Virus record (IMG/VR): IMGVR_UViG_3300009983_000002
Reading direction: 5' to 3' (one strand)
DNA length: 64,000 nucleotides
Origin: a virus
Taxonomy: Duplodnaviria > Heunggongvirae > Uroviricota > Caudoviricetes
Positions 1 to 64,000 of the stretch are shown here, piece by piece (position 1 is the first letter of the stretch; each line of letters starts with the position of its first letter). The translations under genes were made by a program, and so were the position numbers. Below the pieces are notes generated by a model. The model was given only the letters and a program-made list of their open reading frames with translations, was not told where the DNA came from and ran no database searches.

Positions 1-1801
1 CTTCGCTTGGGTCGTAGCTGATCGTGATCGACGTGTTGTGATCGACGTAGTTCTCCATCGTCAGCTTGTAACGCTCAAGTTGCGAGACCGCTGGTTCAAG
101 GTTCACTTCGACTTCGGTTTCGCGACCGTTGATCACCATCTTCGCTTTGTCGAAACTGATGTTGGAATATTCGACGGGAACGCGAGCCAAGACGCCCGTG
201 GGATCGAATGGATTGTCGAAGACGTGATAGCCCGCACGCTTCAGCTTCTTGACCAGCGGGTCGTGCTTTCCAAACCCGATGTTGTTGAAGATGAAACGGC
301 CAAGCGGCTTGTGAATGCCTTCAGGGATTTCGAGCCCTTCGATGCTGAGCGCCTTCGATTGCGTGCCGCTGGGCTTGATCGTCGTCACGGCCTTGGCCCG
401 GGGCAGGCCGAGTTCGTCGGCCATGCTGTGAGCGCCTTGCACCGCGACTTCACGAAGGGCGGCCCAGGCTTCAGCTTCGTCGGCCAACTCCCACGCGACG
501 ACGCCGGTAACGCCGACTCCGCAGAGACGCAGGAACTGATTGAGTTCGTGCCAGCCGCGTTGGAGCACGCCGTCGTCGAGGTTGACGCAAGTCTGGCGAT
601 AATTGGCGCGGGCCACGAGGTAGTGAGCGCGATGCAGCGCTTTCTCGTCGCCGTTGAAGCGGAACACCACGGTCTCGACGAGATTGCAGAAGCTGCGGTT
701 GCCGAGCAGGATTTCCGCACAAGGGTTCAGGCCCTTATACCACGGAGCACGGCGACGAGCGGCGGCCCCGTTGACAAAGCCGGGCTCACTTCCACCGGCA
801 TCGAGCATCATCTCGAAGACCTTGCGGAGCTTGTAGCGTGTGGGCTTGTCGTAGAAGACGAGGCTGTTGTTCGACTGGGCACGCTGGACGTTGCCCGTGG
901 CCCAGAAGTCTTTCTTCGCCGTCGCGAACTCGCGCCACTCCGGCGACCCGTATTCGACGAGCGCGATCTGCGCTGACCGGCGCGTGCTGAGAATGGTCCC
1001 CAGCCAGTTGACGATGTCGAGGATGTCGATCTTCGTCAGCAACTGACCGGCGCGGCGGTTCATGATCGCGAAGATGTTGCGGTAGGCTTCGATGATGGGC
1101 CCCGGCCCACTGCTGATCCAGCCGTAGCCCTTCAGGCGCTGGCCCGCTGGGCGAATCTGAGAGGTATCGAGAACGAAGCGCTTCGCCGGATACTTCCCGG
1201 CCATGATCTTCCCGATGGACTTCGCCCAGGCTTCAGCGCTGTCGCCGATTTGGATGATCCAGGTCCCCGTCGTCGGATCGTAGTGCTCGCCGTTGTCTTC
1301 GCTGCCGCGATCTCCGTATTCCCAAAGCGTGCGATCATACCCAGCTTCGCCCTGGACGATGAACTCCGGGATTTCGCACTGGAACCCATTGAGGCTGCCG
1401 ACGACGGGAGTGAACCCAACGCCACAACCCTGGAGAAGCAGCCATAGCACATCGACCATGTCATGCACGGTCTCGACTTCGACGTGAGAGCAGTTGAATT
1501 GCGAGGATTCGCGGCGCTTGGCGATCTCGGTGCCGCCGAGCCAACGTGTGCGGCCCGACACCGTCACCTTGTGCTCCAGCATCAGCGTCCGTAGCTCTTC
1601 AAGTTCTTGCTGCTGTGCGGGTTCAAGTGTTTTGTGCTGAGCACGCTCCCAGAGCCACCGCTGATGCTTGATCACGCGGTCGATGGCCTGTTCTGGGGTC
1701 TCGAAGGTCTTGCCCTGTTCGTCGAGAGGCCGGAGATAGGTGCGGTGGGTGACGATTTGAGCACGCACACTGGGGCGTGCTTCGTTTGGGCGAAGCTTCA
1801 C
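1..1801 (-). CDS. ribonucleotide reductase, class II-like (B12-type); N-terminal ~600 aa, C-terminus lies beyond window start
   Basis: Hand translation of minus strand from GTG at 1801 (GGAGA SD 6 nt upstream) is stop-free down to nt 1 (VKLRPNEARPSVRAQIVTHR...). Contains GLNPCAEILLGNRSFCNLVETVVF, matching the NPCxE...CNL active-site cysteine motif of class II RNR. Track ORF 38..976(+) is the antisense shadow. Not in ORF track because there is no in-window stop. Confidence 0.75.
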   Translation of the reverse strand, partial: MKLRPNEARPSVRAQIVTHRTYLRPLDEQGKTFETPEQAIDRVIKHQRWLWERAQHKTLEPAQQQELEELRTLMLEHKVTVSGRTRWLGGTEIAKRRESSQFNCSHVEVETVHDMVDVLWLLLQGCGVGFTPVVGSLNGFQCEIPEFIVQGEAGYDRTLWEYGDRGSEDNGEHYDPTTGTWIIQIGDSAEAWAKSIGKIMAGKYPAKRFVLDTSQIRPAGQRLKGYGWISSGPGPIIEAYRNIFAIMNRRAGQLLTKIDILDIVNWLGTILSTRRSAQIALVEYGSPEWREFATAKKDFWATGNVQRAQSNNSLVFYDKPTRYKLRKVFEMMLDAGGSEPGFVNGAAARRRAPWYKGLNPCAEILLGNRSFCNLVETVVFRFNGDEKALHRAHYLVARANYRQTCVNLDDGVLQRGWHELNQFLRLCGVGVTGVVAWELADEAEAWAALREVAVQGAHSMADELGLPRAKAVTTIKPSGTQSKALSIEGLEIPEGIHKPLGRFIFNNIGFGKHDPLVKKLKRAGYHVFDNPFDPTGVLARVPVEYSNISFDKAKMVINGRETEVEVNLEPAVSQLERYKLTMENYVDHNTSITISYDPSE

Positions 1802-1890
1802 GGTTGTCTCCGGTGATCTGATTTTGAAGGGGGAGGATAAGCGAAAATCGAGGGCCCGGGCAAGTTCTAAACTGGGCCCACCGCGCCAAA

Positions 1891-2250
1891 TTATTTTTTG
1901 GCTACCGGATACTCGACTTTGGCTGCTTCCATGAGGTCGGACAAGTTGCAGGGCTTCCCATCAAGGGTATAGCCGTTCTTGTTTTCCCCCAAACGGTCGC
2001 CCAAGCGATAGGCAACGATGTCCATAATCGTATAGCCTTCGGCCAAGGTCGGCTCTTTCTTGACCTTGGGGTTCTTCTTGACGATGCGGGCCTTGCGGGG
2101 CCCGACGCCCAGAATCTTGATCCAGCGTTTGACCGTGGACAACCCAACGCCGTAGTGTTCGGCGATCTCTTCACGCGACCATCCCTGGTCACGGAAGCCC
2201 TCAAGTTCGTCTTTAGTTGGCGGCTGTTTTGCCAGCTTCTTCTTCGTCAT
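1891..2250 (-). CDS. small helix-turn-helix DNA-binding protein
   Basis: 119 aa; EIAEHYGVGLSTVKRWIK resembles an HTH (sigma region-4 / small-terminase-like). Basic C-terminal half. Confidence 0.5.
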   Translation of the reverse strand: MTKKKLAKQPPTKDELEGFRDQGWSREEIAEHYGVGLSTVKRWIKILGVGPRKARIVKKNPKVKKEPTLAEGYTIMDIVAYRLGDRLGENKNGYTLDGKPCNLSDLMEAAKVEYPVAKK

Positions 2251-2491
2251 TTTCAGTCTTTGGCGGAGCCAAAGGCGTGAAGAGTTCGGGGCAGAGGCGA
2301 CGAGCGACGCCTTCGATCTGGCCCGAATGAATCAGACGTTGGACGGTGAGAGCGTATTTCAAGGCAAGGGTCGCCGGTTCGTCACCGGAGCCTACGGCCT
2401 CTACGATCTCTTTGTCCAGCGTGATGTTCAACGCGATGGAGGGTTTCTCCGTCACGAAAACATCTTCGATGCTGATCACGACTTTGGTCAT
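2213..2491 (-). CDS. hypothetical protein
   Basis: 92 aa ORF with genuine-looking composition. Overlaps next gene by 38 nt, so the downstream start may be later. Confidence 0.4.
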   Translation of the reverse strand: MTKVVISIEDVFVTEKPSIALNITLDKEIVEAVGSGDEPATLALKYALTVQRLIHSGQIEGVARRLCPELFTPLAPPKTENDEEEAGKTAAN

Positions 2492-3414
2492 GGTTGTGTC
2501 CTCTCATATTTCGTAATGCGTTCGTTGTCGAAGAGCTTCCGGTATTGCACCCAGCCCTCCGCCAAATTTCCGTTCTTCCCCACCCCTGCGTTCCAGCGCA
2601 TGGCGCCGCGCTTCAGGAGTTCGATGTCGAGCCAGTCAGCCATCGCCTGATGTTCGGCGGGGCTGGCGTGCAGCGGCGTCATCTGCATCAGCTTGTCGTG
2701 CAGGGCAGCGTCCTCGGCCAGCGTTGGGTCTTTCCCATCGTGCAGCTTATAGCTGGTCCGGGCGCAACGCGCAACGCTCTTCTTCAGGAGGTCGCCGGGG
2801 TGTGGCCGCAGGACGTGTTCGGCGGGGTGGACGTAGGGCAGGTGCCATTGGCCGCGCTTCAACGTCACCGGGGCACTCGCGAGCCGCGCCTGATACATGG
2901 CTTCGGCCAGAACCTGCATCTCCGGCAGCGCGTCCTTGTGGATGCGGAGCCCGAAGAAGTTCTCGTAGTCTGACGACGTGATGACGACCGTGATATGGGC
3001 CCAGGGCTCCAGCAAGCGGTTGACGATTTGCTTGTGATAGCCGCTCTTCGCGAACCCTTCTGCGGTCTCGATGGCGCGATCCATTGCATTCAACCAAGCG
3101 CTCACGGGCTTGTTGAAGACCACGGCGCGATGAATGTCTTGGCGAATGACCTCGACGCTCTCTTCGATCTCGGCCCCGGCCTGCATCCCCGGCTGGTTGG
3201 AGCCCCACGATAGGGGGATCGCGGGATCGCGCCGCATGTCCTCGATCATCTTCTTCACGGGGATCGCGCGTGAGCTTGAAGCATTCCGCGAGAACACGCG
3301 GTGCGTCATGACTTCGGCGTGAGCGAAGCGAGGATACCGGACTTCGAAGGTGGTGAGGCGGTCGCCCGTGTGATAGTGTTTGCTATCAGCGAGCACCTTA
3401 GCGGTGATCGTCAT
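2488..3414 (-). CDS. thyX: flavin-dependent thymidylate synthase ThyX
   Basis: 308 aa; THRVFSRNASSSRAIP matches the ThyX RHRxxSxxxxSxR signature. Start ATG overlaps upstream stop (ATGA). Confidence 0.8.
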   Translation of the reverse strand: MTITAKVLADSKHYHTGDRLTTFEVRYPRFAHAEVMTHRVFSRNASSSRAIPVKKMIEDMRRDPAIPLSWGSNQPGMQAGAEIEESVEVIRQDIHRAVVFNKPVSAWLNAMDRAIETAEGFAKSGYHKQIVNRLLEPWAHITVVITSSDYENFFGLRIHKDALPEMQVLAEAMYQARLASAPVTLKRGQWHLPYVHPAEHVLRPHPGDLLKKSVARCARTSYKLHDGKDPTLAEDAALHDKLMQMTPLHASPAEHQAMADWLDIELLKRGAMRWNAGVGKNGNLAEGWVQYRKLFDNERITKYERTQP

Positions 3415-4322
3415 TGGCGGATGGGCGCGAGGTATTCGATTTCGTAGATCGCACGAGCGGCTTCAGCGTCGTGCTTGCTGGAGATGATACGCTGAGCGTA
3501 GCGCATCTCCGGGTGATCCATGATATGCGGATACTGGATCGCCGAGTTCTTGTCGATGTTGATGACCTTGACCCCGGCCTTCTGGTTGTTGGCCGCGAGT
3601 GTCGTGTGGTTCTGCAACTTCTCGATCCCGCCGTCGTTGAGAAGTTCGTGATCAACAACGAGGTCGTCGATGGCCGTCTCTGACGGGTGATCGCTGCGTT
3701 GGCCGTTGGTGAGCATCGGGCGCTTCACGCGAAGGAGCAGAGCACCCATGCCCGCCATCTCGTCGCGTTCGTTGACGAAGCGCATGTCGGTGACGACGAC
3801 GGGACCCGCAATCGACTTGATGCGCCCGCGAGTCGCGGTCGTCCAAATCTTGTCGCCCAGGCTCACGCGACCGTATTCGGTGCCAAGCTCTTGCATGATC
3901 AGACGCGGCGTCACGTCGGCGTTGTCGCGCCACTTGATGATGAAGTCGGCGAGGACTTCGATTGCATACGCGGCGCTGCGGCCCTGCAACGTGTCCTGCG
4001 GTTCGTCGAGATTCTTCTTCGTCGGATACTTCGCGCCCTGATATTCCATCAGGAACGCGACCATCTTCTGCGCCGTCTTCTCGACATCCAGCTTTTCGAG
4101 GAAGCGGCCTTCGAGATACTTGATCGGCTCTTCTTTCTGGCCGCCATCGACCATTTCCTGAATCGTGGCCTTGTCCAGCCCTTCCTCGGCCAGGAGGACG
4201 CGGAACATGCCCTTCAGGGCGTCCGCGAACTTGACGTTGGTGTAACCCTTGGCGACCAGAGCGGCCCCGGCGGTATCCTTACCGTGGCCCTTGCGCCCGG
4301 CGATAGCGATTAGCTTATACAT
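3411..4322 (-). CDS. deoxynucleoside monophosphate kinase (T4 gp1-like)
   Basis: N-terminal P-loop IAIAGRKGHGKDT resembles phage dNMP kinases (T4 gp1 MKLIFLSGVKRSGKDT). 303 aa. Confidence 0.55.
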   Translation of the reverse strand: MYKLIAIAGRKGHGKDTAGAALVAKGYTNVKFADALKGMFRVLLAEEGLDKATIQEMVDGGQKEEPIKYLEGRFLEKLDVEKTAQKMVAFLMEYQGAKYPTKKNLDEPQDTLQGRSAAYAIEVLADFIIKWRDNADVTPRLIMQELGTEYGRVSLGDKIWTTATRGRIKSIAGPVVVTDMRFVNERDEMAGMGALLLRVKRPMLTNGQRSDHPSETAIDDLVVDHELLNDGGIEKLQNHTTLAANNQKAGVKVINIDKNSAIQYPHIMDHPEMRYAQRIISSKHDAEAARAIYEIEYLAPIRQ

Positions 4323-4366
4323 GGTTAATGTCCTAGCTTATGGTAAAGGGAATGTCAAGCGAAAAG

Positions 4367-5722
4367 TTAACCAGAAACGACGGTCAACCGTTCGGCGGCC
4401 CGGGTCACGGCGGTGTAGAGCCAGCGGTCGGCGTCGTCGCGGAAGCTCCGCGACTCGTCGTGAACCACGACTTCATCCCATTGCGAGCCCTGGGACTTGT
4501 GGCAGGTGAGAACCCAGCCGAAGTCTGCGTGCTGATACTTCTTGCGGGCATCCCAGAGCTTGTGATCGGCAATCGTGGCCGCGTTCAGGCGCTGGAAGAC
4601 GTGCTCTTCGAAGGGGGCTTGGAGCAATGTCAGGGCGTATTCGACATCCTCTTCGTCGATGACCTTGATGGGGAACGACTCTTCGCCTTCGACGAGTGGC
4701 GTCACCGACTCCATACACGTCACGATGCTGCCGTTGACGAGCGCCGGGTGCTGCCTGGAGTTCCGAGTGATCAGGATCGGTTCGTTGGCCTGCGGCGCCG
4801 AGAACGCCGCGTAACCCAACGCACGGCGGATTTTGGCGGTCAGGGCCCAGCGCGTCTTATGTGTGCCGCAGATGACTTGGAGGTCCCGTGTCAAATCCGT
4901 GGTGACGTTGTCGGCCTTGCGGGGGATGATCTTCACGAGCCCACCGTATTCGCCGTGCTGCACCCGGTTGCCCTGGCGCACTTGCGCCGACAACCAGATG
5001 ATGGGATTGTCTGCGGCTTGACGGTGGATTTCGGTGAGGAAGAAGTCGGGCGTGTGTTGGGTGAAGCCCGGCTTCTCGCTGACAGGCGGAAGCTGGCCGG
5101 GGTCGCCAATGGCGAGCACGGGGATGCCGAAGCTCAGAAGATCGTTGGCGATGTCGATGCCCACCATCGACGCTTCATCGACGACGACGAGGCGCTTGCT
5201 GCGGACCATAGATTCTTCGTTGAATTCGAAGGTGAGCCCCGACTTGCGGTCGTTGAGGGCCTTGCGGAGTTTCGCGCTGGCCTTCGTCTCTGCGGCTTCG
5301 ACTTCTTTCAGCCGCGCTTCTTTTGTTGCGATTTCATCAACGGGCGTAGGGTCGCAGGCGCGCAAGCGCATGAGGTCGGCGGAGAGTTGTGCGACTTCGG
5401 CGTGGCAGGCCGCAACCTCTTGGCGGATGCGTTCTGCGGCTTCGCCGGGCTTGCGATAAATCAGCTTGTGGATTGTCGTCGCCGTGACATCCCAGCCCTG
5501 GGCTTTGAACTTCTGCATCATGACCTTCGCGGCCTTGCCCGTTGGGGCGCAGAACGCGACTTGGCTGGGCGTCAGCCCGCATTGGTCGATGATGTCGGGG
5601 AGGATTGTGGACTTGCCGGTGCCCGCGTAGCCCGCGAGATAGAAGAAGGGCTTCGAGCGGTCGCCGAACCAGCGAGAGACTTTGCGAACTGCGTCCGCTT
5701 GCATATCAGAGAGAGTTGGCAT
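4367..5722 (-). CDS. SF1 DNA helicase, RecD/Dda-like
   Basis: Walker A AGYAGTGKST, Walker B VVVDEASM, and C-terminal WLYTAVTRAAERLTVV typical of RecD/Dda/Pif1-type helicases. Confidence 0.8.
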   Translation of the reverse strand: MPTLSDMQADAVRKVSRWFGDRSKPFFYLAGYAGTGKSTILPDIIDQCGLTPSQVAFCAPTGKAAKVMMQKFKAQGWDVTATTIHKLIYRKPGEAAERIRQEVAACHAEVAQLSADLMRLRACDPTPVDEIATKEARLKEVEAAETKASAKLRKALNDRKSGLTFEFNEESMVRSKRLVVVDEASMVGIDIANDLLSFGIPVLAIGDPGQLPPVSEKPGFTQHTPDFFLTEIHRQAADNPIIWLSAQVRQGNRVQHGEYGGLVKIIPRKADNVTTDLTRDLQVICGTHKTRWALTAKIRRALGYAAFSAPQANEPILITRNSRQHPALVNGSIVTCMESVTPLVEGEESFPIKVIDEEDVEYALTLLQAPFEEHVFQRLNAATIADHKLWDARKKYQHADFGWVLTCHKSQGSQWDEVVVHDESRSFRDDADRWLYTAVTRAAERLTVVSG

Positions 5723-5787
5723 GGCACCGTGCCTATGAAGTGGCCCGGGTGTTACCCCGGGCCAGTGCTTTCAACTTGGGTGGAGGA

Positions 5788-6510
5788 TTAGAAGCGACGC
5801 GAGCCGCGCTTCACTTCCTGCGCCGGAGGCGGCGGCGGGGCCGCTTCTTCGGCTTCTTGCGCCGCAGCGGCTTCAGCTTCGAGCGCGTCGAGCTTGGCGC
5901 CGAGTTCGGCTTCGTCGGCCCAGCCCACGATCTTCAGGACCGGCGCATACTTCGTCGGTTGGCCGCGAACATTCTTCAGGACGAAGCTGTTGCTGCCGAG
6001 TTCGACGACCGGCACTTCGCCGTCGTGACGCGCCATTTCCTTCGCGAAGTCGCGGAGCAGGTTGCCCATCGCGATCTCGCCCGACTTGTTGCTGACCTGG
6101 AATTCGTAGGTCACGCCGGTTTCCACGTCGCGCATCGTCACCGTGCGCTGCGCCGACCAGCCGTCTTTCGTGCCGTCGTCATACGTCTTATACGGGCCGT
6201 GGTCCGGGAGTTCCGACGCCGGAGGCGGATTGCCAGCGATGACCGGCACCATGATCTTCTCGATCATCTCGCCTTCTTTCCAGCAGATGTAGCCGACGCT
6301 GTAGTCGTTCATGTTCACGGCGAGTTGCGTGCCGAGCGGCAATTCTTCTTTGTCTTTGCCGTAGATGTAGACGCCGTCGTTCCCGTTGAACTTCAGGAAC
6401 TGGGCGCCGGAGAATTCGGCGCTGCCGTGTTGACCGGCAATGGCGGCCCACTTTTCAGCGTTGGCAGTAGCAACTGCGCCACCTTGGGCGGCTTTTACGA
6501 GAGCGTTCAT
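5788..6510 (-). CDS. hypothetical protein; possible ssDNA-binding or annealing protein
   Basis: 240 aa. Sits between helicase and exonuclease genes. Ala/Glu-rich C-terminal tail with Pro5 stretch. No motif recognised, so functional guess rests on synteny only. Confidence 0.3.
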   Translation of the reverse strand: MNALVKAAQGGAVATANAEKWAAIAGQHGSAEFSGAQFLKFNGNDGVYIYGKDKEELPLGTQLAVNMNDYSVGYICWKEGEMIEKIMVPVIAGNPPPASELPDHGPYKTYDDGTKDGWSAQRTVTMRDVETGVTYEFQVSNKSGEIAMGNLLRDFAKEMARHDGEVPVVELGSNSFVLKNVRGQPTKYAPVLKIVGWADEAELGAKLDALEAEAAAAQEAEEAAPPPPPAQEVKRGSRRF

Positions 6511-6615
6511 GTCTGTTCTTTCTGTTCAGGCTGCTTTAGTTGTTCAAGCTGCGTTAGTTTGTTGAGGCTACCCGATGTTCATTATGAACACAAGGGGGTT
6601 CGCCCATCGGGCGAA

Positions 6616-7686
6616 TTAGTAATCGAGGTTGACGGTCAGTTTTTCGTAGGGCAGGCCCTCCGTTTCGTAGTCGGCGATGTTGATCTCTGGATAGTCTTCG
6701 GCGAGGCGCTTGAGGTCGGTGGTTTTCCGGCCCGCGATCTTCACCCAAGACGCCTTGCCCCAGTCGCCGCTAACGCGGTTCTCTTTGAGTTCACGCATCC
6801 GTTCTTTGATGCCATTCTTCGCGAGTTCGAAAGCGTATTCCGCTTTGTCGTGTGCGGCCTTCGCTTCGTCGTAGGCTTTCACGAGGCGCGTCATCTCGAT
6901 GTCTTCGAGAGGAATGTGCTTCTTCCCGCTGTCGGGGATGCTGCCGGTTTGCACCTTCGCACACGCGGCCTTGAACGGGCAGTATTCGCAACTGCCGTCG
7001 AACTTGCCTTCTGGGGCAAACTTCGTTGGGTCGTCGATGGCCCAGACGTTGGTCGCGCGCTTCTTCGCGGTGTTCCAAAGCTTCTCTTCGAACTTGACGA
7101 CGAAGACCTTGATGTTGTCGAGGAAGGAGGCATCGACGTAGAGGATCACCGCGTAGTTCGGCTTGTGCTCCGTGAGTTCGCGAACGAGGCCCATTTGGAC
7201 TTGGGTCTGGCCGTGGTGGATGGCCTTCTCTTCACGCAAGCCCACGCGGGGGTCGATACTCTTGATTTCGAGCATCACGCAGTTGCCGCCGATGTCTTCG
7301 ATGCCATACTTCTCCAGCGCGTTGCGCTTGAGCCCGGTGAGAAGACCGTCAGGGGTCGCGGAGTTCTTGCCGCTGACCAGCGTGTGTTGATCGGAGCCCG
7401 CGTAAAGGGCCTTGATGCCCTTCGGCAGATATTGAAGCGCGGGGACCACGAAGTGATTTTCGATGATGTCACCACGGCGCGTCGCGCCCCAGGTCTCTTC
7501 GTAGTCCTCGTCCTTGGTGTAGCCGAATTCGGCGCCGCGCTTGGCGAACCAGCCTTTGCGGAGACAGCCGAAGACTTCGGAGGCACCCAACGTAGTCGAG
7601 CGGTCGTGCGCCCAGACCTTTTGGGAATCGGCGATGTAGGCCTTGAACATGGCCTCAAAGTCAAGTGGTTCGTTGGCCTTCGCCAT
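6616..7686 (-). CDS. PD-(D/E)XK nuclease, Cas4/RecB-like (phage exonuclease)
   Basis: TPDGLL...VMLEIKS gives the PD...ExK core. N-terminal Cys plus C-terminal CEYCPFKAAC gives a Cas4-type Cys cluster. Confidence 0.7.
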   Translation of the reverse strand: MAKANEPLDFEAMFKAYIADSQKVWAHDRSTTLGASEVFGCLRKGWFAKRGAEFGYTKDEDYEETWGATRRGDIIENHFVVPALQYLPKGIKALYAGSDQHTLVSGKNSATPDGLLTGLKRNALEKYGIEDIGGNCVMLEIKSIDPRVGLREEKAIHHGQTQVQMGLVRELTEHKPNYAVILYVDASFLDNIKVFVVKFEEKLWNTAKKRATNVWAIDDPTKFAPEGKFDGSCEYCPFKAACAKVQTGSIPDSGKKHIPLEDIEMTRLVKAYDEAKAAHDKAEYAFELAKNGIKERMRELKENRVSGDWGKASWVKIAGRKTTDLKRLAEDYPEINIADYETEGLPYEKLTVNLDY

Positions 7687-8306
7687 TATGCAGCTTCCTT
7701 GAAGGCGTCCATTTTCAGGAGTTCGTCGTAGACACGGATTGTCATCCGCACGTCAACGAGAGCATCGTGAGCACCGACGACCGATTCCTTGAAGAAGTAT
7801 TGAGCGCACTCTTCGAGCTTCGGCCATTTGAAGTCGGCGGGGTGACGGGGACGCTTGTGCGGGACCCTCACGATAGGCACCGAAGTTAGCATAGTGCAGC
7901 GAGGTTGACAACTTGCGAAGCGGTCCTTCACGTCTTCTTCGCTGACCCCGGCACGCCACATTGCGCGCTTCATGATCAGGGCGTCGAAGTTGATGTTGTG
8001 GGCGACGATGGTGTCCGCGACGGACATCATGTTGCCAAAAAGGTAGGCCGCGTTGTCGATGGCGACCCCGAACTTCTCCGCGTATTCCTGTTTGATCCCG
8101 TGGACGTTCGCGGCGCCCGGCGTGATCACCCAGCCCTCGGGCTTGACGATGACGTTGACCGTCGAGATTTCGAGCTTCGTCGTGTCGTCGCGGAGGATTG
8201 CCGCAAGCTGGACAACGTCGGGGTGCGTTGGGTCGCTGATGGGAGCGCCCCACTTCGCCACGGTGCCCGTGGTCTCGGTGTCGAAGAAGAGTGTCGCGCC
8301 AGACAT
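7686..8306 (-). CDS. DEDDh 3'-5' exonuclease (DnaQ-like)
   Basis: FFDTETTG (Exo I), HNINFDALI (Exo II), HDALVDVRMT (Exo III with His). Confidence 0.8.
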   Translation of the reverse strand: MSGATLFFDTETTGTVAKWGAPISDPTHPDVVQLAAILRDDTTKLEISTVNVIVKPEGWVITPGAANVHGIKQEYAEKFGVAIDNAAYLFGNMMSVADTIVAHNINFDALIMKRAMWRAGVSEEDVKDRFASCQPRCTMLTSVPIVRVPHKRPRHPADFKWPKLEECAQYFFKESVVGAHDALVDVRMTIRVYDELLKMDAFKEAA

Positions 8307-8689
8307 TAGTTGAGCTTCGAATTGACGGCGTTGCGCTTCAGCGCCGCTTGTGCCATGAGCTTCGCGGCCAGCGCGTTCGTCGATTGGTTTGAACGCGACG
8401 CAGCGATCAGCAATTCTTGGATGACCGTGCGCCCCGCAGCGACCGTCGCGTTGTAGACGATGAACCAGAGAAAGATGGAGCCGAAACAGAGGATGTAGGG
8501 CAGCCAGAGCACGAAGTAGGAGAGGCCGATAGCGACCCCAGCGAGCTTCGCGACGGTCAGGACCGGCGGCCCGAAAGTCAGGGCCAGGATGACGAAGATC
8601 ACGCCGAGCCCCAAGAGGCGGGTCCCCACGGGGACCTTGGGCTTCTCCGCCGCTTGTTCGGCGGCTGTTTGCTCTTGTTCGGAGGACAT
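8306..8689 (-). CDS. membrane protein (hypothetical)
   Basis: 127 aa; three hydrophobic helices (LLGLGVIFVILALTF, VAIGLSYFVLWLPYILCFGSIFLWFIV). Confidence 0.5.
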   Translation of the reverse strand: MSSEQEQTAAEQAAEKPKVPVGTRLLGLGVIFVILALTFGPPVLTVAKLAGVAIGLSYFVLWLPYILCFGSIFLWFIVYNATVAAGRTVIQELLIAASRSNQSTNALAAKLMAQAALKRNAVNSKLN

Positions 8690-8731
8690 GGTCGTCGTTT
8701 ACCTTCTCTTTTTACCAAAGTCAAGCGGAAA

Positions 8732-10807
8732 TTAGTGGGTCTCCGCCCAGGTGTGGCCGATCTTCGAGGCCACGGCCACCGGGGGAATGAACTTGAAGTG
8801 ATCGCCAGCGGCTTGTGCGGCCTTTGCCTGGAGATGTTTGGCGACTTCGACGTGCTTGGGGAGGATCGCAATCTGATCTTCGTCGTGAATCCACAGAAGC
8901 TGGACCCAGTCGCCACCCCAGCCCTTCGATAGGCCTTCGGCATACATCTCTTCGCGGAAGTTCAGCAGCCACTTCTTCGCGAGGATCGCGGCGTCGCTTT
9001 GGAGTTTGAGGTTGAGGGCAGCGTGCTTGCCGCGAACCATGAGGCGGCGACCGTCTAGGCCTTCGATGCTGCCCGAACGCGCTTGCTTGCCGATGTCTTT
9101 CACGACCTTGCCGAGCGCGGGGATGCGTTCTTCGAAGGTGCGGCGGAGATTGCGGCCCAACAAAATCTTTTCGTGATCGTTGAGCAGCGGGTTCGCAATG
9201 TGGCCGAGTTTCCAATCGCCCGCGCCGTAGATGTAGGCGTAGATGAAGGTCTTCGCTTGATCGCGTGTGGCGAGGCCCGCAGCCTCTTGGTTCATCGTGT
9301 GGATGTCGCCGTGGAGCACGACATCGAGCAACGCGCCGTCATCGTATTTGTGCGTGAGGTTTGCTAGACAGCGGAATTCGATCCCTTCCATGTCGGTGCC
9401 GAGCATGACATAAGGATCAGGAACGTAGAAGAGATTGCGGCACTCCCAGCCGTAGTCGCCGACGCGGCCCTTCTTGATCACGCTGATCTTCGAGCCATCG
9501 GGCTGGAGTTCTTTCCCGGTGACGACACGCGGCACCTGCGCCAAGTTCGGCCCGTTGTGCGACGCACGGCCAGAGATGGTTCCGCCGACGTTGCAGTAGT
9601 GGCGAATCATGTCGTCGTCTTCGACGTTGTTCAGCCATGACTCCGCGCCATCCTGGACTTGGCCCAGGAGTTTCTTGTGGAAGAAGATTTCGGCCAACTC
9701 TTCGGCCATCGGGATTTTCCCGATCAGAGTCCGCAGCACGTCATCGTTGACGCTTGGGCGGCCCTTCTCCGTGAAGTCTTGCGGCACCCAGTCGTGGATG
9801 GTGATGAAGCGGTCGATGATTTGTTCGCGGCTGAGAGGATTGAATTCCTTCAACTGAATCGGGGTGTAGGCGCAGCCCTCAGTCCGCGACGCCTTCATCG
9901 GGTCCTTGTAGTTCAGCGTCTTCTTCGGGACCACGACTTCGCCCCAAACCGCACGCGACTCATCTTGGCCGTGCTCGACATCAGGGGCCGGATATTTCTT
10001 GGCCTTGTTCACGCCGTCAGGATCATCCCAGCGCGGCGCGATCACGCGCTTCTTTGCCGGGGCATACCAGAAGCCGTAATGCTTGCTCGCTTGCTCGACG
10101 AGCTTCTTCATCTCCGCTTGCACTTCCTGCGCAAGCGCTTGCGCGCCTTCACGGTCGAAGGGAATGCCGTCGCGTTCCTGTTCGCCCATGTAGTCGTGAA
10201 TCTGGTGCTCAAGAATGATGGCTTCTTCGCTGTAGTTCTCGCGGAGAATCTTCTGCCACAGTGCGTTGAGGACGAAGTTGTCCTGATCGCAGTAGTCTTC
10301 CATGTCCTGGTTCCACTCGGCCCAGACGTAGGCCGAGATTTCGTCAGGATCAGTGAGCCCTTTTTCGCGTGCTTCCGCTTCTTTCTTGGCTTTGTAGTCG
10401 CCCTTGAACATCTTCAGGCGGTGGCCCCAAGCATCCAAGGTGTGCCGCCCGATCAGTTGGCCGGGGAGCCTGCCACGCTCGAAAAGCATGAAGTCTTTTT
10501 GCTTCTGGTCGGCGTAGATCAGGCGCGTGCAGACCATCGAGTCGCGGATGCGGCCCTTGGGCTCCCAGCCCGGGTAGACTTTCTGGATCGCGGGGATGTC
10601 GAAGTGCAGGCCGTTGTGTGCGACGATCATCTCCGCAGACGCCAGGAATTCCAGGCCCTGCTCGATGTTGTTCATCAGCTTGTTGCGGCGGAACGTGTAG
10701 ATTTCCTGCGTCTCGTATTCCAGGATCGAGAGCACATGGATGCGGTCGAGCTTTTGGAGAAGCCCGTTGGTTTCAGTATCGAAGAGAAGAGTCTTCGGTG
10801 CGTCCAT
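8732..10807 (-). CDS. family A DNA polymerase (Pol I-like) with N-terminal 3'-5' exonuclease
   Basis: 691 aa; LLFDTETNGL exo motif. Pol motif A TDMEGIEFRCLANL, motif B RDQAKTFIYAYIYGAG, motif C LWIHDEDQIA. Confidence 0.85.
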   Translation of the reverse strand: MDAPKTLLFDTETNGLLQKLDRIHVLSILEYETQEIYTFRRNKLMNNIEQGLEFLASAEMIVAHNGLHFDIPAIQKVYPGWEPKGRIRDSMVCTRLIYADQKQKDFMLFERGRLPGQLIGRHTLDAWGHRLKMFKGDYKAKKEAEAREKGLTDPDEISAYVWAEWNQDMEDYCDQDNFVLNALWQKILRENYSEEAIILEHQIHDYMGEQERDGIPFDREGAQALAQEVQAEMKKLVEQASKHYGFWYAPAKKRVIAPRWDDPDGVNKAKKYPAPDVEHGQDESRAVWGEVVVPKKTLNYKDPMKASRTEGCAYTPIQLKEFNPLSREQIIDRFITIHDWVPQDFTEKGRPSVNDDVLRTLIGKIPMAEELAEIFFHKKLLGQVQDGAESWLNNVEDDDMIRHYCNVGGTISGRASHNGPNLAQVPRVVTGKELQPDGSKISVIKKGRVGDYGWECRNLFYVPDPYVMLGTDMEGIEFRCLANLTHKYDDGALLDVVLHGDIHTMNQEAAGLATRDQAKTFIYAYIYGAGDWKLGHIANPLLNDHEKILLGRNLRRTFEERIPALGKVVKDIGKQARSGSIEGLDGRRLMVRGKHAALNLKLQSDAAILAKKWLLNFREEMYAEGLSKGWGGDWVQLLWIHDEDQIAILPKHVEVAKHLQAKAAQAAGDHFKFIPPVAVASKIGHTWAETH

Positions 10808-11376
10808 CAGACGTAGGTGATGATTGCCGGGCCACTATGGCGCCAGTCCCAGATATACCACGCATAGCAGTGACGTGGCGAGCCTTTTGTGCCCTTGATC
10901 CAGCGCGGACGCCCGGGCGGGTGAACGATCTTCTGAGCGAACGGCGCTTTCTCGAAGAGGTCGCGGCGCGTCTTCGCCATGTCGTATTCGTTGCGGAGGA
11001 ACATCATCACTGAGCCCTTGCTGGGCTTCGTCAGCAGCAGCGCGTGACGGATGAATTCTTCAGCCTTCGAGTAAGGCGGATTGGTGATGATGATGTTGGC
11101 CTTGACGCCGTCCATCTCCGGGAGTTCTGTTTGCTCCAGGAAGTTGACGCCGGATTTGATTTCGGGATGCCCGCGATCTTCGAGATCGGTTCCGATCACG
11201 TCGAAGGCGTTGCGCTCCAAGACAGTGAGGATCGCACCGGCACCGGCAGCGCATTCCCAGACGACTTCGTCGAGAGTGAGCATGTGGTTCGCGATGAAAG
11301 GCACTAGGCCCTGCGTCCACTTCTCTTCAGTCTCGTAGAAGTCGCCCTCGATACGCTCATGGCCGCTGGGGCCCAT
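10807..11376 (-). CDS. N6-adenine (or N4-cytosine) DNA methyltransferase
   Basis: Real start taken at Met72 of track ORF 10807..11589 (ATG 4 nt after upstream stop; first 71 codons are S/R-rich junk). Motif I ECAAGAGAIL and motif IV IIITNPPY. Confidence 0.7.
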   Translation of the reverse strand: MGPSGHERIEGDFYETEEKWTQGLVPFIANHMLTLDEVVWECAAGAGAILTVLERNAFDVIGTDLEDRGHPEIKSGVNFLEQTELPEMDGVKANIIITNPPYSKAEEFIRHALLLTKPSKGSVMMFLRNEYDMAKTRRDLFEKAPFAQKIVHPPGRPRWIKGTKGSPRHCYAWYIWDWRHSGPAIITYV

Positions 11377-11380
11377 TGCT

Positions 11381-12070
11381 TTATCCGTTCGGGGCATAGA
11401 ACATCCGGTAGAAATGATCGAGGAAGAATTGCTTCGCTTGGCGCGGAAGCATCGGCGTGAAGTTCGGATCAATCTCTTCGATCTTCTTGATCGCTTCGGG
11501 CTTTTGCTTCCACGAAGAGAGAATGTCCGGGTGTGCGTGTAGTGCGTAGCCCTCCGCGTAGAGCAAGCGACGGTCGGCGCGTTTGACAACGTCGTCGATC
11601 AGTTGCGAGCGTTCCACGTTGTATTTGCCGACGATGCAGCGTTCAACACCATTCTCCATTTCGATGAAGTCAGGCATGTGGCGCTTGATGGGAGTGACGA
11701 GATCGCCGATCACGCTCTCCGGCGTGTCGTGCATAAGGCCCCACGGCTCTGCCGGTGCGTATTCGAGTTTGGACTCCCAGCCGACGTAGACGCTATGCTG
11801 CGCCACGCTGTAGAAGATGTCGTCGCGAAGGTGGCCGTTGAACCGAACTTGCTTGCTCAGTGAGTTCGCAATGTGCTCGATATGAAACTCTTCGGGGCGT
11901 GGATTGAACGGGTGGACGTTGCCCATCCCCGTCGTCATATACGCCTCTTCTTTGGTGGCCCCGGTGTTCGCCGTGTAGGCGACCCCCGAGCCCGGGTCCA
12001 CGAAGCCGCCGGGACGGACGACCGCGTTAACGAGTTTCATTAAGCCTAACATGGAAGCGGAGAACATCAC
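11381..12070 (-). CDS. HD-domain 5'-deoxynucleotidase (YfbR-like)
   Basis: HSVYV...LMHDTPESVIGDLVTPIK parallels E. coli YfbR MYHDASEVLTGDLPTPVK. H...HD...D metal-ligand pattern. Confidence 0.65.
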   Translation of the reverse strand: MMFSASMLGLMKLVNAVVRPGGFVDPGSGVAYTANTGATKEEAYMTTGMGNVHPFNPRPEEFHIEHIANSLSKQVRFNGHLRDDIFYSVAQHSVYVGWESKLEYAPAEPWGLMHDTPESVIGDLVTPIKRHMPDFIEMENGVERCIVGKYNVERSQLIDDVVKRADRRLLYAEGYALHAHPDILSSWKQKPEAIKKIEEIDPNFTPMLPRQAKQFFLDHFYRMFYAPNG

Positions 12071-13689
12071 GAATCGGCTGGCTTGTCAAGCGTCTTCGCT
12101 ATATTCTCCATCCGCTCCAGGAGCTTCACAACCATTTGGGCGTCGCTAGACCCTTCGACCACTAGGTGTTGCGATACGCATTCATTCTTCTGGCCGATGC
12201 GCCAAATCCGGTCTTCCGCTTGTTCGACATCGCGGGGGACCCAAGACAGTTCGAAGAAGTTGACGAACCGAGCGGCGGTCAGCGTCCACCCCACGCCCAT
12301 CGCTCCGATGTTGCCGAGGATCACGCGACACGTCTCGTCCTCTTGAAACGCATCGACATACTCTTGCCGCCGTGAGTTGGGTGTTCCCCCGGTGATGACG
12401 CGGGGGTTCCACTTCTTGAGCAACGCCGCCGCCTTCTCGATGACTTCGGTGTGGACGGCGAAGATCACAAGCTTCTCACCGGCTTTGAGCAGCGACTCCG
12501 CGTGCTCGATGCACATGGGAAGCTTCGCCAAAGCGAGTTCGACGCGGGCCTTTGAGATGGCTTCGAATGCGATCTTCTCGTCGAAGTTATTGAGTTGGTC
12601 GGCAGCCTCTTCGTAGCTGAGCCCCATGAGATGCCCGTATTTGGCCTCGATGGCGGCTTCCAGGCTTTCCCACGTCCATTCTTCCTCTGGGGTGATGGAG
12701 ATGCCTGCCGTGCCCTCATAGTGCGCCAGCGCCTTCTCAAACGCCGTCATCTCGGCTTCGTTCTTTTTCAAGAGACCGGCGCGGGGAAGGGGAATGATTT
12801 GGCGACGCTTATCCGGCAAGTCTTTCAAGACTTCGCGTTTGTTGCGGCGGACCATGAACGTCGCACGCATCCGCTGTTGGAGTTCGTCGGTGTTTGATGC
12901 GCCCGTGGTGTCGAGTCCGAACCCGTTGTGCTTGGCATCGCAGTAGCGGCGGGCGAACGTGATCCAGTTGGCCCCGAGCCCCTTGGGATCGAGTTGACGG
13001 CAGAATTCCCAAAGGTCTTGCGTCTCCTTTGGCTCTGGGGTCCCCGTGAGGAAGATACGGAATTTCGATGGCGGGCGGAGAATGCGCTTCGCAACGATCC
13101 CCTTCTTTTTGTTGGCGCGTTGGTTGTGGCCCCAGCAATACTTCGAGCGTTCGGCTTTGATGTTGCAAATGTAGTCGGCTTCGTCGAAGACCGTGAGGTC
13201 CCATTGCCGTGCTTGGATTTGCGTGTAGAAGCGTTTCAGGAGTTCGTAATTGATGATCACGATGTCGGTGTCGGGCCAATAGTCCGTCACCTTCTCCAGC
13301 ACCTTGTAGCGGGGCTTCCCCTTGTTCTTGCCGGTCTTGAAGACGCCGACTTGCTCGCGGACAATCTCTGTGCCGCTGGCGATGCCCCAAGTGAGGTCGG
13401 CGGTCAGCCAGCGATCAATCTCGCGGCTCCAGTTGATCTTCAGGAACGCCGGGCACACGATCAGCACCTTCGAGATGCGTTCGTCGGCATTGATGCGGAG
13501 GATGGCCTGGATCGTCTTACCCAACCCAGGTGGGTCGGCGATCAATGTGTCTGGGGTGTAGAGCGAGTATTCGGCCCCCGCGACTTGGTAGCCGTAGGGC
13601 GTCTTACCCGGCGGGGTCGGAATCTCCAGCGAGCTTGTCGCCGCGCAAGAGAGCGCCAACCTCTGCTGCCGTGTAAGTGCGACTTGCAT
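12067..13689 (-). CDS. SNF2-family helicase/ATPase
   Basis: DPPGLGKT (motif I), DEADYI (DEAH-box variant), C-terminal helicase domain QEDETCRVILGNIGAMGVGWTLTAA...QAEDRIWRIGQ. Start uncertain (overlaps next gene by 86 nt at ATG). Confidence 0.8.
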   Translation of the reverse strand: MQVALTRQQRLALSCAATSSLEIPTPPGKTPYGYQVAGAEYSLYTPDTLIADPPGLGKTIQAILRINADERISKVLIVCPAFLKINWSREIDRWLTADLTWGIASGTEIVREQVGVFKTGKNKGKPRYKVLEKVTDYWPDTDIVIINYELLKRFYTQIQARQWDLTVFDEADYICNIKAERSKYCWGHNQRANKKKGIVAKRILRPPSKFRIFLTGTPEPKETQDLWEFCRQLDPKGLGANWITFARRYCDAKHNGFGLDTTGASNTDELQQRMRATFMVRRNKREVLKDLPDKRRQIIPLPRAGLLKKNEAEMTAFEKALAHYEGTAGISITPEEEWTWESLEAAIEAKYGHLMGLSYEEAADQLNNFDEKIAFEAISKARVELALAKLPMCIEHAESLLKAGEKLVIFAVHTEVIEKAAALLKKWNPRVITGGTPNSRRQEYVDAFQEDETCRVILGNIGAMGVGWTLTAARFVNFFELSWVPRDVEQAEDRIWRIGQKNECVSQHLVVEGSSDAQMVVKLLERMENIAKTLDKPADS

Positions 13690-14071
13690 ACTTGGTCTTC
13701 AGAATTCCGATAGCGCCTTCGAGGAAGGCATTTATTCTCGGCGCGCGCTTCGGGAGTTCGGAGAGGCCGGTCCCCAAGCCGTCTTCGGGGAAGACCACGA
13801 TCTTCCCGCTGTCGAGCGCCGCTGTCACCGCCGCGAGGTCGTTGCTGATCATCCGCGTCGCCACGACGTAGTTGAGGTCGGAGAAGAAAGAGGCGGGGCG
13901 CATGTCGGGCTTCCACTTCGTGCGGACCCCGATGGCGTTGGGTTCGCCGCGAGCTTCCCCAGCTTGGCCGCCCAGGCCCTCGCGTTCGTCGTTGTCCCCG
14001 AAGACGTAGATCACGTTGGGGTTGTTGCGGAGGTCAGAACGGTAGTATCTCTTCTGGGTGATCAACGGCAT
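13604..14071 (-). CDS. hypothetical protein, possible LOG/SLOG-family Rossmann-fold protein
   Basis: VIYVFGDNDEREGLGGQAGEARGEPNAIGVRT and VVFPEDGLGTGLSEL loosely parallel the LOG family VFGGG...GLMG and PGGxGTxEE motifs. Weak call. Confidence 0.3.
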   Translation of the reverse strand: MPLITQKRYYRSDLRNNPNVIYVFGDNDEREGLGGQAGEARGEPNAIGVRTKWKPDMRPASFFSDLNYVVATRMISNDLAAVTAALDSGKIVVFPEDGLGTGLSELPKRAPRINAFLEGAIGILKTKYASRTYTAAEVGALLRGDKLAGDSDPAG

Positions 14072-14282
14072 CCGGGTCTCCTATCGTGTCCCAGAACCGA
14101 AAGATGTCGGCCTGGGTGTAGTTGGGCACAAAGTAGTCGGCGAGTTCGGGGTCCATCCCACAGTCCTCGCACCACGCGGGACCATAGATCATTCCCGCGC
14201 CCACGTCAACTGATTCCTGCCAGATGATGCCGCCGCAGCACCGGCAGGGCTCTAAGTCCTGGCGGCCCCGGATGTATGTCAC
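14034..14282 (-). CDS. Cys-rich small protein (putative Zn-binding)
   Basis: 82 aa; CRCCGG...CEDCGMD cysteine pairs. Confidence 0.4.
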   Translation of the reverse strand: MTYIRGRQDLEPCRCCGGIIWQESVDVGAGMIYGPAWCEDCGMDPELADYFVPNYTQADIFRFWDTIGDPDAVDHPEEILPF

Positions 14283-14737
14283 TTCTTGGCCTTCTCCGCC
14301 GCCCGGTCGTGCATGGTGATGCCGTCCAGGTGGTCAACCTCGTGGGCGATGCAGCGGGCGAGCAAGCCCGTGGCCCGCAGCTTCTGGCGGTTCCAGGCGC
14401 GGTCTGTGTAGGCCACGGTGAGGCTCACGGGCCTGCTGACGGGCACCTGATCCATTGGGTAGGAAAGGCAGCCCTCGGCCATCGTGGCGCGAATGGCGGC
14501 CTTGAATTCGATGATGGGGTTGATCATGAAGTGGAGGTCGCGGCCAACGGCGACGACGCACATGCGCTTCGCGATCCCCACCTGCGGCGCCGCGATCCCG
14601 ATTGCCATGCGAGCCTTCATGGTCTCATACATGGCCGTGAGTTGGGTCAGGGCTTCCTTGTCGCCGATTTCGACGGCAGGGGCGGGCGTGTGGAGGATGG
14701 GGTCGTTGTGGGGAACGAGCTTCAGTGAGAGTGCCAT
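14279..14737 (-). CDS. def: peptide deformylase
   Basis: Start at Met68 of track ORF (ATG 14737, SD CTGGAG). Three PDF motifs: GIAAPQVG, EGCLS, HEVDHLDG. Upstream 67 codons of the track ORF are low-complexity. Confidence 0.8.
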   Translation of the reverse strand: MALSLKLVPHNDPILHTPAPAVEIGDKEALTQLTAMYETMKARMAIGIAAPQVGIAKRMCVVAVGRDLHFMINPIIEFKAAIRATMAEGCLSYPMDQVPVSRPVSLTVAYTDRAWNRQKLRATGLLARCIAHEVDHLDGITMHDRAAEKAKK

Positions 14738-14748
14738 GTTGGCTCCAG

Positions 14749-14786
14749 AAAAGGGACGGGCCCGGGGAAGGAGATAACCCGGGCCC
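14749..14786 (-). terminator. candidate rho-independent terminator after rIIB-like gene
   Basis: Perfect 9-bp palindromic stem GGGCCCGGG/CCCGGGCCC (14758-14766 / 14778-14786) with 11-nt loop. On the minus-strand transcript it is followed by CCCUUUUCU. Confidence 0.45.
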
Positions 14787-14852
14787 GTCGTCGCGTCGGC
14801 GGAGGAAGGAGATGACTCCGCTTCGCTAGCGGGGATTATCAGGCCCCCGATT

Positions 14853-16418
14853 TCAGCCCCGGATTTCCTTGATCCAGCCCCGCAGGGTGGATTCAGAGAT
14901 GCCGGAGATACGTTGGCCGCCGCGATAGCCGTGTTCATCCACGATCTTCGTCACTTCGTCAGCGGTGAATTGGCGACCGTCCTTGGTCTTGAAGACCAGA
15001 GCGGTCTCGACGGTGTCAACGGCGTCCTCTTGGGAGTCGCGGCGCAGCCAGAATTCGAGGATCGCACGCGGCTCTTCCGCGAGTTCGACCCCAGCTTCAA
15101 GCTGGTCGTGATGGGGCTCCCAGTATTCGTCGCCCTGGACAGTCGAGACCCACTCGAAGGCGTAGAGCAGGCCGCGAGCGCGCTTGCGGAACGAGAGGCT
15201 GGTGTCCAGCGCACGCTCCAGGTCGGCACGCTTCAGGTCGCCCGGGACATCGCCGTAGAGTTCCAGGCGCTCTTCTTCCGTGAGTTCGGTGCGAGCGTCT
15301 TCGGCGTCGGCCTCCGGCGCCGCAGTGGCGGCAGCGGCTTCGGCGCGTTCGACTTGCGCGATCCAGAATTCGAGGACCGGCAGGGCGTCGTCGGGCTCAA
15401 CCTCGTTGTTGAGGCTGGTGTCGGCGTCGTCCCAGTAGCTCCAGCCCTGGATCGTGTCTTCCCAGTCGAATGCCGCTTGCAGCGCATCGAGACGGTCGCC
15501 GTTGTCGTTCGTGGAGTCCACGACGATGCGGGCTTGGTCGATGTCGAAGCCTTTCGGCACCGGGCCGTATTCCGCGAGCTTGCGGTCGATTTCTTCCTGG
15601 GTGTCGCCGTCGCCATCTTCGAGCGTGCGGCGGTAGTAGTCTTCGCTGGCCGTGGCGACGCCGCCGAAGTAGGACTTCGCTTCGTCTTCCGGCACTTCGC
15701 CAACGACTTCATACGTCCACGCCCGGCCCTTCGCGTTGTTGTAGTCGCTGGGGATCGAGACCACGTCGGCGGGGTTGATCTTCACGATCACCACGCGACC
15801 TTGGCCGCCGTGATAGTGGTCGAGATACGAGTAGGAGCAGAAGTGGAGGCCCCGCGAGCAGGTGGCGTTGCGGTTTGGGTCCACGTCTTCGCGGCGCATC
15901 GACGGCTTCTCGCCGATCTTGTTCGACACGACTTCGCCGCCGTAGCCACGGTGGAACGAAGTGTAGTCGTCCGCGACCTTCTTGAAGGCCAGGATGTCGC
16001 CGTCGTCGGTGAGCACGAATTGGCCGCTTTCGAGGAAGAGGTCGATTTCCTGGCGGGCCTTCACAGACGGGTTCTGTTCGCGCTTCGCCAGATAGTTGGC
16101 GAGGGCGTCGATGCTGTAGCCGCCCTTGAGCAACGTCAGCACTTGCGTGACGTAGACGCCTTCGATGGCGATGCCGTCGAAGCGGACTTCGCTGTCGCCG
16201 ACCTGGACGCGGCCAAAGCTGGCGCGCGTGATGAAGCCCGGGAGGTCCGCGAGATCGCGGATCAGATCGAGGTTGTAATCCTTGGCCTTCGCGCCGCGCT
16301 GGAGTTCGGCCTTCAGGGCGTCGAAGTTCGGATGGCTGTTGTCGATGGCGCGGGGGCGACCGTCGAGAAGCAAGTTAATGCTTCGGGGGGTGATGGTTAC
16401 TGCGAGGGTAAGTGACAT
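14853..16418 (-). CDS. large hypothetical protein, possible rIIB-like
   Basis: Start at Met93 of track ORF (ATG 16418, SD GAAGGAG 5 nt upstream; upstream codons are S/T/R junk). 521 aa, acidic. Lies immediately downstream of the GHKL-ATPase (rIIA-like) gene, as in T4 rIIA-rIIB. No motif confirmation. Confidence 0.3.
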   Translation of the reverse strand: MSLTLAVTITPRSINLLLDGRPRAIDNSHPNFDALKAELQRGAKAKDYNLDLIRDLADLPGFITRASFGRVQVGDSEVRFDGIAIEGVYVTQVLTLLKGGYSIDALANYLAKREQNPSVKARQEIDLFLESGQFVLTDDGDILAFKKVADDYTSFHRGYGGEVVSNKIGEKPSMRREDVDPNRNATCSRGLHFCSYSYLDHYHGGQGRVVIVKINPADVVSIPSDYNNAKGRAWTYEVVGEVPEDEAKSYFGGVATASEDYYRRTLEDGDGDTQEEIDRKLAEYGPVPKGFDIDQARIVVDSTNDNGDRLDALQAAFDWEDTIQGWSYWDDADTSLNNEVEPDDALPVLEFWIAQVERAEAAAATAAPEADAEDARTELTEEERLELYGDVPGDLKRADLERALDTSLSFRKRARGLLYAFEWVSTVQGDEYWEPHHDQLEAGVELAEEPRAILEFWLRRDSQEDAVDTVETALVFKTKDGRQFTADEVTKIVDEHGYRGGQRISGISESTLRGWIKEIRG

Positions 16419-16461
16419 AGGGTCTCCTTCTCTGTCGTGTTTCAAAGTTGGCGCGATTAGA

Positions 16462-18645
16462 TCACGCCTTCTTCGCGTTGTCAACAAGCAAAATGTAGTC
16501 CAACAATTTTTGCATCGTCTCTTCGTCGGCGTGGTAGCGCCACGAGTTGCCGACGATGACCTGGAGCAGCGGGTAGGCTTCGACGACGGCCTTGGCCTCT
16601 TCCACGGGGCCCGGGTGGGCCGCCGGGAGTTCGATGCTGCCCCGCAGGACTTCGAGAACGCGGAAGCGTTCAAGGATGTCCTTGGTGTCTTCATCTTCCG
16701 CGAGTTCCCGATAGAAGCGCACTTCGTTAAGAAGCTTCTTCAGCGGCGAGTCGTCGCCGAGGATCACCGACTTGTCGAGCCCGCTTTCGATCAGGTTCAC
16801 CGCGAACTTCCAGCCGAGTTCGTCAGTGACGTTCTCTTCGTAGTTCTTGAAGGCCGCGACGAAGTCGAGATCGACCGTGAGATCGGTGGCGGCGGCCACG
16901 ATGTCCCAGAAGCTTTCCCAGCCTTCGTGCTTGTTCGGGATGTTCTTGTAGGTCGCGGGAATGCCCAAGAGTTCGAAGTCGGCGTCGAGCTTCTTGAACT
17001 TCTTCAGGGCCTCGATCAGCGAGTTGATGTAGGAGATCGAGACTTCCTGGCCCGCGTTCATCGGGCAGTTCTTCGACAGGTGGACGTAGACGCCGCCGTC
17101 TTCGGGCTGCACGTCGGCCTCTTCGAACTTGTAGCCTTCGAGCACCTTGACCTTCGGAGCGGCCTTGCGGTCGAGCACCGACTGCGGAATCGGAAGGTCT
17201 TCGAGCTTCACGAATTCCGACGCCGGAGGACGCCCGAGTTCGACCAGGAGCTTAGCGAAGCTGCGCTTGCCGAATTGTTCGGTGGTCTGAATCCAAACCA
17301 AGTCAGCACGTTCGCTGTAGCTGAATTGTTCGAAGTATGCGGCGATGCGCGCCGCAATGTGCTTCACCGGAGTGTTCATGTCCTGGATCAGGAAGACCGT
17401 CTTCTGGCCGACTTCCAGGTCAATGTGGTTGCGGTGTTCGAACTTGATCTTCGGGCGCTTGTTGCACACGTCATAGCTGCTGACGAACGCCAGCGAGCAG
17501 CCCAAGCGCGACTTGATGCGCGTGCGGGTGTCGAGTTTCTTCGAGCGCCACACTGCATTCTTGCGGGCGTATTCGCGGAACGAAGTCGGCAGGTTGTAGG
17601 TGTTGAGCACTTCGTTCAAGCGCTTGCGGGCCGTCCAGCGCGTCTTCGCCGTCGAGATCGACTGTTCGATCTTCGCCAGGATTTCGGCCTCGACGAGCTT
17701 CAGATAGCGCGCGATGCTCTTCTTCGTGAGGTCGGTATATTCCAGGTGTTCACGCGAAGGCGTGATGCTGAAGTCGCCGATTTCGCCTTCGATGAAAAGC
17801 GGAGCGCCAAGGAGTTCGCGTTGGTGCTGCGAGAACGAGCCGTCGAGCGCGTGAGTGTCGATGGGATAGATCACGCAGCCTTGCTTCACGGCAGCGCGTT
17901 GCACGAGTTGGTTGGGCTTCACGAGCTTCCAGTTCGTGCCCTCAATCGACGATTCCAGCGGTTCGCCTTCGACCTTCGAGCCCGAGAGAACGGGGAAAAC
18001 ATCGAAGCCCGGCAGCGTCATGCGAGCGGCGCGCTTGAAGTGCTCGACATCCTCGACCTTAACCGAGAACGAGACTTCAAGGCCTTGCTCTTCGTCCGTG
18101 ACCTCATTCGAGAACAGGACGATCTTCGGCTTGCCTTCTTCATTGATGAAGCAGTTGTAGATGCGCTTGCGGCCTTCGAAGCGCACGATGACGTTGAAGC
18201 TGTCGGTGTAGGCGAACGGGGTCTTCGAGCCCAGGCCGAACTTACCGACTTGCTTGTCAGCGGCGTCGAGAATCTTGGCCTTCTGGGCCTGCGTCGCGCC
18301 CTTGGGGACAGCGCCGTCTTTCGTGGATTCGAAGACGCGGGTGTAATTACGCATCACGAATTCGTGGGTCATGGAGACGCCGAAGTCGCGGACGCTGAAG
18401 TAGGGCTCCCATTGCGTCGGCAGGTGGCATTCGAACGGACGCTCCGGGGTGCCGCGCATGGCGTGGGCGTCGAAAGCGTTCGACCACAGTTCTCGGATGA
18501 TCGCTCGCGGCTTGTCCGAATAGATGCCGTCGATCAGAAGGCGGAAGGCCTTCGCGGTCGCGGCAATCGTGAATTCGCCTTCTTCTTCCACGCCATCGAC
18601 GAAAACGTCGCGACCGGAATCGAGGGTATTGGCTTCGGCTCTCAA
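16462..18645 (-). CDS. rIIA-like protein (N-terminal GHKL/HATPase_c-type ATPase domain)
   Basis: 727 aa; RAIIRELWSNAFDAH resembles the Bergerat-fold N-box (ELxxNAxDA) found at the rIIA N-terminus. TTG start with SD AAGGAG 6 nt upstream. Confidence 0.5.
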   Translation of the reverse strand: MRAEANTLDSGRDVFVDGVEEEGEFTIAATAKAFRLLIDGIYSDKPRAIIRELWSNAFDAHAMRGTPERPFECHLPTQWEPYFSVRDFGVSMTHEFVMRNYTRVFESTKDGAVPKGATQAQKAKILDAADKQVGKFGLGSKTPFAYTDSFNVIVRFEGRKRIYNCFINEEGKPKIVLFSNEVTDEEQGLEVSFSVKVEDVEHFKRAARMTLPGFDVFPVLSGSKVEGEPLESSIEGTNWKLVKPNQLVQRAAVKQGCVIYPIDTHALDGSFSQHQRELLGAPLFIEGEIGDFSITPSREHLEYTDLTKKSIARYLKLVEAEILAKIEQSISTAKTRWTARKRLNEVLNTYNLPTSFREYARKNAVWRSKKLDTRTRIKSRLGCSLAFVSSYDVCNKRPKIKFEHRNHIDLEVGQKTVFLIQDMNTPVKHIAARIAAYFEQFSYSERADLVWIQTTEQFGKRSFAKLLVELGRPPASEFVKLEDLPIPQSVLDRKAAPKVKVLEGYKFEEADVQPEDGGVYVHLSKNCPMNAGQEVSISYINSLIEALKKFKKLDADFELLGIPATYKNIPNKHEGWESFWDIVAAATDLTVDLDFVAAFKNYEENVTDELGWKFAVNLIESGLDKSVILGDDSPLKKLLNEVRFYRELAEDEDTKDILERFRVLEVLRGSIELPAAHPGPVEEAKAVVEAYPLLQVIVGNSWRYHADEETMQKLLDYILLVDNAKKA

Positions 18646-18813
18646 GTGTGTCTCCTTCGTTGATGCACCCTTCTACCCAACGCAGGTGGGGCAGTCAACA
18701 ACAATCGTGCTTAATGTCATAAAATAATTTCTGTTGACAGCCCCAACCAGTGTGGTAGAGTCGGGATTGGCTCGACTAAGGGCCCCGGTGACGGGCTTCA
18801 AACGCCTGTTGAT
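18646..18813. promoter_or_regulatory. divergent intergenic control region (leftward promoter for rIIA block, rightward promoter for plus-strand block)
   Basis: 168 bp non-coding between divergent gene blocks. Contains TTGACT, 25 nt, then TGCATCAACGAAGGAG leader (minus strand), CACCTGCGTTGGGT motif, and a second TTGACA (plus, 18747). Confidence 0.5.
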
Positions 18814-19113
18814 ATGCTGGGGCCCTTCAGCGGCCTCGTTAACCTTGGAAAGGGACCATCAGTGTTGAAATTCCTCGCCGCCATCGGCGCAATCGTCTTA
18901 GGTGCGTTGGGTGTTGCCGCCCTCGTTGTCCTCGGCGTGCTGCTCGGCATCATCGGCGGCGTGATCGCCGCCTCGATCTTCGCCTTCTTCTTCCCCGCGA
19001 CCGTGGCCGCGCTTCTCAGCGTGACCCCGTTCACCGCCGCGTATCAACTCGGCGCCGCACTGGGCTTCGTCGGCGGCTTCTTCAAGGCCACGCTGACGAC
19101 GAAGAAAGACTAA
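18814..19113 (+). CDS. small membrane protein
   Basis: 99 aa, almost entirely hydrophobic (Gly/Ala/Val/Leu-rich helices). First gene of plus-strand block. Confidence 0.5.
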   Translation: MLGPFSGLVNLGKGPSVLKFLAAIGAIVLGALGVAALVVLGVLLGIIGGVIAASIFAFFFPATVAALLSVTPFTAAYQLGAALGFVGGFFKATLTTKKD

Positions 19114-19116
19114 GCG

Positions 19117-19437
19117 ATGACGCCCTGGGGCGTCTTCCGCTATAAGAAACGCATCGCCATCGTCGCCTTCAAGGACGACGATGGCGCTGTCGTTGCCTGT
19201 AGAGCCTTGGGGACCAGAGAGTCCACCTTCGAAGACGGCCTGGGCTATATCGAACGTCAGTATGGGACGCGGCCAATCGTTGGCAAGGACATGAAGTCCG
19301 AGTGCGTCACCGAAGAAGATTGCTATGCCTACCTCGAAGCGCACCCAAGGCACGGACCCAAAAAATCGCCCCGAGTGGATGAATCGGACTTGCATTTGCC
19401 GGGACACTCCGGTAAAGAGGGCGATGACGTTCCATGA
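19117..19437 (+). CDS. hypothetical protein
   Basis: 106 aa; ATG 3 nt after previous stop. Good GC3 bias in first two thirds. Confidence 0.45.
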   Translation: MTPWGVFRYKKRIAIVAFKDDDGAVVACRALGTRESTFEDGLGYIERQYGTRPIVGKDMKSECVTEEDCYAYLEAHPRHGPKKSPRVDESDLHLPGHSGKEGDDVP

Positions 19438-19505
19438 CAAGAATGGTCAGTTAGTTTATTGGGCACACATGGACTGCCCAGAACACGGAGTGAAGGAGAT
19501 TCCGA

Positions 19506-19736
19506 ATGAGCGTGACGACACTGAACACAACGAGCCCGGCGGACCTCGTGAGAGCGAAGGTCAAGGAAGCCCTCGCCTTCTTCCAGGGCCAAGCAAACAC
19601 GAATGAGCTTTACGCGAGCACGCTCGCCGACGCTCCTTTCGATGACCTCCCACGTTCCGGCATCTACGCCGATGGTGCCCGCGTTGGCCGCGATGAAGTT
19701 GTCGCTGCTGTCTTAGCTGCGTTGGGTGCCGAGTGA
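19506..19736 (+). CDS. hypothetical protein
   Basis: 76 aa; strong SD GAAGGAG 7 nt upstream. Confidence 0.5.
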   Translation: MSVTTLNTTSPADLVRAKVKEALAFFQGQANTNELYASTLADAPFDDLPRSGIYADGARVGRDEVVAAVLAALGAE

Positions 19737-20359
19737 TCTACGCGACTTCGATGCCGCTCCGGCGGCGCCGGGCTCGACGCAAACCCTCACGGCCACGCGA
19801 TAGCCAGAAGCGTAAGGTTTACGCTGCGGAGAGCGTGCTGAAGGGGAAGATGCCGCTGGCCGACATCGACGCTGCGGCCAAACTCGTCGGCAAGCTCTTG
19901 AACGCTGCGGTCTTCAAGCATCGCTACGATCTCCGGCTTGAACACTCTCCGGTTCACGTTGGCTTGACGCGCCGCGATAGCGGCCACTCCTGGGGCTCGG
20001 TGAAGGGCATCAGGCTGCATCCCGAATGGGGCCTAGACGGCTACATCGTCTGCCACGAGATGGCGCACGTCGTGGCCCTCCGCATCTACGGGCGCGAGAA
20101 CATCGCAGCCCACGGGTGGCAGTGGGCCGAAATCTATCTGATCCTCGTCCTCGCGGGGATGGGTCGCGCCGCCCACGACGAATTGAAGGCGAGCTTCAAG
20201 GCCGCAGGCATCCGGTTTACCAAACCCCGGCAGGGCCGCGTGCTCACCCAGGATCAGCGGAAAGCGCTGGCCGAAAGGCTCGAAGCGGCACGGAAGATGC
20301 GTATTGTCGGCAGCGGAGAAAACCGCTTGACAGGCGCTACGGCTATGGTAGAGTCCTGA
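19733..20359 (+). CDS. putative zinc metallopeptidase (HExxH)
   Basis: 208 aa; YIVCHEMAHVVAL HExxH motif. Basic N-terminus. Exact start (GTG 19733 or ATG 19751) uncertain. Confidence 0.45.
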   Translation: MIYATSMPLRRRRARRKPSRPRDSQKRKVYAAESVLKGKMPLADIDAAAKLVGKLLNAAVFKHRYDLRLEHSPVHVGLTRRDSGHSWGSVKGIRLHPEWGLDGYIVCHEMAHVVALRIYGRENIAAHGWQWAEIYLILVLAGMGRAAHDELKASFKAAGIRFTKPRQGRVLTQDQRKALAERLEAARKMRIVGSGENRLTGATAMVES

Positions 20360-20376
20360 CATCGAAAGGAGACAAC

Positions 20377-20688
20377 ATGAACACCCGTCAAAAGAACATT
20401 CGCGATCTCATTAACTCTGCGAGAGGCCGCTTCGCCTCCGTCGAGTTCGTGAAGAAGGATGGCACTGTGCGCGTTCTGCAAGTCCAACCGGCTGCCGCGA
20501 AGTTTCACGTCAAGGGCGACAAGGCCAGCGCCGCCGCCCAGCAGGCGACGAAGACCCGCAAGGAAAACAATCCTAACCATCTAGCGGTTTGGGATGTCGT
20601 CGATCAGTGCTTCAAGACCGTCGATCTCGACACCGTTTTCGCGGTGACGGTTGACAAGACGCGCTATTCGGTGTCTGCTCGGGGCTGA
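20377..20688 (+). CDS. hypothetical protein
   Basis: 103 aa; real start is ATG inside track ORF 20026..20688, preceded by CATCGAAAGGAGACAAC (strong SD). Confidence 0.55.
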   Translation: MNTRQKNIRDLINSARGRFASVEFVKKDGTVRVLQVQPAAAKFHVKGDKASAAAQQATKTRKENNPNHLAVWDVVDQCFKTVDLDTVFAVTVDKTRYSVSARG

Positions 20689-20698
20689 CCCATGAGAC

Positions 20699-21118
20699 AT
20701 GACTACGCCCACCGCCTTCCAGATGATGATCGCTGAACGCATTCTCAGCGAGCCCTTTCCGCGTCCCGGGCAGGATATGTCCAACTCGGAGAAGTGGGCT
20801 TTCGTTCACGCCGTCCTCGACGACAGTGACGACGAAGATTTGGACCCGGAGACCCCGTGGACCCCAACGCTCAACATCTTCGAAGGGCTCGACTGGCAGG
20901 CGGTCTACGACGAGTGGACGGACGAAGACCTCTTCGCCGCCGTCCTCTTCGCCGACCTCCTGAACGATGTCTACTTCGCGATCTTCACGCAAGGCGATGG
21001 AAGCGAGGCCGATCACCTGAACTATCAGACGAGCTTCGTCTGGTGGAAGAAGCTGAAGGACAAGCACGACTCTGATCAGGGCCACGGCCCGTTCAATCAC
21101 AAGGGATGGCTACATTGA
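20699..21118 (+). CDS. hypothetical acidic protein
   Basis: 139 aa, excellent GC3 bias, Asp/Glu-rich. Confidence 0.5.
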   Translation: MTTPTAFQMMIAERILSEPFPRPGQDMSNSEKWAFVHAVLDDSDDEDLDPETPWTPTLNIFEGLDWQAVYDEWTDEDLFAAVLFADLLNDVYFAIFTQGDGSEADHLNYQTSFVWWKKLKDKHDSDQGHGPFNHKGWLH

Positions 21119-21744
21119 AAACGAAGAGAGCGAAAATCCTCGACGACACGCAGTTTCGCGAAATCCTGGGCCGCTTGGGCGAAGCCCAGCATCCAGAACG
21201 CGACCGCGTTATCTTCATCCTCTCCTTCAAGGCCGGGCTGCGCTCGCAAGAAATTGCGGGGCTCGACTGGGAAGACGTGACGGACGCCAAGGGCAACATC
21301 GGGGCCCCGGCCCCTGGCTACGACTCCCGTGGCCGCCAAGTCAACGTGCCGTCGCTCTTCATCCCCGGCGACATCGCGAAGAAAGGCCGTGAGCGCTCCG
21401 TGGCGCTTCACCCAGACCTGATCAAGGCCCTGCGGGCCCTCCAGGCCGTCAGCGAAAAGACGGGCCCCAAGGACCCTGTAATCACGGGAGAGGCGGGGCA
21501 GCGCCTGACCCCTAACTACCTCGCCCAGTTCTTCCTCCGGCGCTTCCGCAAGTTCGGGATGCAGGGCGCTTCCTCTCACTCTGGCCGCCGCACGTTCATC
21601 ACCAAGGCCGCCCAGATGTCGCGTGAAAGCGAAGGCGTCAGCCTCCGCGACGTGCAGCAATGGGCGGGGCACGCCTTCCTCTCGACGACAGAGGCCTACA
21701 TCGAGCCCAGCCCCAGCGCTCACGCCCTGATCTCGCGGCTATAA
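21106..21744 (+). CDS. tyrosine recombinase, catalytic domain only (short integrase-like)
   Basis: 212 aa; R in ILSFKAGLRSQE, HSGRRTFIT (H-x-x-R), GHAFLSTTEAYIE (His...Tyr nucleophile). This is the R..H-R-H..Y pentad order of phage integrase/XerD. No N-terminal core-binding domain. Confidence 0.65.
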   Translation: MATLKTKRAKILDDTQFREILGRLGEAQHPERDRVIFILSFKAGLRSQEIAGLDWEDVTDAKGNIGAPAPGYDSRGRQVNVPSLFIPGDIAKKGRERSVALHPDLIKALRALQAVSEKTGPKDPVITGEAGQRLTPNYLAQFFLRRFRKFGMQGASSHSGRRTFITKAAQMSRESEGVSLRDVQQWAGHAFLSTTEAYIEPSPSAHALISRL

Positions 21745-21755
21745 AAGAGCCGCTT

Positions 21756-21784
21756 GACAACGGAACGGCAGCGGGGTATGGTCG
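21756..21784 (+). promoter_or_regulatory. sigma70-like promoter candidate upstream of HAD/RNA-repair genes
   Basis: TTGACA - 17 nt - TATGGT, about 25 nt upstream of SD AAGGGGGAGG and ATG 21810. Confidence 0.4.
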
Positions 21785-21809
21785 GTTCCATAGAAAGGGG
21801 GAGGCGATC

Positions 21810-22247
21810 ATGAAAACTGCGATCTTCGACATCGACGGCACGATTGCCGACCTCACGCATCGTCGCCAATACATCGCGACGAAGCCCAAGAATTACGCGG
21901 CCTTCCACAAGGGCGTGACCAACGATCTCCCGATCTGGCCGGTCATCAACGTCCTGTTGGCGATGAAGGCCGCTGGTTACAAGATCGTCCTCTGCTCTGG
22001 CCGCGATGGCGACTTCCGGCAGCGCACGGTCGATTGGCTGGCGCGTTTCGGCGTCCCCTATGACGCCCTCTACATGCGGGCCGGTAAGGACTACCGCGCC
22101 GACGACATCATCAAAGAGGAATTGCTTGACCAAATCCTCGCCGATGGCTACAAGCCCGAAATCGTCTTCGACGACCGGGACCGCGTCGTCGCCATGTGGC
22201 GCCGCCGGGGGCTGAAATGTGCTCAAGTCGAACCAGGAGATTTTTGA
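21810..22247 (+). CDS. HAD-superfamily phosphatase (polynucleotide 3'-phosphatase-like)
   Basis: Start at ATG inside track ORF 21660..22247 (SD AAGGGGGAGG). N-terminal FDIDGTIAD is the HAD motif I (DxDGT). 145 aa. Confidence 0.6.
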   Translation: MKTAIFDIDGTIADLTHRRQYIATKPKNYAAFHKGVTNDLPIWPVINVLLAMKAAGYKIVLCSGRDGDFRQRTVDWLARFGVPYDALYMRAGKDYRADDIIKEELLDQILADGYKPEIVFDDRDRVVAMWRRRGLKCAQVEPGDF

Positions 22248-22483
22248 TGCGGAGAAACTTCTACTTCAACTTCTCCAGGTTCGGCCAAGCCGTCGCCGCT
22301 GGCGCCGGGGCCGTGTTCCTCTACGCGCTCGCCAACTGGCTCTATCTCGCATCGCCGACGTGCAGCGACCCCAATGAGGGCAACTTCCTCATGGCCTTGG
22401 CCTGGGGTGTCGGCGGCGCTCATGCCTGGGCCGCCTACTCGACGCTGGTGCTCGTAGGCCGCTCCTTCTCGCGGGAGCACTGA
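22247..22483 (+). CDS. small membrane protein
   Basis: 78 aa; ATG with SD AGGAG, overlaps previous stop. Two hydrophobic helices. Confidence 0.4.
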   Translation: MRRNFYFNFSRFGQAVAAGAGAVFLYALANWLYLASPTCSDPNEGNFLMALAWGVGGAHAWAAYSTLVLVGRSFSREH

Positions 22484-22569
22484 TGAAGCGTGAAGCCGCT
22501 CTCGTCCTCGCTTTCATTTTCTGCCTTTACGGGCTGCCGATTCTCGTCTATGGGCTGGGCCTGAAATGA
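22483..22569 (+). CDS. tiny hydrophobic peptide (28 aa)
   Basis: MKREAALVLAFIFCLYGLPILVYGLGLK. Translationally coupled at both ends (TGATG upstream, ATGA downstream). Confidence 0.3.
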   Translation: MKREAALVLAFIFCLYGLPILVYGLGLK

Positions 22570-23804
22570 CGCTCCACTATCCATTCCCGCAAATCACCCA
22601 TATCGACCAAGTCCGCAAGGCGATCTTCAATCGCCCGGAATACATCGTGGTCGAGAAGGAAGGCGGCTACACCGTCGTCAATTACGTCTACAGCGGCGAA
22701 GACACGTTCCCGCCTGTGATCGACCGCGAGGTCTCGCAGACCGACTATCTGACTGGGCTCCGCGACGCCACGGACGCCGCGATCTTGCGCGAGTGCCGGG
22801 GCTTGATCTTCTGCTCCGAGACCGGCGTCGTGATCTCGCGGCGCTTCCACAAATTTTTCAATGCCGGTGAGCGTGCTGACGTGGTCCCCGAGGCTATGAT
22901 CGGAGCCGAATACGACGTGCTGGAAAAGCTCGACGGCTCGATGATCACACCAATCCCTCTCAAGGGCGGCTTCTGGCGCTGGGGCACGAAGATGGGCGTC
23001 ACCGACGTTGCCCTGCCCGTCGAAGAATTCGTGCTCGACAACAGCCAGTATGTCGAACTCGCCGACTATTGCAAACAAACAGACTGGACGCCGATCTTCG
23101 AGTGGTGCTCGCCGCTCAACCGCATCGTGCTTCAACACACGACGCACAATTTGATCCTAACCGCCATCCGCCACAACGTCACTGGCGAATATATGTCCTA
23201 TGCGCGCATGTCGGCGCTCGCTGGACGGTTCGACATCCCGGTTGTGCGCCGCGTGAACGCTGACATCTTGGCGAACTATCGCGAAAGCGAAGGGGTCGAA
23301 GGCTACGTCTTGCGTTTCGCCAACGGCCACATGATGAAATTCAAGACCGAGTGGTATGTTCGTCTGCACAAGACGAAGGACAAGATCGCTCGCGAAGTCG
23401 ATGTCGCTCAACTCGTGTTCGACGATCAGGCGGACGACTTGCTGCCGCTGCTCGACGAAGACGACAAGGCGCGTTTGATCGAATATCGTGCTGCCTTCTG
23501 GCGGCGCTTCGAAGACGTGAAGAACGGCATCAGCCTCATGCTCGACCAGTGGCGTGGCGAAGGCGACCGCCGCAACTTCGCGATCCACACGGACCCTTGC
23601 GCCTCACAACCGCGTCGCGATCTCACCTATCCGTCGCCGTGGGCTCGCACCATCATGTTCACGGCATGGGACGGCAAAGTTCCTGTTGACACCGCAGTGA
23701 GGATTGCGGTATCGAAGGGGCTTGTGAACAACCGCAAGTTCGCGGAACTCAAAGAAGGCCTGTTGCAGGGCCTGCGCTGGAAGGAAGCCTGGGAAGTTGA
23801 GTAA
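22566..23804 (+). CDS. ATP-dependent polynucleotide ligase, RNA ligase 1-like
   Basis: 412 aa; nucleotidyltransferase motif I VLEKLDGSM (KxDG). Flanked by phosphatase and kinase genes as in RNA-repair cassettes. Confidence 0.5.
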   Translation: MTLHYPFPQITHIDQVRKAIFNRPEYIVVEKEGGYTVVNYVYSGEDTFPPVIDREVSQTDYLTGLRDATDAAILRECRGLIFCSETGVVISRRFHKFFNAGERADVVPEAMIGAEYDVLEKLDGSMITPIPLKGGFWRWGTKMGVTDVALPVEEFVLDNSQYVELADYCKQTDWTPIFEWCSPLNRIVLQHTTHNLILTAIRHNVTGEYMSYARMSALAGRFDIPVVRRVNADILANYRESEGVEGYVLRFANGHMMKFKTEWYVRLHKTKDKIAREVDVAQLVFDDQADDLLPLLDEDDKARLIEYRAAFWRRFEDVKNGISLMLDQWRGEGDRRNFAIHTDPCASQPRRDLTYPSPWARTIMFTAWDGKVPVDTAVRIAVSKGLVNNRKFAELKEGLLQGLRWKEAWEVE

Positions 23805-24300
23805 GCCGATTCTTCTTGTCCTCGTGGGCTTGCCGTATTCCGGCAAGTCAACCTACCGCGCCAAGGCCTTGAAGAGCCTCGTGCTCGCGGGACCGACTAT
23901 CGTCCTCTCCAGCGACGACAAGATCGACGAAGTCGCTGCGGCGCTGGGCAAGCGCTACGACGAAGTATGGTCGGAGGCCAAGGACGCCGCCGACGCCTAC
24001 GTCAAAGAGAATTTCCGCAACGCCGTAGAGGCCGGGCTCAACATCATCTGGGATCAGACGAACCTCGGGCTCAAGAAGCGCCGCTCGATCTTGGCGCAGG
24101 CTCCGGGCTACACGAAGATGGCCGTCTACTTCGATCTCGACGAAGAGACGGAAGACGCCCGCCGTGCGGCGCGTCCCGAACGCTTCATCCCCAAATCAGT
24201 CACCGCTCAAATGCGTGCTTCCTACGTTGTGCCGACGCTGGAAGAAGGGTTCGACTACGTCGGACCCAGCACCGACACGGCTTTCCCGGAGACCGCATGA
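23797..24300 (+). CDS. P-loop polynucleotide kinase (Pnk kinase-domain-like)
   Basis: 167 aa; Walker A VGLPYSGKST at N-terminus. Size and position fit a 5'-OH polynucleotide kinase domain. Confidence 0.5.
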   Translation: MSKPILLVLVGLPYSGKSTYRAKALKSLVLAGPTIVLSSDDKIDEVAAALGKRYDEVWSEAKDAADAYVKENFRNAVEAGLNIIWDQTNLGLKKRRSILAQAPGYTKMAVYFDLDEETEDARRAARPERFIPKSVTAQMRASYVVPTLEEGFDYVGPSTDTAFPETA

Positions 24301-24755
24301 CCACAATCGCTTATGACGGCCACGAGATGACCGGCGACCGCCGCGTCACCGAAGGCGGCGTGATCTTGGGCTCGATGACGAAGGTCTTCAAAATCCAAGC
24401 GGAGTTTGAAGGCGAAGGCCCTTGGTTCCTCGTGGGGATCGTCGGCAATTCCTCCTACATGGGGGCCATGCTCAACTACGTTCGCTCGCACTTCCGCCCC
24501 GGCGACAAGCCGAAGATCGCTGAAGGCGAGCCCGATGTCGAAGCCCTTGTCGTCTACGAAGATGGCCGCGTGGCCTACTTCGAGGCCCCGGACTACAATC
24601 CCCAGTTCATCGACGCGGGCTTTCACGCCCTGGGCTCTGGGGCGAAGTTCGCGAAGACCGCCATGTATCTCGGGCGGCCCGCGAAGGCAGCGGTCTTGAC
24701 AGCCGCCGAATTCGATGTCTACACAGGCAAAGAAACAGACACCGTTCGTTTTTGA
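24297..24755 (+). CDS. Ntn-hydrolase, HslV/proteasome beta-like
   Basis: Start at ATGA inside track ORF 23967..24755. MTTIAYDGHEMTGDRRVTEGGVILGSMTKVFKI parallels HslV MTTIVSVRRNG...GNTVMKGNARKV, with Thr right after Met as candidate nucleophile. Confidence 0.45.
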   Translation: MTTIAYDGHEMTGDRRVTEGGVILGSMTKVFKIQAEFEGEGPWFLVGIVGNSSYMGAMLNYVRSHFRPGDKPKIAEGEPDVEALVVYEDGRVAYFEAPDYNPQFIDAGFHALGSGAKFAKTAMYLGRPAKAAVLTAAEFDVYTGKETDTVRF

Positions 24756-25099
24756 TGCCCTCCGGGGCGAAGGAGAGCCCCATGATCAACTGCACCGTCG
24801 AATTCATGTGCCAGGGGCAGCCCGCCCGTGGCCGCGTTGTCGGGCGTGAAGGTGCAGATTTATTGATTTTAATCGGCCACAAGGTCTACCGCGAACTCGT
24901 CGGGAATGTGGTGTTAACCAATCTCGTTAACCACCAAATCTTGTATACCGACTACGATCTCGTCCAGAAAGTGGGCCGCGTAGTCGAGCACGACACCGTC
25001 ACCTGCGCCATCTTCGTTGAGAATTCGCTTGACAAAAAGCGAACTCTCATTGATAAACCTCGTGTTAACTTTCTATTGAAGGGCGGCCAGCGTGCGTAG
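24752..25099 (+). CDS. hypothetical protein
   Basis: 115 aa; region has locally lower GC. Confidence 0.35.
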   Translation: MMPSGAKESPMINCTVEFMCQGQPARGRVVGREGADLLILIGHKVYRELVGNVVLTNLVNHQILYTDYDLVQKVGRVVEHDTVTCAIFVENSLDKKRTLIDKPRVNFLLKGGQRA

Positions 25100-25292
25100 G
25101 TTCGAAGTCACCCTCACCTTTAGGAAGACCAACGGCGACACCTGGAACGAAGCCTATGGCCGTGATGCCGTGAGCCTTCCAGACGCCATCCAACTCGTTA
25201 CCGGGGACCTTCCCCTCCATCAGCGTGCGTGGCTTGTCCACGTCAACGCCGTGGACCCGACTCCAATCGCCCGTCTTCAAGCCGTAGCATGA
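25092..25292 (+). CDS. hypothetical small protein
   Basis: 66 aa; coupled ATGA into next gene. Confidence 0.35.
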   Translation: MRRFEVTLTFRKTNGDTWNEAYGRDAVSLPDAIQLVTGDLPLHQRAWLVHVNAVDPTPIARLQAVA

Positions 25293-28200
25293 ACCGCCTC
25301 ACCAACGAAGAATCGTTCTTCGAAGTTTTGTCCAACGTATTCGGTGACGCCAAAGGCGACGCCGTCTTTTTCGCTGACGGCGACAACCGTCTGGAGTCGC
25401 GTGACTACGATGAAATCGTAGAGGCGCTAGGCGACGGCGCGTCCCTCACCCTCGTAACTTCCAAGATGGAAATTCTTGGGATCGCCGCCGAGAGTATCGG
25501 CGAATTCCCGACTCCTACGTTCATCGTCGGCCACGAAGAGCGCGACTTCGAATTCAACGTCTGGCTCTTCAAGACGCCGGTCGATTTTACTTTCGGCTCG
25601 AAGCTGTCGCTGGGGCTGGAAGCTGCGGCGAAGAAGCTCGACGAGAACTCGCACATTGGTTCGCAATTCCCAGTGCCTGGGGTGAATGGCTGGGACTTCA
25701 TTGGCGATGTCGGCCCGCGTTGGGATGTCGCTGAATTTCTCGATGCCGTTGGGATCGACGCCGACTCCGTCCAGTCGCAAGTCGAGAAGGTATTGTTCCC
25801 GAGCGGGAGCAATAACGCGGAATCCGACGAAAACCCGCCTGATGTTACCGTTCGGGAACAATCGAGCGCTGAAGCCACAAATGTTACCGATGGGGAACAA
25901 CTGAAGATCGGCGACGCGCTGATCTACGGTGACTTCGACGACGCCTTCTTGGCGACGAAGTTGAAACTCGGGGTCAGCGTCAAAGGCGCGAAGACGAAGC
26001 CCGGCGAGTGGCAGAACGCCGAACTCACAGTCACCGATTTGCTCCTGCTGCTCTCCGAACATGAGCAAGGGGCGAAGGACGGAAAGTGCATCCTTCAAGG
26101 CGAAGTCATCGACGGCGAGCGCAAGGCCCAAAGCGTTCGCGCGTGTCACATTCTCATGCTCGACCTCGATACCGGCGAGGACTTGCAGGACACGATCAAG
26201 AAGCTCCAGCAACTGGGGCTGGCCGCTGCCGTGTGGACTACGCACAGTCACTTGAAGCCCTCGACGAGCATTCGCAAGGATGCCGTGGTCCGGTTCATCA
26301 AGGAGAAGCGCGAGCCTAACCTGGATGACGTGAAGCGGTATCTGCTCGAAGTCAAGCGGTATCGTCCGTATATTATCGACTCGGCTGCGTTGGGTCCAGC
26401 AGAGCACACGAAAGAAGGTCTTCAGTTGGTGGTCAACCACCTGCCGATGCCAAAGTTCCGTGTGATGTTCTTTTTGTCCAAGCCTTTTGTGTTTGCCGAC
26501 TTCCTCGACAACCGCACGGCCAACGAAGCCTGGAAAGCTGCCTATGAGCGCACGTCGGACATGCTTGGCGCGTTCTACGACAAGGCTTGCACCGACCCGT
26601 CGCGTCTCATGTATACGCCGCGACACGGCGAGGGCGCGAAGGGTTACAGCATCCACTTCATCGCAGGCAAGCCCCTCGATCTCGACGCGGCCCCGGCGCC
26701 CGCCGACGCCCGGCAAGCGGCCTTCTCTGCGGCTGCTGCCCAAACCTCTGTCATCGACAAACGCGACGTAAAGTCAAGCGACTATCAAACGTCGTGGCTT
26801 CGCGGCTTCTTGGCGAAGAACAGCGACGTGTTCCAGGTCGCCGACTTCTTTGAAGCCTACGGCGAACCCCGTGGCCCACGCAATGGGGCCGGGGCTCACT
26901 ACCGCTGCCCGAACGATGACGAGCACACGAACGCAGGCGACCCCGAAGACAAAGGCTTCTACTGCGTGAACGCAGGCGAAGGCGACTATGTCGAGGGCTT
27001 CATCGCTAAGTGTATGCACGCTTCCTGCGCCGAGAAGCATCGCGGCCACATGCTCGACTTGATGGTCGTCGAACACGATCTCAGCGAAGAAGACCTGAAT
27101 CAGTTTTGCGACGAAGCGCTACGTCCCGATCAAGAACCGGCGAAGCAAGAGGCTCCTAAGCAACAGGCCCCCATCGTTCTCGAAGCTGAAGAAGGCGACG
27201 AAGACCAGACAGACAGCGATGACGACTATACGGCTTCGTCGGCCTACGACGAGCCACATATCAAGCGCGCCATGCAGACCATGAATAAAGAATGGGCTGT
27301 TGTTACGCTTGGAACAGACGTTCGTATTATGCGGGAGCCGAAGCAAGCTGGTAAAATGCCGAGCTTCCACGGTATCGAAGCCTTCCGCAATCTCTATTCA
27401 AATAAGAAAATCAACGTCCCTGTAGAGGGTGGCTACAAAGCTGTTCCAGTGACCAAGTTGTGGCTTGAATGGCCGCAGCGGCGCACGTTCTTTGATGGCG
27501 TGATCTTCGAGCCAGAAGAGCAAAATCCTGACGCCTATAATTTGTGGCGGGGATACCCCACGCAAGCTAAGCGTGGCTCTTGGTCTATGCTGCGTGAGCA
27601 CGTCTACGACAACATCTGCGCTGGCGATGAAGAGCGCTTCAACTGGTTCATGACGTGGTTGGCGCAGATCGTCCAGTTCCCGGGCCGCAAGATGGGTTCG
27701 GCGGTCGCGATCAAGGGCTTGAAGGGCACGGGCAAATCTAAGCTCTTCGAGTGGGTGAAGAAAGGCCTCGGCAATCACGCGATCAAAGTCAGCCAGAAGA
27801 AACACATTGTCGGCGACTTCAACGGCCACCACAAAGGTGTGACGTTGATGGTCTGCGAAGAAGCCTTCTGGGCTGGTGATCACGCTGCGGGCAACGCCCT
27901 GAAAGACCTGATCACCAGCGACACCATGATGTTCGAACAGAAGGGCATCGACGCGGTTCCGATCTCAAACTATGTGCGGCTGGCTTTCATCTCCAACGAA
28001 CACTGGATTGTCCCCGCCGGACTCGAAGACGAGCGTCGCTATTTTGTGATGGAGTGTAAGGACACCCGTCGCGGTGATATTCCTTTCTTCATCGCTATCG
28101 ACGAGCAAATGGAGAATGGCGGGCTTGAGGCCATGTGGTATGAGTTGTCCAACTGGGACGCTCACGAACTCTATCCCGAGAAGGGCTGGAACATTCTCCG

Positions 28201-28606
28201 CACGCCTCCTATGACGGAAGAGCTAGTCGATCAGGCTATGGAAACGATTGAAGCCTGGGACAAATTCTTCATCGGCTTCATTGAAGACGGCAAACTCGAA
28301 GCATCTTCTCACCCTGATCTCCCGGAAATCATTCTCGAAGACGACGAAACAAACCATGTCAGCATCACCGCGTTGCGCCTTCACTTCGAAGCGTATCTCA
28401 CCCATCTTGGCGGCAACGCTCGCCACAAGCTTGGCAATCGTGGCTTCCTTAAAAAGCAAGCCATTAAATACCTCGGTATCGAGGACAAGTCGGTTGCCCA
28501 TCGTTTCGGAGGCGAGGTCGTTCGCTGCTACAAATGTCCTCCCCTTCCCGAAATCCGCGCGCGTATCACGCAAAAGCTGAAGATCAAACTTGACTTGCCA
28601 GATTAA
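25289..28606 (+). CDS. DNA primase/helicase (prim-pol N-terminal region, Zn-binding segment, SF3/D5-like helicase C-terminal)
   Basis: 1105 aa from ATG 25289. Cys/His cluster HYRCPNDDEH...CVNAG...CMHASCAEKH. C-terminal Walker A AIKGLKGTGKSKL and Walker B LMVCEEAFW typical of P4/D5-type primase-helicases. Confidence 0.65.
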   Translation: MNRLTNEESFFEVLSNVFGDAKGDAVFFADGDNRLESRDYDEIVEALGDGASLTLVTSKMEILGIAAESIGEFPTPTFIVGHEERDFEFNVWLFKTPVDFTFGSKLSLGLEAAAKKLDENSHIGSQFPVPGVNGWDFIGDVGPRWDVAEFLDAVGIDADSVQSQVEKVLFPSGSNNAESDENPPDVTVREQSSAEATNVTDGEQLKIGDALIYGDFDDAFLATKLKLGVSVKGAKTKPGEWQNAELTVTDLLLLLSEHEQGAKDGKCILQGEVIDGERKAQSVRACHILMLDLDTGEDLQDTIKKLQQLGLAAAVWTTHSHLKPSTSIRKDAVVRFIKEKREPNLDDVKRYLLEVKRYRPYIIDSAALGPAEHTKEGLQLVVNHLPMPKFRVMFFLSKPFVFADFLDNRTANEAWKAAYERTSDMLGAFYDKACTDPSRLMYTPRHGEGAKGYSIHFIAGKPLDLDAAPAPADARQAAFSAAAAQTSVIDKRDVKSSDYQTSWLRGFLAKNSDVFQVADFFEAYGEPRGPRNGAGAHYRCPNDDEHTNAGDPEDKGFYCVNAGEGDYVEGFIAKCMHASCAEKHRGHMLDLMVVEHDLSEEDLNQFCDEALRPDQEPAKQEAPKQQAPIVLEAEEGDEDQTDSDDDYTASSAYDEPHIKRAMQTMNKEWAVVTLGTDVRIMREPKQAGKMPSFHGIEAFRNLYSNKKINVPVEGGYKAVPVTKLWLEWPQRRTFFDGVIFEPEEQNPDAYNLWRGYPTQAKRGSWSMLREHVYDNICAGDEERFNWFMTWLAQIVQFPGRKMGSAVAIKGLKGTGKSKLFEWVKKGLGNHAIKVSQKKHIVGDFNGHHKGVTLMVCEEAFWAGDHAAGNALKDLITSDTMMFEQKGIDAVPISNYVRLAFISNEHWIVPAGLEDERRYFVMECKDTRRGDIPFFIAIDEQMENGGLEAMWYELSNWDAHELYPEKGWNILRTPPMTEELVDQAMETIEAWDKFFIGFIEDGKLEASSHPDLPEIILEDDETNHVSITALRLHFEAYLTHLGGNARHKLGNRGFLKKQAIKYLGIEDKSVAHRFGGEVVRCYKCPPLPEIRARITQKLKIKLDLPD

Positions 28607-28624
28607 AAATGGAAGCGTGTAAGA

Positions 28625-29002
28625 ATGCTTACGCTCCCTGCGATCCTCAAGGGCCGGGTCCTTTATCGCAAGGTGCTCTGCACACTGCCGGAGAAAGCGT
28701 ATTCGCCGCTTATCCAGCTAGTGGGCTCCGTGCTGGCCGACAAAGATGGAGTCTACATTGTAGCTGAAGGCCATCCAACGGTGATGCTGCGACGTGAGGT
28801 CAACGAAGCTGACTTCCGCGTTCGCTGGAACCACGCGATGCACGCGCCAACACGTCGTCTGTTGATGCAGGCTCTGCAAATTGGAAAGCTGGATTCCTGC
28901 ACGGTCTCCGACGTATTGTTCAACCCCGCGACGAAGAGGGTCGTTCTCGACGAGAACATCCCCAACGTCCTCTTCATTGGAATGGAACGCAAAGATGCCT
29001 GA
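28625..29002 (+). CDS. hypothetical protein
   Basis: 125 aa. Confidence 0.4.
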   Translation: MLTLPAILKGRVLYRKVLCTLPEKAYSPLIQLVGSVLADKDGVYIVAEGHPTVMLRREVNEADFRVRWNHAMHAPTRRLLMQALQIGKLDSCTVSDVLFNPATKRVVLDENIPNVLFIGMERKDA

Positions 29003-29297
29003 TGCTCCCGAACAAGAATTCGAGCACGCATTTCTCGACCAGTCGCAAAGCTTCATGAATGGCTTCGCCCTGGGCTCTCTGTGGGAGCAATTCGACCGTC
29101 ATGTGCCTGTCTTCTGCATCCTCCATCCTTCGTGTCTCACCGACGCCCTGAAGCTCGCCAGCTATTGCGGCTACGACATCAAGCACCGCGAGACCATCGA
29201 CACCGGGACCGGCGAAGTCTGCATTGTATTCCACGGCGAGCCCGGCGCGGCACCTGCAAGGACAAAGCTGACCCTGATCCAAGGTGGCAGGAACTGA
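28995..29297 (+). CDS. hypothetical protein
   Basis: 100 aa; internal ATG of track ORF 28881..29297 overlapping upstream stop. Confidence 0.4.
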   Translation: MPDAPEQEFEHAFLDQSQSFMNGFALGSLWEQFDRHVPVFCILHPSCLTDALKLASYCGYDIKHRETIDTGTGEVCIVFHGEPGAAPARTKLTLIQGGRN

Positions 29298-29322
29298 ACA
29301 ACTTTCTCCCGGCGAGCGTGGT

Positions 29323-29760
29323 ATGGAAAAACTGATCCCCTACGAGCAGGCGTTGCGGCTGGCCCGCAAGTCTACAATCGACTCGCTGCTGCGCTACCTG
29401 TTGCAGCCCGACCTCCTTCCCCAAGGCCACGCCTTCTACGTCGTCGTCGTTCCCAAGGTCTCTGGCGTCATCCTCCCCGCGACGTGGATGGACAAAGACG
29501 AGGTCACTCTGGTGCTCCAGCATCAGTGGAAGAATGCCAGGATCGAGAACGAAATCCTTTTTATCGACCTCTGCTTCTCCGGCAAGTGGTCGCGCTGCGT
29601 GATTCCCTTCGAGTCCATTCAGACCTTCAGCGACTACCATGCAGGCTTCGCCGTCCACAAGCGCGTGACCTTCACGGAAACACCGCCGCCCCCGCCGGAG
29701 CCCGAACCCGCTCCCGACACCACGGTCGTGAGCCTCGATAGCTTCAGGAAAAAGACTTGA
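29323..29760 (+). CDS. hypothetical protein
   Basis: About 145 aa (MEKLIPYEQ...). Pro-rich C-terminus. Confidence 0.4.
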   Translation: MEKLIPYEQALRLARKSTIDSLLRYLLQPDLLPQGHAFYVVVVPKVSGVILPATWMDKDEVTLVLQHQWKNARIENEILFIDLCFSGKWSRCVIPFESIQTFSDYHAGFAVHKRVTFTETPPPPPEPEPAPDTTVVSLDSFRKKT

Positions 29761-29791
29761 CGCCGGGGCCCGCTTCTGTTAGCCATACAGA

Positions 29792-30277
29792 ATGCGTATC
29801 GCGGTAACAGGCTCCCGGCTCTTTGCCGACACCAAGATGGTGGGCAAGGCGATGACGAAGCTCCAGGCCAAGCTCACAAGGGATGCCCCGGCGGACAAGC
29901 TGCCGGGGATCACGAGCATCGTCCACGGGGACGCTCGCGGCGCCGACACCTTAGTCCACAACTGGGCCGTCCGCCACGGCTTCCATCACGTTCGCGACGG
30001 CGACTGGACGAAGCTCCAGGACCCCGCGCTCGCCTATCACATTTGGGGCAAGCATGTGATCCCCGTCGAAGCCAACTGGGATCAATTCGATCTCAAGGCC
30101 GGGCGCATTCGCAACGAGTTGATGAAAAACATGGGGATCGAACTCTTGTTCGCCTTCCCCGGCAACGCTGGCACGCTTGACATGGTTCGTCGCTGCCGCC
30201 GTGCGAAGATCAGGATCATTTTTGCCGAGGACTTTCTTCTCGACGACTACGAGGCCGGAGCCCAATATGAACTCTGA
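29792..30277 (+). CDS. DprA-like SLOG-fold protein (DUF2493-like)
   Basis: 161 aa; IAVTGSR and ITSIVHGDARGADTLVHNWAV parallel the DprA/Smf GSR ... SGxARGIDxxAH motifs. Confidence 0.45.
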   Translation: MRIAVTGSRLFADTKMVGKAMTKLQAKLTRDAPADKLPGITSIVHGDARGADTLVHNWAVRHGFHHVRDGDWTKLQDPALAYHIWGKHVIPVEANWDQFDLKAGRIRNELMKNMGIELLFAFPGNAGTLDMVRRCRRAKIRIIFAEDFLLDDYEAGAQYEL

Positions 30278-30908
30278 CCTGCAAGGGCAAGACGCTATGC
30301 GGTTCAAACAATTCGAAGCCATGATCGAAAAGAAGATCGCGGACGAGAACCCCGGCTGGTCCGATCTCCAGACCGGCATCTCGACGTGGGCTTTCGACAG
30401 TTTCGGCCCCACGACGGCATTGGTGACGGCCCGCCGTGCGAACACGGAGATGGCCGAACTCCAGAAGGAATTGGTCAAGGGCGTCAAAGACGAGATTTGC
30501 GCCGAAGCCGCCGACGTTGCCATCGTCGCGATTCGCATCTTCCACCTTCTCGAAAGCGACATGCGCCGCGAACTCGCGCTGCTGCCGCATGAGTATCGCA
30601 AGCAAATCTTGGACGCCCCTCTCGACGTGAAAGTCGCGATGGCGAACTTGGCGATGGCCGAACTCATTCGCGATACCACTATCTGGGCGGGGTCCGTCGA
30701 GGGATCGCAAGAGGCAAAGGCCTTGCGCGCCGCCGTGCTTTCGCGTAATGCTATCCTCTTCGTGCGGCTGATGGACATCACGCTGCACTTCAACGAACCG
30801 CTGATCGACATGGTCGCAGCGAAAATGATCATCAACTACAAACGGAAGTGGCTCAAAAATGGCGACGGGACTGGGCACCACGTCAGGGTTTCCGAAGGCA
30901 CCGAGTAA
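30267..30908 (+). CDS. MazG-like nucleotide pyrophosphohydrolase (all-alpha NTP-PPase)
   Basis: About 213 aa from ATG overlapping upstream stop. EMAELQKEL...EICAEAADVAIVAIRIF resembles the MazG EExxE/D helix pair. Confidence 0.4.
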   Translation: MNSDLQGQDAMRFKQFEAMIEKKIADENPGWSDLQTGISTWAFDSFGPTTALVTARRANTEMAELQKELVKGVKDEICAEAADVAIVAIRIFHLLESDMRRELALLPHEYRKQILDAPLDVKVAMANLAMAELIRDTTIWAGSVEGSQEAKALRAAVLSRNAILFVRLMDITLHFNEPLIDMVAAKMIINYKRKWLKNGDGTGHHVRVSEGTE

Positions 30909-31308
30909 GGCCGGGCGGTTCTTCATCTCCAGCGACGACGACGGGCACCGCTATTTGGTCCCCGCTGATAAGCGCGAAGAGTGGAACCTCTGGCGTAACA
31001 TCCCGAGCGAAGACGAGCGCTCATGGGAAGTGCCGTCGTTCGCGACGGAAATCGGCATGGCTCCGAGTAATGTCGAATTCGAACTCCCGCGTTTCTCCGA
31101 CGAGACCCCGGTCTTGGACGTGGACGAGACTCGCCCGCCGTTCAACCGCGAACTCACGCGCCATGCGCTCGAAGAGCCGATTTGTCTCCGCGACGGTCGC
31201 CGCTGGTGGGCCGCAGGCACGTCGGCGTGCGACGAAAACGGCATCATCACGATCCTTAAGAAGGACGAGGGCGGCCACTACTACGCGGAGAGTTTCGGCC
31301 CCGCGTAA
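30859..31308 (+). CDS. hypothetical protein
   Basis: 149 aa; overlaps previous gene by 50 nt, so true start is probably downstream. Confidence 0.35.
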   Translation: MATGLGTTSGFPKAPSKAGRFFISSDDDGHRYLVPADKREEWNLWRNIPSEDERSWEVPSFATEIGMAPSNVEFELPRFSDETPVLDVDETRPPFNRELTRHALEEPICLRDGRRWWAAGTSACDENGIITILKKDEGGHYYAESFGPA

Positions 31309-31919
31309 TGGAGAAATACACCGCCCTCCGTCTTTGCGATCTCGCAATCCCTTGGCTCCGCGCCAAGCACCCTGACGGGATAATCGTCAAGGAGTTTGTC
31401 TGCGGCTCCGCTGGCGACCCTCGCATCGACATCGCGTGCATCACTCCGAAGGGCATCATCGGGGTCGAGAACAAGAGCGACACCGACAGCATCGACCGCT
31501 TGGCCTCGCAGGGCACAACGTATTCCAGCGTCTGCGCCTACACCTATCTCTTCGCCAGCCCCAACCTCATGGTCGCGGAGAAGAACAAACAGAAGTGGTG
31601 GCGGGCGGCTCCCGCTTGGTGGGGGATGATGGGTCACACCGAAGGGCGTGGCGTCTATCTTATGCGGGAAGCCCCATATTCGAAGTTCCTCGCGCCTCAC
31701 GCCATCGTCGGCCTCTTGTGGAAGAATGAGCTTCACAAACTCGCGAAGGACAAGGGCTTGGAGCCCAAGGCCTCTTGGAATCGCGAGAAGCTTGGCAACT
31801 TGCTGGTAGACAACATTCCGCTTCCCGTGCTGCACCTTGCGGCGATGGAAGTGCTTCGGGCCCGCGACTGGGTCTCACCTTGGACAATGACATCGAGGCT
31901 TGTAGATGCAACCGACTGA
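31308..31919 (+). CDS. PD-(D/E)XK-superfamily protein (MmcB-like)
   Basis: 203 aa; RIDIACITPKGIIGVENKSD gives D...E-x-K. Confidence 0.4.
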   Translation: MEKYTALRLCDLAIPWLRAKHPDGIIVKEFVCGSAGDPRIDIACITPKGIIGVENKSDTDSIDRLASQGTTYSSVCAYTYLFASPNLMVAEKNKQKWWRAAPAWWGMMGHTEGRGVYLMREAPYSKFLAPHAIVGLLWKNELHKLAKDKGLEPKASWNREKLGNLLVDNIPLPVLHLAAMEVLRARDWVSPWTMTSRLVDATD

Positions 31920-32139
31920 CTTCACGGGAACGAACCTGACACTGGGAAAGCCGCCGGGCTGGGACGAAGAGAAGTTCGGCCCCTGCATCGACATCCGCGT
32001 CATGCAGCGCGGCTCCTATGTGATCTCCGGCTGGCTGCCGTCACCGGAGGAAATCGAACGCATCGTCGCGGGCAAGCCCGTCTTCGTTCACGTCGTCGGT
32101 CATTCGATGCCGCCTATGTGGGTCGATGTCGGTGACTAA
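31906..32139 (+). CDS. hypothetical small protein
   Basis: 77 aa. Confidence 0.35.
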   Translation: MQPTDFTGTNLTLGKPPGWDEEKFGPCIDIRVMQRGSYVISGWLPSPEEIERIVAGKPVFVHVVGHSMPPMWVDVGD

Positions 32140-32935
32140 GATCGCGCTTGACCTCTACTGTAAGGCCGGTGTCTCTGGGCGTGGGCTCGCACAAGCGGGC
32201 TACACGGTCATTGGTATCGACATCGAGCCCCAGCCAAACTACCCCTACGAATTCATTCAAGGTGACGCACTTCGCATTTTGAAGGAATTAGTGCAGACCG
32301 GATGGACTACCATTGGCTACGCCATCGGCGAGACCCGCTATTCCCGCACGCTCTATCTTTCGGAAATCGACTTCATCTGGGCGAGCCCTCCGTGCCAAAA
32401 GTTCTCGCGGATGCAAGCCGCGAACAAGGGCCGGGTCAAGCGTAAGAAGAAGCACAAGGACTTGCTGACCCCGACCTTGCGCGTCCTCCGCAAACTCGAC
32501 AAGCAAAACGGCGGAGCAATCCCCTGGTGCGTCGAAAACGTCGAAGGTGCGCCGATGAAAGACGCCTTCGTTCTCTGCGGCTCTCGCTTCGGCTTGGGCG
32601 TCAGTGTCGGTGGCGTCTGGTATCAGCTTCAACGTCACCGCCAGTTTGTCACCAACTTCGACGTTGCCTTGGAGCATCGTTGGAAGCATAAGCACAAACC
32701 CGGGCCCGTGATCGGCATCTACGGCGGGCACGTCAGGGTCAGGGCCGCACAATACGGCGGCAGGCAGGCAACGGAGAACGGCGTCTTCGGGAAGACCGAC
32801 AAGAAGCTGATCGCGTTGCTGGCGATGGGGCTCCCGCGTGACACGAAGATCACGATGGAAGAGCTAAGCAACGGCGTTCCTCCGGCGTATTCTCAGTTCA
32901 TCGCATCTCACGTTAACCGTTGGGTTAAACCTTAA
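32126..32935 (+). CDS. DNA (cytosine-5)-methyltransferase
   Basis: 269 aa; motif I DLYCKAGVSGRG, catalytic motif IV SPPCQKFS (Pro-Cys), motif VI VENVEG. Confidence 0.8.
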   Translation: MSVTKIALDLYCKAGVSGRGLAQAGYTVIGIDIEPQPNYPYEFIQGDALRILKELVQTGWTTIGYAIGETRYSRTLYLSEIDFIWASPPCQKFSRMQAANKGRVKRKKKHKDLLTPTLRVLRKLDKQNGGAIPWCVENVEGAPMKDAFVLCGSRFGLGVSVGGVWYQLQRHRQFVTNFDVALEHRWKHKHKPGPVIGIYGGHVRVRAAQYGGRQATENGVFGKTDKKLIALLAMGLPRDTKITMEELSNGVPPAYSQFIASHVNRWVKP

Positions 32936-33028
32936 TACGGCTGCCGCACCTGCGTTGGGTGTCATAAAATAGTGCTTGACTTCGTGGCCCGGGACTGGCA
33001 TAACCAGGGCATCGAAGGAGATTTGGAA
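32936..33028 (+). promoter_or_regulatory. promoter/leader region with conserved elements
   Basis: CACCTGCGTTGGGTGTCATAAAAT, then TTGACT, then 25 nt, then GGGCATCGAAGGAGATTTG immediately before ATG 33029. The same leader occurs at 55358-55376 on the minus strand. Confidence 0.5.
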
Positions 33029-34573
33029 ATGACCGTCACGTTGAGCATCCAGCAGGCAGCCGCCATTGATTGGGCGGAAAACGGCGAAGGTAACGCCGTG
33101 GTCGAAGCCGTCGCTGGCGCGGGTAAGACCTTCACGCTGGTTGAAATCCTGGAGAGACTGAGCCGTAAGGGCCTGACCACGGCGATGGTCGCCTACAACA
33201 AGTCGATCACCGTCGAAATCAAAGAGCGCACGGACGCCCGTGGCCTCGACACCGAAGTCGGCACGGCGCACAGCTTCGGCTTCAAGGGCGTGCAACGCGC
33301 TCTGGGCTTCCCGCAAGTGGAAGCCAAGAAGAACCGCGACATCATCCAGAAGCTTGCGATCCCCGGCTGGTATGCCGAGGTCGTGGACAAGCTCGTCAGC
33401 CATGCGAAGAACGCTGGCATCGGCATCGCCCGCCTTGGCGGCGACATCGACGACAACGCGAAGTGGATCGAAATCTTCGACCGCCACGATCTGATCGCGG
33501 CCCTGCCCGAAGAATTCCGCTACGGCGTGAACGCGATGGAAATCGCGATCAACGACGCGAAGCGCGTGCTCCGCAAGTCGAACGAAATCATCCGCGACGT
33601 GATCGACTTCGACGATATGTGCTACCTGCCGCTGCTGCTCGACATCCCGATGCCGCAATACGACTTCGTCCTTCTCGACGAAGCCCAGGACACCAACGAG
33701 ACGCGCCGTGCGCTCGTCGCGAAGATGGTGAAGCCTACTGGCCGCCTCGTGGCCGTTGGCGACCCCCACCAAGCCATCTATGGCTTCACCGGCGCCGACA
33801 ACGACTCTTTGGATCGCATCAAGCGCGACTTCAACGCCGTGACGCTGCCGCTGACCGTCACCTATCGCTGCCCGAAGGCCGTCGTCGCCGTCGCTCAGCA
33901 GTGGGTGTCGCACATTCAAGCGCACGAAAGCGCGCCGGAAGGCGAATACGACGCCGTCAGCTACGAAGACTTCATGGCGATGGACTTGGTCAAGACCGAC
34001 GCCATCCTCTGCCGCAAGACCGCGCCGCTGATCAAACTCGCGTATGCCTTGATCCGTCGCGGCACGCCGTGCAAGGTCGAAGGTCGCAACATCGGCAACG
34101 GCTTGCTGAAGATCATCCGCAAGTGGAAGAAGGCGAAGACGATCTCGGCTCTGCTCGACAAGGTTCGCGAGTGGGGTGATCGCGAGACCAAGAAGGCGCA
34201 GGCCGTGAAGGCCGAAGCCCGCATCGCCGCCATCGAAGACCTCGTGGAGTGCATCTACGAACTCGCCGCTCCGTTCTCGGGCCGCGACCCCGTCGCCCTG
34301 CTCGAAGAGCGCGTCAACGTCATGTTCGGCGACGACGTGACGGCGGCTGGCCTGATCACGCTGGCGACGATCCACCGCTCGAAGGGCCGCGAATGGAAGC
34401 GCGTCTTCTGGCTTGGCCGTGAAGCTTGGCAGCCGTCGAAGATGGCGAAGCAACAATGGCAGCTTGATCAGGAAATCAACCTGATGTATGTTGCCGCCAC
34501 TCGTGCGAAGGAAACGCTGATCGAAGTCAGCGCTCCGCCGGAGAACGAGAAGCCGAAACAGGAGCGCTTCTGA
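33029..34573 (+). CDS. UvrD/PcrA-like SF1 DNA helicase
   Basis: Start at ATG following the conserved leader (track ORF 32972 begins earlier at a GTG inside the promoter). GAGKTFTLV (Ia), DEAQDT (II), VGDPHQAIYGFTGA (III), TIHRSKGREW (VI). Confidence 0.8.
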   Translation: MTVTLSIQQAAAIDWAENGEGNAVVEAVAGAGKTFTLVEILERLSRKGLTTAMVAYNKSITVEIKERTDARGLDTEVGTAHSFGFKGVQRALGFPQVEAKKNRDIIQKLAIPGWYAEVVDKLVSHAKNAGIGIARLGGDIDDNAKWIEIFDRHDLIAALPEEFRYGVNAMEIAINDAKRVLRKSNEIIRDVIDFDDMCYLPLLLDIPMPQYDFVLLDEAQDTNETRRALVAKMVKPTGRLVAVGDPHQAIYGFTGADNDSLDRIKRDFNAVTLPLTVTYRCPKAVVAVAQQWVSHIQAHESAPEGEYDAVSYEDFMAMDLVKTDAILCRKTAPLIKLAYALIRRGTPCKVEGRNIGNGLLKIIRKWKKAKTISALLDKVREWGDRETKKAQAVKAEARIAAIEDLVECIYELAAPFSGRDPVALLEERVNVMFGDDVTAAGLITLATIHRSKGREWKRVFWLGREAWQPSKMAKQQWQLDQEINLMYVAATRAKETLIEVSAPPENEKPKQERF

Positions 34574-34854
34574 TGGGCACACGCAACGTCCGGGCACACT
34601 TCCAGTCAGGGTGCAACGGCACCCTGATCTGGGCCATCGACGCCGACGACGGCGCGGCCTCGATCACAAACGACGCCGAAGCCGTCACCGAGTTTCTGGT
34701 CGCAGCCTACGGCGACAAGCCCATCATCTACCGCGACACCGAAGGCCGCTGGGACTTCCTCGCCCATCGCGGCGGGCGGTTCACGGGCTTCGCGGTCTTC
34801 AACTTCGAAGGCGATGTCGCGAGCGCGCTGGCCGCCGCCGAGTCCTTCCTGTGA
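34573..34854 (+). CDS. hypothetical protein
   Basis: 93 aa; ATG overlaps upstream stop. Confidence 0.4.
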   Translation: MGTRNVRAHFQSGCNGTLIWAIDADDGAASITNDAEAVTEFLVAAYGDKPIIYRDTEGRWDFLAHRGGRFTGFAVFNFEGDVASALAAAESFL

Positions 34855-35045
34855 GCGACTACGGCGAGCAAGCGAAGGGCTTGACCGGCCAAGCCGACCA
34901 ACTGGACGCTGCGGCTCTCCAGGCCTCGACCTTGGCGATGTCTCGTGCGGCGTCAGACGCCGCCCGGGCCTGCCGCGATCTCGCCGACGCCTTCATGAAG
35001 CTCGACATCCAAATCAAGGCAATGGCGAAGAAAGCCAAGAAATGA
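34853..35045 (+). CDS. hypothetical small protein (GTG start)
   Basis: 64 aa; GTGA coupling. Ala-rich, basic C-terminus. Confidence 0.3.
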
Positions 35046-35299
35046 GCGAACCAGTCATCGGAAAATTCTACCGCCACTTCAAGGGCGGCCTCTACACAGT
35101 TCTCTTCATCGGAACCCACACGGAGTCCGAGGAAGTGCTTGTCGTCTACCGGCACGTCTCGGGCAACGTCTACTGCCGCCCTATCGACTCCTGGCGGACC
35201 CCGGCGAGGGTCGAAGGCGAACCCGTGGCCCGTGGCGGGCCTCCAGTCGCCAAGCAAGTCGAACGCTTCACGTTGCTGCCCGATGACTTCAAACTCTAA
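35042..35299 (+). CDS. DUF1653-like protein
   Basis: 85 aa; GKFYRHFKGGLYTVL...EEVLVVYRH resembles the DUF1653 YRHYKGG core. Confidence 0.45.
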   Translation: MSEPVIGKFYRHFKGGLYTVLFIGTHTESEEVLVVYRHVSGNVYCRPIDSWRTPARVEGEPVARGGPPVAKQVERFTLLPDDFKL

Positions 35300-35492
35300 G
35301 GCCCAGCCCGGTGCCCGCGTGGTGCTCGCCTGCGCCTTGTCCGAAGTCCCGGCGGGGCTCCGGCGCGGAGAGGTCTACGTCATCGACGCCGTCGAGCCTC
35401 CGCTGATCCCCCAGTTCCCGACGCGGTTGATCCTTCTCGGCCAGCCCTTCAGCTACGACGCAATTTTGTTTGACATCGCCGCCGGAGTGTGA
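35289..35492 (+). CDS. hypothetical small protein
   Basis: 67 aa. Confidence 0.3.
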   Translation, partial: SNSKAQPGARVVLACALSEVPAGLRRGEVYVIDAVEPPLIPQFPTRLILLGQPFSYDAILFDIAAGV

Positions 35493-35504
35493 TTAAGGTT
35501 AGGG

Positions 35505-36071
35505 ATGCTGGTTAAAACAGTGTCCCCGCCCTTCTTCACCGTCGCCGATCTCGAAGACAGGTTCGCGATCTCCGATCAGCGTCACCGCTTCTGGCTCCGC
35601 CGGGGGCCGCAGGACTACAAGAAGACGAGCCCCGAGGGCCCGCCAAAGCGCCTGCTCTTCGTCATGCTCAATCCCTCGACCGCCGACGCCAGCATTGACG
35701 ATCCGACCATCCGCCGCTGCCGCCAACTCGCCTTCGACAACGGCTACGGCGTCTTCGGCGTCGTTAACCTTTTCAGCTTCCGCGCCACGAGCCCCGACGA
35801 TCTGATCGCCGCAGAGTATCCGAACGACGAGAAAAGCGACGACGCCATCAAGGCCGCGCTTGACTGGGCCGACGAAGTGTGTTTTGCTTTCGGCGTGGAA
35901 CGCAAAGGCCTGAAGGGCCGCGACACATGGAAAGAGCGCGTGCAATGGGTGGCCGATCAGGTGGCAGCGAAGGGCAAGGTTCCGACCTGTCTGGGTCAGA
36001 CCAAGGACGGCTGGCCGCGTCATCCCCTGTATCTGAAGGCCGACTCGAAACTTCAAGCGTGGACGGGATGA
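35505..36071 (+). CDS. DUF1643-like protein
   Basis: 188 aa; LFVMLNPSTAD...NLFSFRATSP resembles the DUF1643 signature. Confidence 0.45.
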   Translation: MLVKTVSPPFFTVADLEDRFAISDQRHRFWLRRGPQDYKKTSPEGPPKRLLFVMLNPSTADASIDDPTIRRCRQLAFDNGYGVFGVVNLFSFRATSPDDLIAAEYPNDEKSDDAIKAALDWADEVCFAFGVERKGLKGRDTWKERVQWVADQVAAKGKVPTCLGQTKDGWPRHPLYLKADSKLQAWTG

Positions 36072-36400
36072 CCGACAAGTCGCCGCAGACAGTTTACAAC
36101 GAGAAGCCGCGAGCGCCGGAAGGCGCTGTCGTGCAAATGCTTCTCGTGCTCCCCAACTCCCGCCGTCGCGACGCCGTCTGGAATGCACTACGGACCTCGA
36201 TCATCAAGGGCAACGTCAACTGCCAAGCCAACATGAAGGTCATACGCTACGGCGACGCCATCATGGCCCATCGGTTCAACTTCATCATGTGCGTCGATGA
36301 TCCGCTCGACACCATCGAGACCCGGCGCCGCAATGACCAATATGTCCACGAGTCGCTTCGGTGTCGCCTCGTCCCCGGTGGAGAATTGGTGTGGATGTAA
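36068..36400 (+). CDS. hypothetical protein
   Basis: 110 aa; internal ATG of track ORF 35879..36400 overlapping upstream stop. Confidence 0.4.
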   Translation: MTDKSPQTVYNEKPRAPEGAVVQMLLVLPNSRRRDAVWNALRTSIIKGNVNCQANMKVIRYGDAIMAHRFNFIMCVDDPLDTIETRRRNDQYVHESLRCRLVPGGELVWM

Positions 36401-36790
36401 ATGAGCAAGTCGTTCGCTCCCTCTCCCGAATTGCTAGCAGTCTTGAGTCGCTGGCCTCTACCGCAAGCTGGTGCGCCGTCTGGCTCTTCTTCCTCATGCT
36501 CGCAACCTGCGACATCGCCAGCCCCGGATGATCTCGTAGTCTTCAATGGGATGCGGGTCATCTGCAATCCCGATCTTCCCGACAACACTTGGATTATATG
36601 TGATGCCAACGGACGACCCTGCGCTGGAGAAGAGAACGGTCAGCGCTTTGTTATCAACCGCGAGCGGTGGGATCATTTCTCAGCCAGCCGCGAAATCTAT
36701 GCCTACCTTCGCGGAGAGCTTGCGGACGCCGGAGGTAATCCTGCCGTTGCGGCGGAGGCAATCGTCGATCAAATACGACGAAGCGATTGA
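36401..36790 (+). CDS. hypothetical protein
   Basis: 129 aa. Confidence 0.4.
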   Translation: MSKSFAPSPELLAVLSRWPLPQAGAPSGSSSSCSQPATSPAPDDLVVFNGMRVICNPDLPDNTWIICDANGRPCAGEENGQRFVINRERWDHFSASREIYAYLRGELADAGGNPAVAAEAIVDQIRRSD

Positions 36791-37478
36791 CACCGTCGTC
36801 AGGTTCGACATCGAGACCAGGAGCCCAGACGGGCTCGAAGCCGCCTACGTTGACGTGAAGACCGAACTTTCAAAGCGCATCGAACGCCAGCTAGCGCAAG
36901 CGATCAACAAAGGCGTGGCCGACGCCACGTCTATCATGAGCGGCACAGTTGCCAGCAGCAACAAGGCCGACGCCGTCTTCGACATCGGCAAGCTCAAGAA
37001 GCTCATGGCCGACATGGGGCTTCCCGCTCAAGGCGGCCCCGCCCATCAAATCTACGATCTCAAGTCGCTGCCGATGGGCGGCGGCAAGTGGGCAATGGGT
37101 GGCAAGTTCGACATGCCGCTCTTACGCGGCGGCATCTTGGGCATGGCCGGGCTTGAGCCCCTGAACATCAAGCGCACAAGGAAGAAGAGCGAGAAGCCTT
37201 TCTTCTATCGCACGCACGATGGCACGGTGACGGTCTTCCCCATCACTCGCGAAATCATGGCGCTGGCTTCGCAACATTGCCGAGCGACAAACACCGACAC
37301 CTTTAAGTTCGCGCTGAAGCGTGAGTTCAAGGCCACCGACACCATCGACACGATTATCGAGCCCTTCTACGTCACGGTTCGCGTCCAATGGCGGAAGGGT
37401 AAGGGGCTGAAGGCTCCAGCCTTCCTCTACTTCGCTACCCAACGCGACCTAGAAACTTTCGTCGAGGCCATCCAATGA
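36747..37478 (+). CDS. hypothetical protein (start uncertain)
   Basis: Strong GC3 bias in the frame of track ORF 36546..37478 from about 36770 onward. No in-frame ATG before 36936. Candidate TTG 36747 (SD GGAGG 11 nt upstream) or GTG 36855. Confidence 0.3.
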   Translation: MRRRQSSIKYDEAIDTVVRFDIETRSPDGLEAAYVDVKTELSKRIERQLAQAINKGVADATSIMSGTVASSNKADAVFDIGKLKKLMADMGLPAQGGPAHQIYDLKSLPMGGGKWAMGGKFDMPLLRGGILGMAGLEPLNIKRTRKKSEKPFFYRTHDGTVTVFPITREIMALASQHCRATNTDTFKFALKREFKATDTIDTIIEPFYVTVRVQWRKGKGLKAPAFLYFATQRDLETFVEAIQ

Positions 37479-37777
37479 GCAAGCGCATCGAAAAGTCGAT
37501 CTACGGCCAGCGCATCTTGGAGACCGTTGCGAAGTTTCAGGGGGCATCCGCTGTCTTCGGCAAGGCCTCGAAGCACAACTTCGTCACCCTGTCCTACGGC
37601 GGGAAGTCCCGCGACGTGATATTCCCCGCGTCTCCCAGCGATCACCGTGGGGCCTTGAATTGCGCCTCAGACTGTGCGAAGGTCTTGACTGCGTTGGGTG
37701 CCGTTCGCGTCAAGAGCGAAAAGGGTGGACAACAGAAGGCGTCCGAGCAACAACGGAATATGGAGAAGGCCTCGTGA
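37475..37777 (+). CDS. hypothetical protein
   Basis: 100 aa; ATGA coupling. Confidence 0.4.
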   Translation: MSKRIEKSIYGQRILETVAKFQGASAVFGKASKHNFVTLSYGGKSRDVIFPASPSDHRGALNCASDCAKVLTALGAVRVKSEKGGQQKASEQQRNMEKAS

Positions 37778-38286
37778 AGAACACGAAGAACCGCTATTTG
37801 ATTCCCGATGGACTGCGCCGCCGCCTGCGGAAGATCATCCATATCTCCACGATCTATGGGCGAGATGACACGACGGCTTACATGCTGCGGATCATCTTCT
37901 TCCAGCGCTTCCGCATCCACGTCATGTATCGCGCCGACGAGGACCGCGATCCCCATGATCACCCGTTCTCCTTCACGACGTTCCCTCTCAACGGCTACTT
38001 CGAAGAGGTCTTCGACCCGAAGACCGGGAAGTTCAACACGCAAGTCGTGCGGCCCTTCCGCTTCCACTATCGCCCGGCGGAATACGCTCACCGCATCTTG
38101 GGGCCAGCGCTGCTCACCCTCGACGGCTGGAAGCTCGACACTCGTGAGGCTCCGAAGAAGGTCACGACGTTGGTCTGGGCGTCAGCGTTCGTGCCGCGTA
38201 AGTGGGGCTTCTGGATCGAGCCCAACGATGCGGGCATCCGGCGTTGGGTGCCGTCTCGTGAATATCTCGGCGACTACGGAGAGTAA
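37774..38286 (+). CDS. hypothetical protein (GTG start)
   Basis: 170 aa; GTGA coupling with SD GGAGAAGG. Contains EDRDPHDHPFSF (His-rich). Confidence 0.4.
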   Translation: MKNTKNRYLIPDGLRRRLRKIIHISTIYGRDDTTAYMLRIIFFQRFRIHVMYRADEDRDPHDHPFSFTTFPLNGYFEEVFDPKTGKFNTQVVRPFRFHYRPAEYAHRILGPALLTLDGWKLDTREAPKKVTTLVWASAFVPRKWGFWIEPNDAGIRRWVPSREYLGDYGE

Positions 38287-38287
38287 G

Positions 38288-38563
38288 ATGCCGACGATGA
38301 AGAAGCCAACCGACCACACGCAAAAGTGGATCGTCATCGACCGCACCACGGGCAAGATGCTCGCCGGGCTCTACGAAGAGACGGCGCAGGAGCGTTGGCG
38401 CGGCCAGCCGCGCTGGGGCGAGCACGGCCAGATTTGGGAAGCCGCGAAGTTCGACGATCTCGACGAAGCCCGCGACTTCATGAAACCCTTCGCTCACTTC
38501 GATCTCGAATACAAGCCCGTGATCGCAATGTGGAGCTACGACGGATCGAGGATGCCCCGGTGA
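38288..38563 (+). CDS. hypothetical protein
   Basis: 91 aa. Confidence 0.4.
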   Translation: MPTMKKPTDHTQKWIVIDRTTGKMLAGLYEETAQERWRGQPRWGEHGQIWEAAKFDDLDEARDFMKPFAHFDLEYKPVIAMWSYDGSRMPR

Positions 38564-38787
38564 AGCATGAAGCGATTTACATCGTCAGTTACGCCAGCAG
38601 CCGTCTTGGCTGCCGTCGCACCTACGCTTTCACGCCGTTCGACGACTCGATGCTTTCTAGCGTCAAGCAACTTCTCGCTGACGAAACCGTCGATCCCGAC
38701 AGCATTGAAATTGAGGTCTACGAACCGGCCAGGGTTCTCAAGGCCCAAGATTTGCTTGGAGTCGGGGCTGGTGTCCTGGTCGGGTAA
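38560..38787 (+). CDS. hypothetical small protein (GTG start)
   Basis: 75 aa; frame chosen on GC3 bias over the alternative ATG frame (38567). Confidence 0.35.
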   Translation: MKHEAIYIVSYASSRLGCRRTYAFTPFDDSMLSSVKQLLADETVDPDSIEIEVYEPARVLKAQDLLGVGAGVLVG

Positions 38788-38797
38788 GGAGAAGGAA

Positions 38798-39835
38798 GTG
38801 GACGAAGATTTGACACGCGGCGACTTCACGGCGTTCCCCAGCATCCGGGGCTTTGCGAACATCTGCAAAGAAATCGCGATTGTCTACCCGTTCCCCAACC
38901 GCCCAACGATCCCCTTCAACTCGAAGGTGAAGCTCCACGGCACGAACGCCGGGGTCCGCATTTACGCCGATGGTCGCGTGGTGGCCCAGAAGCGCACCGA
39001 CGACGTGACGCCTGAAGACGACAACGCGGGGTTCGCGGCCTGGGTCGCGACCATGCGTGACTACTTCGGCTCCCTCGCCATCGCGCTGCCGCCGAACACC
39101 TACGTCGTGATCCACGGCGAATGGGCGGGCCCTGGGGTCCAGAAGAAGGCCGCAGTCGCGAGCATCCCCGAGAAATCTTTCTTCGTGTTCTCCATCGAGA
39201 CCAGCGAAGGCCACATTGTCGAGCCCGACGAAATCCTGGCATTCATGAGCGACGACGGCAAGCTCCCGGCGCGTGTCTACGTCCTGCCGTGGTTCTCGCG
39301 TCTCTCCGTCACCATCGACTTCAACGACCGCGAAGGCACGGAAGCCGTCGCCGCGACCATGAACGAAGTCGTCGGCGAAATCGACAAGGTCGATCCCTAC
39401 ATCCAAGAAGTGTTCGGGGTCGAAGGCGTTGGCGAAGGCCTCGTTTTCTATCCTCGCGGGCCCGGCTACGAAAAGCTTCGCGGTGATCGCGGCTTGTCTC
39501 TGCTCTTCAAGGTCAAGGGCGCGAGCCACGGCGAGAAGGGTGCGGGCAAAGCCGCACGCACGTCGGCGATCCCCAGCAACACCGCAACGGAATTCGCGAA
39601 GACCCACGTCCACGAAGATCGCCTTGAACAAGGCCTGAAGGCCGTGTGCGGCAACGATCTCCCGACGATGAAGCATATCGGCCCGTTCCTGGGCTGGATT
39701 GGCCGCGACGTTGAGAAAGAAACAGTGGACGAGCGTGAAGCGTCTGGGCTTGATTGGCGCTCGCACTGTGCGGGGCCCGTGGCCTTGATTGCACGCGAAT
39801 GGCTGTTCAAGAAGATCAACGCGGTGACGTTGTGA
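38798..39835 (+). CDS. RNA ligase 2-like nucleotidyltransferase
   Basis: GTG start with SD AAGGAGAAGG. Motif I SKVKLHGTNAG (K-x-H-G-x-N as in T4 Rnl2). 345 aa. Confidence 0.5.
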   Translation: MDEDLTRGDFTAFPSIRGFANICKEIAIVYPFPNRPTIPFNSKVKLHGTNAGVRIYADGRVVAQKRTDDVTPEDDNAGFAAWVATMRDYFGSLAIALPPNTYVVIHGEWAGPGVQKKAAVASIPEKSFFVFSIETSEGHIVEPDEILAFMSDDGKLPARVYVLPWFSRLSVTIDFNDREGTEAVAATMNEVVGEIDKVDPYIQEVFGVEGVGEGLVFYPRGPGYEKLRGDRGLSLLFKVKGASHGEKGAGKAARTSAIPSNTATEFAKTHVHEDRLEQGLKAVCGNDLPTMKHIGPFLGWIGRDVEKETVDEREASGLDWRSHCAGPVALIAREWLFKKINAVTL

Positions 39836-40005
39836 TCGCCGACGATCTCGTCTTCAGGATGGAAGAGCGGGCGCGCATCCGGCGCCAAATCACGACGCGG
39901 AAGTCCGTTCAAGAAGGGAAGCCCGATAGGATCGCCGATCTCCTAGAAGAAGGCGCACGGGCAATTCGTGAGCTTCAGGGCAAAGAGCCTGCGTCGTCTG
40001 GGTGA
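39832..40005 (+). CDS. hypothetical small protein (GTG start)
   Basis: 58 aa; GTGA coupling. Last gene of plus block, converges on ligase gene. Confidence 0.3.
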   Translation: MIADDLVFRMEERARIRRQITTRKSVQEGKPDRIADLLEEGARAIRELQGKEPASSG

Positions 40006-40919
40006 CGCCACCCGAGCCACACGGGAATCCGTGGCTTCTCCTTAGAGCCTTCGCGCTGGAACTTATACTTCGCGAGCTTGCCCATGACCACGGCCTCGTT
40101 ACCGGCCATGATCTCATTCCAAATCGCGATACGTTCGTCTTCACTCCAGCCGTTGCCGAGCTTGAAGTGCTCTGCGGGCCAGCCGTGTAGGCGCACGACG
40201 ACGCCGCCCAGCATCCCCGCCTTCGTCTTCCCCGCTTTGTGCGTGCTGCGCTTCGCGTAGCCGCGTTCGTCGCGGGTCTGTTCGTTCTCGTTGTGCTCGC
40301 GTTCGTAGTAGCCGATGACTTCGCCTTCAGCGTCTTCGAAGGGCTTGAGCTTGATCAGAATCTGCTCTTTCTCCGTGCTGCGTCCAAACTTGTAGAGCGC
40401 TGCGGGGTCGCGGAGCATCAGGCCTTCGTAGCCGTCAGCGATATAAGCGTGCATCATTGCCTCCGCCTCTTCCCATGTGTAGACTGGGAAGTGCTGCACG
40501 AGTTGCACATGCGGGCCGATAGCCGCACACTTGTCGGCGGCGATGCTCAGGCGGTCGAGGTAGCTCAGGGTCGGGCGGTCGAAGTCATCGACGTAGTCGA
40601 AGACGTGGAAGACAACGCCATCGGCAACGGCATCGTGCGTGGAGAATGCGGACATCGTTGTCTGCATCGCATCTGCGGCGTTGCAGGGACCGGCGACGAT
40701 CTCGCCGTCGAGCCCTGAGAGTCGGGGGTCGGAGAAGAGGGCTGATAGGGCTGCGTTGGGTATGGGCTTCAGGGTCCGGGACAGGGCTTGGCCGTCCCTG
40801 ACGATCATGCGGATGCCGTCGAACTTCGGGCTCGCCCAGAAGGGAAAGCGTAGCGGGTGTTTCTCCCGGTCTGGGTGTTCGGCAAGGAGGGGCTTGAACC
40901 CCAGGACGCGCTTAGCCAC
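39975..40919 (-). CDS. ATP-dependent DNA ligase
   Basis: GTG start (SD GGAG 6 nt upstream); 315 aa. Motif I SPKFDGIRM (KxDGxR), motif IV GYEGLMLRD, motif V LIKLK. Confidence 0.8.
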   Translation of the reverse strand: MAKRVLGFKPLLAEHPDREKHPLRFPFWASPKFDGIRMIVRDGQALSRTLKPIPNAALSALFSDPRLSGLDGEIVAGPCNAADAMQTTMSAFSTHDAVADGVVFHVFDYVDDFDRPTLSYLDRLSIAADKCAAIGPHVQLVQHFPVYTWEEAEAMMHAYIADGYEGLMLRDPAALYKFGRSTEKEQILIKLKPFEDAEGEVIGYYEREHNENEQTRDERGYAKRSTHKAGKTKAGMLGGVVVRLHGWPAEHFKLGNGWSEDERIAIWNEIMAGNEAVVMGKLAKYKFQREGSKEKPRIPVWLGWRHPDDAGSLP

Positions 40920-41403
40920 CGGAACGCTCCCGGTAGCGTTGGAAGCGGCGGTCGGCGGCCTCCCGGCGGGCCCGGGCCATTGCCTCGTGGCCGGGGCTGG
41001 CGCGGCCCACGTCGGCGGCAGCGGGCGGCACAAGGGCCAGGACGCGATAGGAGGCGGCTAGGCAGCCGTGGCGCTCCAGGGCCAGCACGGTAAGGCCAGC
41101 GGCCTCGGTGAGCCTCCAGCCCGCCTCGTGAGCGGCAGCGGGGTCCATTTGCTCGATCCCCAGCACCACACGGCGGCCATCGCGGCGGGCGGCCAGGACC
41201 GGCGCCGCATAGACGCCCCATTGGCCGCCAAGGGCGAAGTATTGGTCGATGATCGGGGCCACGGCGGCGCAGTCGCCGCCAGCGGCTTCCCAGGCGATGG
41301 TGTCGGCGATGACATCCCCGACGCCGCCGGTCAGCGGCTGGGCTTGAACGGGGGTCGCCAGCAGGGCGGCCACGACGGCCAGGGTAAGGTTAAGACGGTT
41401 CAA
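40912..41403 (-). CDS. secreted protein (signal peptide)
   Basis: 163 aa; MNRLNLTLAVVAALLATPVQAQP is a classic signal peptide. Confidence 0.5.
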   Translation of the reverse strand: MNRLNLTLAVVAALLATPVQAQPLTGGVGDVIADTIAWEAAGGDCAAVAPIIDQYFALGGQWGVYAAPVLAARRDGRRVVLGIEQMDPAAAHEAGWRLTEAAGLTVLALERHGCLAASYRVLALVPPAAADVGRASPGHEAMARARREAADRRFQRYRERSGG

Positions 41404-41668
41404 ATTGGCGCTCCTTCACGCCACCCTCTGCAAATTCGACGCCGTAGCGTTCGGCGTAGATTTGACCGGCGAGTTCGCGCCCGGCGTCCGTGATGTCGAA
41501 GGTGGCGCGTGTCAGGAAGCCCCGACCGGCCAGGAATTGGGCGCATGTCATGAGGGCCGCGCCGTAGATCACGCCGCCCTTCTCCATCCCCGCAACGTCG
41601 AGAAGCACGTCCTCGTCATACTTCGTCATCTGCGCTTGCATCAGCGCTTCATGCAGCTTCTGCGACAT
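41390..41668 (-). CDS. hypothetical protein
   Basis: 92 aa. Confidence 0.4.
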   Translation of the reverse strand: MSQKLHEALMQAQMTKYDEDVLLDVAGMEKGGVIYGAALMTCAQFLAGRGFLTRATFDITDAGRELAGQIYAERYGVEFAEGGVKERQFEPS

Positions 41669-42911
41669 CGGTGTCCTGCTCTTTCTTGATCAAGATGCCT
41701 TGAATGGCGGCGGTGCTCATGGGGAGTTGCGGCGCGATCTCTTTGCGGAACGCTTCACGATCTCCCTCGGGGAAGAAACGGTCGAACATGCGGAGCGCGA
41801 TGTTGATGTCCTTGGCCTTGATATGGTCGAGGAAGTAGCTGCGGTCAACGCGGCCCGGACGCTTGAGTGCGGCGTCGAGTTTGTCGGCGTGGTTGCTGGT
41901 GATGAAGAGAATGCGGCCCTCTTGGGCGGCGATGCCGTCAATGGCGTTGAGGAAGCCCGACAACGTCAAGCCGCGTTCGGCCTTCTCTTTCTTGTCGCCC
42001 TTCTTCGCCGTCGCCGCTGCGGCGGTGCGTTCTTCGAGGATGGTGATGCTGTCGATGTCTTCGATCACGACGATCCCCGCGCCAGCGCTGTTGATCGCGT
42101 CCTGGAGGCTGTTGTCGTCGAGCAACGTCGCGGGGTTGATGATGTAGATCGGCTTGTTCAGAAGCGACGCGAGAGCGAAGATCAGCGAGGTCTTGCCGGT
42201 CCCCGGCGGGCCTTCGAGCATGTAGCCACGGCGCCACGGAATCCCACGGGCAGCATACCACTTGCGGCGGGTCAAGAACTTTTGGAGGTCGCGAACGATC
42301 TCGGCCTTCTGCGCCTCGTCCATGTAGATGGTGTCGAGTTCGCGCTTAGCGCGACGACCAGCGAGTTCGTAGTGTCCGCTCGACCAGAAGAAGACCGACA
42401 CCGTGTTTTGATCTTCGATGACAGACAGGGCTTCGTCCATGAGTCCGCGAAGCACAGATTGATCACGCCCCAGCGTCTGAATCGTGATCGTCTCGTTGCG
42501 CTTCACGAGCCACGAGTTGTCTTTGTCGCCTTGCTTCTCGATGTTGCGATGAATGAGAAAAGGGCGCTTGTTGTTGAAAATAATGTGGTGGCCTGGACCG
42601 GGGATCAGGCTGAACTTCTGTTGTTCGGTGGACTCGTCCCACTCGGAAGTCACGCTCAAGTTGCGGCTGCGGCGAGGGTTCATCTTCTTGCCCATCCACA
42701 CAGTGATGTAGCGATAGAAGTTGTCGTCGGCATAGACGGTCATCGTCAGCACGAATTGCGACTTGAACAAATTCCAGATATAGCCGGGGAGGGCGCGGCA
42801 CTGATAGCCGATGGCGCCGAGCACGGCGAGGACAAACATCCCGTGGCTGACTTCGCTGCCCAGGATCGCTTGAACTTGTTCTTGAACGAAGGGCAGGAGT
42901 TCGGGGATCAC
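41649..42911 (-). CDS. AAA+ ATPase, BCS1-like
   Basis: 420 aa; Walker A GPPGTGKTS, Walker B VVIEDIDS, arginine finger region KRPGRVD. Long N-terminal domain with one TM helix like BCS1. Confidence 0.75.
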   Translation of the reverse strand: MIPELLPFVQEQVQAILGSEVSHGMFVLAVLGAIGYQCRALPGYIWNLFKSQFVLTMTVYADDNFYRYITVWMGKKMNPRRSRNLSVTSEWDESTEQQKFSLIPGPGHHIIFNNKRPFLIHRNIEKQGDKDNSWLVKRNETITIQTLGRDQSVLRGLMDEALSVIEDQNTVSVFFWSSGHYELAGRRAKRELDTIYMDEAQKAEIVRDLQKFLTRRKWYAARGIPWRRGYMLEGPPGTGKTSLIFALASLLNKPIYIINPATLLDDNSLQDAINSAGAGIVVIEDIDSITILEERTAAAATAKKGDKKEKAERGLTLSGFLNAIDGIAAQEGRILFITSNHADKLDAALKRPGRVDRSYFLDHIKAKDINIALRMFDRFFPEGDREAFRKEIAPQLPMSTAAIQGILIKKEQDTDVAEAA

Positions 42912-43234
42912 CGCGTCGTAGCCTTTGCGTCGTGAATGAGTTTCAGGGCTGTTTCGATTTCTTCGAGGAAGCGGACGTTGTCGTTCTCTGTGGCGCGCGC
43001 AGCGGCTGCGAGAAGACGATGACTTGCTGCTGTTAGAGCGTTGGCGCTCATGGGGTGAATGTGATTCTTGTCGCGCTTCATGTAGAGCGTGAAGTGCGCG
43101 GCGTCGAAGACCTTCAGCGTTCCGCTAATGCGGACCTTGATCCAAGGCTGATCGTCTTTCACGCCGCGCCAGTCAATCTCTTCGACGACGTAGGCGTGTC
43201 CGATTTTCATTCCCGGCATGTGCTCGCCGAGCAT
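42908..43234 (-). CDS. hypothetical protein (start uncertain)
   Basis: Internal ATG chosen to avoid 137-nt overlap with the next gene. Confidence 0.3.
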   Translation of the reverse strand: MLGEHMPGMKIGHAYVVEEIDWRGVKDDQPWIKVRISGTLKVFDAAHFTLYMKRDKNHIHPMSANALTAASHRLLAAAARATENDNVRFLEEIETALKLIHDAKATTR

Positions 43235-43265
43235 TGCGAGGTCGCCGGGACGGAAGGGATGAATT

Positions 43266-43556
43266 TTAGTAGCCACGAGCTTTCCGCATCTTCTCAAGAT
43301 TTTTGTTGTGGCCGCTGCGTTCGTATTGCTCGCGCTTGCGTGCAAGCTTCTCTTGGCGACGGCGTTCTGCACGGGCATACTTCGGAGTGATGACGGTGTC
43401 AACCTGCGGAGTCACAACATCATCGACGACGGTAACGCGATCATCGTTCTTGTCGTCGTCTTCGACTTTTTCGAGCTTCGCGCCTGCGGCCATGAGCGCA
43501 GCCATCGCCAGCATCGCGGGGGCGCCGATCATCACGCGGCGTTTGTCGTTGATCAT
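43266..43556 (-). CDS. small membrane-anchored protein
   Basis: Start at Met35 of track ORF. N-terminal hydrophobic helix, Asp-rich middle, basic C-terminus. Confidence 0.4.
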   Translation of the reverse strand: MINDKRRVMIGAPAMLAMAALMAAGAKLEKVEDDDKNDDRVTVVDDVVTPQVDTVITPKYARAERRRQEKLARKREQYERSGHNKNLEKMRKARGY

Positions 43557-43954
43557 TTCTTCTCCTTCTCGGTTTCTTTGATCTCTTCGATCTCGCTGAC
43601 TTCGCGGACGAAGATCACACGCTCGACCGGGACATGGCCGAAGCCCCACGGGCTCCACGGCTTCTTCGCGGTCCCAAGGAATTCGCTGACCATGCCAACG
43701 TAGGCTTCGGTCTGGCCGACATCGTAGACCTGATCTTCGAGTCCGCCCTTCTCCAAGGTCCGCATCCTGACCTTGTGGCTGTAGTTGTTCTCCCCGTAGA
43801 CATCCAGGAACGTGAGTTCGAAGACGCGACCGACCTTGGCGTAGTTGGGGTCAATTTTGTTCGTCCCCTTCAGGGCGGGGACGCGCTTCTTTCCTGCGGC
43901 GGTTTTCTTTCCGTCAACGGAGGCGAGGCGCACGGCTGGCTTGGCTTGAGGCAT
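43553..43954 (-). CDS. hypothetical protein
   Basis: 133 aa. Confidence 0.4.
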   Translation of the reverse strand: MPQAKPAVRLASVDGKKTAAGKKRVPALKGTNKIDPNYAKVGRVFELTFLDVYGENNYSHKVRMRTLEKGGLEDQVYDVGQTEAYVGMVSEFLGTAKKPWSPWGFGHVPVERVIFVREVSEIEEIKETEKEKK

Positions 43955-43985
43955 CCGTCTTCACTATCACAGGGTTAAAAGGGCG

Positions 43986-44660
43986 TCAACGCTTTTCGGG
44001 GCGGGTCATGTAGGCTTCGAGGGCCTTTTTCAGGACCGGGGCCGTCTCGTCGTCGATGGCGATCATCTGGCGAACGACGCCGCCGGAGTTCGTGCCGATG
44101 AAGAGGAATCCCGAATCAGGAGGCAGCGCAAATTTCAGGTGTCCCCGGCCCTGGAGGTTCGCCTTGTCAGCGATCTCATACTCGCGGGCGGGCATCACGG
44201 CTTCGAGCCTTTGGGGGTAGAATTGCTCGACGAGTTCGATGAAGGCCTCGGCCAGCGGGGTCGCCCAATAGACGTTGGCCCCGTGAGCGCTGGTGTAGAC
44301 GTGGCCGCAGAGGCGATCCTCGGTGCCGTGGAGGGAGGTCGGGACGCCCTTGATGCGGGAGTATTGCATCATGTCCATCGACGCCCCGGTGCGTCCGAGT
44401 TGCGTGGCCGTGAACTTCGGGTCGGGCTCGCCGCCGCGCCGTGCGGCATGGGTGCGCTTGACCAATGTGTAGATCGACGCCAGCGCCGAATCAGTGATCG
44501 TGTGGGCCTTCACATACAGAAGGTGATCGAAGTGCGGAAGGCTGCTCTTGAAGCTGCCCTTCACCGTGTCCCACGGCGGTTGCTTCTTCCGGGAGTTCCA
44601 CGAACGCTTGCGTTGGGTTTGCATGGGGTGGGTTATTCCACCAAATCCAAATCGCGTCAA
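43986..44660 (-). CDS. hypothetical protein
   Basis: 224 aa. Confidence 0.4.
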   Translation of the reverse strand: MTRFGFGGITHPMQTQRKRSWNSRKKQPPWDTVKGSFKSSLPHFDHLLYVKAHTITDSALASIYTLVKRTHAARRGGEPDPKFTATQLGRTGASMDMMQYSRIKGVPTSLHGTEDRLCGHVYTSAHGANVYWATPLAEAFIELVEQFYPQRLEAVMPAREYEIADKANLQGRGHLKFALPPDSGFLFIGTNSGGVVRQMIAIDDETAPVLKKALEAYMTRPEKR

Positions 44661-44665
44661 GCATT

Positions 44666-44977
44666 TTATCGCACGTCTTCGGTGCTGCGGGTCACGCGGC
44701 GGCGCTGCCCCGGCCAGCTAACGGTGACGGTGCTGCTGCGGTGACGCACGATGTCGTCGGCGAGCGCCGTCAGCGAGGTCGCACGGCGGACCAGCATAGC
44801 GTGGAAGTAGCGGGCGCGGCTGCCGTTGGCGTCTTTGGGCTTGCGATACCGTGCGGCATCGGCGGCGGCGATGATCTTGTCCACGGTGCTCGAAGAGAGC
44901 GCGTGAAAGTCTTCTTGGCCGGTGAGCCCGATGGCACGGAGTTGGGCGCGGGCCGCTTCTGCGGAGAGCATTGGCAT
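44666..44977 (-). CDS. hypothetical protein
   Basis: 104 aa from Met100 of track ORF (upstream part is Arg/Pro-rich junk). TGATG coupling. Confidence 0.35.
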   Translation of the reverse strand: MPMLSAEAARAQLRAIGLTGQEDFHALSSSTVDKIIAAADAARYRKPKDANGSRARYFHAMLVRRATSLTALADDIVRHRSSTVTVSWPGQRRRVTRSTEDVR

Positions 44978-45315
44978 CAGAACCACTTCCTCAAACGATG
45001 ATCGAGAACGACGTGAACCCCGGCGTCGCGGGCGTCGCGGTGAAACCTGCGGGCCTCGCCTTCGGTGGCGAAGTAGAGCTTGCAGGGGAAGTCGGTCCCG
45101 GCTTCCGTCGTGCCGATCACAAACGGCGCCTGCGGATAGTAGAGCGCGTCCTTGATCAGGCACACGCCAGCGATGAAGCTCGCGATGCAGGCCAGGAAGC
45201 TCAGGGCCCCGACGTAGTAGAGGTCGCTGTAGATCAGCCAACCACCAGCGTGGAGGGGGACGGCGAGGGCGCACAAGGCGGCCCCCGCGAAGCCGATGGC
45301 GAGGCGCTTAATCAA
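44977..45315 (-). CDS. membrane protein (TTG start)
   Basis: Two TM helices (AIGFAGAALCALAVPL, SFLACIASFIAGVCLI). TTG overlapping upstream stop. Confidence 0.35.
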   Translation of the reverse strand: MIKRLAIGFAGAALCALAVPLHAGGWLIYSDLYYVGALSFLACIASFIAGVCLIKDALYYPQAPFVIGTTEAGTDFPCKLYFATEGEARRFHRDARDAGVHVVLDHRLRKWF

Positions 45316-46000
45316 GGCGTGACCCCGCGTAGGCGTTGATCCCGTGGCGCTTGAGGACCGCGACGAAAGCGGCGGCGCCAGCTTCTTTGATGTCAACACG
45401 CTGGCCGACATAGTCGCCGGGGTTCCAGAATTCCCAGCCCACGTCCCAGGCGCGTTCGCCGAAGGGGCGGGGATTGACGGCGTTCTTCGCGGCCTTCTTC
45501 AGATAGGCAACGAAGGGGCCCTGGGCTTTCGGAAGACGGGCCCAGGCGAACCCGCAAGCGCCGACGTGATCGACTGGGCCCGGGCCTTTGTGAGCGGCGA
45601 CGATGGCCTGACACGCGGCTTGTGCGGCGGCCTTGGCTTCGACGAAGATCGCAGCGTAGTCGCGATTGTCTTCGACCTTCGGGGCACGCGGCTTCTTCGC
45701 CGCGACGGGCTTGATGGGGAACGCGAACTTGGTCTGCGTGGCGATGTAGTTGTAGACCGGCGCGAGTTCGTCGCCGTAGAGGCCGACCGCGACCTTCCGG
45801 TAGCTCTTGGGGATGCCGATATGGAACGACTTCGACCAACGCGGCTGGATGCGGCTGACCTTCGCGGGCACGCCGTTGGTCTCTCTCACGAAGACACGGT
45901 AAATGCGGCGCGCATAGTTACTCTCGGCGCCGACATCGAGTTCGATGTCGAAGACGGTGAAGCCCGTGATATTCGTGCGCTTGAGTTCAGTAACGTCCAT
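45308..46000 (-). CDS. hypothetical protein
   Basis: 230 aa from Met14 (SD AAGGAG 6 nt upstream). Confidence 0.45.
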   Translation of the reverse strand: MDVTELKRTNITGFTVFDIELDVGAESNYARRIYRVFVRETNGVPAKVSRIQPRWSKSFHIGIPKSYRKVAVGLYGDELAPVYNYIATQTKFAFPIKPVAAKKPRAPKVEDNRDYAAIFVEAKAAAQAACQAIVAAHKGPGPVDHVGACGFAWARLPKAQGPFVAYLKKAAKNAVNPRPFGERAWDVGWEFWNPGDYVGQRVDIKEAGAAAFVAVLKRHGINAYAGSRLD

Positions 46001-46063
46001 GTGGGTCTCCTTTGATGGAGAGACCATAGCACATTCCATACCGGGCGCAAGCGCTTTTCGTGG

Positions 46064-46603
46064 TTAAGACGAGAAGCGCATCCGCTGGGATTTCGGCAGC
46101 GTGCCGTCATTGGGGATGAAGGGCTCGACGACGAGTTCGCCGCTGTTCATCAGGGTCACGATGACGTAGGACGAAGAGGGGTTGCCCCGGTCGCTGACGG
46201 CGGTGCGGCACCAGTTGTAGGCCTGCCAGGGATGACCGAAGATGCCGCAGTAGTTGAGCTTGCCGTAGTCGGCGCAGAAGTCGCCGAGGATCACGGCGCT
46301 CGCCGTGACGCCGAAACTGTCATGACCTTCGCGTTCGAAGACGCCGGTCTTCGCGCAATCGCTCAAGTGCTTGCCGACCTGGAGAACGGTGTTCGTGAAT
46401 TCGAACTTGCGGACCACGCCTTCCTTGCGTTCGGTGATGGCCTTTTGTTCGGCCTTCTGGTGAAGTAGTTCGGTCTGGCCCAGCTTCTCCTTCAACTCCG
46501 CGATTTGATCGTGAAGAAGTTCGTTCTTGTGTTCGGCGTAATGCCGCTTGCCTTCCTCTTCTTCGAGAAGAGCCTGAAGATCAGCTTTTGTTTGGCGGGG
46601 CAT
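46064..46603 (-). CDS. hypothetical protein with coiled-coil N-terminus and Cys/His-rich C-terminus
   Basis: 179 aa from Met37 (SD AAGGAAAAG). EGHDSFGVTASAVILGDFCADYG could be a degenerate metallophosphoesterase-like segment. Confidence 0.35.
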   Translation of the reverse strand: MPRQTKADLQALLEEEEGKRHYAEHKNELLHDQIAELKEKLGQTELLHQKAEQKAITERKEGVVRKFEFTNTVLQVGKHLSDCAKTGVFEREGHDSFGVTASAVILGDFCADYGKLNYCGIFGHPWQAYNWCRTAVSDRGNPSSSYVIVTLMNSGELVVEPFIPNDGTLPKSQRMRFSS

Positions 46604-46740
46604 CTTGCTTTTCCTTCTTCTCATAATGAGCGATGGCGTGTTCGTAGCGCCCGGGATACAGGTGGCCGTCAACGTAGACGTGCGAGGACTTTCCGTCCCT
46701 ATACTCTTCAATCCTCACGCCGTCAACGGTCTTGAAGCGA

Positions 46741-46845
46741 TTAAGAGCGGCCACGGTTCCTCCACCACGCGATGATGGCGTCGTCCCAGCGCAGCGCCCA
46801 GCCCGTCACCAGCAACAGGATGATGATCCCCGGAAGCGCGCTCAT
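46741..46845 (-). CDS. tiny TM peptide (34 aa)
   Basis: MSALPGIIILLLVTGWALRWDDAIIAWWRNRGRS; ATGA coupling to upstream gene. Confidence 0.25.
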   Translation of the reverse strand: MSALPGIIILLLVTGWALRWDDAIIAWWRNRGRS

Positions 46846-47192
46846 GGCCGATACCCATACACGTCTGGGACTTTGTAGACGAGTTCGTTGTTGAGTTCAG
46901 TGCGGTCGATCCGCGTCTCCTTCATCCCGCCCTTCTCGTGGTCGGGTTCATGAAGCGTCGCGTAATTGCTGGGCCATGAGGACGCCGACTCTTCGCGTCC
47001 GCAGACTAGGCAGATGCGGCGGGGCGGGTAGTAGCATCCGCCGCCGCGATACGGCTGTTCAGCGACGTGGGGGTGCGTGCATTCCTCTTGGATTTCAGCG
47101 ACGACGTTGGCTTTGCTCTCTTCGGCTTTCTCGATCCGCTTCTGAGCGAGCTTGATCCTGCGGTGAGCGAATTGATGGAGGTCAGCGGGCAT
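46842..47192 (-). CDS. Zn-ribbon protein
   Basis: 116 aa from internal Met. CTHPHV...CYYPPRRICLVCGRE. Confidence 0.4.
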   Translation of the reverse strand: MPADLHQFAHRRIKLAQKRIEKAEESKANVVAEIQEECTHPHVAEQPYRGGGCYYPPRRICLVCGREESASSWPSNYATLHEPDHEKGGMKETRIDRTELNNELVYKVPDVYGYRP

Positions 47193-47565
47193 CGGCGAGG
47201 CTCTTCGTGATCTGATCGGCAATGTGTCGCGCCAAGTCGGCATCGTAGATGTCGTAGGTCTTGTAGTCGAGTTCGTCACGCCCGCGATTGGTGACGAAGC
47301 CTCCGCCGATGACTTCGCTGACTTCGTAGTGCCGAAAGCTGCGGAGTTCGGTGACGCGCCACGCGGAACCCCCGTGTATTTCGACGATGCTCTCATAGCG
47401 CTTGAACCGGCCCTTGGCGCGCTCGCGGCGCTTGTCCATGCGTGCGCGCTCGCGGTTGGCCTTGGGGTCGCCGCCCGGCGGGCCCAAGATGTCGAAGCTC
47501 TTGGCGACGCCGAACACGTCGTCAAAGTCTCCGTGGCGCCAGTTGATGCGATCCCTCACGGCCAA
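47182..47565 (-). CDS. hypothetical protein
   Basis: 127 aa. Confidence 0.4.
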   Translation of the reverse strand: MAVRDRINWRHGDFDDVFGVAKSFDILGPPGGDPKANRERARMDKRRERAKGRFKRYESIVEIHGGSAWRVTELRSFRHYEVSEVIGGGFVTNRGRDELDYKTYDIYDADLARHIADQITKSLADAR

Positions 47566-48101
47566 ACCTCATACCAGAATTTGACAAGCCCGTCCTTCTT
47601 CTCGTCGAAGATCGCGATGATGTCAACCGCACAGTTCTGGCGTTCGATCTTCTTCGAGAGCTTGCGGATGGTTTTGCCCGTCCATATCGCGGTGTCGATG
47701 ACGAGGACGGTGCCGTTGATCCTGTCGAAGTTCTCGGCAGTCGGAGGGATGTAGGGGACGTGTAGAAAGTGCGACGCATATACTGCGGCTACTGCACCGC
47801 TACGTCCAGGACCCGTCACTGCCGCGTATTGTCCGTGTAGGAGCTTCAGCCTATCGGCTAGGGCAGTGCGGAATTCCGTCTCTTCGACGACACGCCACTT
47901 GCGGTTCGGGGTCTCGACGACGCTGGGGATGCCTGGATTTGCACGCATGATCCCTTCCCACGCGCCTGGGGGAAGGATATTTGGGTTCGCATCAGCGCGT
48001 TTCGAACCCTTGCGCCGCTCCGTGCCGCCGCAAGTGCATTCGTGGTCGTATTGATCGACATGCCATTCGCAGTCGATGGTATGATCGGACACATACGTCA
48101 T
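47556..48101 (-). CDS. phosphoribosyltransferase-domain protein
   Basis: 181 aa; GTVLVIDTAIWTGKTIRKL matches the type I PRT PRPP-binding motif (hydrophobic-D-D/T-x-x-x-TG-x-T). N-terminal CxxxH...CTCGG cluster. Confidence 0.5.
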   Translation of the reverse strand: MTYVSDHTIDCEWHVDQYDHECTCGGTERRKGSKRADANPNILPPGAWEGIMRANPGIPSVVETPNRKWRVVEETEFRTALADRLKLLHGQYAAVTGPGRSGAVAAVYASHFLHVPYIPPTAENFDRINGTVLVIDTAIWTGKTIRKLSKKIERQNCAVDIIAIFDEKKDGLVKFWYEVWP

Positions 48102-48643
48102 GAGGTTACGATAGGAGGCTCCCCTCCCTGCTGATACAGCGGCTGTCCGTCTTCAGGAGCGACGGGGAACGGCCATAGCGTGCGGCCATAGGCCTTGGCT
48201 ATCAAGTCGTGCGCCTCTGCTAGCGCGCGATAGCGGCAGCCCACCATGTGATAGTGGGGCTCCGGGCTCTTCGTCGAGCAAGTGCATGAGCCGACGCTGG
48301 CGAGCGTGATCTGCATGAGAACCGCATCGACCTTCTCGATCTCTTCGGCCTTGATTCGCGCTTGAATGGCTTCCAGCCACTCGATGTCTTCGTCGGGATG
48401 ATTACACAGGCGATATTCCTGCGCGACCGCGCCCTGTTCGTGGAGATGGGCGACGATCTCGCCGCGTTGGATGTCGCGCGTCGTGGCGACGGGGATGAAG
48501 ATCACGCGGGCGATCATGATCACCGTGGCGATGACGCCGCAGACGACGGCGATCATCGGCGCGTAGTAGATGCTGTCCTCCAGCACCCGGCCACACGCCA
48601 AAGCCATCTGCATTGTATCGCCGAGTCCCATCAGTATCCCCAA
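48098..48643 (-). CDS. membrane protein with Cys cluster
   Basis: 181 aa; two N-terminal TM helices. CTCSTK...HYHMVGC. Confidence 0.4.
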   Translation of the reverse strand: MGILMGLGDTMQMALACGRVLEDSIYYAPMIAVVCGVIATVIMIARVIFIPVATTRDIQRGEIVAHLHEQGAVAQEYRLCNHPDEDIEWLEAIQARIKAEEIEKVDAVLMQITLASVGSCTCSTKSPEPHYHMVGCRYRALAEAHDLIAKAYGRTLWPFPVAPEDGQPLYQQGGEPPIVTS

Positions 48644-49164
48644 AGCATAAGCGGATTGTCGTTGCGGATGCTTTCAAGATGCGGAGGAAGCACGCGCTTA
48701 TCAAAGCCGTGCGTGATCAAGTGCTCTCCGTTCTTGGTCGCATAGTGATAGCTTGCCGTTCCCGCTGGAAGCAAGCGCATGATCTCCGGCGCTTCGCCGT
48801 TATCGCAATCGAAGAGCCAGAGCTTCGCGCCAGCGGCGCGGCTCGTGGGCTGCATCAATGCGGATTCCCAGCGGCGTTCAAGGCGCTCCCAGAAGAGAGG
48901 GTCGCCGCCGTGATCGGCTTCGACAATCGCCATCTTGAAGTGCTTCGCGGCGGCGTTGAGGTCGCGGGCTTCGGCGCTCCCATAGATGCGTTCGTTCGGT
49001 GCCGCCATGTCGCGGAGTTCGCGGAGCGCACGATCATGTGCTGCGATGTCGTGCGTGATCTTCGTGATCGTCCTTTGCTTTTCGATGCCGTCCTTGTAGC
49101 GCCCCTTCAAGAAAAGGACTCGGGTCCCTTCTTGGAAGGCCGGAGAGTGATTGAGTAAGTTCAC
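48631..49164 (-). CDS. hypothetical protein (GTG start)
   Basis: 177 aa; GTGA coupling with SD GAAGG. Confidence 0.35.
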   Translation of the reverse strand: MNLLNHSPAFQEGTRVLFLKGRYKDGIEKQRTITKITHDIAAHDRALRELRDMAAPNERIYGSAEARDLNAAAKHFKMAIVEADHGGDPLFWERLERRWESALMQPTSRAAGAKLWLFDCDNGEAPEIMRLLPAGTASYHYATKNGEHLITHGFDKRVLPPHLESIRNDNPLMLWGY

Positions 49165-49592
49165 AGAAGCACCTTCAATTCCGAGAGCCACGGCGGCGCA
49201 TCTTCGCGACGGATGGGGCCAATCCCCAGGCACGTCACAGTGGGTTCGGGAAACACGGTGCGGCCCGCATCCTTCACCAGAGAGTGAGGGAGCCCGGCTT
49301 TCTCGCACAGAATCTTCATGGCTTCAAGGTGGTCGGCATTGGGAGCCATGACCGCGATCTTCACGGCGACGCCGCTGTATTTGTATTCCATCGCCGCAGC
49401 GGGATGGCTTTCTTCTGCGGCCCAGAACGTGTGAAGGAATGCGTGGCCCGCCTGGGCCAGCATCTTCCCGCGATTGCCGCCGCAGGCCTTGATGGCTTCC
49501 ATGCTGACAACGGCGTAGAGCCGCAGTTCACTCGCCACAGAAGTAGCTCCGACCTTGCGGTGCTTCTCGATGTTCAGCGTTACACTCGGCAT
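49161..49592 (-). CDS. peptidyl-tRNA hydrolase, PTH2 family-like
   Basis: GGNRGKMLAQAGHAFL parallels the PTH2 GKIAAQCSHA motif. Start at ATG 49592 (SD GGAGAAGG) or alternatively Met at about 49502, which gives the archaeal-size 113-aa form. Confidence 0.5.
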   Translation of the reverse strand: MPSVTLNIEKHRKVGATSVASELRLYAVVSMEAIKACGGNRGKMLAQAGHAFLHTFWAAEESHPAAAMEYKYSGVAVKIAVMAPNADHLEAMKILCEKAGLPHSLVKDAGRTVFPEPTVTCLGIGPIRREDAPPWLSELKVLL

Positions 49593-49722
49593 CGAACCTT
49601 GCCTTCTCCCAGGCACGGAAGTTCTTGGGTTCCGTGTGATCGTAGGGATTGTCTTCAGCGGTGAGCCCGGCGCGGCCATCGGCCTTGCCTTTGCGCTTCG
49701 CGTCTTTCACGCTGTCTGGCAT
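49528..49722 (-). CDS. hypothetical small protein
   Basis: 64 aa, good GC3. Overlaps the long form of the PTH2 gene. Confidence 0.3.
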   Translation of the reverse strand: MPDSVKDAKRKGKADGRAGLTAEDNPYDHTEPKNFRAWEKARFDAECNAEHREAPQGRSYFCGE

Positions 49723-49961
49723 TGCGGTCGTGCTCCCCAGTTGGCGTAGTCGGCGACAAAATGGTCGCGGGCGTCTTCGTCGGTGAACCCGTAGATAACA
49801 TCATTGCTGATGTCTTCGCAATAGAAAACTTCACCGTAGGCATCATGCTTCACCGTCGTCGGGCTCACAAGCCGCGTCAGGAATGCACGATACGGAAATT
49901 TCTTGATGATGGCGTCGAGGGTCGCCGCGTGGCTCAAATCGCGCTGGGTATATTGCTTCAC
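49707..49961 (-). CDS. hypothetical protein
   Basis: 84 aa. Confidence 0.4.
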   Translation of the reverse strand: MKQYTQRDLSHAATLDAIIKKFPYRAFLTRLVSPTTVKHDAYGEVFYCEDISNDVIYGFTDEDARDHFVADYANWGARPQCQTA

Positions 49962-50028
49962 GGTGTCCCTCCTTCTTTCTCGCGTTAGTGCGTTGGGTCC
50001 CGCCGGAGCGGGACCCTTCGCGTTCGTA

Positions 50029-51405
50029 TCAGGCCGACTTGTCGGTCTGGGTGGCCGCCGGAGCGTTGGTGTTCACGCCCAGACGGGCGAGAGCCGCAGC
50101 ACCTGCGTCGGTGTTGGCGAAGCCTTCGAGCAGCGCGCCGAAGGCGAGACCGCCCTTGGAGCCCAGCAAGTCGCCGATGCTCGCGATGCCCGAGGCCGCG
50201 TCGCCGGAGTTGGCGATGACCTTGATGTTCGCGGCTTCGAGCGCGCCAGCGTTCGCGATGCCGACAGCTTGCGCCGCCTTCACTTTCTCGATGCTGACGA
50301 GATAGGCTTGGTATTCCGGCAGAGCCGCGATCTTCTCGGCGAGAGTGATCTGGGCTTCGACCGGCGCCAAGAGCAGCAGACGTTGCGCGTCGGCAGTGGC
50401 GACACCGTTGACCTGGGTCGCTTCGGCCTTGCGCTTTTCTTGTTCCAGCACGCCTTCGGCGGTCAGGATCGTCTTTTGCTTTTCGCCTTCAGCGAAGATG
50501 ATGTCGGTCGCTTTGACCTGATCGGCTTCGACGATGGCGGCGTTCTTCGCGATTTCGGCCTTGCGTTGGGTCTCGACGCCGAGAACATCCATTTCGCGCT
50601 CTTTCGTCACGCGGGCTTGCGCCTGGATTTCTTGCTTCGAGACTTCGTTCGCGATGCCGACCGCTTGCAGTTGTTGAGCTTGGCGCTCGCCGACCGCTTG
50701 CTTCGCTTGTTCGTTGCGAAGATCAACTTCTTGCTTCGCCGCAATTTCTGCGGTTTCGGCAGCCTGCCGGTTCTTCGCGACTTCGAGACGCGATTCCATG
50801 TCGATATGGCTGATCTTCTTCGCCATGATGTTGGCGATGACCTTCGAGCCATCGGCGTCGCGGATGTCCATGAGTTCCAGGTTCTTCACGGGCTCGACGC
50901 CCCAGTTCTGGAGTTCAGTGCGGACTTCGTTGGTGAAGGCATCGCCGAAGGTTGAGCGGTCGCCCATGATCTTCGAGATTTCTTCGTTCGCCAGAATTTT
51001 ACGCACCGCGCCCTGCACGACGGCCTGAAGTTGTTGCTTCAGTTCGTTGAAGTTGGCGACGCGCTTGGCGGCGACGTTGGTGTCGGCGATGCGGAAGAAC
51101 GCGACGAGGTCGAGTTCAAACGGCACGCGATCTTTGTCATACGCTTTGTAAGCGTGCAGCGAAAGATCGAAGTTGTTCACCGGCAGTTCGATGACGGTCA
51201 CGCCGAAGATCGGAATGAACGACGGGATTTTGTAGTAGACGTTGCCATCCGGCATGTTCGCGCCGTATGACGTGGTCTTCCGCGCCGACTGCACGATATG
51301 CACGGTGTTGGTTTCGACGACCACGCGCCACGCGAAGGCGAGGAACAGGCCGACGATGACGAGCAGAGCGAGCACGCCAACAACGATGGGGATCAAGAGG
51401 TCCAT
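50029..51405 (-). CDS. SPFH/Band-7 (flotillin/prohibitin-like) membrane protein
   Basis: 458 aa; N-terminal TM helix, SPFH-like core, then very long Ala/Glu/Gln/Lys-rich coiled-coil (AEIAAKQEVDLRNEQAKQAVGERQAQQLQ...). Confidence 0.7.
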   Translation of the reverse strand: MDLLIPIVVGVLALLVIVGLFLAFAWRVVVETNTVHIVQSARKTTSYGANMPDGNVYYKIPSFIPIFGVTVIELPVNNFDLSLHAYKAYDKDRVPFELDLVAFFRIADTNVAAKRVANFNELKQQLQAVVQGAVRKILANEEISKIMGDRSTFGDAFTNEVRTELQNWGVEPVKNLELMDIRDADGSKVIANIMAKKISHIDMESRLEVAKNRQAAETAEIAAKQEVDLRNEQAKQAVGERQAQQLQAVGIANEVSKQEIQAQARVTKEREMDVLGVETQRKAEIAKNAAIVEADQVKATDIIFAEGEKQKTILTAEGVLEQEKRKAEATQVNGVATADAQRLLLLAPVEAQITLAEKIAALPEYQAYLVSIEKVKAAQAVGIANAGALEAANIKVIANSGDAASGIASIGDLLGSKGGLAFGALLEGFANTDAGAAALARLGVNTNAPAATQTDKSA

Positions 51406-51415
51406 TTATTTCCTT

Positions 51416-51547
51416 TCAGATTGCTTGGATGTCGGAGATGGCGGATCGAATCCGCTCTATGTTGGACGCATGTTCGTCCTCTTTCCCCAGCGCCAGGAGA
51501 AAGAAGTGTAGTAGCCCAAAAGCGACGAGGCCGCCCAGGATTTCCAT
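51416..51547 (-). CDS. tiny TM peptide (43 aa)
   Basis: MEILGGLVAFGLLHFFLLALGKEDEHASNIERIRSAISDIQAI; start overlaps upstream stop. Confidence 0.3.
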   Translation of the reverse strand: MEILGGLVAFGLLHFFLLALGKEDEHASNIERIRSAISDIQAI

Positions 51548-52425
51548 CAAAGCCTCCGCACCTTGTTGTTGAAACGCGATGCAGAGGGATAATGCTTTTC
51601 GAGAACTTTGGCGATGTCGGCCATGACTTCGCGGTCGTTGGCCCCGAAGGTCCCCCGACCATCGACGACGATCTTGATCTCGATGTTGTGTTGTGATGCC
51701 GCATGATAGGGCCGCATCGGGGCCGGGGTGATCATCCGGTCGATGTCCATGCTGATCATGCGCGGGCAAATGGCAACGGGCGTGAAGTGACGAGAGTTCG
51801 GGTCTTCGCACTCTTCTTTCGAAGGCAGCACATATTCGCCCATGTAAAGGGCTTGCCAATCGCGGCGCCCGTGGCGCGGTTCATCGGCGTAGTTGGGCGC
51901 ATCGTGGCGCACGCGCCCCGTCACGCTGCCCATGTGAGCGAGGACGCGGAGTTCGGCATCGCCGAAGTCCATCTTCTCCAGGGCAAACCCGCCTTCGTTG
52001 ACGTAGGCGTCGATGGCCCTAGCGTCTTCGGTATCGGTGATCCCCAGGTGTTCACTGATGGGAAACCAGCGGCGTTCGCCGTCGATCTCGCGGCGGCCCA
52101 TGATCAGAGCCTGTTCTGGAGTGGTCGCGCCGCAGATGTCGCCGAGATAGAAGTTGTGGCCGTCGTCTTCGAGGACGCCCCAGGGGGGCTTCGTGTTGTT
52201 GACCGTGCGAACAAACGCGCCTTGTTTGAGTTGTTTGATCTCGCTGAAGTAGTGGCCGAAGGCGTCCTTGCTGCCATCGGTGCGAACCCGCACCCAGGGA
52301 GAGGCGCCCGTCAAATCGTATTCCATGACCCCGGCAACGGCTTGGCCGTCCACGGTCACGACTTCATAGCCGTTGTCCGTGGCGAGGGCGTCGCCGAAGT
52401 CCTTAACGAGGGGCATGGTGCTCAT
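51547..52425 (-). CDS. hypothetical protein
   Basis: About 293 aa from Met13 (or 304 aa from 52461). Confidence 0.4.
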   Translation of the reverse strand: MSTMPLVKDFGDALATDNGYEVVTVDGQAVAGVMEYDLTGASPWVRVRTDGSKDAFGHYFSEIKQLKQGAFVRTVNNTKPPWGVLEDDGHNFYLGDICGATTPEQALIMGRREIDGERRWFPISEHLGITDTEDARAIDAYVNEGGFALEKMDFGDAELRVLAHMGSVTGRVRHDAPNYADEPRHGRRDWQALYMGEYVLPSKEECEDPNSRHFTPVAICPRMISMDIDRMITPAPMRPYHAASQHNIEIKIVVDGRGTFGANDREVMADIAKVLEKHYPSASRFNNKVRRL

Positions 52426-52457
52426 TCTCTGGCCTTTATCATGACGGTGGTTTACCG

Positions 52458-52556
52458 TCAATTAGAAATCGTGGTTAACCCGCCGCCGAAGAGGGAGACG
52501 AGAATGATGACGAGGGCGGCGACGAAGCACAGCCCAGCGATTGTCCCTTGCTTCAT
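52458..52556 (-). CDS. tiny TM peptide (32 aa)
   Basis: MKQGTIAGLCFVAALVIILVSLFGGGLTTISN; ATGA coupling with upstream gene. Confidence 0.3.
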   Translation of the reverse strand: MKQGTIAGLCFVAALVIILVSLFGGGLTTISN

Positions 52557-52771
52557 GGGAAAAGAATCCTCACGCTGTAGTTGGGAAAGAAATAGGCGTC
52601 GAGCATGATCGCGGTTGCGAATGCCGATGCCCAGAGCACGAGGTAGAATAGGCGCTTCACGCGCCGTCCATCGCCGCGAGCCTGCCGGAGTTTGATCTCC
52701 GCTGCCCACCGCTCTTCCTCCGTCTGGAGTTCAAGCTGTTCGTTGTCTACGAGGGGGTCGTAGTTTTTCAT
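52553..52771 (-). CDS. small membrane protein
   Basis: 72 aa; C-terminal TM helix LFYLVLWASAFATAIMLDAYFF. Confidence 0.4.
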   Translation of the reverse strand: MKNYDPLVDNEQLELQTEEERWAAEIKLRQARGDGRRVKRLFYLVLWASAFATAIMLDAYFFPNYSVRILFP

Positions 52772-53385
52772 GCGGCCTTATTCTTCCTCCGCTGATCTTC
52801 GATGTAAGAGGGGCCGGGGGTGAAACCCGGGTCTACCCACGCGGCCAGCCGCTTGCGTTGTTCGGCAAGGTGGCGCTCACGTTGCTTCTTCTCTTGATCC
52901 AGACGGGCAAGGAAGTCGGCCTTGAAGCTCTCGTAGGTCTTGGTCGCCCAGCCAGCATAGGCCCAGGGAAGGGCGTTGCGGCCCTTCTCATTGATCATCT
53001 CGGTTCGCATGGCGTCGAGATGTTGTTGGTTCTCGACAATCAGGGTCATGGGGATCGTGTGGCGGGTGGCGCGGAATTGTTGGCGCTCTTCCCAAGCGAT
53101 GACGACGTTGGCGTTCGCGTCGTTCGTCACCTGATGGATGCGGGCATAGAGTTCGGTGAGGCGTGTGGAGCAGGCATCGACGTGGGCTTCCAGCACCTTC
53201 TTCGAAACCTCATACGGGAGTTCGCGGGCGCCAAAGCACGATGACGTTTGTTCGCCCCAACCGAAGGGACGCTGATAGCCGTGGTGAGCGATGACCGCGT
53301 TCTTCACGCCGATCTCGCGACCGCAGGCTTGGCAGGTGCCTCTCTTCGTGGCTTCCATAGCCAGAAATTGTTGGCTGTAGGTCAA
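52768..53385 (-). CDS. hypothetical protein (TTG start)
   Basis: 205 aa. CQACGRE...HHGY...C cluster. SD AAAGGAGAG upstream. Confidence 0.4.
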   Translation of the reverse strand: MTYSQQFLAMEATKRGTCQACGREIGVKNAVIAHHGYQRPFGWGEQTSSCFGARELPYEVSKKVLEAHVDACSTRLTELYARIHQVTNDANANVVIAWEERQQFRATRHTIPMTLIVENQQHLDAMRTEMINEKGRNALPWAYAGWATKTYESFKADFLARLDQEKKQRERHLAEQRKRLAAWVDPGFTPGPSYIEDQRRKNKAA

Positions 53386-53533
53386 ACGTCTCTCCTTTCG
53401 ATCTGACGACGCTAGCAGTGTCCTATGCTAATCGCAAGCCACATTCGTAGTTAACACGCATTTTCTTTGGGAACGCCTTTACGTTGAGTGACTTAGAGCT
53501 ACATCCCCATTGGGATTAGAAAAAGGAAATGAG
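53386..53533. promoter_or_regulatory. divergent intergenic region
   Basis: 148-bp non-coding between divergent starts (minus 53385, plus 53534), lower GC. Both flanking genes have strong AGGAG-type SDs. Confidence 0.35.
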
Positions 53534-53767
53534 ATGCAACACCATGTCCCCGAGAAAGATGGAGACGGCGTTAAGTTGGTGCCGATCTCTGAAGTCATTC
53601 GTCGCGCTCGCGGGTATCGCGATGACTCTCCGATGTTGGGCGGCCCTATCTCTGTTCTCGATCAGCGCGAGAAAACATGGAAGGAGCAACTGGCGAAGGT
53701 CAAGCAAAGGTTCGCAGAGGACGCGGAACGTGAGCGGCTTCAGCGCCTGATCGACGACGCCGCTTAA
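53534..53767 (+). CDS. hypothetical small protein
   Basis: 77 aa from internal ATG with SD AAGGAAATGAG. Lone plus-strand gene inside minus block. Confidence 0.35.
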   Translation: MQHHVPEKDGDGVKLVPISEVIRRARGYRDDSPMLGGPISVLDQREKTWKEQLAKVKQRFAEDAERERLQRLIDDAA

Positions 53768-54003
53768 TTCCAATCGGGGTAGAGAACGATACCCTGACCG
53801 TCTTTCAATACTTCTGCGGCGGCGAGGTCGGCGCCCAGCGCGGCTTCGAGGGCTTCAAAGATCGCGGCCTTCGTCGCCCGGCCCTCGATCATGCCCAAAG
53901 CCACACAGACGCGGAGATGTCGCGCTTCTTCGACATCGGTGTCGTAGCTGGTCACGGTGCTCCACACGCGGACAACGAGGTCGTCGATTTCGACCCGCGT
54001 CAT
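53764..54003 (-). CDS. hypothetical protein
   Basis: 79 aa from Met42. Confidence 0.35.
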   Translation of the reverse strand: MTRVEIDDLVVRVWSTVTSYDTDVEEARHLRVCVALGMIEGRATKAAIFEALEAALGADLAAAEVLKDGQGIVLYPDWN

Positions 54004-54019
54004 GACTTCGATGACGCGA

Positions 54020-54154
54020 TTAGCGGATGATGGAGAAGACATAGTCGGGCCCCAGTTGGCGGATGATCTCGACGCACTGCATCGAATAGTAATACGGTGG
54101 CGCAAGTGCGTTGGGTTCTTCCCCACGCTTGTGGATGACGTAGTAGGGGATCAT
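54020..54154 (-). CDS. tiny protein (44 aa)
   Basis: MIPYYVIHKRGEEPNALAPPYYYSMQCVEIIRQLGPDYVFSIIR; ATGA coupling. Confidence 0.25.
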   Translation of the reverse strand: MIPYYVIHKRGEEPNALAPPYYYSMQCVEIIRQLGPDYVFSIIR

Positions 54155-54411
54155 GCGAACCTCCGGGCCATGAGTTGACGAACGGTGAGAAAGCGCGTCC
54201 AATAGGGCTCGCTTTGATCAGTGAGCCAGCAGCGTTGGCCTTGATCATTGATCTCGTAGATGCCGATTTCTCGGCGTGTGGTGAAGGCCTCGCCGACGCT
54301 CAAGCCGTAGGCGCGGAGCCTCGCGTATTTCTCGTTCCCAGTCGGGGGTTCGCCGGGGACATCGACGTAGACGCCGTCTTCGAGGCGAACGATTTGGTAT
54401 CTGTCGGCCAT
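54151..54411 (-). CDS. hypothetical protein
   Basis: 86 aa from Met36. Confidence 0.35.
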   Translation of the reverse strand: MADRYQIVRLEDGVYVDVPGEPPTGNEKYARLRAYGLSVGEAFTTRREIGIYEINDQGQRCWLTDQSEPYWTRFLTVRQLMARRFA

Positions 54412-54668
54412 CACACTTCCTCCACGTTGATATTGTGCTCTTCGTAGTTCGCGAATTCGTCCTTGGTCGCGCCCATCCCCAGATAGGTGTCGAGAGGGAT
54501 TTGGCTGTAGCTCCACTCGCGTTCCTTGCGTTGCTTCGCTGTCCGCGAGCGTGCGTCCCTGACCGCGAATTGCATCGCCTTCTGTTTGCTTGAGGCAACG
54601 GCGACGACATCCACGTCAGTGGACTCGAATTCGTAGTGGGTGCAGAAAACGACGTAGAGTAACATCAC
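54411..54668 (-). CDS. hypothetical protein
   Basis: 85 aa. Confidence 0.35.
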   Translation of the reverse strand: MMLLYVVFCTHYEFESTDVDVVAVASSKQKAMQFAVRDARSRTAKQRKEREWSYSQIPLDTYLGMGATKDEFANYEEHNINVEEV

Positions 54669-54895
54669 GCCCTCTCAAAATCTTTGGTGGACCCACGGCC
54701 CCAGATAACCGGGCCGTATCCGTTTTCCGTGACTTCGCGGACGACGACGCCGATGAACCCATCGCTGCGGGAGAGGACGCGGGCTAGGGTCTCGGCCTCC
54801 GCGTAATTCGTGAGCCGGAATTCAACGTCTTCGAACCCCAAGGCCTGCCCGCCGGGCAACCTGCGGATGGTAACGGCGTGGCGGTGATAACTCAC
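54665..54895 (-). CDS. hypothetical protein (GTG start)
   Basis: 76 aa; GTGA coupling to the tiny TM peptide upstream. Confidence 0.3.
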   Translation of the reverse strand: MSYHRHAVTIRRLPGGQALGFEDVEFRLTNYAEAETLARVLSRSDGFIGVVVREVTENGYGPVIWGRGSTKDFERA

Positions 54896-54987
54896 AGGAG
54901 TGCTCCTAAAACGAGGATCAAGAGAATGAGGTCGGCAATCGCGAAGAGCGCGAGTAGCCGCCAGCCGGGGGTCCATTCGATTTTCAT
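54892..54987 (-). CDS. tiny TM peptide (31 aa)
   Basis: MKIEWTPGWRLLALFAIADLILLILVLGALL. Preceded by another 24-aa hydrophobic ORF (MRTIYVMGLFDIAFIEALILWNLA, about 54985-55058) with ATGA coupling. Confidence 0.3.
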   Translation of the reverse strand: MKIEWTPGWRLLALFAIADLILLILVLGALL

Positions 54988-55096
54988 GCCAAGTTCCAGA
55001 GGATCAGGGCCTCAATGAATGCGATGTCGAAGAGGCCCATGACGTAGATGGTCCGCATGAAATAGCATCTGGGGAGGAAGAGGTTGGCGAGGGCGT

Positions 55097-55357
55097 TCAA
55101 AACGGGATGTCTCCATCGGCTTCGTAGCTGATGTATGGGCGTGGGGCGTTCGTCACCATCCGCCCATCTTCCCAGTGGATGCGGATGTCGAGTTCGCCCT
55201 GCACCGGCTCTTCGTAGTCGGCATCGAGCCCAAATCGGCTGTCGTCGTGTTCCCTGCGGAGTTCGGCAACGTAGTCGTAACGCGCGTTCTCTTCGTAGGC
55301 GCGGTTCTCCGCCTCTTGGTCGCCGTCAAACCATTCGCCATCAAGTCTGGTAAGCAT
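55097..55357 (-). CDS. hypothetical acidic protein
   Basis: 86 aa from Met18. Preceded by the conserved leader GGGCATCGAAGGAGATTTG. Confidence 0.45.
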   Translation of the reverse strand: MLTRLDGEWFDGDQEAENRAYEENARYDYVAELRREHDDSRFGLDADYEEPVQGELDIRIHWEDGRMVTNAPRPYISYEADGDIPF

Positions 55358-55420
55358 CTCAAATCTCCTTCGATGCCCCAAGGTGCCACACCTGCGTTGG
55401 GTGGTCAAGCAAATTCGTGC
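55358..55420 (-). promoter_or_regulatory. promoter/leader (minus strand) with conserved elements
   Basis: On the minus strand: TTGACC, then 25 nt containing ACCCAACGCAGGTG, then GGGCATCGAAGGAGATTTG, then ATG. The leader is 19/19 identical to the one at 32996-33014. The -35 overlaps the 3' end of the CoiA-like gene. Confidence 0.45.
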
Positions 55421-56199
55421 TTAACAAAATCTCCACGGAGGAAATCGACGTAATCAGCGGAGCGCCGATGGTAGAAATAGCCCTGTCCCCTGATGTCGCC
55501 GGGTTCGATCCAGCCGGGATTGACGGGCCCGATGACAGAGGTCGGCCATAGCCCCCTTTTCTTCACCGGCCTATCGTGGAGCTTGACGAGCCAGAATGTT
55601 TGATCTTCATGAGCGTAGAAGAGGATGGTGTTGTCGGGGCTGCTGGCGAAGGCATAGCGCTGCCAGAGGGAGAGGCGGAGGTAGACGAAATTGTGGACGT
55701 AGGAGCCGGAGATGAACTGTCGGGGGCTGAGCCCGGTCAGGGAGTAGCCGTCTTTGAGGAAGTTCCGCGTGGCCCGGGGGAGGATGAAAATCCAAATACA
55801 AGGCACCCCATTGTCGAGGTAGGCGCGGGTCCTGGAGTCGATCTCTTCCCAGGTCTGTGAGGATCGCTGGACTTCGAGAGCCCAACGGCGCCCGGATTTG
55901 GCGATGAGGATGTCGGCCCTGCGGTCGGTCCCGGGGAGAAAGCCCATGACCGCTTCCTCCTTGACTTCGAACCCCCTACGGCGGTAGTTCTGTGCGAGTA
56001 ACATCTTCGCCGTCATGTGTTCGACGGTCTCCCCATAGGAACACCCCTGGGGATCGTGGTGATGGGCGAAGTGGGGGACGATGGCCTTGGGGAGGCGGAG
56101 GTTGACGCGGGCCCCACAACCCGGGCAGGTGTAATCGTCTCTACGCTCTTCAGTGAGGTAGGCGACGCGGGGTTCGGTTCCGAGGTTGGCGACGAGCAT
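55405..56199 (-). CDS. CoiA-like competence-family protein (putative nuclease)
   Basis: 264 aa; N-terminal CPGCGARVNLRLPKAIVPHFAHHH...C matches the CoiA CxxC...HFAH signature. Confidence 0.45.
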   Translation of the reverse strand: MLVANLGTEPRVAYLTEERRDDYTCPGCGARVNLRLPKAIVPHFAHHHDPQGCSYGETVEHMTAKMLLAQNYRRRGFEVKEEAVMGFLPGTDRRADILIAKSGRRWALEVQRSSQTWEEIDSRTRAYLDNGVPCIWIFILPRATRNFLKDGYSLTGLSPRQFISGSYVHNFVYLRLSLWQRYAFASSPDNTILFYAHEDQTFWLVKLHDRPVKKRGLWPTSVIGPVNPGWIEPGDIRGQGYFYHRRSADYVDFLRGDFVKHEFA

Positions 56200-56279
56200 C
56201 AGACCCTTCTACCCAACTCAGGTCGAGCCGTCAACGCCTGATTTACGGTGAGAGAGGGAGTCCTCATTTTCGTGAATAA

Positions 56280-56560
56280 CCGTGGGTCTCCCCAGTTGAG
56301 AACGGTTCGCATGTAACAATGTAACGCATGTAACGCAGAAAAAGTCGCGCTAAGGAAAATCAGGGGGTAAAAGCGAGTGACACCTTGGGTCTTCGTGTGT
56401 TAGGTGAGTTGGGTGAGGGAAAAAAGGTCAGAGGTCGAAAAGTTGGGTTACATCGGTTACATCGGTTACATCGTTGATTTTATTGGGATTTGACGGTTAC
56501 ATTTTGTTACATATTCTTCTTTTAAGTATAGTTAAATGTTACATTCTTGTGTTGGGTGTA
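56280..56560. repeat. iteron array: GTTACAT / ATGTAAC 7-mer repeated about 10 times in an AT-rich 280-bp stretch
   Basis: ATGTAAC at 56299, 56309, 56319. GTTACAT in GGTTACATCGGTTACATCGGTTACATCG (56441-56470), GGTTACATTTTGTTACAT (56484-56505), AATGTTACATT (56533). Local GC far below window mean. Confidence 0.7.
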
Positions 56561-56727
56561 TTGGGTTTCCGACCGTGCGTTGGGTATTCGGCCCTCTCCC
56601 AAGCCGAAATCGCTCATTCGTAACCGAGCGCCCCGCCGTGTAACCGAGATGGTTAACGGCTGGGTTACAGGTAAGGTTGACGAAAATGGTTGACATTAAC
56701 CATTTCCTGGAGTAGCGTTTAACCTTA

Positions 56728-57039
56728 ATGGAACAGTCCGTAATCAACGCTACAGTCGCTGCCGAATTGCTGCCCAGCATCATCCGCTGGTTCGGCGCCG
56801 AGCCCCTTGAAAGTCAGGACGCTCTTCGGACATCGCTGACCCTCTCTCTGGAACACTCAGCCGACGCCTATGAGCGGGCGAAGTTCCTCGACACCGTCCG
56901 GGGCTGGCCCGCCGATGCCAACCTCGTCACCATCCTCTCCCGCGCCGAAGGCATCGAGTCTCGCGTGCGGCAGGGCCCAATCTTGGCCGCCGCCGACAAT
57001 GTCCGCTCCATCTTCTCCGCCCGTCGTTTTGGGGATTGA
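56728..57039 (+). CDS. hypothetical protein (first gene of packaging operon)
   Basis: 103 aa. ATG immediately preceded by GTTTAACCTTAATG, which contains the reverse of the TTAAGGTTAA iteron. Confidence 0.45.
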   Translation: MEQSVINATVAAELLPSIIRWFGAEPLESQDALRTSLTLSLEHSADAYERAKFLDTVRGWPADANLVTILSRAEGIESRVRQGPILAAADNVRSIFSARRFGD

Positions 57040-57514
57040 CCCCGGGCTCGAAGGGGCCCTTGCCTTTCTCGATCCCAGCGGCGTCCTCGAAATCCACGAC
57101 ATGCCTACCTTCGCTGTGACCAAGTCGAAGCGGAAGGAGTATGTCGATCTGTGGGCCGTTCGCGATCTTGTTCGTGGCCGGGCCATCGTGCATACCTATC
57201 TCGAAGAAGTCGGCTCTTCACCACAAATGGGCGTCGTGTCAGCTTTCAGCTTCGGTGGCGGCTACTTCGGGGTCCAAGGCGTGATCATCAGTCACGACAT
57301 TGCCCTGACGACCGTGCGGCCCGGCATCTGGAAGACCCGGATGCGAGCCCCAGCCGACAAGAAACAAAGCGTCTCTCGCGCCAAAGCTTTGTTCCCGCAT
57401 TGTTCTGAACTGATCGGGAAGAAAGATGGCCGGGCCGAGGCCGCGATGCTCGCCCTATTTGGGGCCCTTGAATTGAACATGACGCCGGGGATCATTCGTC
57501 CATGCCAGTGCTAG
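57031..57514 (+). CDS. RuvC-like Holliday junction resolvase
   Basis: Real product begins near TTG 57031 inside track ORF 56870..57514. VLGIDPGLEGALAFLD matches the RuvC/YqgF N-terminal catalytic motif (GIDPG...G). About 160 aa. Confidence 0.6.
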
Positions 57515-58053
57515 CCAACGAACGCCAGGAGAAGGCGTGCCAACTCCGGGCCAAGGGCCTGACCCAAGCCGAAGCCTACGAGCTTGCCGGTTATACGCCG
57601 TCGCGTTCGAACGCCTCCGCCCTATTTTCACAGCCGGAGATCAAGCAGCGGCTGGCCGAAATCAAGGAAGAGCGGGAGAAGCTGGAAGCCCGGCGCCGCG
57701 CCGCCCACGAAGAGCTTCAGAAGACCCAAGGCGAACTTGGGATCGAAGACCTTGAGACCGAGAACCACGGCATCACCCGCGAGTGGATCATTCTCCAATA
57801 CAAGGAGGTCATCAAGAACGCTCAGCAGGAGGGCAAACACGCCGCAGCGGCGTCGGCGCTCCGCGAGGTCACGAAGCTTTTGGGGCTCGACAAACCACCG
57901 CCGGGCGACCCCAACAAGGCCGGAGCCCCGCAAGGCCCGGCACAACCCAAGCGTTCAACGTCGGGGCTCATGGATGCCCTGACCGAAGAGGCGGACGAAG
58001 AAGTCGCCCAAGAGGAAGCTGCCGAAGATGGCGATCATCCTACCACGGCCTGA
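57502..58053 (+). CDS. terminase small subunit
   Basis: 183 aa; N-terminal HTH QLRAKGLTQAEAYELAGYTP typical of TerS. Acidic C-terminus. Immediately upstream of TerL with 26-nt overlap. Confidence 0.6.
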   Translation: MPVLANERQEKACQLRAKGLTQAEAYELAGYTPSRSNASALFSQPEIKQRLAEIKEEREKLEARRRAAHEELQKTQGELGIEDLETENHGITREWIILQYKEVIKNAQQEGKHAAAASALREVTKLLGLDKPPPGDPNKAGAPQGPAQPKRSTSGLMDALTEEADEEVAQEEAAEDGDHPTTA

Positions 58054-59695
58054 GCGCGACCGTTATCGTAAAGCGATAAAGCGGGCCGAAGGCTATCTGG
58101 TCAAAATCGAAGACGCGATCCGCCGGGGGACCCCTCTCGGCGAGGACATCCGGCCCCATATCGAGCGGCTGACGCAGACCATTGACCCACATCAGGCCCA
58201 TCGGAGCCTCGAAGACGATCTGATCAGGATCAAAGTCGAGTATGAGCAAAAGCTGCTCGACGCCGCAGAGACTGACTTCTCTGCATTCTGCGAATACATG
58301 ACGCCGGAGGAGCCTCCGGCTGCTCACCATTATTTCCTCTGCGATAATCTTGAGGCCATGTCTCGGGGCGACATCCTGCGCCTCATGATTTCTATGCCGC
58401 CAGGACATGCCAAATCGACGTATTCCTCGCACAAATTCCCCGCATGGTGGATGGGCAAGAATTCACGCAAGCGCTTCATCCAGGCAGGCCACACCCAAAA
58501 CTTCTGCGAGAACCAACTCGGCAAGCCCGTGCGGAACATCGTCAAAGACGAGCGCTATGGGAAAGTTTTCCCAGACATCAGGATCAGTTCTGAATCTAAC
58601 GCGGCGGGCTTCTGGGCCCTCGTGACCGGCGGCAGCTATCTCACCAAAGGCGTCGGCCAAGGCATCGCGGGCTTCCGGGCCCACTGCGCCGGGGTCGATG
58701 ACCCGTTCGCCAGCCGCGAAGACGCTGAATCCGAGGTCATTCGCGAGAAGACTTTCAACTGGTTTAGCGCCGACTTCACAACGCGATTGCTCCCCCGGTG
58801 CCCCATGTATATTGTGGCAACACGGTGGCACCCCGACGACCTGTGCGCCAGGGTCGAGCAACTGAACAAAGACGGCAAGGGCTACCCCTGGACGATCATC
58901 AACCTCCCGGCCATCGCTGGGGCAAATGACCCTATGGGGCGTGCGCCGGGCGAAGCACTCTGGCCCGAGCTTTTTGATGTAGAATACTTGCTACATTTGA
59001 AGGCCACTCTCCCACCACGCGACTGGAATTCACTATACCAGGGGACCCCGACAAATGCTGAAGGGGGTATGGTTAATGGCGACAGCGTTCATCGTTACCA
59101 GGAGCGCCCGGTTAACCTTATCGACGAATATGGCCGGATTACGAAGTGGAACGTCAAGCGCCTGACGATCTCGGCGGACACGGCCAGCAAAGATCAGCAG
59201 CGGCACGACCCGACCGCGATTACCGTCTGGATCGAGACCGTTGATCGGCGCCATTACCTGATCGACGTGGTGGTCAAGCGCGTTCAGTTTAACGACCTCG
59301 TAACCTTAATCGAGGACACCTGCCGCCGCTGGCAGTTGGAGTATCCGGGCACCCCCACGGCCATCCTCGTCGAAGACAAGGGCTCGGGGACCCAGTATAT
59401 TCAAGCCCGGCAGCACCTTGCACCTGCGGTTGTGATCCCCATCGCCGTGACCAACGTCTCGAAGGAGTTCCGCTTCGACGGCGTGAGCCCGATGTTCACC
59501 ATCGGCGAAGTCCTGCTGCCTGAGCGGGCGATCTGGCTGCCCGACTACGAGAAGGAAATCTTCGAGTTCGACGGCAAGGGCACGGCCACCCACGACGACC
59601 AAGTCGATAGCACCAGCCAATACCTGTCCTGGGCCCGTCAAGGCCGTGGCCGGGGCTCGAAGAAGCTGAAGGGCACGGGCTACTCTCGCCGGTAA
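58028..59695 (+). CDS. terminase large subunit
   Basis: 555 aa; ATPase Walker A-like MPPGHAKST, Walker B/coupling YIVATRWHPDDL. C-terminal RNaseH-like nuclease with ISADTA...D and ATHDDQVDS acidic residues. Confidence 0.8.
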   Translation: MAIILPRPERDRYRKAIKRAEGYLVKIEDAIRRGTPLGEDIRPHIERLTQTIDPHQAHRSLEDDLIRIKVEYEQKLLDAAETDFSAFCEYMTPEEPPAAHHYFLCDNLEAMSRGDILRLMISMPPGHAKSTYSSHKFPAWWMGKNSRKRFIQAGHTQNFCENQLGKPVRNIVKDERYGKVFPDIRISSESNAAGFWALVTGGSYLTKGVGQGIAGFRAHCAGVDDPFASREDAESEVIREKTFNWFSADFTTRLLPRCPMYIVATRWHPDDLCARVEQLNKDGKGYPWTIINLPAIAGANDPMGRAPGEALWPELFDVEYLLHLKATLPPRDWNSLYQGTPTNAEGGMVNGDSVHRYQERPVNLIDEYGRITKWNVKRLTISADTASKDQQRHDPTAITVWIETVDRRHYLIDVVVKRVQFNDLVTLIEDTCRRWQLEYPGTPTAILVEDKGSGTQYIQARQHLAPAVVIPIAVTNVSKEFRFDGVSPMFTIGEVLLPERAIWLPDYEKEIFEFDGKGTATHDDQVDSTSQYLSWARQGRGRGSKKLKGTGYSRR

Positions 59696-59754
59696 GCTGT
59701 CATAAAAGACATGAATCGTGACACCTGCGAAAAAGCGTGTCTAATCAATGACAT

Positions 59755-59865
59755 CCGGGGACCCTGCGCTTTTTATGACAGGGACCCTAGCGTTTTATGA
59801 CAGGGCAGGGACCCTCGGGTTTTCGACCTGGGGCCGGTCGGGGACCCTGGGCTTTTCGGCATGGG
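59755..59865. repeat. four tandem imperfect about 24-bp repeats: GGGACCCT-N3-5-TTTT-N7
   Basis: GGGGACCCTGCGCTTTTTATGACA / GGGACCCTAGCGTTTTATGACA / GGGCAGGGACCCTCGGGTTTTCGACCT / GGGGACCCTGGGCTTTTCGGCATG. Confidence 0.7.
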
Positions 59866-60469
59866 CCGGGGCCTAAATCCTGGGCGGGAGGGGCCAGATA
59901 TGGCCCATTAAGGTTCAAAAACGGGGCTAATGGGCCATTTATGAGCCATTAGGCATGACCCAAAACAGGGTCAATTTCTGCGACTGACCCAATTCAGGTT
60001 CACACCCAATTTCACCCGATTGGCCGGTTTCAGCAGCCGGTGAAAGCCCGCCGTCCAGTGAAAATCGGCGCCGTCATCGTTTCTCGACCCAACTCACCTG
60101 CGACCCTCGATTTTGGACGCTCGTCATCGCTTTTGGACACCAAATGCTTGTGATGGCCCAGCAGAATAGGCTTGAAATGGCCCGGCCACGTCCTGCAAAT
60201 TTGCACGGAGCGGTGAAGGTTTTGCGCAGCGGCGATCTCGCGGTTTTCTCCAACGAGGCGACCTTAATGCGTCATATATGATGCCTTAAGTCGGTTAATG
60301 TCCTTTATATGCACCATAAACGACGTTTGTGACCTCAGTCACACTCGCCTACATGGTTAATTTGGGCTGCATAGCTCGACGTGGAGGCCTACGACCGTTT
60401 CTGACGTATGATCATGAGCGGCCTGACGCTTATCTGACGATTACCCCGCTGCCCGTCGCGATCTCGGGC

Positions 60470-60600
60470 TCGGCCAACTCTGAATCAATCGAATTTTGGC
60501 TCTGACTCTTTTCGATTTTGGCACTCTGAATCAATCGCTTTTTGGCGCGCGCCCACTCTGAATCTTTTCGTTTTTGGCACGAATCGATTCGATTTTGGTT
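60470..60600. repeat. 4-5 tandem about 26-bp repeats: CTCTGAATC-N6-ATTTTTGGC
   Basis: CTCTGAATCAATCGAATTTTGGC / TCTGACTCTTTTCGATTTTGGCA / CTCTGAATCAATCGCTTTTTGGCG / CTCTGAATCTTTTCGTTTTTGGCA / CGAATCGATTCGATTTTGG. Confidence 0.7.
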
Positions 60601-60609
60601 AATGTGAAT

Positions 60610-60900
60610 TTGCGTTAAGGTTAACCCAGGTTAAGGTTAACAGCCGTTAAGGTTAACGCGGCATTAAGGTTAACGCCCGGCGGCGGCCCGTTAAGGTTAA
60701 CGCCACACGCGGTTCCGTTAAGGTTGAAAATTAAGGTTAACCCGGGAGGCCGCCGCGTTAAGGTTAACGCAGGCCGGGAACGTGTTAAGGTTAACCGGGC
60801 GGGGCGCCGCGTTAACCCTAACCCAACGCAGGGCCGCGTTAACCCTAATGGATCACGCCGCCGCGTTAACCATGATGGGCGGCTGTGCCAAAATGAGGCG
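60610..60900. repeat. iteron array: 11 copies of TTAAGGTTAAC, then 3 copies of GCGTTAACC(C/A)T(A/G)A, with irregular GC-rich spacers
   Basis: Direct reading of 60613-60890. The core GTTAAC is palindromic. Track ORFs 60724..61011 and 60782..61129 are artefacts of this repeat. Confidence 0.8.
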
Positions 60901-61034
60901 GAGCATTGCGCCCCGCCTCCCTTTGAGCCCGTTAGCGAATTCGAGCAACCTAGCGGCCTTGGCTTGCGCCTCCCGCTCGGCGAGGGCCTTAGCGAGGGCG
61001 AGCCCCGCTAAGATTCCCTCTTTCGCTTGCGCGT

Positions 61035-61286
61035 TCACGCTGTCACCGTTCCGGCTGGCGCGTGCGCCAGCGTGGTCTCGGCGAAAAGAGTCAGGGCTTG
61101 CGCCGCCTTCTCATATTCGCCGCGCTTGAACTTCAAGCCCGTGATGCTTTCCGCAGTCTTAAGCATCGCGGTGGGCGTCCAAGCCCGATTGGGTTTCATG
61201 CCGGTTTTGGCATAAAGACGCAGCCCCGACGCCAGCGCCGTAGCGCGGAAAATCGAGACTCCAGCAGGTCCGTTAAACGTGGTCAT
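61035..61286 (-). CDS. small protein with hairpin-TIR (83 aa)
   Basis: Start at the Met encoded by ...ATCGGAAGGAGAAACCGATATG (translated SEGETDM inside track ORF 61035..61355). Confidence 0.45.
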   Translation of the reverse strand: MTTFNGPAGVSIFRATALASGLRLYAKTGMKPNRAWTPTAMLKTAESITGLKFKRGEYEKAAQALTLFAETTLAHAPAGTVTA

Positions 61287-61405
61287 ATCGGTTTCTCCTT
61301 CCGATGCGCCGACAATAGCACGCGCCGCGCTGGCGTCAAGCGAAAAAGTTGGCAACGCTTTGTTAAGACCTTGGCTCTATAGTCGGCGCATCAAAGGAGT
61401 CGGCT

Positions 61406-61603
61406 ATGCCTGATTTAATTCGCTGGCGCTACTACATGCGGGAAGCGCAAAAGTCCGTTGACATCGCGAGCGCCGCGAAGGCGCGAGGCGATAAGCCGGG
61501 CGCCCGCCGCTGGCTAGAGCAAGCATCAAGCGAGCTTGACCAAGCGGCCTTTTGGCGCTCTAATGAAGCGCCGCAAATCGAGCCGCAAGGATTCATGTTA
61601 TGA
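61406..61603 (+). CDS. small protein (65 aa)
   Basis: SD AAAGGAGTCGGCT upstream. Confidence 0.4.
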   Translation: MPDLIRWRYYMREAQKSVDIASAAKARGDKPGARRWLEQASSELDQAAFWRSNEAPQIEPQGFML

Positions 61604-61815
61604 ACGCTTTCGCAAAGCGCCCTATTGAGTTTCCGCCGCGCCCCATGACGCAAGGCCGCTTTAGAATCGAAACGATTCTATTGGCGCGAGCAATGGCCGC
61701 GAGCATGAAGCGAGACGGCGCGAAAGGCGCCGCGCTTATGCGCCGCGTCGCATGGGACAAGTTACGCGACGCGCAAGCCTGGAAACGCGGGCTTGACATC
61801 GCGGGCGCCGCCTGA
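61600..61815 (+). CDS. small basic protein (71 aa)
   Basis: ATGA coupling. Confidence 0.4.
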   Translation: MNAFAKRPIEFPPRPMTQGRFRIETILLARAMAASMKRDGAKGAALMRRVAWDKLRDAQAWKRGLDIAGAA

Positions 61816-61846
61816 TAGTCTCGCTAAATCGGAAGGAGAAACCGAT

Positions 61847-62185
61847 ATGCGAATCGCTCAAATCGTAATGCCTAAGCAAGGCAACGCGGGCGAAGACTTG
61901 CAAGCCGTGCATTACAGCTTGCGCCGCGAGCTTGCCAAAAGATTCGGCGGATATACCGCGCTAGAGTCGCATGGCGGATGGATTGACGAGTCCGGGAAGC
62001 TTTACGATGAGCCCGGAATCACCTATCAATGCGCCTGCGATGATTGCGAAGCAAACCGCGAAGCGCTGCGCCAGATTGCAAAAATTCATGGCCGCGCCGC
62101 CGCTCAATTAGCGGTTTTCGTAACGTATCCGTGCGGAACCGCTGAAATTATTGACATCTCGCATCACATGGAGAAACGCGCATGA
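61847..62185 (+). CDS. small protein with hairpin-TIR (112 aa)
   Basis: ATG preceded by ATCGGAAGGAGAAACCGAT. CxCDDCE cysteines. Confidence 0.45.
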   Translation: MRIAQIVMPKQGNAGEDLQAVHYSLRRELAKRFGGYTALESHGGWIDESGKLYDEPGITYQCACDDCEANREALRQIAKIHGRAAAQLAVFVTYPCGTAEIIDISHHMEKRA

Positions 62186-62463
62186 CCACGCAACCACGCT
62201 GCGAAACTTCCAAGCTAACCCAACGCGCGGCGCACGCTAAAGACGCTGGGAAGCTTGCGCCGTTGCAGCATCGGCATTTTGCGACAATCGCCACAATCAT
62301 CAAAGCGCTCGGCGCCGATGATTTTAGCAACGTGCGCGACCATTGCGTCAGCCTCGCCGACGCTGAAAATCTCCGCGCCGACATCGCGGAACACTTCGCG
62401 GCGAAACTCGCGAAGACTAACGATAAATTCGACCGCGCCCGCTTTCTTGCCGCTTGCAAATAG
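62182..62463 (+). CDS. small protein (93 aa)
   Basis: ATGA coupling. Confidence 0.4.
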   Translation: MTTQPRCETSKLTQRAAHAKDAGKLAPLQHRHFATIATIIKALGADDFSNVRDHCVSLADAENLRADIAEHFAAKLAKTNDKFDRARFLAACK

Positions 62464-62504
62464 CGGCAAAGCCTGCTAGGCTCACTAAATCGAAGGAGTC
62501 GCAA

Positions 62505-62735
62505 ATGCCTAGACCATTGTCAGAGATTGCACGCGAGATTCGCGGCGACTGGAAAAACGTCAACTTCGCGGCCAAGCCCTACCTTGACGCGATGGGCGAG
62601 CTAAACGCGATTACCGACTCTTACTATCAGGACTCGGCTAAATCCGTTGTGCTCTATTTCCTGAGCAACGCGAGCGCATGGCGCGGCGAAAACGCCAAGC
62701 GCATCAAAGCTGAGCTTAAGGCGCTGGCGAAGTAG
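62505..62735 (+). CDS. small protein (76 aa)
   Basis: ATG preceded by AAATCGAAGGAGTCGCAA. Confidence 0.45.
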   Translation: MPRPLSEIAREIRGDWKNVNFAAKPYLDAMGELNAITDSYYQDSAKSVVLYFLSNASAWRGENAKRIKAELKALAK

Positions 62736-62753
62736 GAGTCGAACATGCCGAAC

Positions 62754-62914
62754 CTTGACGATATTATCGCCTGGGAAAATGGCGAGCTTGACGCGGAAGC
62801 GGAAGCCGAATTTTTTCAAGGCATGATCAACACGGGAGTCGTGTGGACTCTTCAAGGCATGTATGGCCGCCGCGCCTTCGCCTTGATCGAAGCGGGAGTC
62901 TGCACTCGTGCTTA
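62754..62914 (+). CDS. small protein (about 53 aa)
   Basis: SD AGGAGTCGAAC. Confidence 0.3.
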
Positions 62915-63144
62915 AGGCCTTCTCAACCTTTTGCGCGCTAGCCGCGCTGGCGTTGTGTCTTTTCGTGATAGACCGCGCCAGCGCGCCACGCTTCGCCCTT
63001 GTGAGCTATTACGCAAGCGGCGGGGCGCTGGAAAGCGAGACGCTGGACTCTGGCCTAAGCGCCAGCGATTGCGCCTTTGCCCTGGAGCAAGGCCGAGTCG
63101 TCGCGGCATCGGCTGAAATTCTGCTAACGTGCGAGCGCGACTAA
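62908..63144 (+). CDS. small secreted/membrane protein (78 aa, GTG start)
   Basis: N-terminal hydrophobic segment AFSTFCALAALALCLFVI. Confidence 0.35.
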   Translation: MLKAFSTFCALAALALCLFVIDRASAPRFALVSYYASGGALESETLDSGLSASDCAFALEQGRVVAASAEILLTCERD

Positions 63145-63281
63145 TGCGAGGCCTTCCCGCAATCCTGCTAGTTTTGTTGGCGGGCTTGCTGGCGCCGCTT
63201 TTCTTGGGGCGCGATTGAAAAAAGCGCTTGCAATGCGCCGCGCTTGTGCTATTCTCCTTTGCATCGGAAGGAGAAACCGAT

Positions 63282-63518
63282 ATGAACGGCTATCAAATCC
63301 AAGCGAAACTTGACGAAGCGCTGCAAGCGGGCCGCGTTGCCTCGCGCGCTCATTACATTGTCAAGGCCGCGATTCGTCACGCTCAAATGACTGGCCGCCC
63401 CGTTCGCGATGTCGCGGACCTTGAACGCGCGATTAACGAATATCGCACAAGCGGCAAGAAAATTTATCCCCATTTCAGCGAAGATTTTGCTTGCGCGCGT
63501 CGCGAGCTTGTGCAATAG
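63282..63518 (+). CDS. small protein with hairpin-TIR (78 aa)
   Basis: ATG preceded by ATCGGAAGGAGAAACCGAT. Confidence 0.45.
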   Translation: MNGYQIQAKLDEALQAGRVASRAHYIVKAAIRHAQMTGRPVRDVADLERAINEYRTSGKKIYPHFSEDFACARRELVQ

Positions 63519-63544
63519 TCTTTTCATCGGAAGGAGAAACCGAC

Positions 63545-63697
63545 ATGAGACCGATCCACGAAGTTATCCGCGCCAGCGCCCAGACCGCTCAAACCGAGCG
63601 CGCCAACTGGGAAGGCCGCACGGCGCAAGCCAAGTTTGAAGGCGCTGCCGCCGCTGATCGTCAAGCGGTCGCCTTTGGCAAGCGCAAGGCTCGCTAA
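63545..63697 (+). CDS. small protein with hairpin-TIR (50 aa)
   Basis: ATG preceded by ATCGGAAGGAGAAACCGAC. Confidence 0.35.
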   Translation: MRPIHEVIRASAQTAQTERANWEGRTAQAKFEGAAAADRQAVAFGKRKAR

Positions 63698-63876
63698 TGT
63701 ATCGCGTCATTCATAACCAATTCGCGAGCGCGTTAAAAGACGCCTCGCGGCCTTGGCTGGTAATCAGCCCCTACCGCGTAGCAGGCCGCTACGCCACGCA
63801 AGCCCAAGCGAACCGCCGGGCCCGCGATTTGAACAAGGAGTCAGGTCATGGGGAAGTCACGGCGCGGCGATGAGGG
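63697..63876 (+). CDS. small protein (59 aa)
   Basis: TAATG coupling. Confidence 0.3.
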
Positions 63877-64000
63877 ACGCGAAAAGGCCGCCAAGCTAGC
63901 CGCACGCGAGCTAGAGCGGCGCGAGAAACAAAAGCAACGCGAGCCCCGCGACTAACTCCCGCGCTAGGCTCAACTCCCGGGAAGGCCGCGCCGCAAGGTG

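What the first reader, a model, noticed from the sequence alone, without database searches (positions are those of the whole stretch)
41390..49961. Accessory island with a BCS1-like AAA ATPase, a PRTase-domain protein, Cys-rich membrane proteins and a PTH2-like protein: candidate undescribed anti-defence or defence module
This 8.5-kb minus-strand stretch contains none of the expected structural genes. Instead it encodes enzymes typical of immune conflict systems, plus several Zn-ribbon and secreted proteins, all tightly coupled (overlapping starts and stops):
- A BCS1-like AAA ATPase; AAA ATPases of this kind are common effectors or chaperones in defence operons.
- A phosphoribosyltransferase domain, as in PRTase-containing defence or anti-defence proteins.
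- A PTH2-like hydrolase.

The combination is not a module I can name and may be novel.
Basis: inference. Interest (0 to 1): 0.6.

Follow-up and report, generated by a model that had tools for sequence, protein, structure and literature searches.

The report
Mosaic accessory stretch of a phage
This 8.5-kb stretch is an ordinary, fast-changing block of optional phage genes rather than one new immune module, but its BCS1-type ATPase turns out to have bacterial relatives that sit in RNA-repair and ribosome-rescue operons, which gives a testable idea of what it does.

Summary
The genes are real. The stretch holds 20 tightly packed minus-strand genes. They include a full-length BCS1-type AAA+ ATPase (41649-42911), a PTH2 peptidyl-tRNA hydrolase (49161-49538) and a protein with a PRTase fold that lacks canonical catalytic features (47556-48101). 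The other 17 have no assignable family.

It is not a bounded island or a conserved module:
- It is the middle of a 16-kb co-directional array (56199 to 39975), with no boundary signals.
- It lies in a variable arm that the closest isolate phage (Microcystis phage Mwe-JY26) lacks entirely.
- The three marker genes have independent distributions: 190, 57 and 2 phage records. They are usually far apart or alone elsewhere.
- PADLOC gives only generic AAA hits.
- Phage BCS1 and PTH2 were already described by Iyer et al. 2021.

The unexpected result is in Rhodobacterales chromosomes. In 4 of 8 loci examined there, the BCS1-like ATPase is the third, translationally coupled gene of an rtcB-prfH ribosome rescue and repair operon; a fifth locus holds a decayed version. 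The papers I could read call that operon two-gene. The window also encodes a split PNKP, Rnl1 and a second RNA ligase.

My best reading is that the ATPase and PTH2 belong to the phage's translation-repair (counter-ribotoxin) toolkit, and the rest is unrelated accessory cargo. This is inference; confidence is 0.45.

The parts
41649..42911 (-). BCS1-type AAA+ ATPase, 420 aa. It has an N-terminal hydrophobic anchor, a BCS1_N domain, an AAA module (GPPGTGKT; IEDID; RPGRVD) and a BCS1 lid.
   Evidence: Pfam. phrog_7485 at 8.6e-97, full length. Yeast Bcs1 6sh3 at E 3.6e-52. Hydrophobic 19-mer at residues 16-34. Found in 190 phage records.
49161..49538 (-). PTH2-family peptidyl-tRNA hydrolase, 125 aa. 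The GK...AQ..HA and DAG.T motifs are kept.
   Evidence: Pfam PTH2 1.1e-19. phrog_11824 at 5e-26. Alignment to 2zv3 and 1q7s. Found in 57 phage records, mostly phiCbK-like.
47556..48101 (-). PRTase-fold protein, 181 aa. A disordered Cys/His N-terminal extension (about 1-45) precedes a core of about 110 aa. The core belongs to a widespread family of small phage and prophage proteins with invariant VTGPGRSGA.AAV.ASH ... IDT..TG.T ... FWYE.
   Evidence: 325 homologues, mostly 105-135 aa. Alignment A1. AlphaFold pLDDT 83 overall, core above 93. Foldseek top hits are all type I PRTases. Pfam is sub-threshold. hhalign places IDT..TG.T on IDDLVDTGGT of the XGPRT sequence.
41390..41668 (-). 92-aa protein that overlaps the end of the ATPase gene. 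It is the only neighbour retained next to the ATPase in the close relatives L005 (48% identity) and L006 (42%).
   Evidence: A profile built from the three copies finds nothing in Brevundimonas, Caulobacter, Shewanella or Erythrobacter phage loci. In L005 this gene and the next lie in a stretch with no DNA-level match, between flanks that are 91% and 83% identical.
42908..43276 (-). 122-aa His-rich protein whose stop overlaps the ATPase start. No family found.
   Evidence: Not found upstream of the ATPase in L006 or other phages.
48098..48631 (-). 177-aa protein with one predicted membrane helix (residues 27-45) and 6 Cys. L006 conserves only the C-terminal CxC...H.H...C patch, not the helix.
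46842..47192 (-). 116-aa protein with a CxxC motif (possible zinc ribbon). Its L006 homologue is 57% identical but lies elsewhere and on the opposite strand relative to the ATPase.
45308..46000 (-). 230-aa protein. The C-terminal 115 aa form a conserved phage-only domain (GACGFAW...WNPG...GSRLD); the N-terminal half is unassigned.
   Evidence: phrog_22149 at 4.6e-9. 6 hits including the query itself. Alignment A3. Model pLDDT about 80-95 for the C-terminal domain only. No PDB match with E below 1. BFVD matches are all uncharacterised phage proteins.
49528..49722 (-). 64-aa basic protein with a weak, sub-threshold resemblance to CrpP-related proteins. A homologue is present in L006.
   Evidence: NCBIfam CrpP_rel_fam E 0.017, 15 bits against a cut-off of 35. 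L006 hit.
43986..44624 (-). 212-aa orphan protein.
   Evidence: Only 3 hits, the query itself included, among 1.84 billion representatives. No Pfam, PHROG, PADLOC or NCBIfam hit.
44977..45315 (-). 112-aa protein with two hydrophobic segments and 4 Cys.
   Evidence: No family.
43266..43556 (-). 96-aa protein with an N-terminal hydrophobic segment (signal or anchor) and a charged tail.
   Evidence: No family.
46064..46603 (-). 179-aa protein with a charged, possibly coiled-coil N-terminal half (judged by eye) and 4 Cys. Weak homologue in L006.
47182..47559 (-). 125-aa protein. Its homologue in L006 lies about 700 bases downstream of the PRTase-like gene.
48631..49164 (-). 177-aa protein with no family. 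Its start overlaps the PTH2 stop.
38567..39835 (+). Outside the finding: RNA ligase of Pfam family PF09414, convergent with the array and 1.8 kb from the ATPase. L006 keeps the same pairing, 3.4 kb apart.
   Evidence: Pfam 4.2e-11. L006 homologue 51% identical. The same Pfam family occurs in the bacterial operons of L044 and L047.
21660..24300 (+). Outside the finding: a T4-style RNA-repair set. HAD_PNKP phosphatase at 21660-22247, Rnl1 ligase at 22566-23804 and an AAA_33 kinase at 23797-24300.
   Evidence: Pfam 3.1e-40, 2.3e-28 and 2.2e-19.
39975..40919 (-). Outside the finding: ATP-dependent DNA ligase, the last gene of the same co-directional array.
   Evidence: Pfam DNA_ligase_A_M and OB. 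Gene calls.
50029..51405 (-). Outside the finding: SPFH/Band-7 (flotillin-like) membrane protein, the next gene upstream of the stretch.
   Evidence: Pfam Band_7 6.3e-17. N-terminal hydrophobic segment at residues 3-21. Six larger neighbouring proteins from five other phage ATPase loci gave no Band_7 hit.

Best explanation
**What the stretch is (shown).** It is not one machine. It is the middle of a 16-kb leftward gene array in the variable, non-structural arm of a siphophage of roughly 100-150 kb. The phage belongs to the TerL clade of Microcystis phage Mwe-JY26, Roseobacter phage DSS3P8, Sphingobium phage Lacusarx and Erythrobacter phage L02. Seventeen of its 20 genes are lineage-specific with no assignable family. 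The three recognisable genes were acquired independently.

**What two of the genes probably do (inferred).** The BCS1-type AAA+ ATPase and PTH2 most plausibly serve the phage's translation-repair toolkit. The split PNKP, Rnl1 and PF09414 RNA ligase encoded elsewhere in the window would belong to the same toolkit. The proposed sequence is:
1. A host ribotoxin (anticodon nuclease or rRNase) cuts tRNA or rRNA, and ribosomes stall.
2. PTH2 hydrolyses the trapped or dropped-off peptidyl-tRNA. This is the step PrfH performs in bacterial rtcB-prfH systems.
3. The kinase-phosphatase and the ligases heal and reseal the cut RNA.
4. The membrane-anchored ATPase supplies ATP-driven remodelling or extraction. 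The nature of this step is unknown. It could resemble the way the AAA+ Cdc48 partners the release-factor-like hydrolase Vms1 in eukaryotic ribosome quality control.

**Third recognisable gene.** The PRTase-fold protein is a separate, stand-alone gene found among small uncharacterised phage genes. It is more likely a PRPP or nucleotide binder than a canonical phosphoribosyltransferase.
For: **Shown: mosaic, accessory nature**
- The window is colinear with Mwe-JY26 at 2-21.8 kb, 26-28.4 kb and 57-59.7 kb. None of the 26 array proteins tested has a homologue there.
- L006 shares about 7 genes, one of them relocated.
- The marker genes have independent distributions.
- The 25 genome loci with the ATPase share no other gene of the array.

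**Shown: the bacterial operon**
- In Rhodobacterales chromosomes the BCS1_N+AAA+lid protein directly follows RtcB and a PrfH-like protein of about 210 aa with a GGQ motif, in L024, L044, L046 and L048. The stop and start overlap by 4 nt in three of these four.
- A decayed version is present in L047.
- L044 and L047 add a PF09414 RNA ligase, an HD/AAA_33 kinase, RtcR and Ro60.
- Sources. Counting L047, that is 5 of 8 loci examined.
- The papers on rtcB-prfH that I could read call it a two-gene operon and mention no ATPase.

**Shown: repair genes in the window and related phages**
- The window encodes HAD_PNKP, Rnl1, an AAA_33 kinase and a PF09414 ligase.
- PTH2 is 4.7 kb from RtcB in the phiCbK-like genomes where I compared coordinates.
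- The ATPase and RtcB are 6.6-19 kb apart in 12 phages of 150-357 kb.
- Erythrobacter phage L02 has a PTH2-like gene 3.8 kb from its ATPase.
- PTH2 keeps its conserved motifs.

**From the literature**
- PrfH rescues and RtcB2 repairs colicin-E3-damaged ribosomes (PMC9304027).
- Phage PTH2 was proposed for ribosome rescue (PMC7824862).
Against: - In the window the ATPase and PTH2 are 6.3 kb apart, with 15 unrelated genes between them. The window has no RtcB and no PrfH.
- Three of 8 bacterial loci have the ATPase without RtcB-PrfH. One of them (L045) sits between Tn7-like genes and a QatABCD defence system.
- In Brevundimonas phages Kikimora and Gurke the ATPase and PTH2 are 45-46 kb apart; in Salicola phage SCTP-2 they are more than 160 kb apart. 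Most PTH2 phages lack the ATPase.
- The 12 phages with short ATPase-RtcB distances represent only about 4 lineages. Linkage within one genomic arm is weak evidence.
- Salmonella phage 7t3, Pseudomonas phage PS119XW and Shewanella phage KASIA show no annotated RNA-repair gene within 8-10 kb of the ATPase. Pseudomonas phage Psa21 has RtcB but no ATPase within 20 kb.
- The window ATPase is only about 30-32% identical to the bacterial operon copies, so the function may differ.
- A membrane anchor has no obvious role in ribosome rescue.
Confidence: 0.45

Rival explanations
1. Null reading: the genes have no functional link. The ATPase works as BCS1 does in mitochondria, moving or inserting a folded phage protein across or into the inner membrane (for example one of the small membrane proteins encoded nearby, or a superinfection-exclusion factor). 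PTH2 is a general translation helper. Their proximity is a by-product of all optional genes being packed into one arm.
For: - Full-length similarity to Bcs1, including the membrane anchor.
- Four genes of the stretch encode proteins with hydrophobic segments, besides the ATPase's own anchor, and a membrane-anchored SPFH protein lies just upstream.
- No neighbour is conserved with the ATPase across phage lineages.
- In Salmonella phage 7t3 and Pseudomonas phage PS119XW the ATPase sits among small genes annotated only as hypothetical.
- Three of 8 bacterial loci are stand-alone.
Against: - It does not explain why the ATPase is translationally coupled to rtcB-prfH in 4 of 8 Rhodobacterales loci, with a decayed copy in a fifth.
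- No candidate client protein is conserved. The membrane helix of 48098-48631 is absent from the L006 homologue.
Confidence: 0.3
2. Morphogenesis chaperone (the proposal of Iyer et al. [quoted passage not shown]
For: - Proposed in PMC7824862.
- The gene is widespread in large phages: 190 records, mostly above 200 kb.
- Some records annotate it as a chaperone.
Against: - It is absent from Mwe-JY26. At E 1e-15 it was also not found in the other TerL-clade relatives listed apart from L02, XM05 and RXM.
- In every locus inspected it lies in non-structural gene arrays.
- Chromosomal bacterial orthologues sit in RNA-repair operons with no phage context.
Confidence: 0.1
3. One reading: the whole stretch, or a large part of it (ATPase, PRTase-like protein, PTH2, and membrane or zinc proteins), is one new multi-gene defence or anti-defence system.
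For: - The genes are tightly packed and co-directional.
- The genes turn over rapidly, and there is a divergent cassette next to the ATPase in a close relative.
- The PRTase-like family recurs among small uncharacterised genes in diverse phages and prophages.
- One bacterial ATPase copy lies beside a QatABCD and Abi_2 island.
Against: - The components do not co-occur elsewhere. Xanthomonas phage RTH11 has the ATPase and the PRTase-like gene 150 kb apart. PTH2 and the ATPase are mostly in different phages.
- PADLOC finds no specific hit.
- Gene order is not kept even in L006.
- Tight packing is the rule throughout this window and in the related phage genomes examined.
Confidence: 0.07

Closest known systems
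Mitochondrial Bcs1 / BCS1L (AAA+ translocase of the folded Rieske protein)
   Same: Same three-part architecture: N-terminal membrane anchor, BCS1_N domain, and AAA module with BCS1-type lid. E 3.6e-52 to yeast Bcs1 over residues 48-410. Walker A, Walker B, sensor and arginine motifs are intact.
   Different: It is encoded by a phage, and no Rieske-like client was found. The one Cys/His membrane protein nearby loses its helix and its CxH motif in the L006 homologue. Bacterial relatives are wired to rtcB-prfH rather than to respiratory-complex genes. Heptamer formation and translocation are untested.
Bacterial rtcB2-prfH ribosome rescue and repair operon (E. coli ATCC 25922; PMC9304027, PMC9223846)
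   Same: The functional theme matches: a peptidyl-tRNA hydrolase plus an RNA ligase that restore translation after ribotoxin damage. Rhodobacterales versions carry a BCS1-like ATPase as the third gene.
   Different: The window has neither RtcB nor PrfH. The analogous activities would come from unrelated folds (PTH2; Rnl1 and the PF09414 ligase with PNKP). These genes are scattered over 28 kb on both strands and are not an operon.
Phage T4 Pnkp/Rnl1 tRNA repair against the PrrC anticodon nuclease
   Same: The window has a HAD_PNKP phosphatase, a P-loop kinase and an Rnl1-family ligase clustered at 21.6-24.3 kb. This is the classic counter-defence RNA-repair set.
   Different: The kinase and phosphatase are separate genes. 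That cluster lies 17-20 kb from the stretch under study. T4 has no BCS1-like ATPase or PTH2 (from my own knowledge).
Phage BCS1 and PTH2 genes catalogued by Iyer et al. 2021 (PMC7824862)
   Same: The same two families in large phages. PTH2 is interpreted there as ribosome rescue coupled to tRNA repair.
   Different: That paper assigns BCS1 to membrane-proximal virion assembly and does not link it to RNA repair. The present phage is probably below the jumbo size class: its closest TerL relatives are 101-152 kb.
Type I phosphoribosyltransferases (XGPRT, HGXPRT, APRT, OPRT)
   Same: The Rossmann-like core fold, the glycine-rich loop after the first strand and the hydrophobic-D-x-x-x-x-TG-x-T PRPP loop are shared. 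All top Foldseek hits are PRTases.
   Different: The core is only about 110 aa. The segment that carries the flexible loop and hood in XGPRT is absent. The second acidic residue of the PRPP loop is an invariant Thr. The position of the XGPRT catalytic Asp is not conserved. Pfam is below threshold.
Vms1-Cdc48 in eukaryotic ribosome quality control (analogy only)
   Same: A release-factor-like peptidyl-tRNA hydrolase is paired with a classical-clade AAA+ ATPase (PMC6514570). The bacterial prfH + BCS1-like pair has the same logic.
   Different: No homology is claimed between the hydrolases or between the partnerships. This is purely an inferred parallel.

Membership tests
BCS1 family of AAA+ ATPases | BCS1_N domain upstream of a single AAA module | tested here: met
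   Pfam BCS1_N 1e-25 (91 bits against a cut-off of 28), covering profile positions 1-182 of 182. AAA 9e-16.
BCS1 family of AAA+ ATPases | BCS1-type lid after the AAA core | tested here: inconclusive
   AAA_lid_BCS1 scores 26.5 bits against a cut-off of 27. The alignment to 6sh3 runs through this region.
BCS1 family of AAA+ ATPases | N-terminal membrane anchor | tested here: met
   Hydrophobic 19-mer at residues 16-34. An equivalent segment is present in 11 other phage and bacterial copies examined. This is a hydropathy scan only.
BCS1 family of AAA+ ATPases | Intact ATPase motifs (Walker A and B, sensor 1, arginine fingers) | tested here: met
   GPPGTGKT, VVIEDID, TSNH and RPGRVD are read directly from the translation. 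They are invariant in alignment A2.
BCS1 family of AAA+ ATPases | Heptameric ring that translocates a folded client across a membrane | not testable with these tools
   Needs biochemistry or cryo-EM.
PTH2 peptidyl-tRNA hydrolases | Match to the PTH2 profile above the curated threshold | tested here: met
   71.2 bits against a cut-off of 23.
PTH2 peptidyl-tRNA hydrolases | Conserved Lys of the GKGK...AQ..HA motif and Asp/Thr of the DAG.T motif (residues reported as important for Pth2 catalysis; from my own knowledge) | tested here: met
   The query reads RGKMLAQAGHA and VKDAGRT, aligned to the same motifs of 2zv3 and 1q7s.
PTH2 peptidyl-tRNA hydrolases | Hydrolysis of peptidyl-tRNA | not testable with these tools
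   Needs an enzymatic assay.
Type I phosphoribosyltransferases | PRTase core fold | tested here: met
   All 50 listed Foldseek PDB hits are PRTases or PRTase-related proteins, probability 1.0, best E 6.6e-6. The model core has pLDDT above 93.
Type I phosphoribosyltransferases | Pfam Pribosyltran match above threshold | tested here: not met
   15.2 bits against a cut-off of 26.3, E 0.014.
Type I phosphoribosyltransferases | PRPP loop with two adjacent acidic residues | tested here: not met
   The loop is invariant Asp-Thr (D136-T137) across 35 family members.
Type I phosphoribosyltransferases | Flexible catalytic loop and hood that bind the base | tested here: not met
   Family members are about 105-135 aa. 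About 13 residues lie between the first helix and the PRPP strand, where XGPRT has about 28 (my reading of the sequences).
Known anti-phage defence systems (PADLOC-DB v2) | Specific match of any component to a defence-system model | tested here: not met
   Only generic AAA hits were found: IetA 4.7e-10 at 37 bits, TRIP13 and others. Nine other proteins (eight from the stretch plus the flanking SPFH protein) gave no hit. Ten small proteins of the stretch were not scanned. No anti-defence HMM library was available.
rtcB-prfH RNA-repair and ribosome-rescue operon | RtcB ligase and PrfH release-factor homologue encoded together | tested here: not met
   tblastn of the bacterial RtcB and PrfH-like proteins against the window gives no hit at E below 1. 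Only the ATPase is shared.
Genomic island (horizontally acquired block with boundaries) | Compositional shift, flanking repeats, or a tRNA or integrase gene at the edges | tested here: not met
   GC is 0.58-0.64 here against 0.57-0.635 elsewhere. No flanking repeats. No tRNA genes. Gene orientation continues on both sides.

The most novel reading that the evidence does not exclude
BCS1-type AAA+ ATPases of bacteria and phages may be a previously unrecognised third component of RNA-damage ribosome-rescue systems. In Rhodobacterales the operon is rtcB-prfH-bcs1. In this phage an equivalent set would be assembled from PTH2, PNKP and the Rnl1 and PF09414 ligases. The membrane-anchored ATPase would clear or remodel stalled translation complexes, as a prokaryotic counterpart of the Vms1-Cdc48 pairing. 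The phage version would act as a counter-defence against host ribotoxins. Separately, the small PRTase-core family of about 110 aa could be a new class of phage nucleotide- or PRPP-binding proteins.
Probability: 0.3. Interest if true: 0.7.

Novelty: new member of a known kind. Interest (0 to 1): 0.35.

Why it matters
As a defence-module candidate the stretch does not hold up, and two of its three marker genes are already catalogued in large phages. What makes it worth a note is a side result.

No function has ever been shown for the many phage and bacterial BCS1-like ATPases, and the only published guess is virion assembly. Finding the bacterial copies translationally coupled to rtcB-prfH, a system proven to rescue and repair toxin-damaged ribosomes, gives a concrete alternative that is cheap to test. 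It would also add a component to an operon described as having two genes.

If the link holds, phage copies next to PTH2 and RNA ligases would count as counter-defence genes. The highly conserved mini-PRTase family, spread over many phage types, is a second uncharacterised target.

Tried and rejected
- **DNA-level search.** Megablast of the stretch against 50,697 phage records found no match.
- **Synteny with Brevundimonas phage Kabachok and Caulobacter phage CcrColossus.** Within 12 kb either side of the ATPase, only the ATPase is shared. One gene outside the stretch (52768-53385) shows loose synteny.
- **SPFH as a partner of the ATPase, by analogy with FtsH-HflK/C.** Six larger neighbouring proteins from five other phage ATPase loci have no Band_7 domain. 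The window's SPFH protein has no match in the 25 genome loci or the first six phage loci. Rejected.
- **The 92-aa downstream gene as a universal partner.** A profile search finds it only in the close relatives L005 and L006. Rejected.
- **A Rieske-like client.** The membrane and Cys/His protein 48098-48631 looked like a possible BCS1 client. The L006 homologue keeps only a CxC...H.H...C patch and lacks both the helix and the CxH motif. Rejected.
- **Link to the Ter system** (TelA, TerD and PRTases near BCS1 in CcrColossus). The larger flanking ORFs I scanned gave no Ter-related hit, and the PRTase-like family occurs without Ter genes. Not supported.
- **Structure-based annotation of 45308-46000.** Only the C-terminal domain folds confidently. 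There is no PDB match; BFVD matches are uncharacterised phage proteins.
- **Deep searches of two unknowns.** These gave 6 and 3 hits, the query itself included, so no alignments useful for modelling.
- **Non-coding features.** Rfam, tRNA, repeat and promoter/terminator scans found nothing above background.
- **ATPase next to RtcB in unrelated jumbo phages.** Ralstonia phage RP12 has only a weak AAA-like ORF 6 kb from RtcB. Pseudomonas phage Psa21 has none within 20 kb. Inconclusive.
- **Literature gap.** Burroughs and Aravind 2016 (NAR, RNA repair systems) is not in the library. I cannot exclude that the rtcB-prfH-AAA link is listed there.

Full report
**1. What the window is**

The window is about 60% GC and carries a phage replication and nucleotide module. 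That module includes ThyX, a dNMP kinase, SF1 helicases, a family A DNA polymerase, an SNF2 helicase, a DUF5906 primase-helicase, two RNA ligases and an ATP-dependent DNA ligase. A large terminase lies at 58028-59695.

The exact ATPase protein occurs on an 84.9-kb metagenome contig (ENA ERZ27279440 k141_33558), whose gene calls I used. The closest terminases belong to siphophages of 101-152 kb: Microcystis phage Mwe-JY26 (54% identity), Roseobacter phage DSS3P8 and its relatives, Sphingobium phage Lacusarx, and Erythrobacter phages L02 and XM05. The phage is therefore large but probably not jumbo.

**2. Check of the observation**

Frame-specific GC3 and the contig's gene calls give 20 minus-strand genes in 41390-49961, most with overlapping or abutting stops and starts.

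*The BCS1-like ATPase (41649-42911) is confirmed.*
- Pfam gives BCS1_N 1e-25 and AAA 9e-16; the BCS1 lid is just under threshold.
- It matches phrog_7485 over its full length at 8.6e-97.
- It matches yeast Bcs1 (6sh3) at E 3.6e-52 over residues 48-410.
- It has an N-terminal hydrophobic anchor and intact ATPase motifs.

*PTH2 (49161-49538) is confirmed.*
- Pfam gives 71 bits against a cut-off of 23.
- The conserved GK...AQ..HA and DAG.T motifs are present in the alignment to solved Pth2 structures.

*The 'PRTase domain' (47556-48101) is confirmed at fold level only.*
- It fails Pfam, with E 0.014 and 15 bits against a cut-off of 26.3.
- It has 325 homologues, mostly proteins of 105-135 aa, with an invariant signature: VTGPGRSGA.AAV.ASH ... 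IDT..TG.T ... FWYE.
- The AlphaFold model has core pLDDT above 93, and all its top Foldseek PDB hits are type I PRTases.
- The family departs from canonical PRTases in three ways. It lacks the segment that carries the flexible loop and hood in XGPRT. It has Thr in place of the second acidic residue of the PRPP loop. It does not conserve the position of the XGPRT catalytic Asp. I therefore treat it as a PRTase-fold protein, probably not a canonical transferase.

*The remaining claims are overstated.* There are two proteins with hydrophobic segments and 3.4-3.6% Cys, one CxxC protein, and one or two N-terminal hydrophobic segments.

**3. It is not a bounded island**

The co-directional array runs from a CoiA-like nuclease (55405-56199), through an SPFH/Band-7 protein (50029-51405) and the 20 genes, to the DNA ligase (39975-40919). 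Several tests for boundaries came back empty:
- Promoter- and terminator-like sites are no more frequent than in shuffled sequence.
- There are no flanking repeats.
- There are no Rfam RNA families and no tRNA genes.
- GC is close to the rest of the window.

Structural genes are not expected here. In the colinear Mwe-JY26 they follow the terminase.

**4. It is accessory and mosaic**

- tblastx shows the window colinear with Mwe-JY26 at 2-21.8 kb, 26-28.4 kb and 57-59.7 kb. Essentially nothing between 28.4 and 57 kb matches. None of the 26 array proteins tested has a homologue there at E 0.01 or better.
- L006, a 132.7-kb IMG/VR relative, has an ATPase 62% identical to the window's. It keeps the PRTase-like gene (51% identity) and about five more genes. 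The CxxC gene sits elsewhere in L006, on the other strand.
- In the close relative L005 the ATPase and ligase flanks are 91% and 83% identical in DNA. The two small genes between them have no DNA-level match and only 48% and 37% protein identity.
- Two unknowns searched deeply returned 6 and 3 hits, the query itself included.

**5. The three marker genes do not travel together**

- The ATPase is found in 190 phage records across many genera.
- PTH2 is found in 57 records, mostly phiCbK-like Caulobacter phages that lack the ATPase.
- The PRTase-like gene is found in 2 isolate phages.
- Phages with both the ATPase and PTH2 keep them far apart: 45-46 kb in Brevundimonas phages Kikimora and Gurke, and more than 160 kb in Salicola phage SCTP-2. 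The exception is Erythrobacter phage L02, with 3.8 kb.
- Xanthomonas phage RTH11 has the ATPase and the PRTase-like gene 150 kb apart.
- The PRTase-like family turns up in prophages and in phages of 56 kb and 261 kb and on other phage-like contigs, among small genes without family hits and with no constant neighbour.
- PADLOC gives only generic AAA similarity.
- Within the terminase clade, only L02, XM05 and Citromicrobium phage RXM carry the ATPase. It is therefore not a core morphogenesis gene.

**6. The unexpected lead**

A scan of one genome per species found full-length ATPase relatives mainly on MAG contigs. None of these loci shared any other gene of the array.

One locus was different. 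On a 194-kb Tateyamaria contig flanked by ordinary cellular genes, the ATPase is the third gene of an overlapping RtcB, RF-1-domain, ATPase operon. A search with that protein showed that BCS1_N+AAA+lid proteins are common chromosomal genes of Rhodobacterales.

Across eight such loci:
- Four have RtcB-PrfH-ATPase (L024, L044, L046, L048). The PrfH-like proteins are about 210 aa with a GGQ motif and the SG.GP.EC N-terminus. The stop and start overlap by 4 nt in three of the four.
- One (L047) has a decayed version.
- Two of these loci (L044, L047) add a PF09414 RNA ligase, an HD/AAA_33 kinase, RtcR and Ro60.
- Three lack the operon. One of them (L045) lies beside Tn7-like genes and a QatABCD and Abi_2 island.

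Sources.

PrfH and RtcB2 are experimentally shown to rescue and repair colicin-E3-damaged ribosomes (PMC9304027, PMC9223846). The papers I could read describe a two-gene operon and list other accessory genes, but no AAA+ ATPase. The 2016 survey of RNA-repair systems is not held in the library, so prior description cannot be excluded.

**7. Relevance to the window**

The window encodes a T4-style repair set: a HAD_PNKP phosphatase (21660-22247), Rnl1 (22566-23804) and an AAA_33 kinase (23797-24300). It also encodes a PF09414 RNA ligase (38567-39835), 1.8 kb from the ATPase. L006 keeps this pairing at 3.4 kb. Mwe-JY26 has no match to the Rnl1, kinase, PF09414 ligase, PTH2 or ATPase genes.

In the phiCbK-like genomes where I compared coordinates, PTH2 is 4.7 kb from RtcB. 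In twelve Brevundimonas, Caulobacter and Erythrobacter phages of 150-357 kb, the ATPase and RtcB are 6.6-19 kb apart.

These phages are related, representing about four lineages, and their optional genes cluster in one arm. The phage-side evidence is therefore only suggestive. Other phages weaken it further:
- Salmonella phage 7t3, Pseudomonas phage PS119XW and Shewanella phage KASIA show no annotated repair gene near the ATPase.
- Pseudomonas phage Psa21 has RtcB without the ATPase nearby.

**8. Verdict**

*Shown:* the gene content; the accessory and mosaic nature of the stretch; the independent distributions of the marker genes; and the bacterial rtcB-prfH-ATPase operon.

*Inferred:* that the phage ATPase and PTH2 work with the phage's RNA ligases and PNKP to keep translation running under ribotoxin attack; and that the PRTase-fold protein is a separate ligand-binding gene.

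A narrower counter-defence role for two of the 20 genes is plausible.

As a finding about this window it is a new member of known kinds and of modest interest. The lead on BCS1-like ATPases in RNA-repair operons is the part worth following.

Noticed in passing
L024 6200-9212; L044 1985-10579; L046 3196-7224; L048 3242-6251; L047 3007-9578: In Rhodobacterales chromosomes a BCS1-like AAA+ ATPase is the third, translationally coupled gene of rtcB-prfH operons. Some loci add a PF09414 RNA ligase, an HD/AAA_33 kinase, RlaP, RtcR and Ro60. The papers I could read on rtcB-prfH describe a two-gene operon.
   Followed up: partly
window 21660-24300 (+): A split T4-like RNA-repair set: HAD_PNKP phosphatase, Rnl1 ligase and AAA_33 kinase as three separate genes. 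Next to it is a short integrase-family protein of 212 aa (21106-21744).
   Followed up: partly
window 2000-21800, 26000-28400 and 57000-59700, against PP438418 (L017, L018): The window is colinear with Microcystis phage Mwe-JY26 in the replication module and the terminase. The roughly 29 kb between them is completely different. In Mwe-JY26 that space holds about 60 small plus-strand genes annotated as hypothetical.
   Followed up: yes
window 40921-41596, against L005 1411-2093: In a close relative whose flanks are 83-91% identical in DNA, the two small genes between the ATPase and the DNA ligase are replaced by divergent versions (48% and 37% protein identity, no DNA-level match). These are a 92-aa protein and a 163-aa protein with an N-terminal hydrophobic stretch that looks like a signal peptide. 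This is a local hypervariable cassette.
   Followed up: partly
window 50029-51405 (-): A flotillin-like SPFH/Band-7 protein of 458 aa with an N-terminal membrane anchor and a long Ala/Gln/Glu-rich region. It lies just upstream of the stretch. Six larger proteins encoded beside the ATPase in five other phages gave no Band_7 hit.
   Followed up: partly
window 52768-53385 (-): A 205-aa CxxC protein with homologues 5-7 kb upstream of the ATPase in Caulobacter phage CcrColossus (gp226) and Brevundimonas phages Bajun and Kabachok. Apart from the ATPase, it is the only gene of the array I tested that matched in those loci.
   Followed up: no
window 55405-56199 (-): A CoiA-like nuclease (CoiA_N plus CoiA_nuc domains) is the first gene of the leftward array, next to the divergent intergenic region at 56200-56870.
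   Followed up: no
window 43986-44624 (-), residues 67-119; P0129: A 53-residue segment of this orphan protein matches 14 repeated stretches of a 2281-aa metagenomic protein (P0129).
   Followed up: no
L045 7706-13224: In Paracoccus methylarcula the BCS1-like ATPase stands alone after a 74-aa gene. It lies between Tn7-like TniQ/TniB genes and a QatABCD system (KAP NTPase, QatB, QueC-like, TatD) plus Abi_2, which is a mobile defence-island context.
   Followed up: no
L013 12969-17200 (Erythrobacter phage L02); L050 21140-26338 (Ralstonia phage RP12): NAD-salvage genes lie beside RNA-repair genes in other phages. In L02, an NMN adenylyltransferase/Nudix protein and a nicotinate PRTase follow the PTH2-like gene. 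In RP12, a PRPP synthetase and a nicotinate PRTase lie between RtcB and an RNA ligase.
   Followed up: no
window 29792-30277 (+) and 32126-32935 (+): A YspA/SLOG-family domain protein (E 7.6e-11) and a weak, sub-threshold C-5 cytosine methyltransferase match (E 6e-4) lie in the plus-strand part of the variable arm.
   Followed up: no

What the first reader, a model, noticed from the sequence alone, without database searches (positions are those of the whole stretch)
59696..60905. 1.2-kb repeat-dense non-coding region right after terminase: likely genome terminus, pac/cos and/or origin
Immediately after the TerL stop there is no portal gene. Instead there is about 1.2 kb with no credible ORF.

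Its contents, in order:
- TGTCATAAAAG and CACCTGCG boxes.
- Four tandem GGGACCCT-(N)-TTTT repeats, two of which end in TTTTATGACA.
- An inverted repeat TGGCCCATTA / TAATGGGCCA, and four ACCCAA boxes.
- Five tandem CTCTGAATC-N6-ATTTTTGGC repeats.
- An array of 11 TTAAGGTTAAC plus 3 GCGTTAACC iterons.

Downstream, GC drops and gene style changes to tiny early-like ORFs. This architecture (terminase at one end, multi-family iterons, then early genes) is what a packaging initiation site, terminal repeat boundary or replication origin looks like. Several functions may be superimposed here.
Basis: seen in the sequence. Interest (0 to 1): 0.85.

Follow-up and report, generated by a model that had tools for sequence, protein, structure and literature searches.

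The report
Terminal-repeat leader with CtrA boxes
The repeat-dense 1.2 kb after the terminase gene is the conserved non-coding leader at the start of the long terminal repeat of a phiCbK/Lacusarx-type phage of Alphaproteobacteria, holding terminus-linked GGGACCC repeats next to an array of probable binding sites for the host cell-cycle regulator CtrA.

Summary
Window 59696-60852 is non-coding and holds several repeat families, each far beyond chance.

This is not a one-off. TerL belongs to the phiCbK/Lacusarx/RXM clade of long-terminal-repeat siphophages. About 35 distinct relatives carry the same order after terL:
- GGGACCC(T)/T-tract repeats
- 22-24-bp T-tract tandem repeats
- a TTA(A/G)GGTTAAC array

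The TTAAGGTTAAC iterons are best read as host CtrA boxes:
- The same iteron pair with the same spacer lies in the phage Delta probe that CtrA~P shifts (Mascolo 2022).
- Delta-type phages have an unrelated terminase.

The physical left end is probably not in the iteron array. In phiCbK, CcrSC and RXM it falls in one conserved Arg codon of terL, which corresponds to window ~58941. In Colossus/CcrPW, and probably Lacusarx, it falls within 0-100 bp after terL.

A possibly new point: the right ends of phiCbK, CcrSC, CcrPW and RXM lie 37-39 nt after a lone GGGACCCAA. This makes GGGACCC the better candidate for a terminase signal.

An origin function is unsupported. Overall this is a new member of a known kind, of moderate interest.

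The parts
57502..58053 (+). terS, the small terminase. Its N-terminal helix-turn-helix (HTH), aa 1-57, is the part conserved across the clade.
   Evidence: Matches Pfam Terminase_2 and PHROG TerS families. It is 27-31% identical to phiCbK and Colossus TerS, concentrated at the N-terminus. It matches a solved small terminase over aa 1-57.
58028..59695 (+). terL, the large terminase, of the phiCbK/Lacusarx/RXM long-DTR clade.
   Evidence: PHROG_38 match at 9e-104. tblastn identities: 54% to Mwe-JY26, 46% to DSS3P8, 44% to Lacusarx and RXM, 36% to phiCbK-like phages.
58940..58942 (+). Predicted candidate for the left physical end and DTR start (inferred). This is the Arg-305 codon of the motif M-G-R|A-P-G-E-A-L-W.
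   Evidence: The mapped or annotated left ends of phiCbK, L023, L082, CcrSC and RXM all fall in this same TerL alignment column. The terminus data come from PMC3556154 and PMC8953757. The window sequence CGTGCGCCGGGCGAAGCACTCTGGCC closely matches RXM.
59698..59729 (+). TGTCATAAAAG ... TGACA inverted pair, followed by a CACCTGCG box.
   Evidence: Conserved in L005. TGTCATAAAA boxes are also present after terL in L088. The same boxes recur at other intergenic regions of the window.
59756..59885 (+). Module A: four GGGACCCT-N4-T-tract units (59758, 59781, 59808, 59841) plus a conserved tail.
   Evidence: Cluster is beyond chance in shuffles. It is about 93% identical to L005, spacers included. 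Homologous arrays of 3-6 units lie after terL in about 30 clade members including phiCbK, Colossus, Lacusarx and RXM.
59895..60002 (.). Inverted repeat TGGCCCATTA/TAATGGGCCA, the TGACCC-N6-GGGTCA palindrome (59956-59973) and a degenerate second copy (59985-60002).
   Evidence: Found. The palindrome type is conserved in L005 and in Lacusarx.
60211..60357 (.). Block about 95% conserved with L005. It contains palindromes 60263-60290 and TGTGACCTCAGTCACA (60328-60343). Function unknown.
   Evidence: Alignment. It is absent from the 67-69% relatives L006 and L012. No Rfam family and no sigma-70 consensus promoter match.
60478..60598 (+). Module B: five tandem 22-24-bp units, CTCTGAnTC-N7-TTTTGG(C). 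Each carries a GANTC (CcrM-type) site and a T-tract.
   Evidence: There are 6 GANTC in 130 bp against 0.28 expected. Positionally equivalent T-tract tandem repeats of different sequence occur in most relatives.
60613..60878 (.). Module C: 9 direct (C)GTTAAGGTTAAC(G) iterons (8 exact) and 3 inverted GCGTTAACC units. Spacing is 16/16/17, then 27 bp.
   Evidence: Iterons are kept and spacers diverged in L005. The iteron pair with its spacer is identical to part of the CtrA-shifted Delta probe. The array is conserved at +0.9 to +1.7 kb after terL in most of the clade, and up to about +2.4 kb in CcrBL9 and CcrSC.
60853..61286 (-). Leftward small genes orf83 (61035-61286) and orf61 (60853-61038), with a hairpin plus T-run at 60889-60925. 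These are the first genes of the repeat and converge on terL.
   Evidence: (I25). The same layout, with minus-strand first genes after the array, is seen in Colossus.

Best explanation
The region is the conserved non-coding leader at the left end of the long direct terminal repeat (DTR) of a virulent, Lacusarx/phiCbK-type siphophage of an alphaproteobacterium. It is a composite protein-binding platform, not one element.

- **Module A** (GGGACCCT/T-tract repeats, 59756-59885) is a terminus-associated signal. It is most likely bound by the clade-conserved helix-turn-helix (HTH) of TerS to mark where packaging starts. This step is inferred.
- **Module B** (phased T-tract 22-24-bp repeats, 60478-60598) probably bends the DNA or binds a lineage-specific protein. 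This is inferred and weak.
- **Module C** (12 TTAAGGTTAAC-type iterons, 60613-60878) is a cluster of CtrA boxes. Phosphorylated host CtrA, which is abundant in piliated or flagellated cells, would occupy them and couple early repeat-region activity to the host cell cycle. This is the published 'lytic deferment' idea. Binding has been shown only for near-identical DNA of another phage.
- **The DNA end itself** is probably either inside terL at codon 305 (about 58941) or within the first 200 bp or so after terL. The whole region would then be duplicated at both virion ends.
For: **Clade membership and synteny**
- The order ruvC-terS-terL, then a gap, then small genes is shared with relatives.

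**Mapped terminal repeats in relatives**
- phiCbK: terminal ligation places the left end in terL codon 652. Colossus: the left end is just downstream of terL.
- Lacusarx: a 10.5-kb zone of 2x coverage starts after the terminase genes.
- RXM: the first 10,992 bp are the DTR, and its boundary lies inside terL.
- The phiCbK, CcrSC and RXM boundaries fall in the same TerL alignment column.

**Conserved architecture**
- A scan for iteron pairs alone returned 64 viral loci, about 45 of them with a clade TerL nearby.
- The order A, then B, then C is seen in about 35 distinct phages.
- Colossus has the same layout in the first 1.9 kb of its repeat.
- Against L005 (TerL 85% identical) the motifs are kept while the iteron spacers diverge.

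**CtrA**
- Mascolo 2022 reports CtrA-site clusters in the DTRs of the phiCbK/Lacusarx/Cp1R7A-A1 cluster and in phage gap regions, with EMSA and reporter evidence.
- Their CtrA-shifted probe contains ATTAACCTTAATGCCGCGTTAACCTTAC. The window minus strand at 60647-60674 reads GTTAACCTTAATGCCGCGTTAACCTTAAC.
- Iteron spacings across loci put the inner TTAA tetramers 11 bp apart (TTAA-N7-TTAA) or 21 bp apart.
- Delta-type phages have the iterons but an unrelated TerL and no GGGACCC array.

**GGGACCC and termini**
- The right ends of phiCbK, L045, CcrSC, CcrPW and RXM lie 37-39 nt after a lone GGGACCCAA.
- Lacusarx has a homologous motif about 85 nt before its record end.
- The Colossus and PW left ends abut a GGGACCC.
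- The TerS N-terminal HTH is the conserved part of TerS.
Against: - No reads or virion DNA are available, so neither the repeat nor the end is shown for this phage.
- The window does not reach the predicted right boundary. Similar motifs in L005, JY26 and L019 lie about 5 kb after terL.
- Only one canonical TTAA-N7-TTAA(C) site exists here, at 60652-60668. Most iterons are 27 bp apart with an internal TTAA-N2-TTAAC. No one has tested CtrA on such a unit alone.
- In this phage the array lies between convergent transcription units, so it is not an obvious promoter operator.
- The distance from the mapped left ends to the GGGACCC array varies from 0.35 to 1.9 kb. Some clade members lack the motif or carry a variant. 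GGGACCC-like boxes also lie next to promoter-like hexamers. It could therefore be a transcription-factor site.
- The termini of CcrSC and CcrPW may have been assigned by analogy with phiCbK, so they may not be independent evidence.
- The host is unknown.
Confidence: 0.6

Rival explanations
1. The iterons are operators for a phage-encoded DNA-binding protein conserved in these phages, such as an early-gene regulator, rather than for host CtrA. Any CtrA binding would then be incidental.
For: - The 11-12-bp unit, including its invariant GG, is more specific than TTAA-N7-TTAA.
- In several relatives, such as L009, L041 and L02, single iterons recur every 0.5-1 kb upstream of small repeat-region genes, like a phage regulon.
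- Only one canonical CtrA site is present here.
Against: - The same iteron is used by Delta-type phages, whose TerL shows no detectable similarity to this one. The paper reports independent evolution in several lineages.
- CtrA~P shifts a probe built from these units.
- No recognisable regulator was found among the scanned window ORFs.
- In bacterial genomes, iteron pairs are over-represented in GC-rich Alphaproteobacteria: 26 of 82 hits.
Confidence: 0.2
2. The region is, or contains, the phage replication origin. This could be an iteron type, or a CtrA-gated origin in the manner of the Caulobacter chromosomal origin.
For: - It has multiple iteron families, phased T-tracts and a cluster of GANTC sites.
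- CtrA boxes and GANTC sites also characterise the Caulobacter origin (own knowledge).
Against: - There is no DnaA box within 1 mismatch, and the best 40-nt AT content is only 67.5%.
- No initiator gene is adjacent. The polymerase, helicase and primase genes lie 25-50 kb away.
- GANTC is absent from the equivalent repeats of many relatives.
- A more origin-like spot exists at 56310-56545: 82.5% AT flanked by nine GTTACAT repeats.
Confidence: 0.12
3. The TTAAGGTTAAC array is the TerS binding (pac) site.
For: It lies within 1-1.7 kb of terL in most clade members.
Against: - It is also present in phages with an unrelated terminase, and dispersed through repeat regions far from any end.
- The mapped ends are associated with GGGACCC and, at the phiCbK-type and CcrPW right ends, with a single GTTAACCA half-site. 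They are not associated with the array.
Confidence: 0.08
4. The region is a centromere-like (parS/parC) site for plasmid-like carriage during pseudolysogeny.
For: Arrays of short iterons in direct and inverted orientation resemble type II centromeres (own knowledge).
Against: - No partition genes are nearby.
- There is no match in 72,556 plasmids.
- Relatives are described as virulent.
Confidence: 0.03

Closest known systems
Long direct terminal repeats of phiCbK-like Caulobacter phages (Gill et al. 2012, PMC3556154)
   Same: - The TerL and TerS are homologous, and terS-terL sit at the right end of the unique region.
- The repeat starts in or just after terL.
- After terL comes the same GGGACCC array and the same TTA(A/G)GGTTAAC array. 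Colossus also has about 1.9 kb of non-coding DNA followed by minus-strand first genes.
   Different: - TerL is only 36% identical and has no intein.
- The genome is likely much smaller.
- The repeat and its ends have not been measured here.
- The relatives closest to the window suggest a repeat of about 5.5-6.4 kb rather than 10-17 kb.
CtrA-binding-site clusters in phage gap and DTR regions, 'lytic deferment' (Mascolo et al. 2022, PMC9437464)
   Same: - A TTAA-rich intergenic cluster of about 1.2-1.3 kb next to the packaging genes.
- The same GTTAACCTTAA iteron, and even the same spacer, as in the CtrA-shifted Delta probe.
- Lacusarx and the phiCbK cluster are explicitly included in that study.
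   Different: - Only one canonical TTAA-N7-TTAA site is present here, against 12 in Delta.
- The array lies downstream of convergent genes, not in a divergent promoter region.
- The paper does not describe the GGGACCC or T-tract modules.
Sphingobium phage Lacusarx and Citromicrobium phage RXM
   Same: - TerL is 44% identical, with the same ruvC-terS-terL synteny.
- A 0.8-1.56-kb gap after terL holds the same three modules in the same order.
- Both have repeats of 10.5-11 kb with 2x coverage.
   Different: - Their module B units are CTATGGATCGAGGCCATTTT-like and carry no GANTC.
- Both also carry extra proximal TTAACCAT/AAGGTTAAC sites right after terL.
T7 concatemer-junction repeats, the T5 terminal-repeat non-coding region, and lambda cosB / SPP1 pacL-pacR (own knowledge, not tested here)
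   Same: Arrays of short repeats flank terminal repeats or cleavage sites and are bound by small terminase or accessory factors.
   Different: There is no sequence or protein homology to these systems. The mechanism for long-DTR phages of this clade is unknown.

Membership tests
Start of the long direct terminal repeat of phiCbK/Lacusarx-type phages | TerL and TerS belong to the clade, with ruvC-terS-terL followed by non-coding DNA and small genes instead of a portal gene | tested here: met
Start of the long direct terminal repeat of phiCbK/Lacusarx-type phages | Conserved post-terL motif architecture: GGGACCC array, then T-tract tandem repeats, then TTA(A/G)GGTTAAC array | tested here: met
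Start of the long direct terminal repeat of phiCbK/Lacusarx-type phages | Twofold read coverage, a defined physical end, and the sequence present at both virion ends | not testable with these tools
   No reads are available. The predicted right boundary lies beyond position 64000.
CtrA-box cluster of alphaproteobacterial phages (Mascolo 2022) | Strong local concentration of TTAA-based CtrA sites or half-sites in intergenic DTR or gap DNA | tested here: met
   The region holds 26 of the window's 80 TTAA (P about 1e-25) and 14 of its 25 GTTAACC. The DNA is non-coding.
CtrA-box cluster of alphaproteobacterial phages (Mascolo 2022) | Canonical full sites TTAA-N7-TTAA(C) | tested here: inconclusive
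   There is one exact site (60652-60668) plus two N6 variants. The remaining iterons are half-site-like units 27 bp apart.
CtrA-box cluster of alphaproteobacterial phages (Mascolo 2022) | Binding by phosphorylated CtrA, and CtrA-dependent expression | not testable with these tools
   The evidence is indirect only: near-identity to part of the shifted Delta probe.
CtrA-box cluster of alphaproteobacterial phages (Mascolo 2022) | The host is a CtrA-bearing alphaproteobacterium | tested here: inconclusive
   The host is unknown. Most related isolates infect Alphaproteobacteria, although the closest, Mwe-JY26, is recorded on Microcystis. No prophage copy was found in 185,579 genomes using the window TerL.
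Iteron-type or DnaA-dependent replication origin | DnaA boxes, a strongly AT-rich unwinding element, and an adjacent initiator gene | tested here: not met
   No DnaA box within 1 mismatch, maximum AT content 67.5%, and no initiator gene nearby.
pac/cos-type terminase recognition site | A repeated motif tied to the terminase lineage and lying at a fixed distance from mapped cleavage sites | tested here: inconclusive
   - For GGGACCC: the right ends of four lineages lie 37-39 nt after a lone copy, but the distance from the left ends to the array varies.
- The motif is missing in some members.
- The pattern alone is not specific in viral contigs.

The most novel reading that the evidence does not exclude
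GGGACCC(T) followed by a T-tract is the terminase (TerS) recognition element of a whole, widespread clade of long-DTR phages of Alphaproteobacteria.

- A lone copy would set the right-end cut 37-39 nt downstream.
- A 3-6-copy array just after terL would nucleate initiation.
- The left cut would be made at a conserved Arg codon inside terL itself.
- The adjoining CtrA-box array would place packaging or early expression under host cell-cycle control.

I found none of these three regularities in the searchable literature.
Probability: 0.35. Interest if true: 0.65.

Novelty: new member of a known kind. Interest (0 to 1): 0.5.

Why it matters
How phages with long, exact terminal repeats (phiCbK, T5 and SPO1 types) choose and cut their ends is still largely unknown.

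This locus and its roughly 35 relatives offer three things:
- A conserved, testable set of cis elements beside the terminase genes.
- A simple rule (GGGACCCAA plus 37-39 nt) that could predict the right ends of uncultivated relatives from sequence alone.
- A natural place to test whether host CtrA gates phage development, extending the 'lytic deferment' signature to many metagenomic phages.

For genome annotation, it warns that circular-looking assemblies of this clade hide a terminal repeat that begins in or right after terL.

Tried and rejected
- **Plasmid and prophage origin.** There is no DNA match in plasmids and no TerL relative in 185,579 bacterial genomes by the degenerate-pattern scan. 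The later iteron scan did turn up four genome contigs with a clade TerL.
- **Structured RNA.** No Rfam family and no tRNA.
- **Promoters.** The E. coli-type scan found none inside the region. A regex built from the phage's own early promoters found only one weak hit, at 60574.
- **Hidden genes.** In-region ORFs lack a GC3 signal and frame-consistent conservation.
- **CcrM/GcrA involvement.** GANTC enrichment is real here but absent from the equivalent repeats of many relatives. No GcrA, CtrA or CcrM homolog was seen in about 50 scanned ORFs.
- **Contig ends as proxies for physical ends.** These were mostly uninformative. There are three suggestive cases: L037 and L048 end at the same base, 61 nt after their last GGGACCC, and L053 starts 18 nt after the predicted terL cut.
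- **Reciprocal scans.** GGGACCC x3 and a 14-nt right-end pattern were too unspecific, returning collagen-like repeats and random hits.
- **Shared cut-site sequence.** No sequence shared between the phiCbK and Colossus ends was found in the window.
- **Conserved Rhodobacterales chromosomal locus.** It holds two CGTTAAGGTTAACG sites 21 bp apart but could not be assigned a function.
Full report
**1. What is there**

TerS (57502-58053) and TerL (58028-59695) are confirmed. They are preceded by a RuvC-like resolvase gene (56870-57514).

After the terL stop there is no portal gene. Positions 59696-60852 carry no ORF with a coding GC3 signal or frame-consistent conservation. The finding's right edge (60905) intrudes into a small conserved minus-strand gene, orf61 (60853-61038). 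That gene follows orf83 (61035-61286) and contains a hairpin plus T-run.

- GGGACCCT x4.
- GANTC-N7-TTTTGG x5.
- TTAAGGTTAAC with up to 1 mismatch: 12 against 0.16 expected.
- 26 of the window's 80 TTAA tetramers lie here.

The iteron count is 8 exact plus 1 degenerate direct copy, and 3 inverted GCGTTAACC units, not 11 plus 3. The GC drop downstream is marginal.

**2. What phage this is**

The window encodes a T7-type DNA polymerase, helicases, a primase, rIIA/rIIB, RNA and DNA ligases, ThyX and a dNMP kinase. This is the replication and miscellaneous half of a large virulent phage.

TerL identities to known phages:
- 54% to Mwe-JY26
- 46% to the DSS3P8 group
- 44% to Sphingobium phage Lacusarx and Citromicrobium phage RXM
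- 36% to phiCbK-like Caulobacter phages

ruvC-terS-terL synteny is shared with these relatives.

These relatives have long direct terminal repeats (DTRs):
- phiCbK: 10.3 kb, with ends mapped by terminal ligation.
- Colossus: about 17 kb.
- Lacusarx: 10.5 kb at 2x coverage, starting after the terminase genes.
- RXM: 10,992 bp.

**3. The region is a conserved architecture, not an oddity**

The nearest relative, L005 (TerL 85% identical), has the same region. Its motifs are kept, its iteron spacers have diverged, and the GGGACCC block and a 145-nt block (window 60211-60357) are almost identical.

Scanning 2.9 million viral contigs only for two TTAAGGTTAAC within 3-20 nt returned 64 loci. About 45 of them carry a clade TerL (34-85% identical) within a few kb.

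Oriented on terL, about 35 distinct phages show this order after the stop codon:
- 3-6 GGGACCC(T)-N3-5-T-tract units at a period of about 24-30 bp.
- 22-24-bp T-tract tandem repeats of lineage-specific sequence.
- A TTA(A/G)GGTTAAC array at about +0.9 to +1.7 kb, and up to about +2.4 kb in CcrBL9 and CcrSC.

These include phiCbK, CcrSC, BL9, Lacusarx and RXM. Colossus shows the identical layout in the first 1.93 kb of its repeat. It ends, as here, against minus-strand first genes.

**4. Where the end is**

- The phiCbK left end (record 205424) and the RXM boundary (record 10992) map to the same TerL alignment column. This is the Arg codon of D-x-L-G-R|x-x-G-E-x-L-W.
- The records of CcrSC and of two other phiCbK-like phages also start in that codon.
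- The window homolog is codon 305 at 58940-58942, with a sequence close to RXM. It lies 755 bp upstream of the terL stop.
- In Colossus the end is 95 bp after terL. In CcrPW it is about 45 bp after terL, next to a GGGACCC.
- Lacusarx's 10.5 kb fits a start just after terL.

So the end of this phage is probably at about 58941 or in the first 200 bp or so of the region. I cannot decide between the two. In either case the iteron array lies 0.7-2 kb inside the repeat.

**5. GGGACCC is terminus-linked**

- The right ends of phiCbK, a second phiCbK-like genome, CcrSC, CcrPW and RXM lie 37-39 nt downstream of a solitary GGGACCCAA(A)G and end in a C-run.
- Lacusarx has a homologous GGGTTCCC-N5-GGGTATCCCC...CGCCCCTG about 85 nt before its record end.
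- L005, Mwe-JY26 and L019 have similar motifs about 5 kb after terL. The window's own right boundary should therefore lie just beyond 64000.
- The N-terminal HTH is the conserved part of TerS across the clade. TerS is therefore the leading candidate reader of GGGACCC.

Caveats:
- Some termini may have been assigned by analogy with phiCbK.
- The distance from the array to the left end varies.
- Some members lack the motif or carry a variant of it.
- GGGACCC x3 alone is not specific.

**6. The iterons are most likely CtrA boxes**

Mascolo et al. 2022 showed that CtrA-site clusters mark the DTR and gap regions of alphaproteobacterial phages, including the phiCbK/Lacusarx cluster. They also showed that CtrA~P binds and regulates such sites.

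Their shifted Delta probe contains the same iteron pair with the same spacer as window 60647-60674. Delta-type phages carry GTTAACCTTAAC arrays, but their TerL has no detectable similarity to this one and they have no GGGACCC array. This argues for a host factor rather than TerS.

Across loci, iteron spacings of 17, 18 (-+), 27 and 26 (+-) place the inner TTAA tetramers 11 or 21 bp apart.

Weak points:
- Only one canonical TTAA-N7-TTAAC site is present here.
- The array is not upstream of a gene in this phage.
- A phage-encoded binder is not excluded.

**7. Origin and other readings**

There are no DnaA boxes, only modest AT-richness and no initiator gene nearby. A more origin-like spot lies at 56.3-56.5 kb. 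There is no plasmid similarity and no Rfam family.

**8. Verdict**

This is a real, conserved cis-regulatory and packaging leader of a long terminal repeat. It is a new member of a known kind. The GGGACCC-terminus rule and the conserved terL cut codon appear undescribed in the searchable literature. Both need read-level and biochemical tests.

Noticed in passing
window 56310-56730: The 670-bp divergent intergenic region upstream of ruvC-terS-terL holds nine GTTACAT repeats (0 of 100 shuffles reach 9). They flank the most AT-rich 40-mer of the window (82.5% AT at 56497). TTAACCAT, AAGGTTGAC and TTTAACCTTAA sites follow at 56640-56730. This is a better candidate for an origin or for CtrA-controlled late promoters.
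   Followed up: partly
window 18688/18715, 32947/32960, 55389, 59722, 60095: The motif CACCTGCG(TTGGG), which is the reverse complement of CCCAACGCAGGTG, recurs at strand-switch intergenic regions, often next to TGTCATAAAA. L005 carries GGGACCCAACGCAGGTG near its putative right repeat end.
   Followed up: partly
L180 (phiCbK 10287), L058 (CcrSC end), L183 (CcrPW end), L181 (RXM pos 1), L303 (Lacusarx end): Right terminal-repeat ends lie 37-39 nt after a lone GGGACCCAA(A)G. Lacusarx has a homologous variant about 85 nt before its record end. This could serve as a sequence rule for predicting ends in this clade.
   Followed up: partly
window 61336-63545: Each small repeat-region gene has its own host-type promoter (TTGACA-N16-17-GCTAnnnT-like) and a near-identical leader, GGAAGGAGAAACCGA(T/C)ATG (61833, 63268, 63530). 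None of the ten products has a known function. One matches DUF7417.
   Followed up: partly
window 29284-29760, 14279-14938, 21106-21744, 41649-42911: The phage encodes an SspB-like ClpXP adaptor, a peptide deformylase, a short tyrosine-recombinase-domain protein and a BCS1-like AAA ATPase.
   Followed up: no
L323 5557-5588 and six other Rhodobacterales genomes (L335, L341, L351, L360, L370, L378): A conserved chromosomal intergenic locus carries two CGTTAAGGTTAACG sites 20-21 bp apart, downstream of a conserved GGGGTATTTG...GATGAA element. Pfam did not identify the flanking genes.
   Followed up: partly
L368 (Erythrobacter sp. 3.68-Mb chromosome), L329 (Hoeflea 1.04-Mb contig), L374 (Rhizobium rosettiformans 8.3-kb contig), L347: Clade TerL genes with adjacent iterons occur inside bacterial genome assemblies. 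This hints at integrated or carried copies, or mis-binning, of phages that are described as virulent.
   Followed up: no
L037 and L048 (contig ends); L053 (contig start): Two independent IMG/VR contigs end at the same base, 61 nt after the last GGGACCC of their post-terL array. A third contig, from a relative with 64% identical TerL, starts 18 nt after the predicted terL-internal cut codon.
   Followed up: partly
L029 about +560 to +640 after terL: One clade member lacks GGGACCC and carries three GGGGTGGT(C/A) units in the equivalent position, after an inserted gene. This may be a co-varying recognition variant.
   Followed up: no
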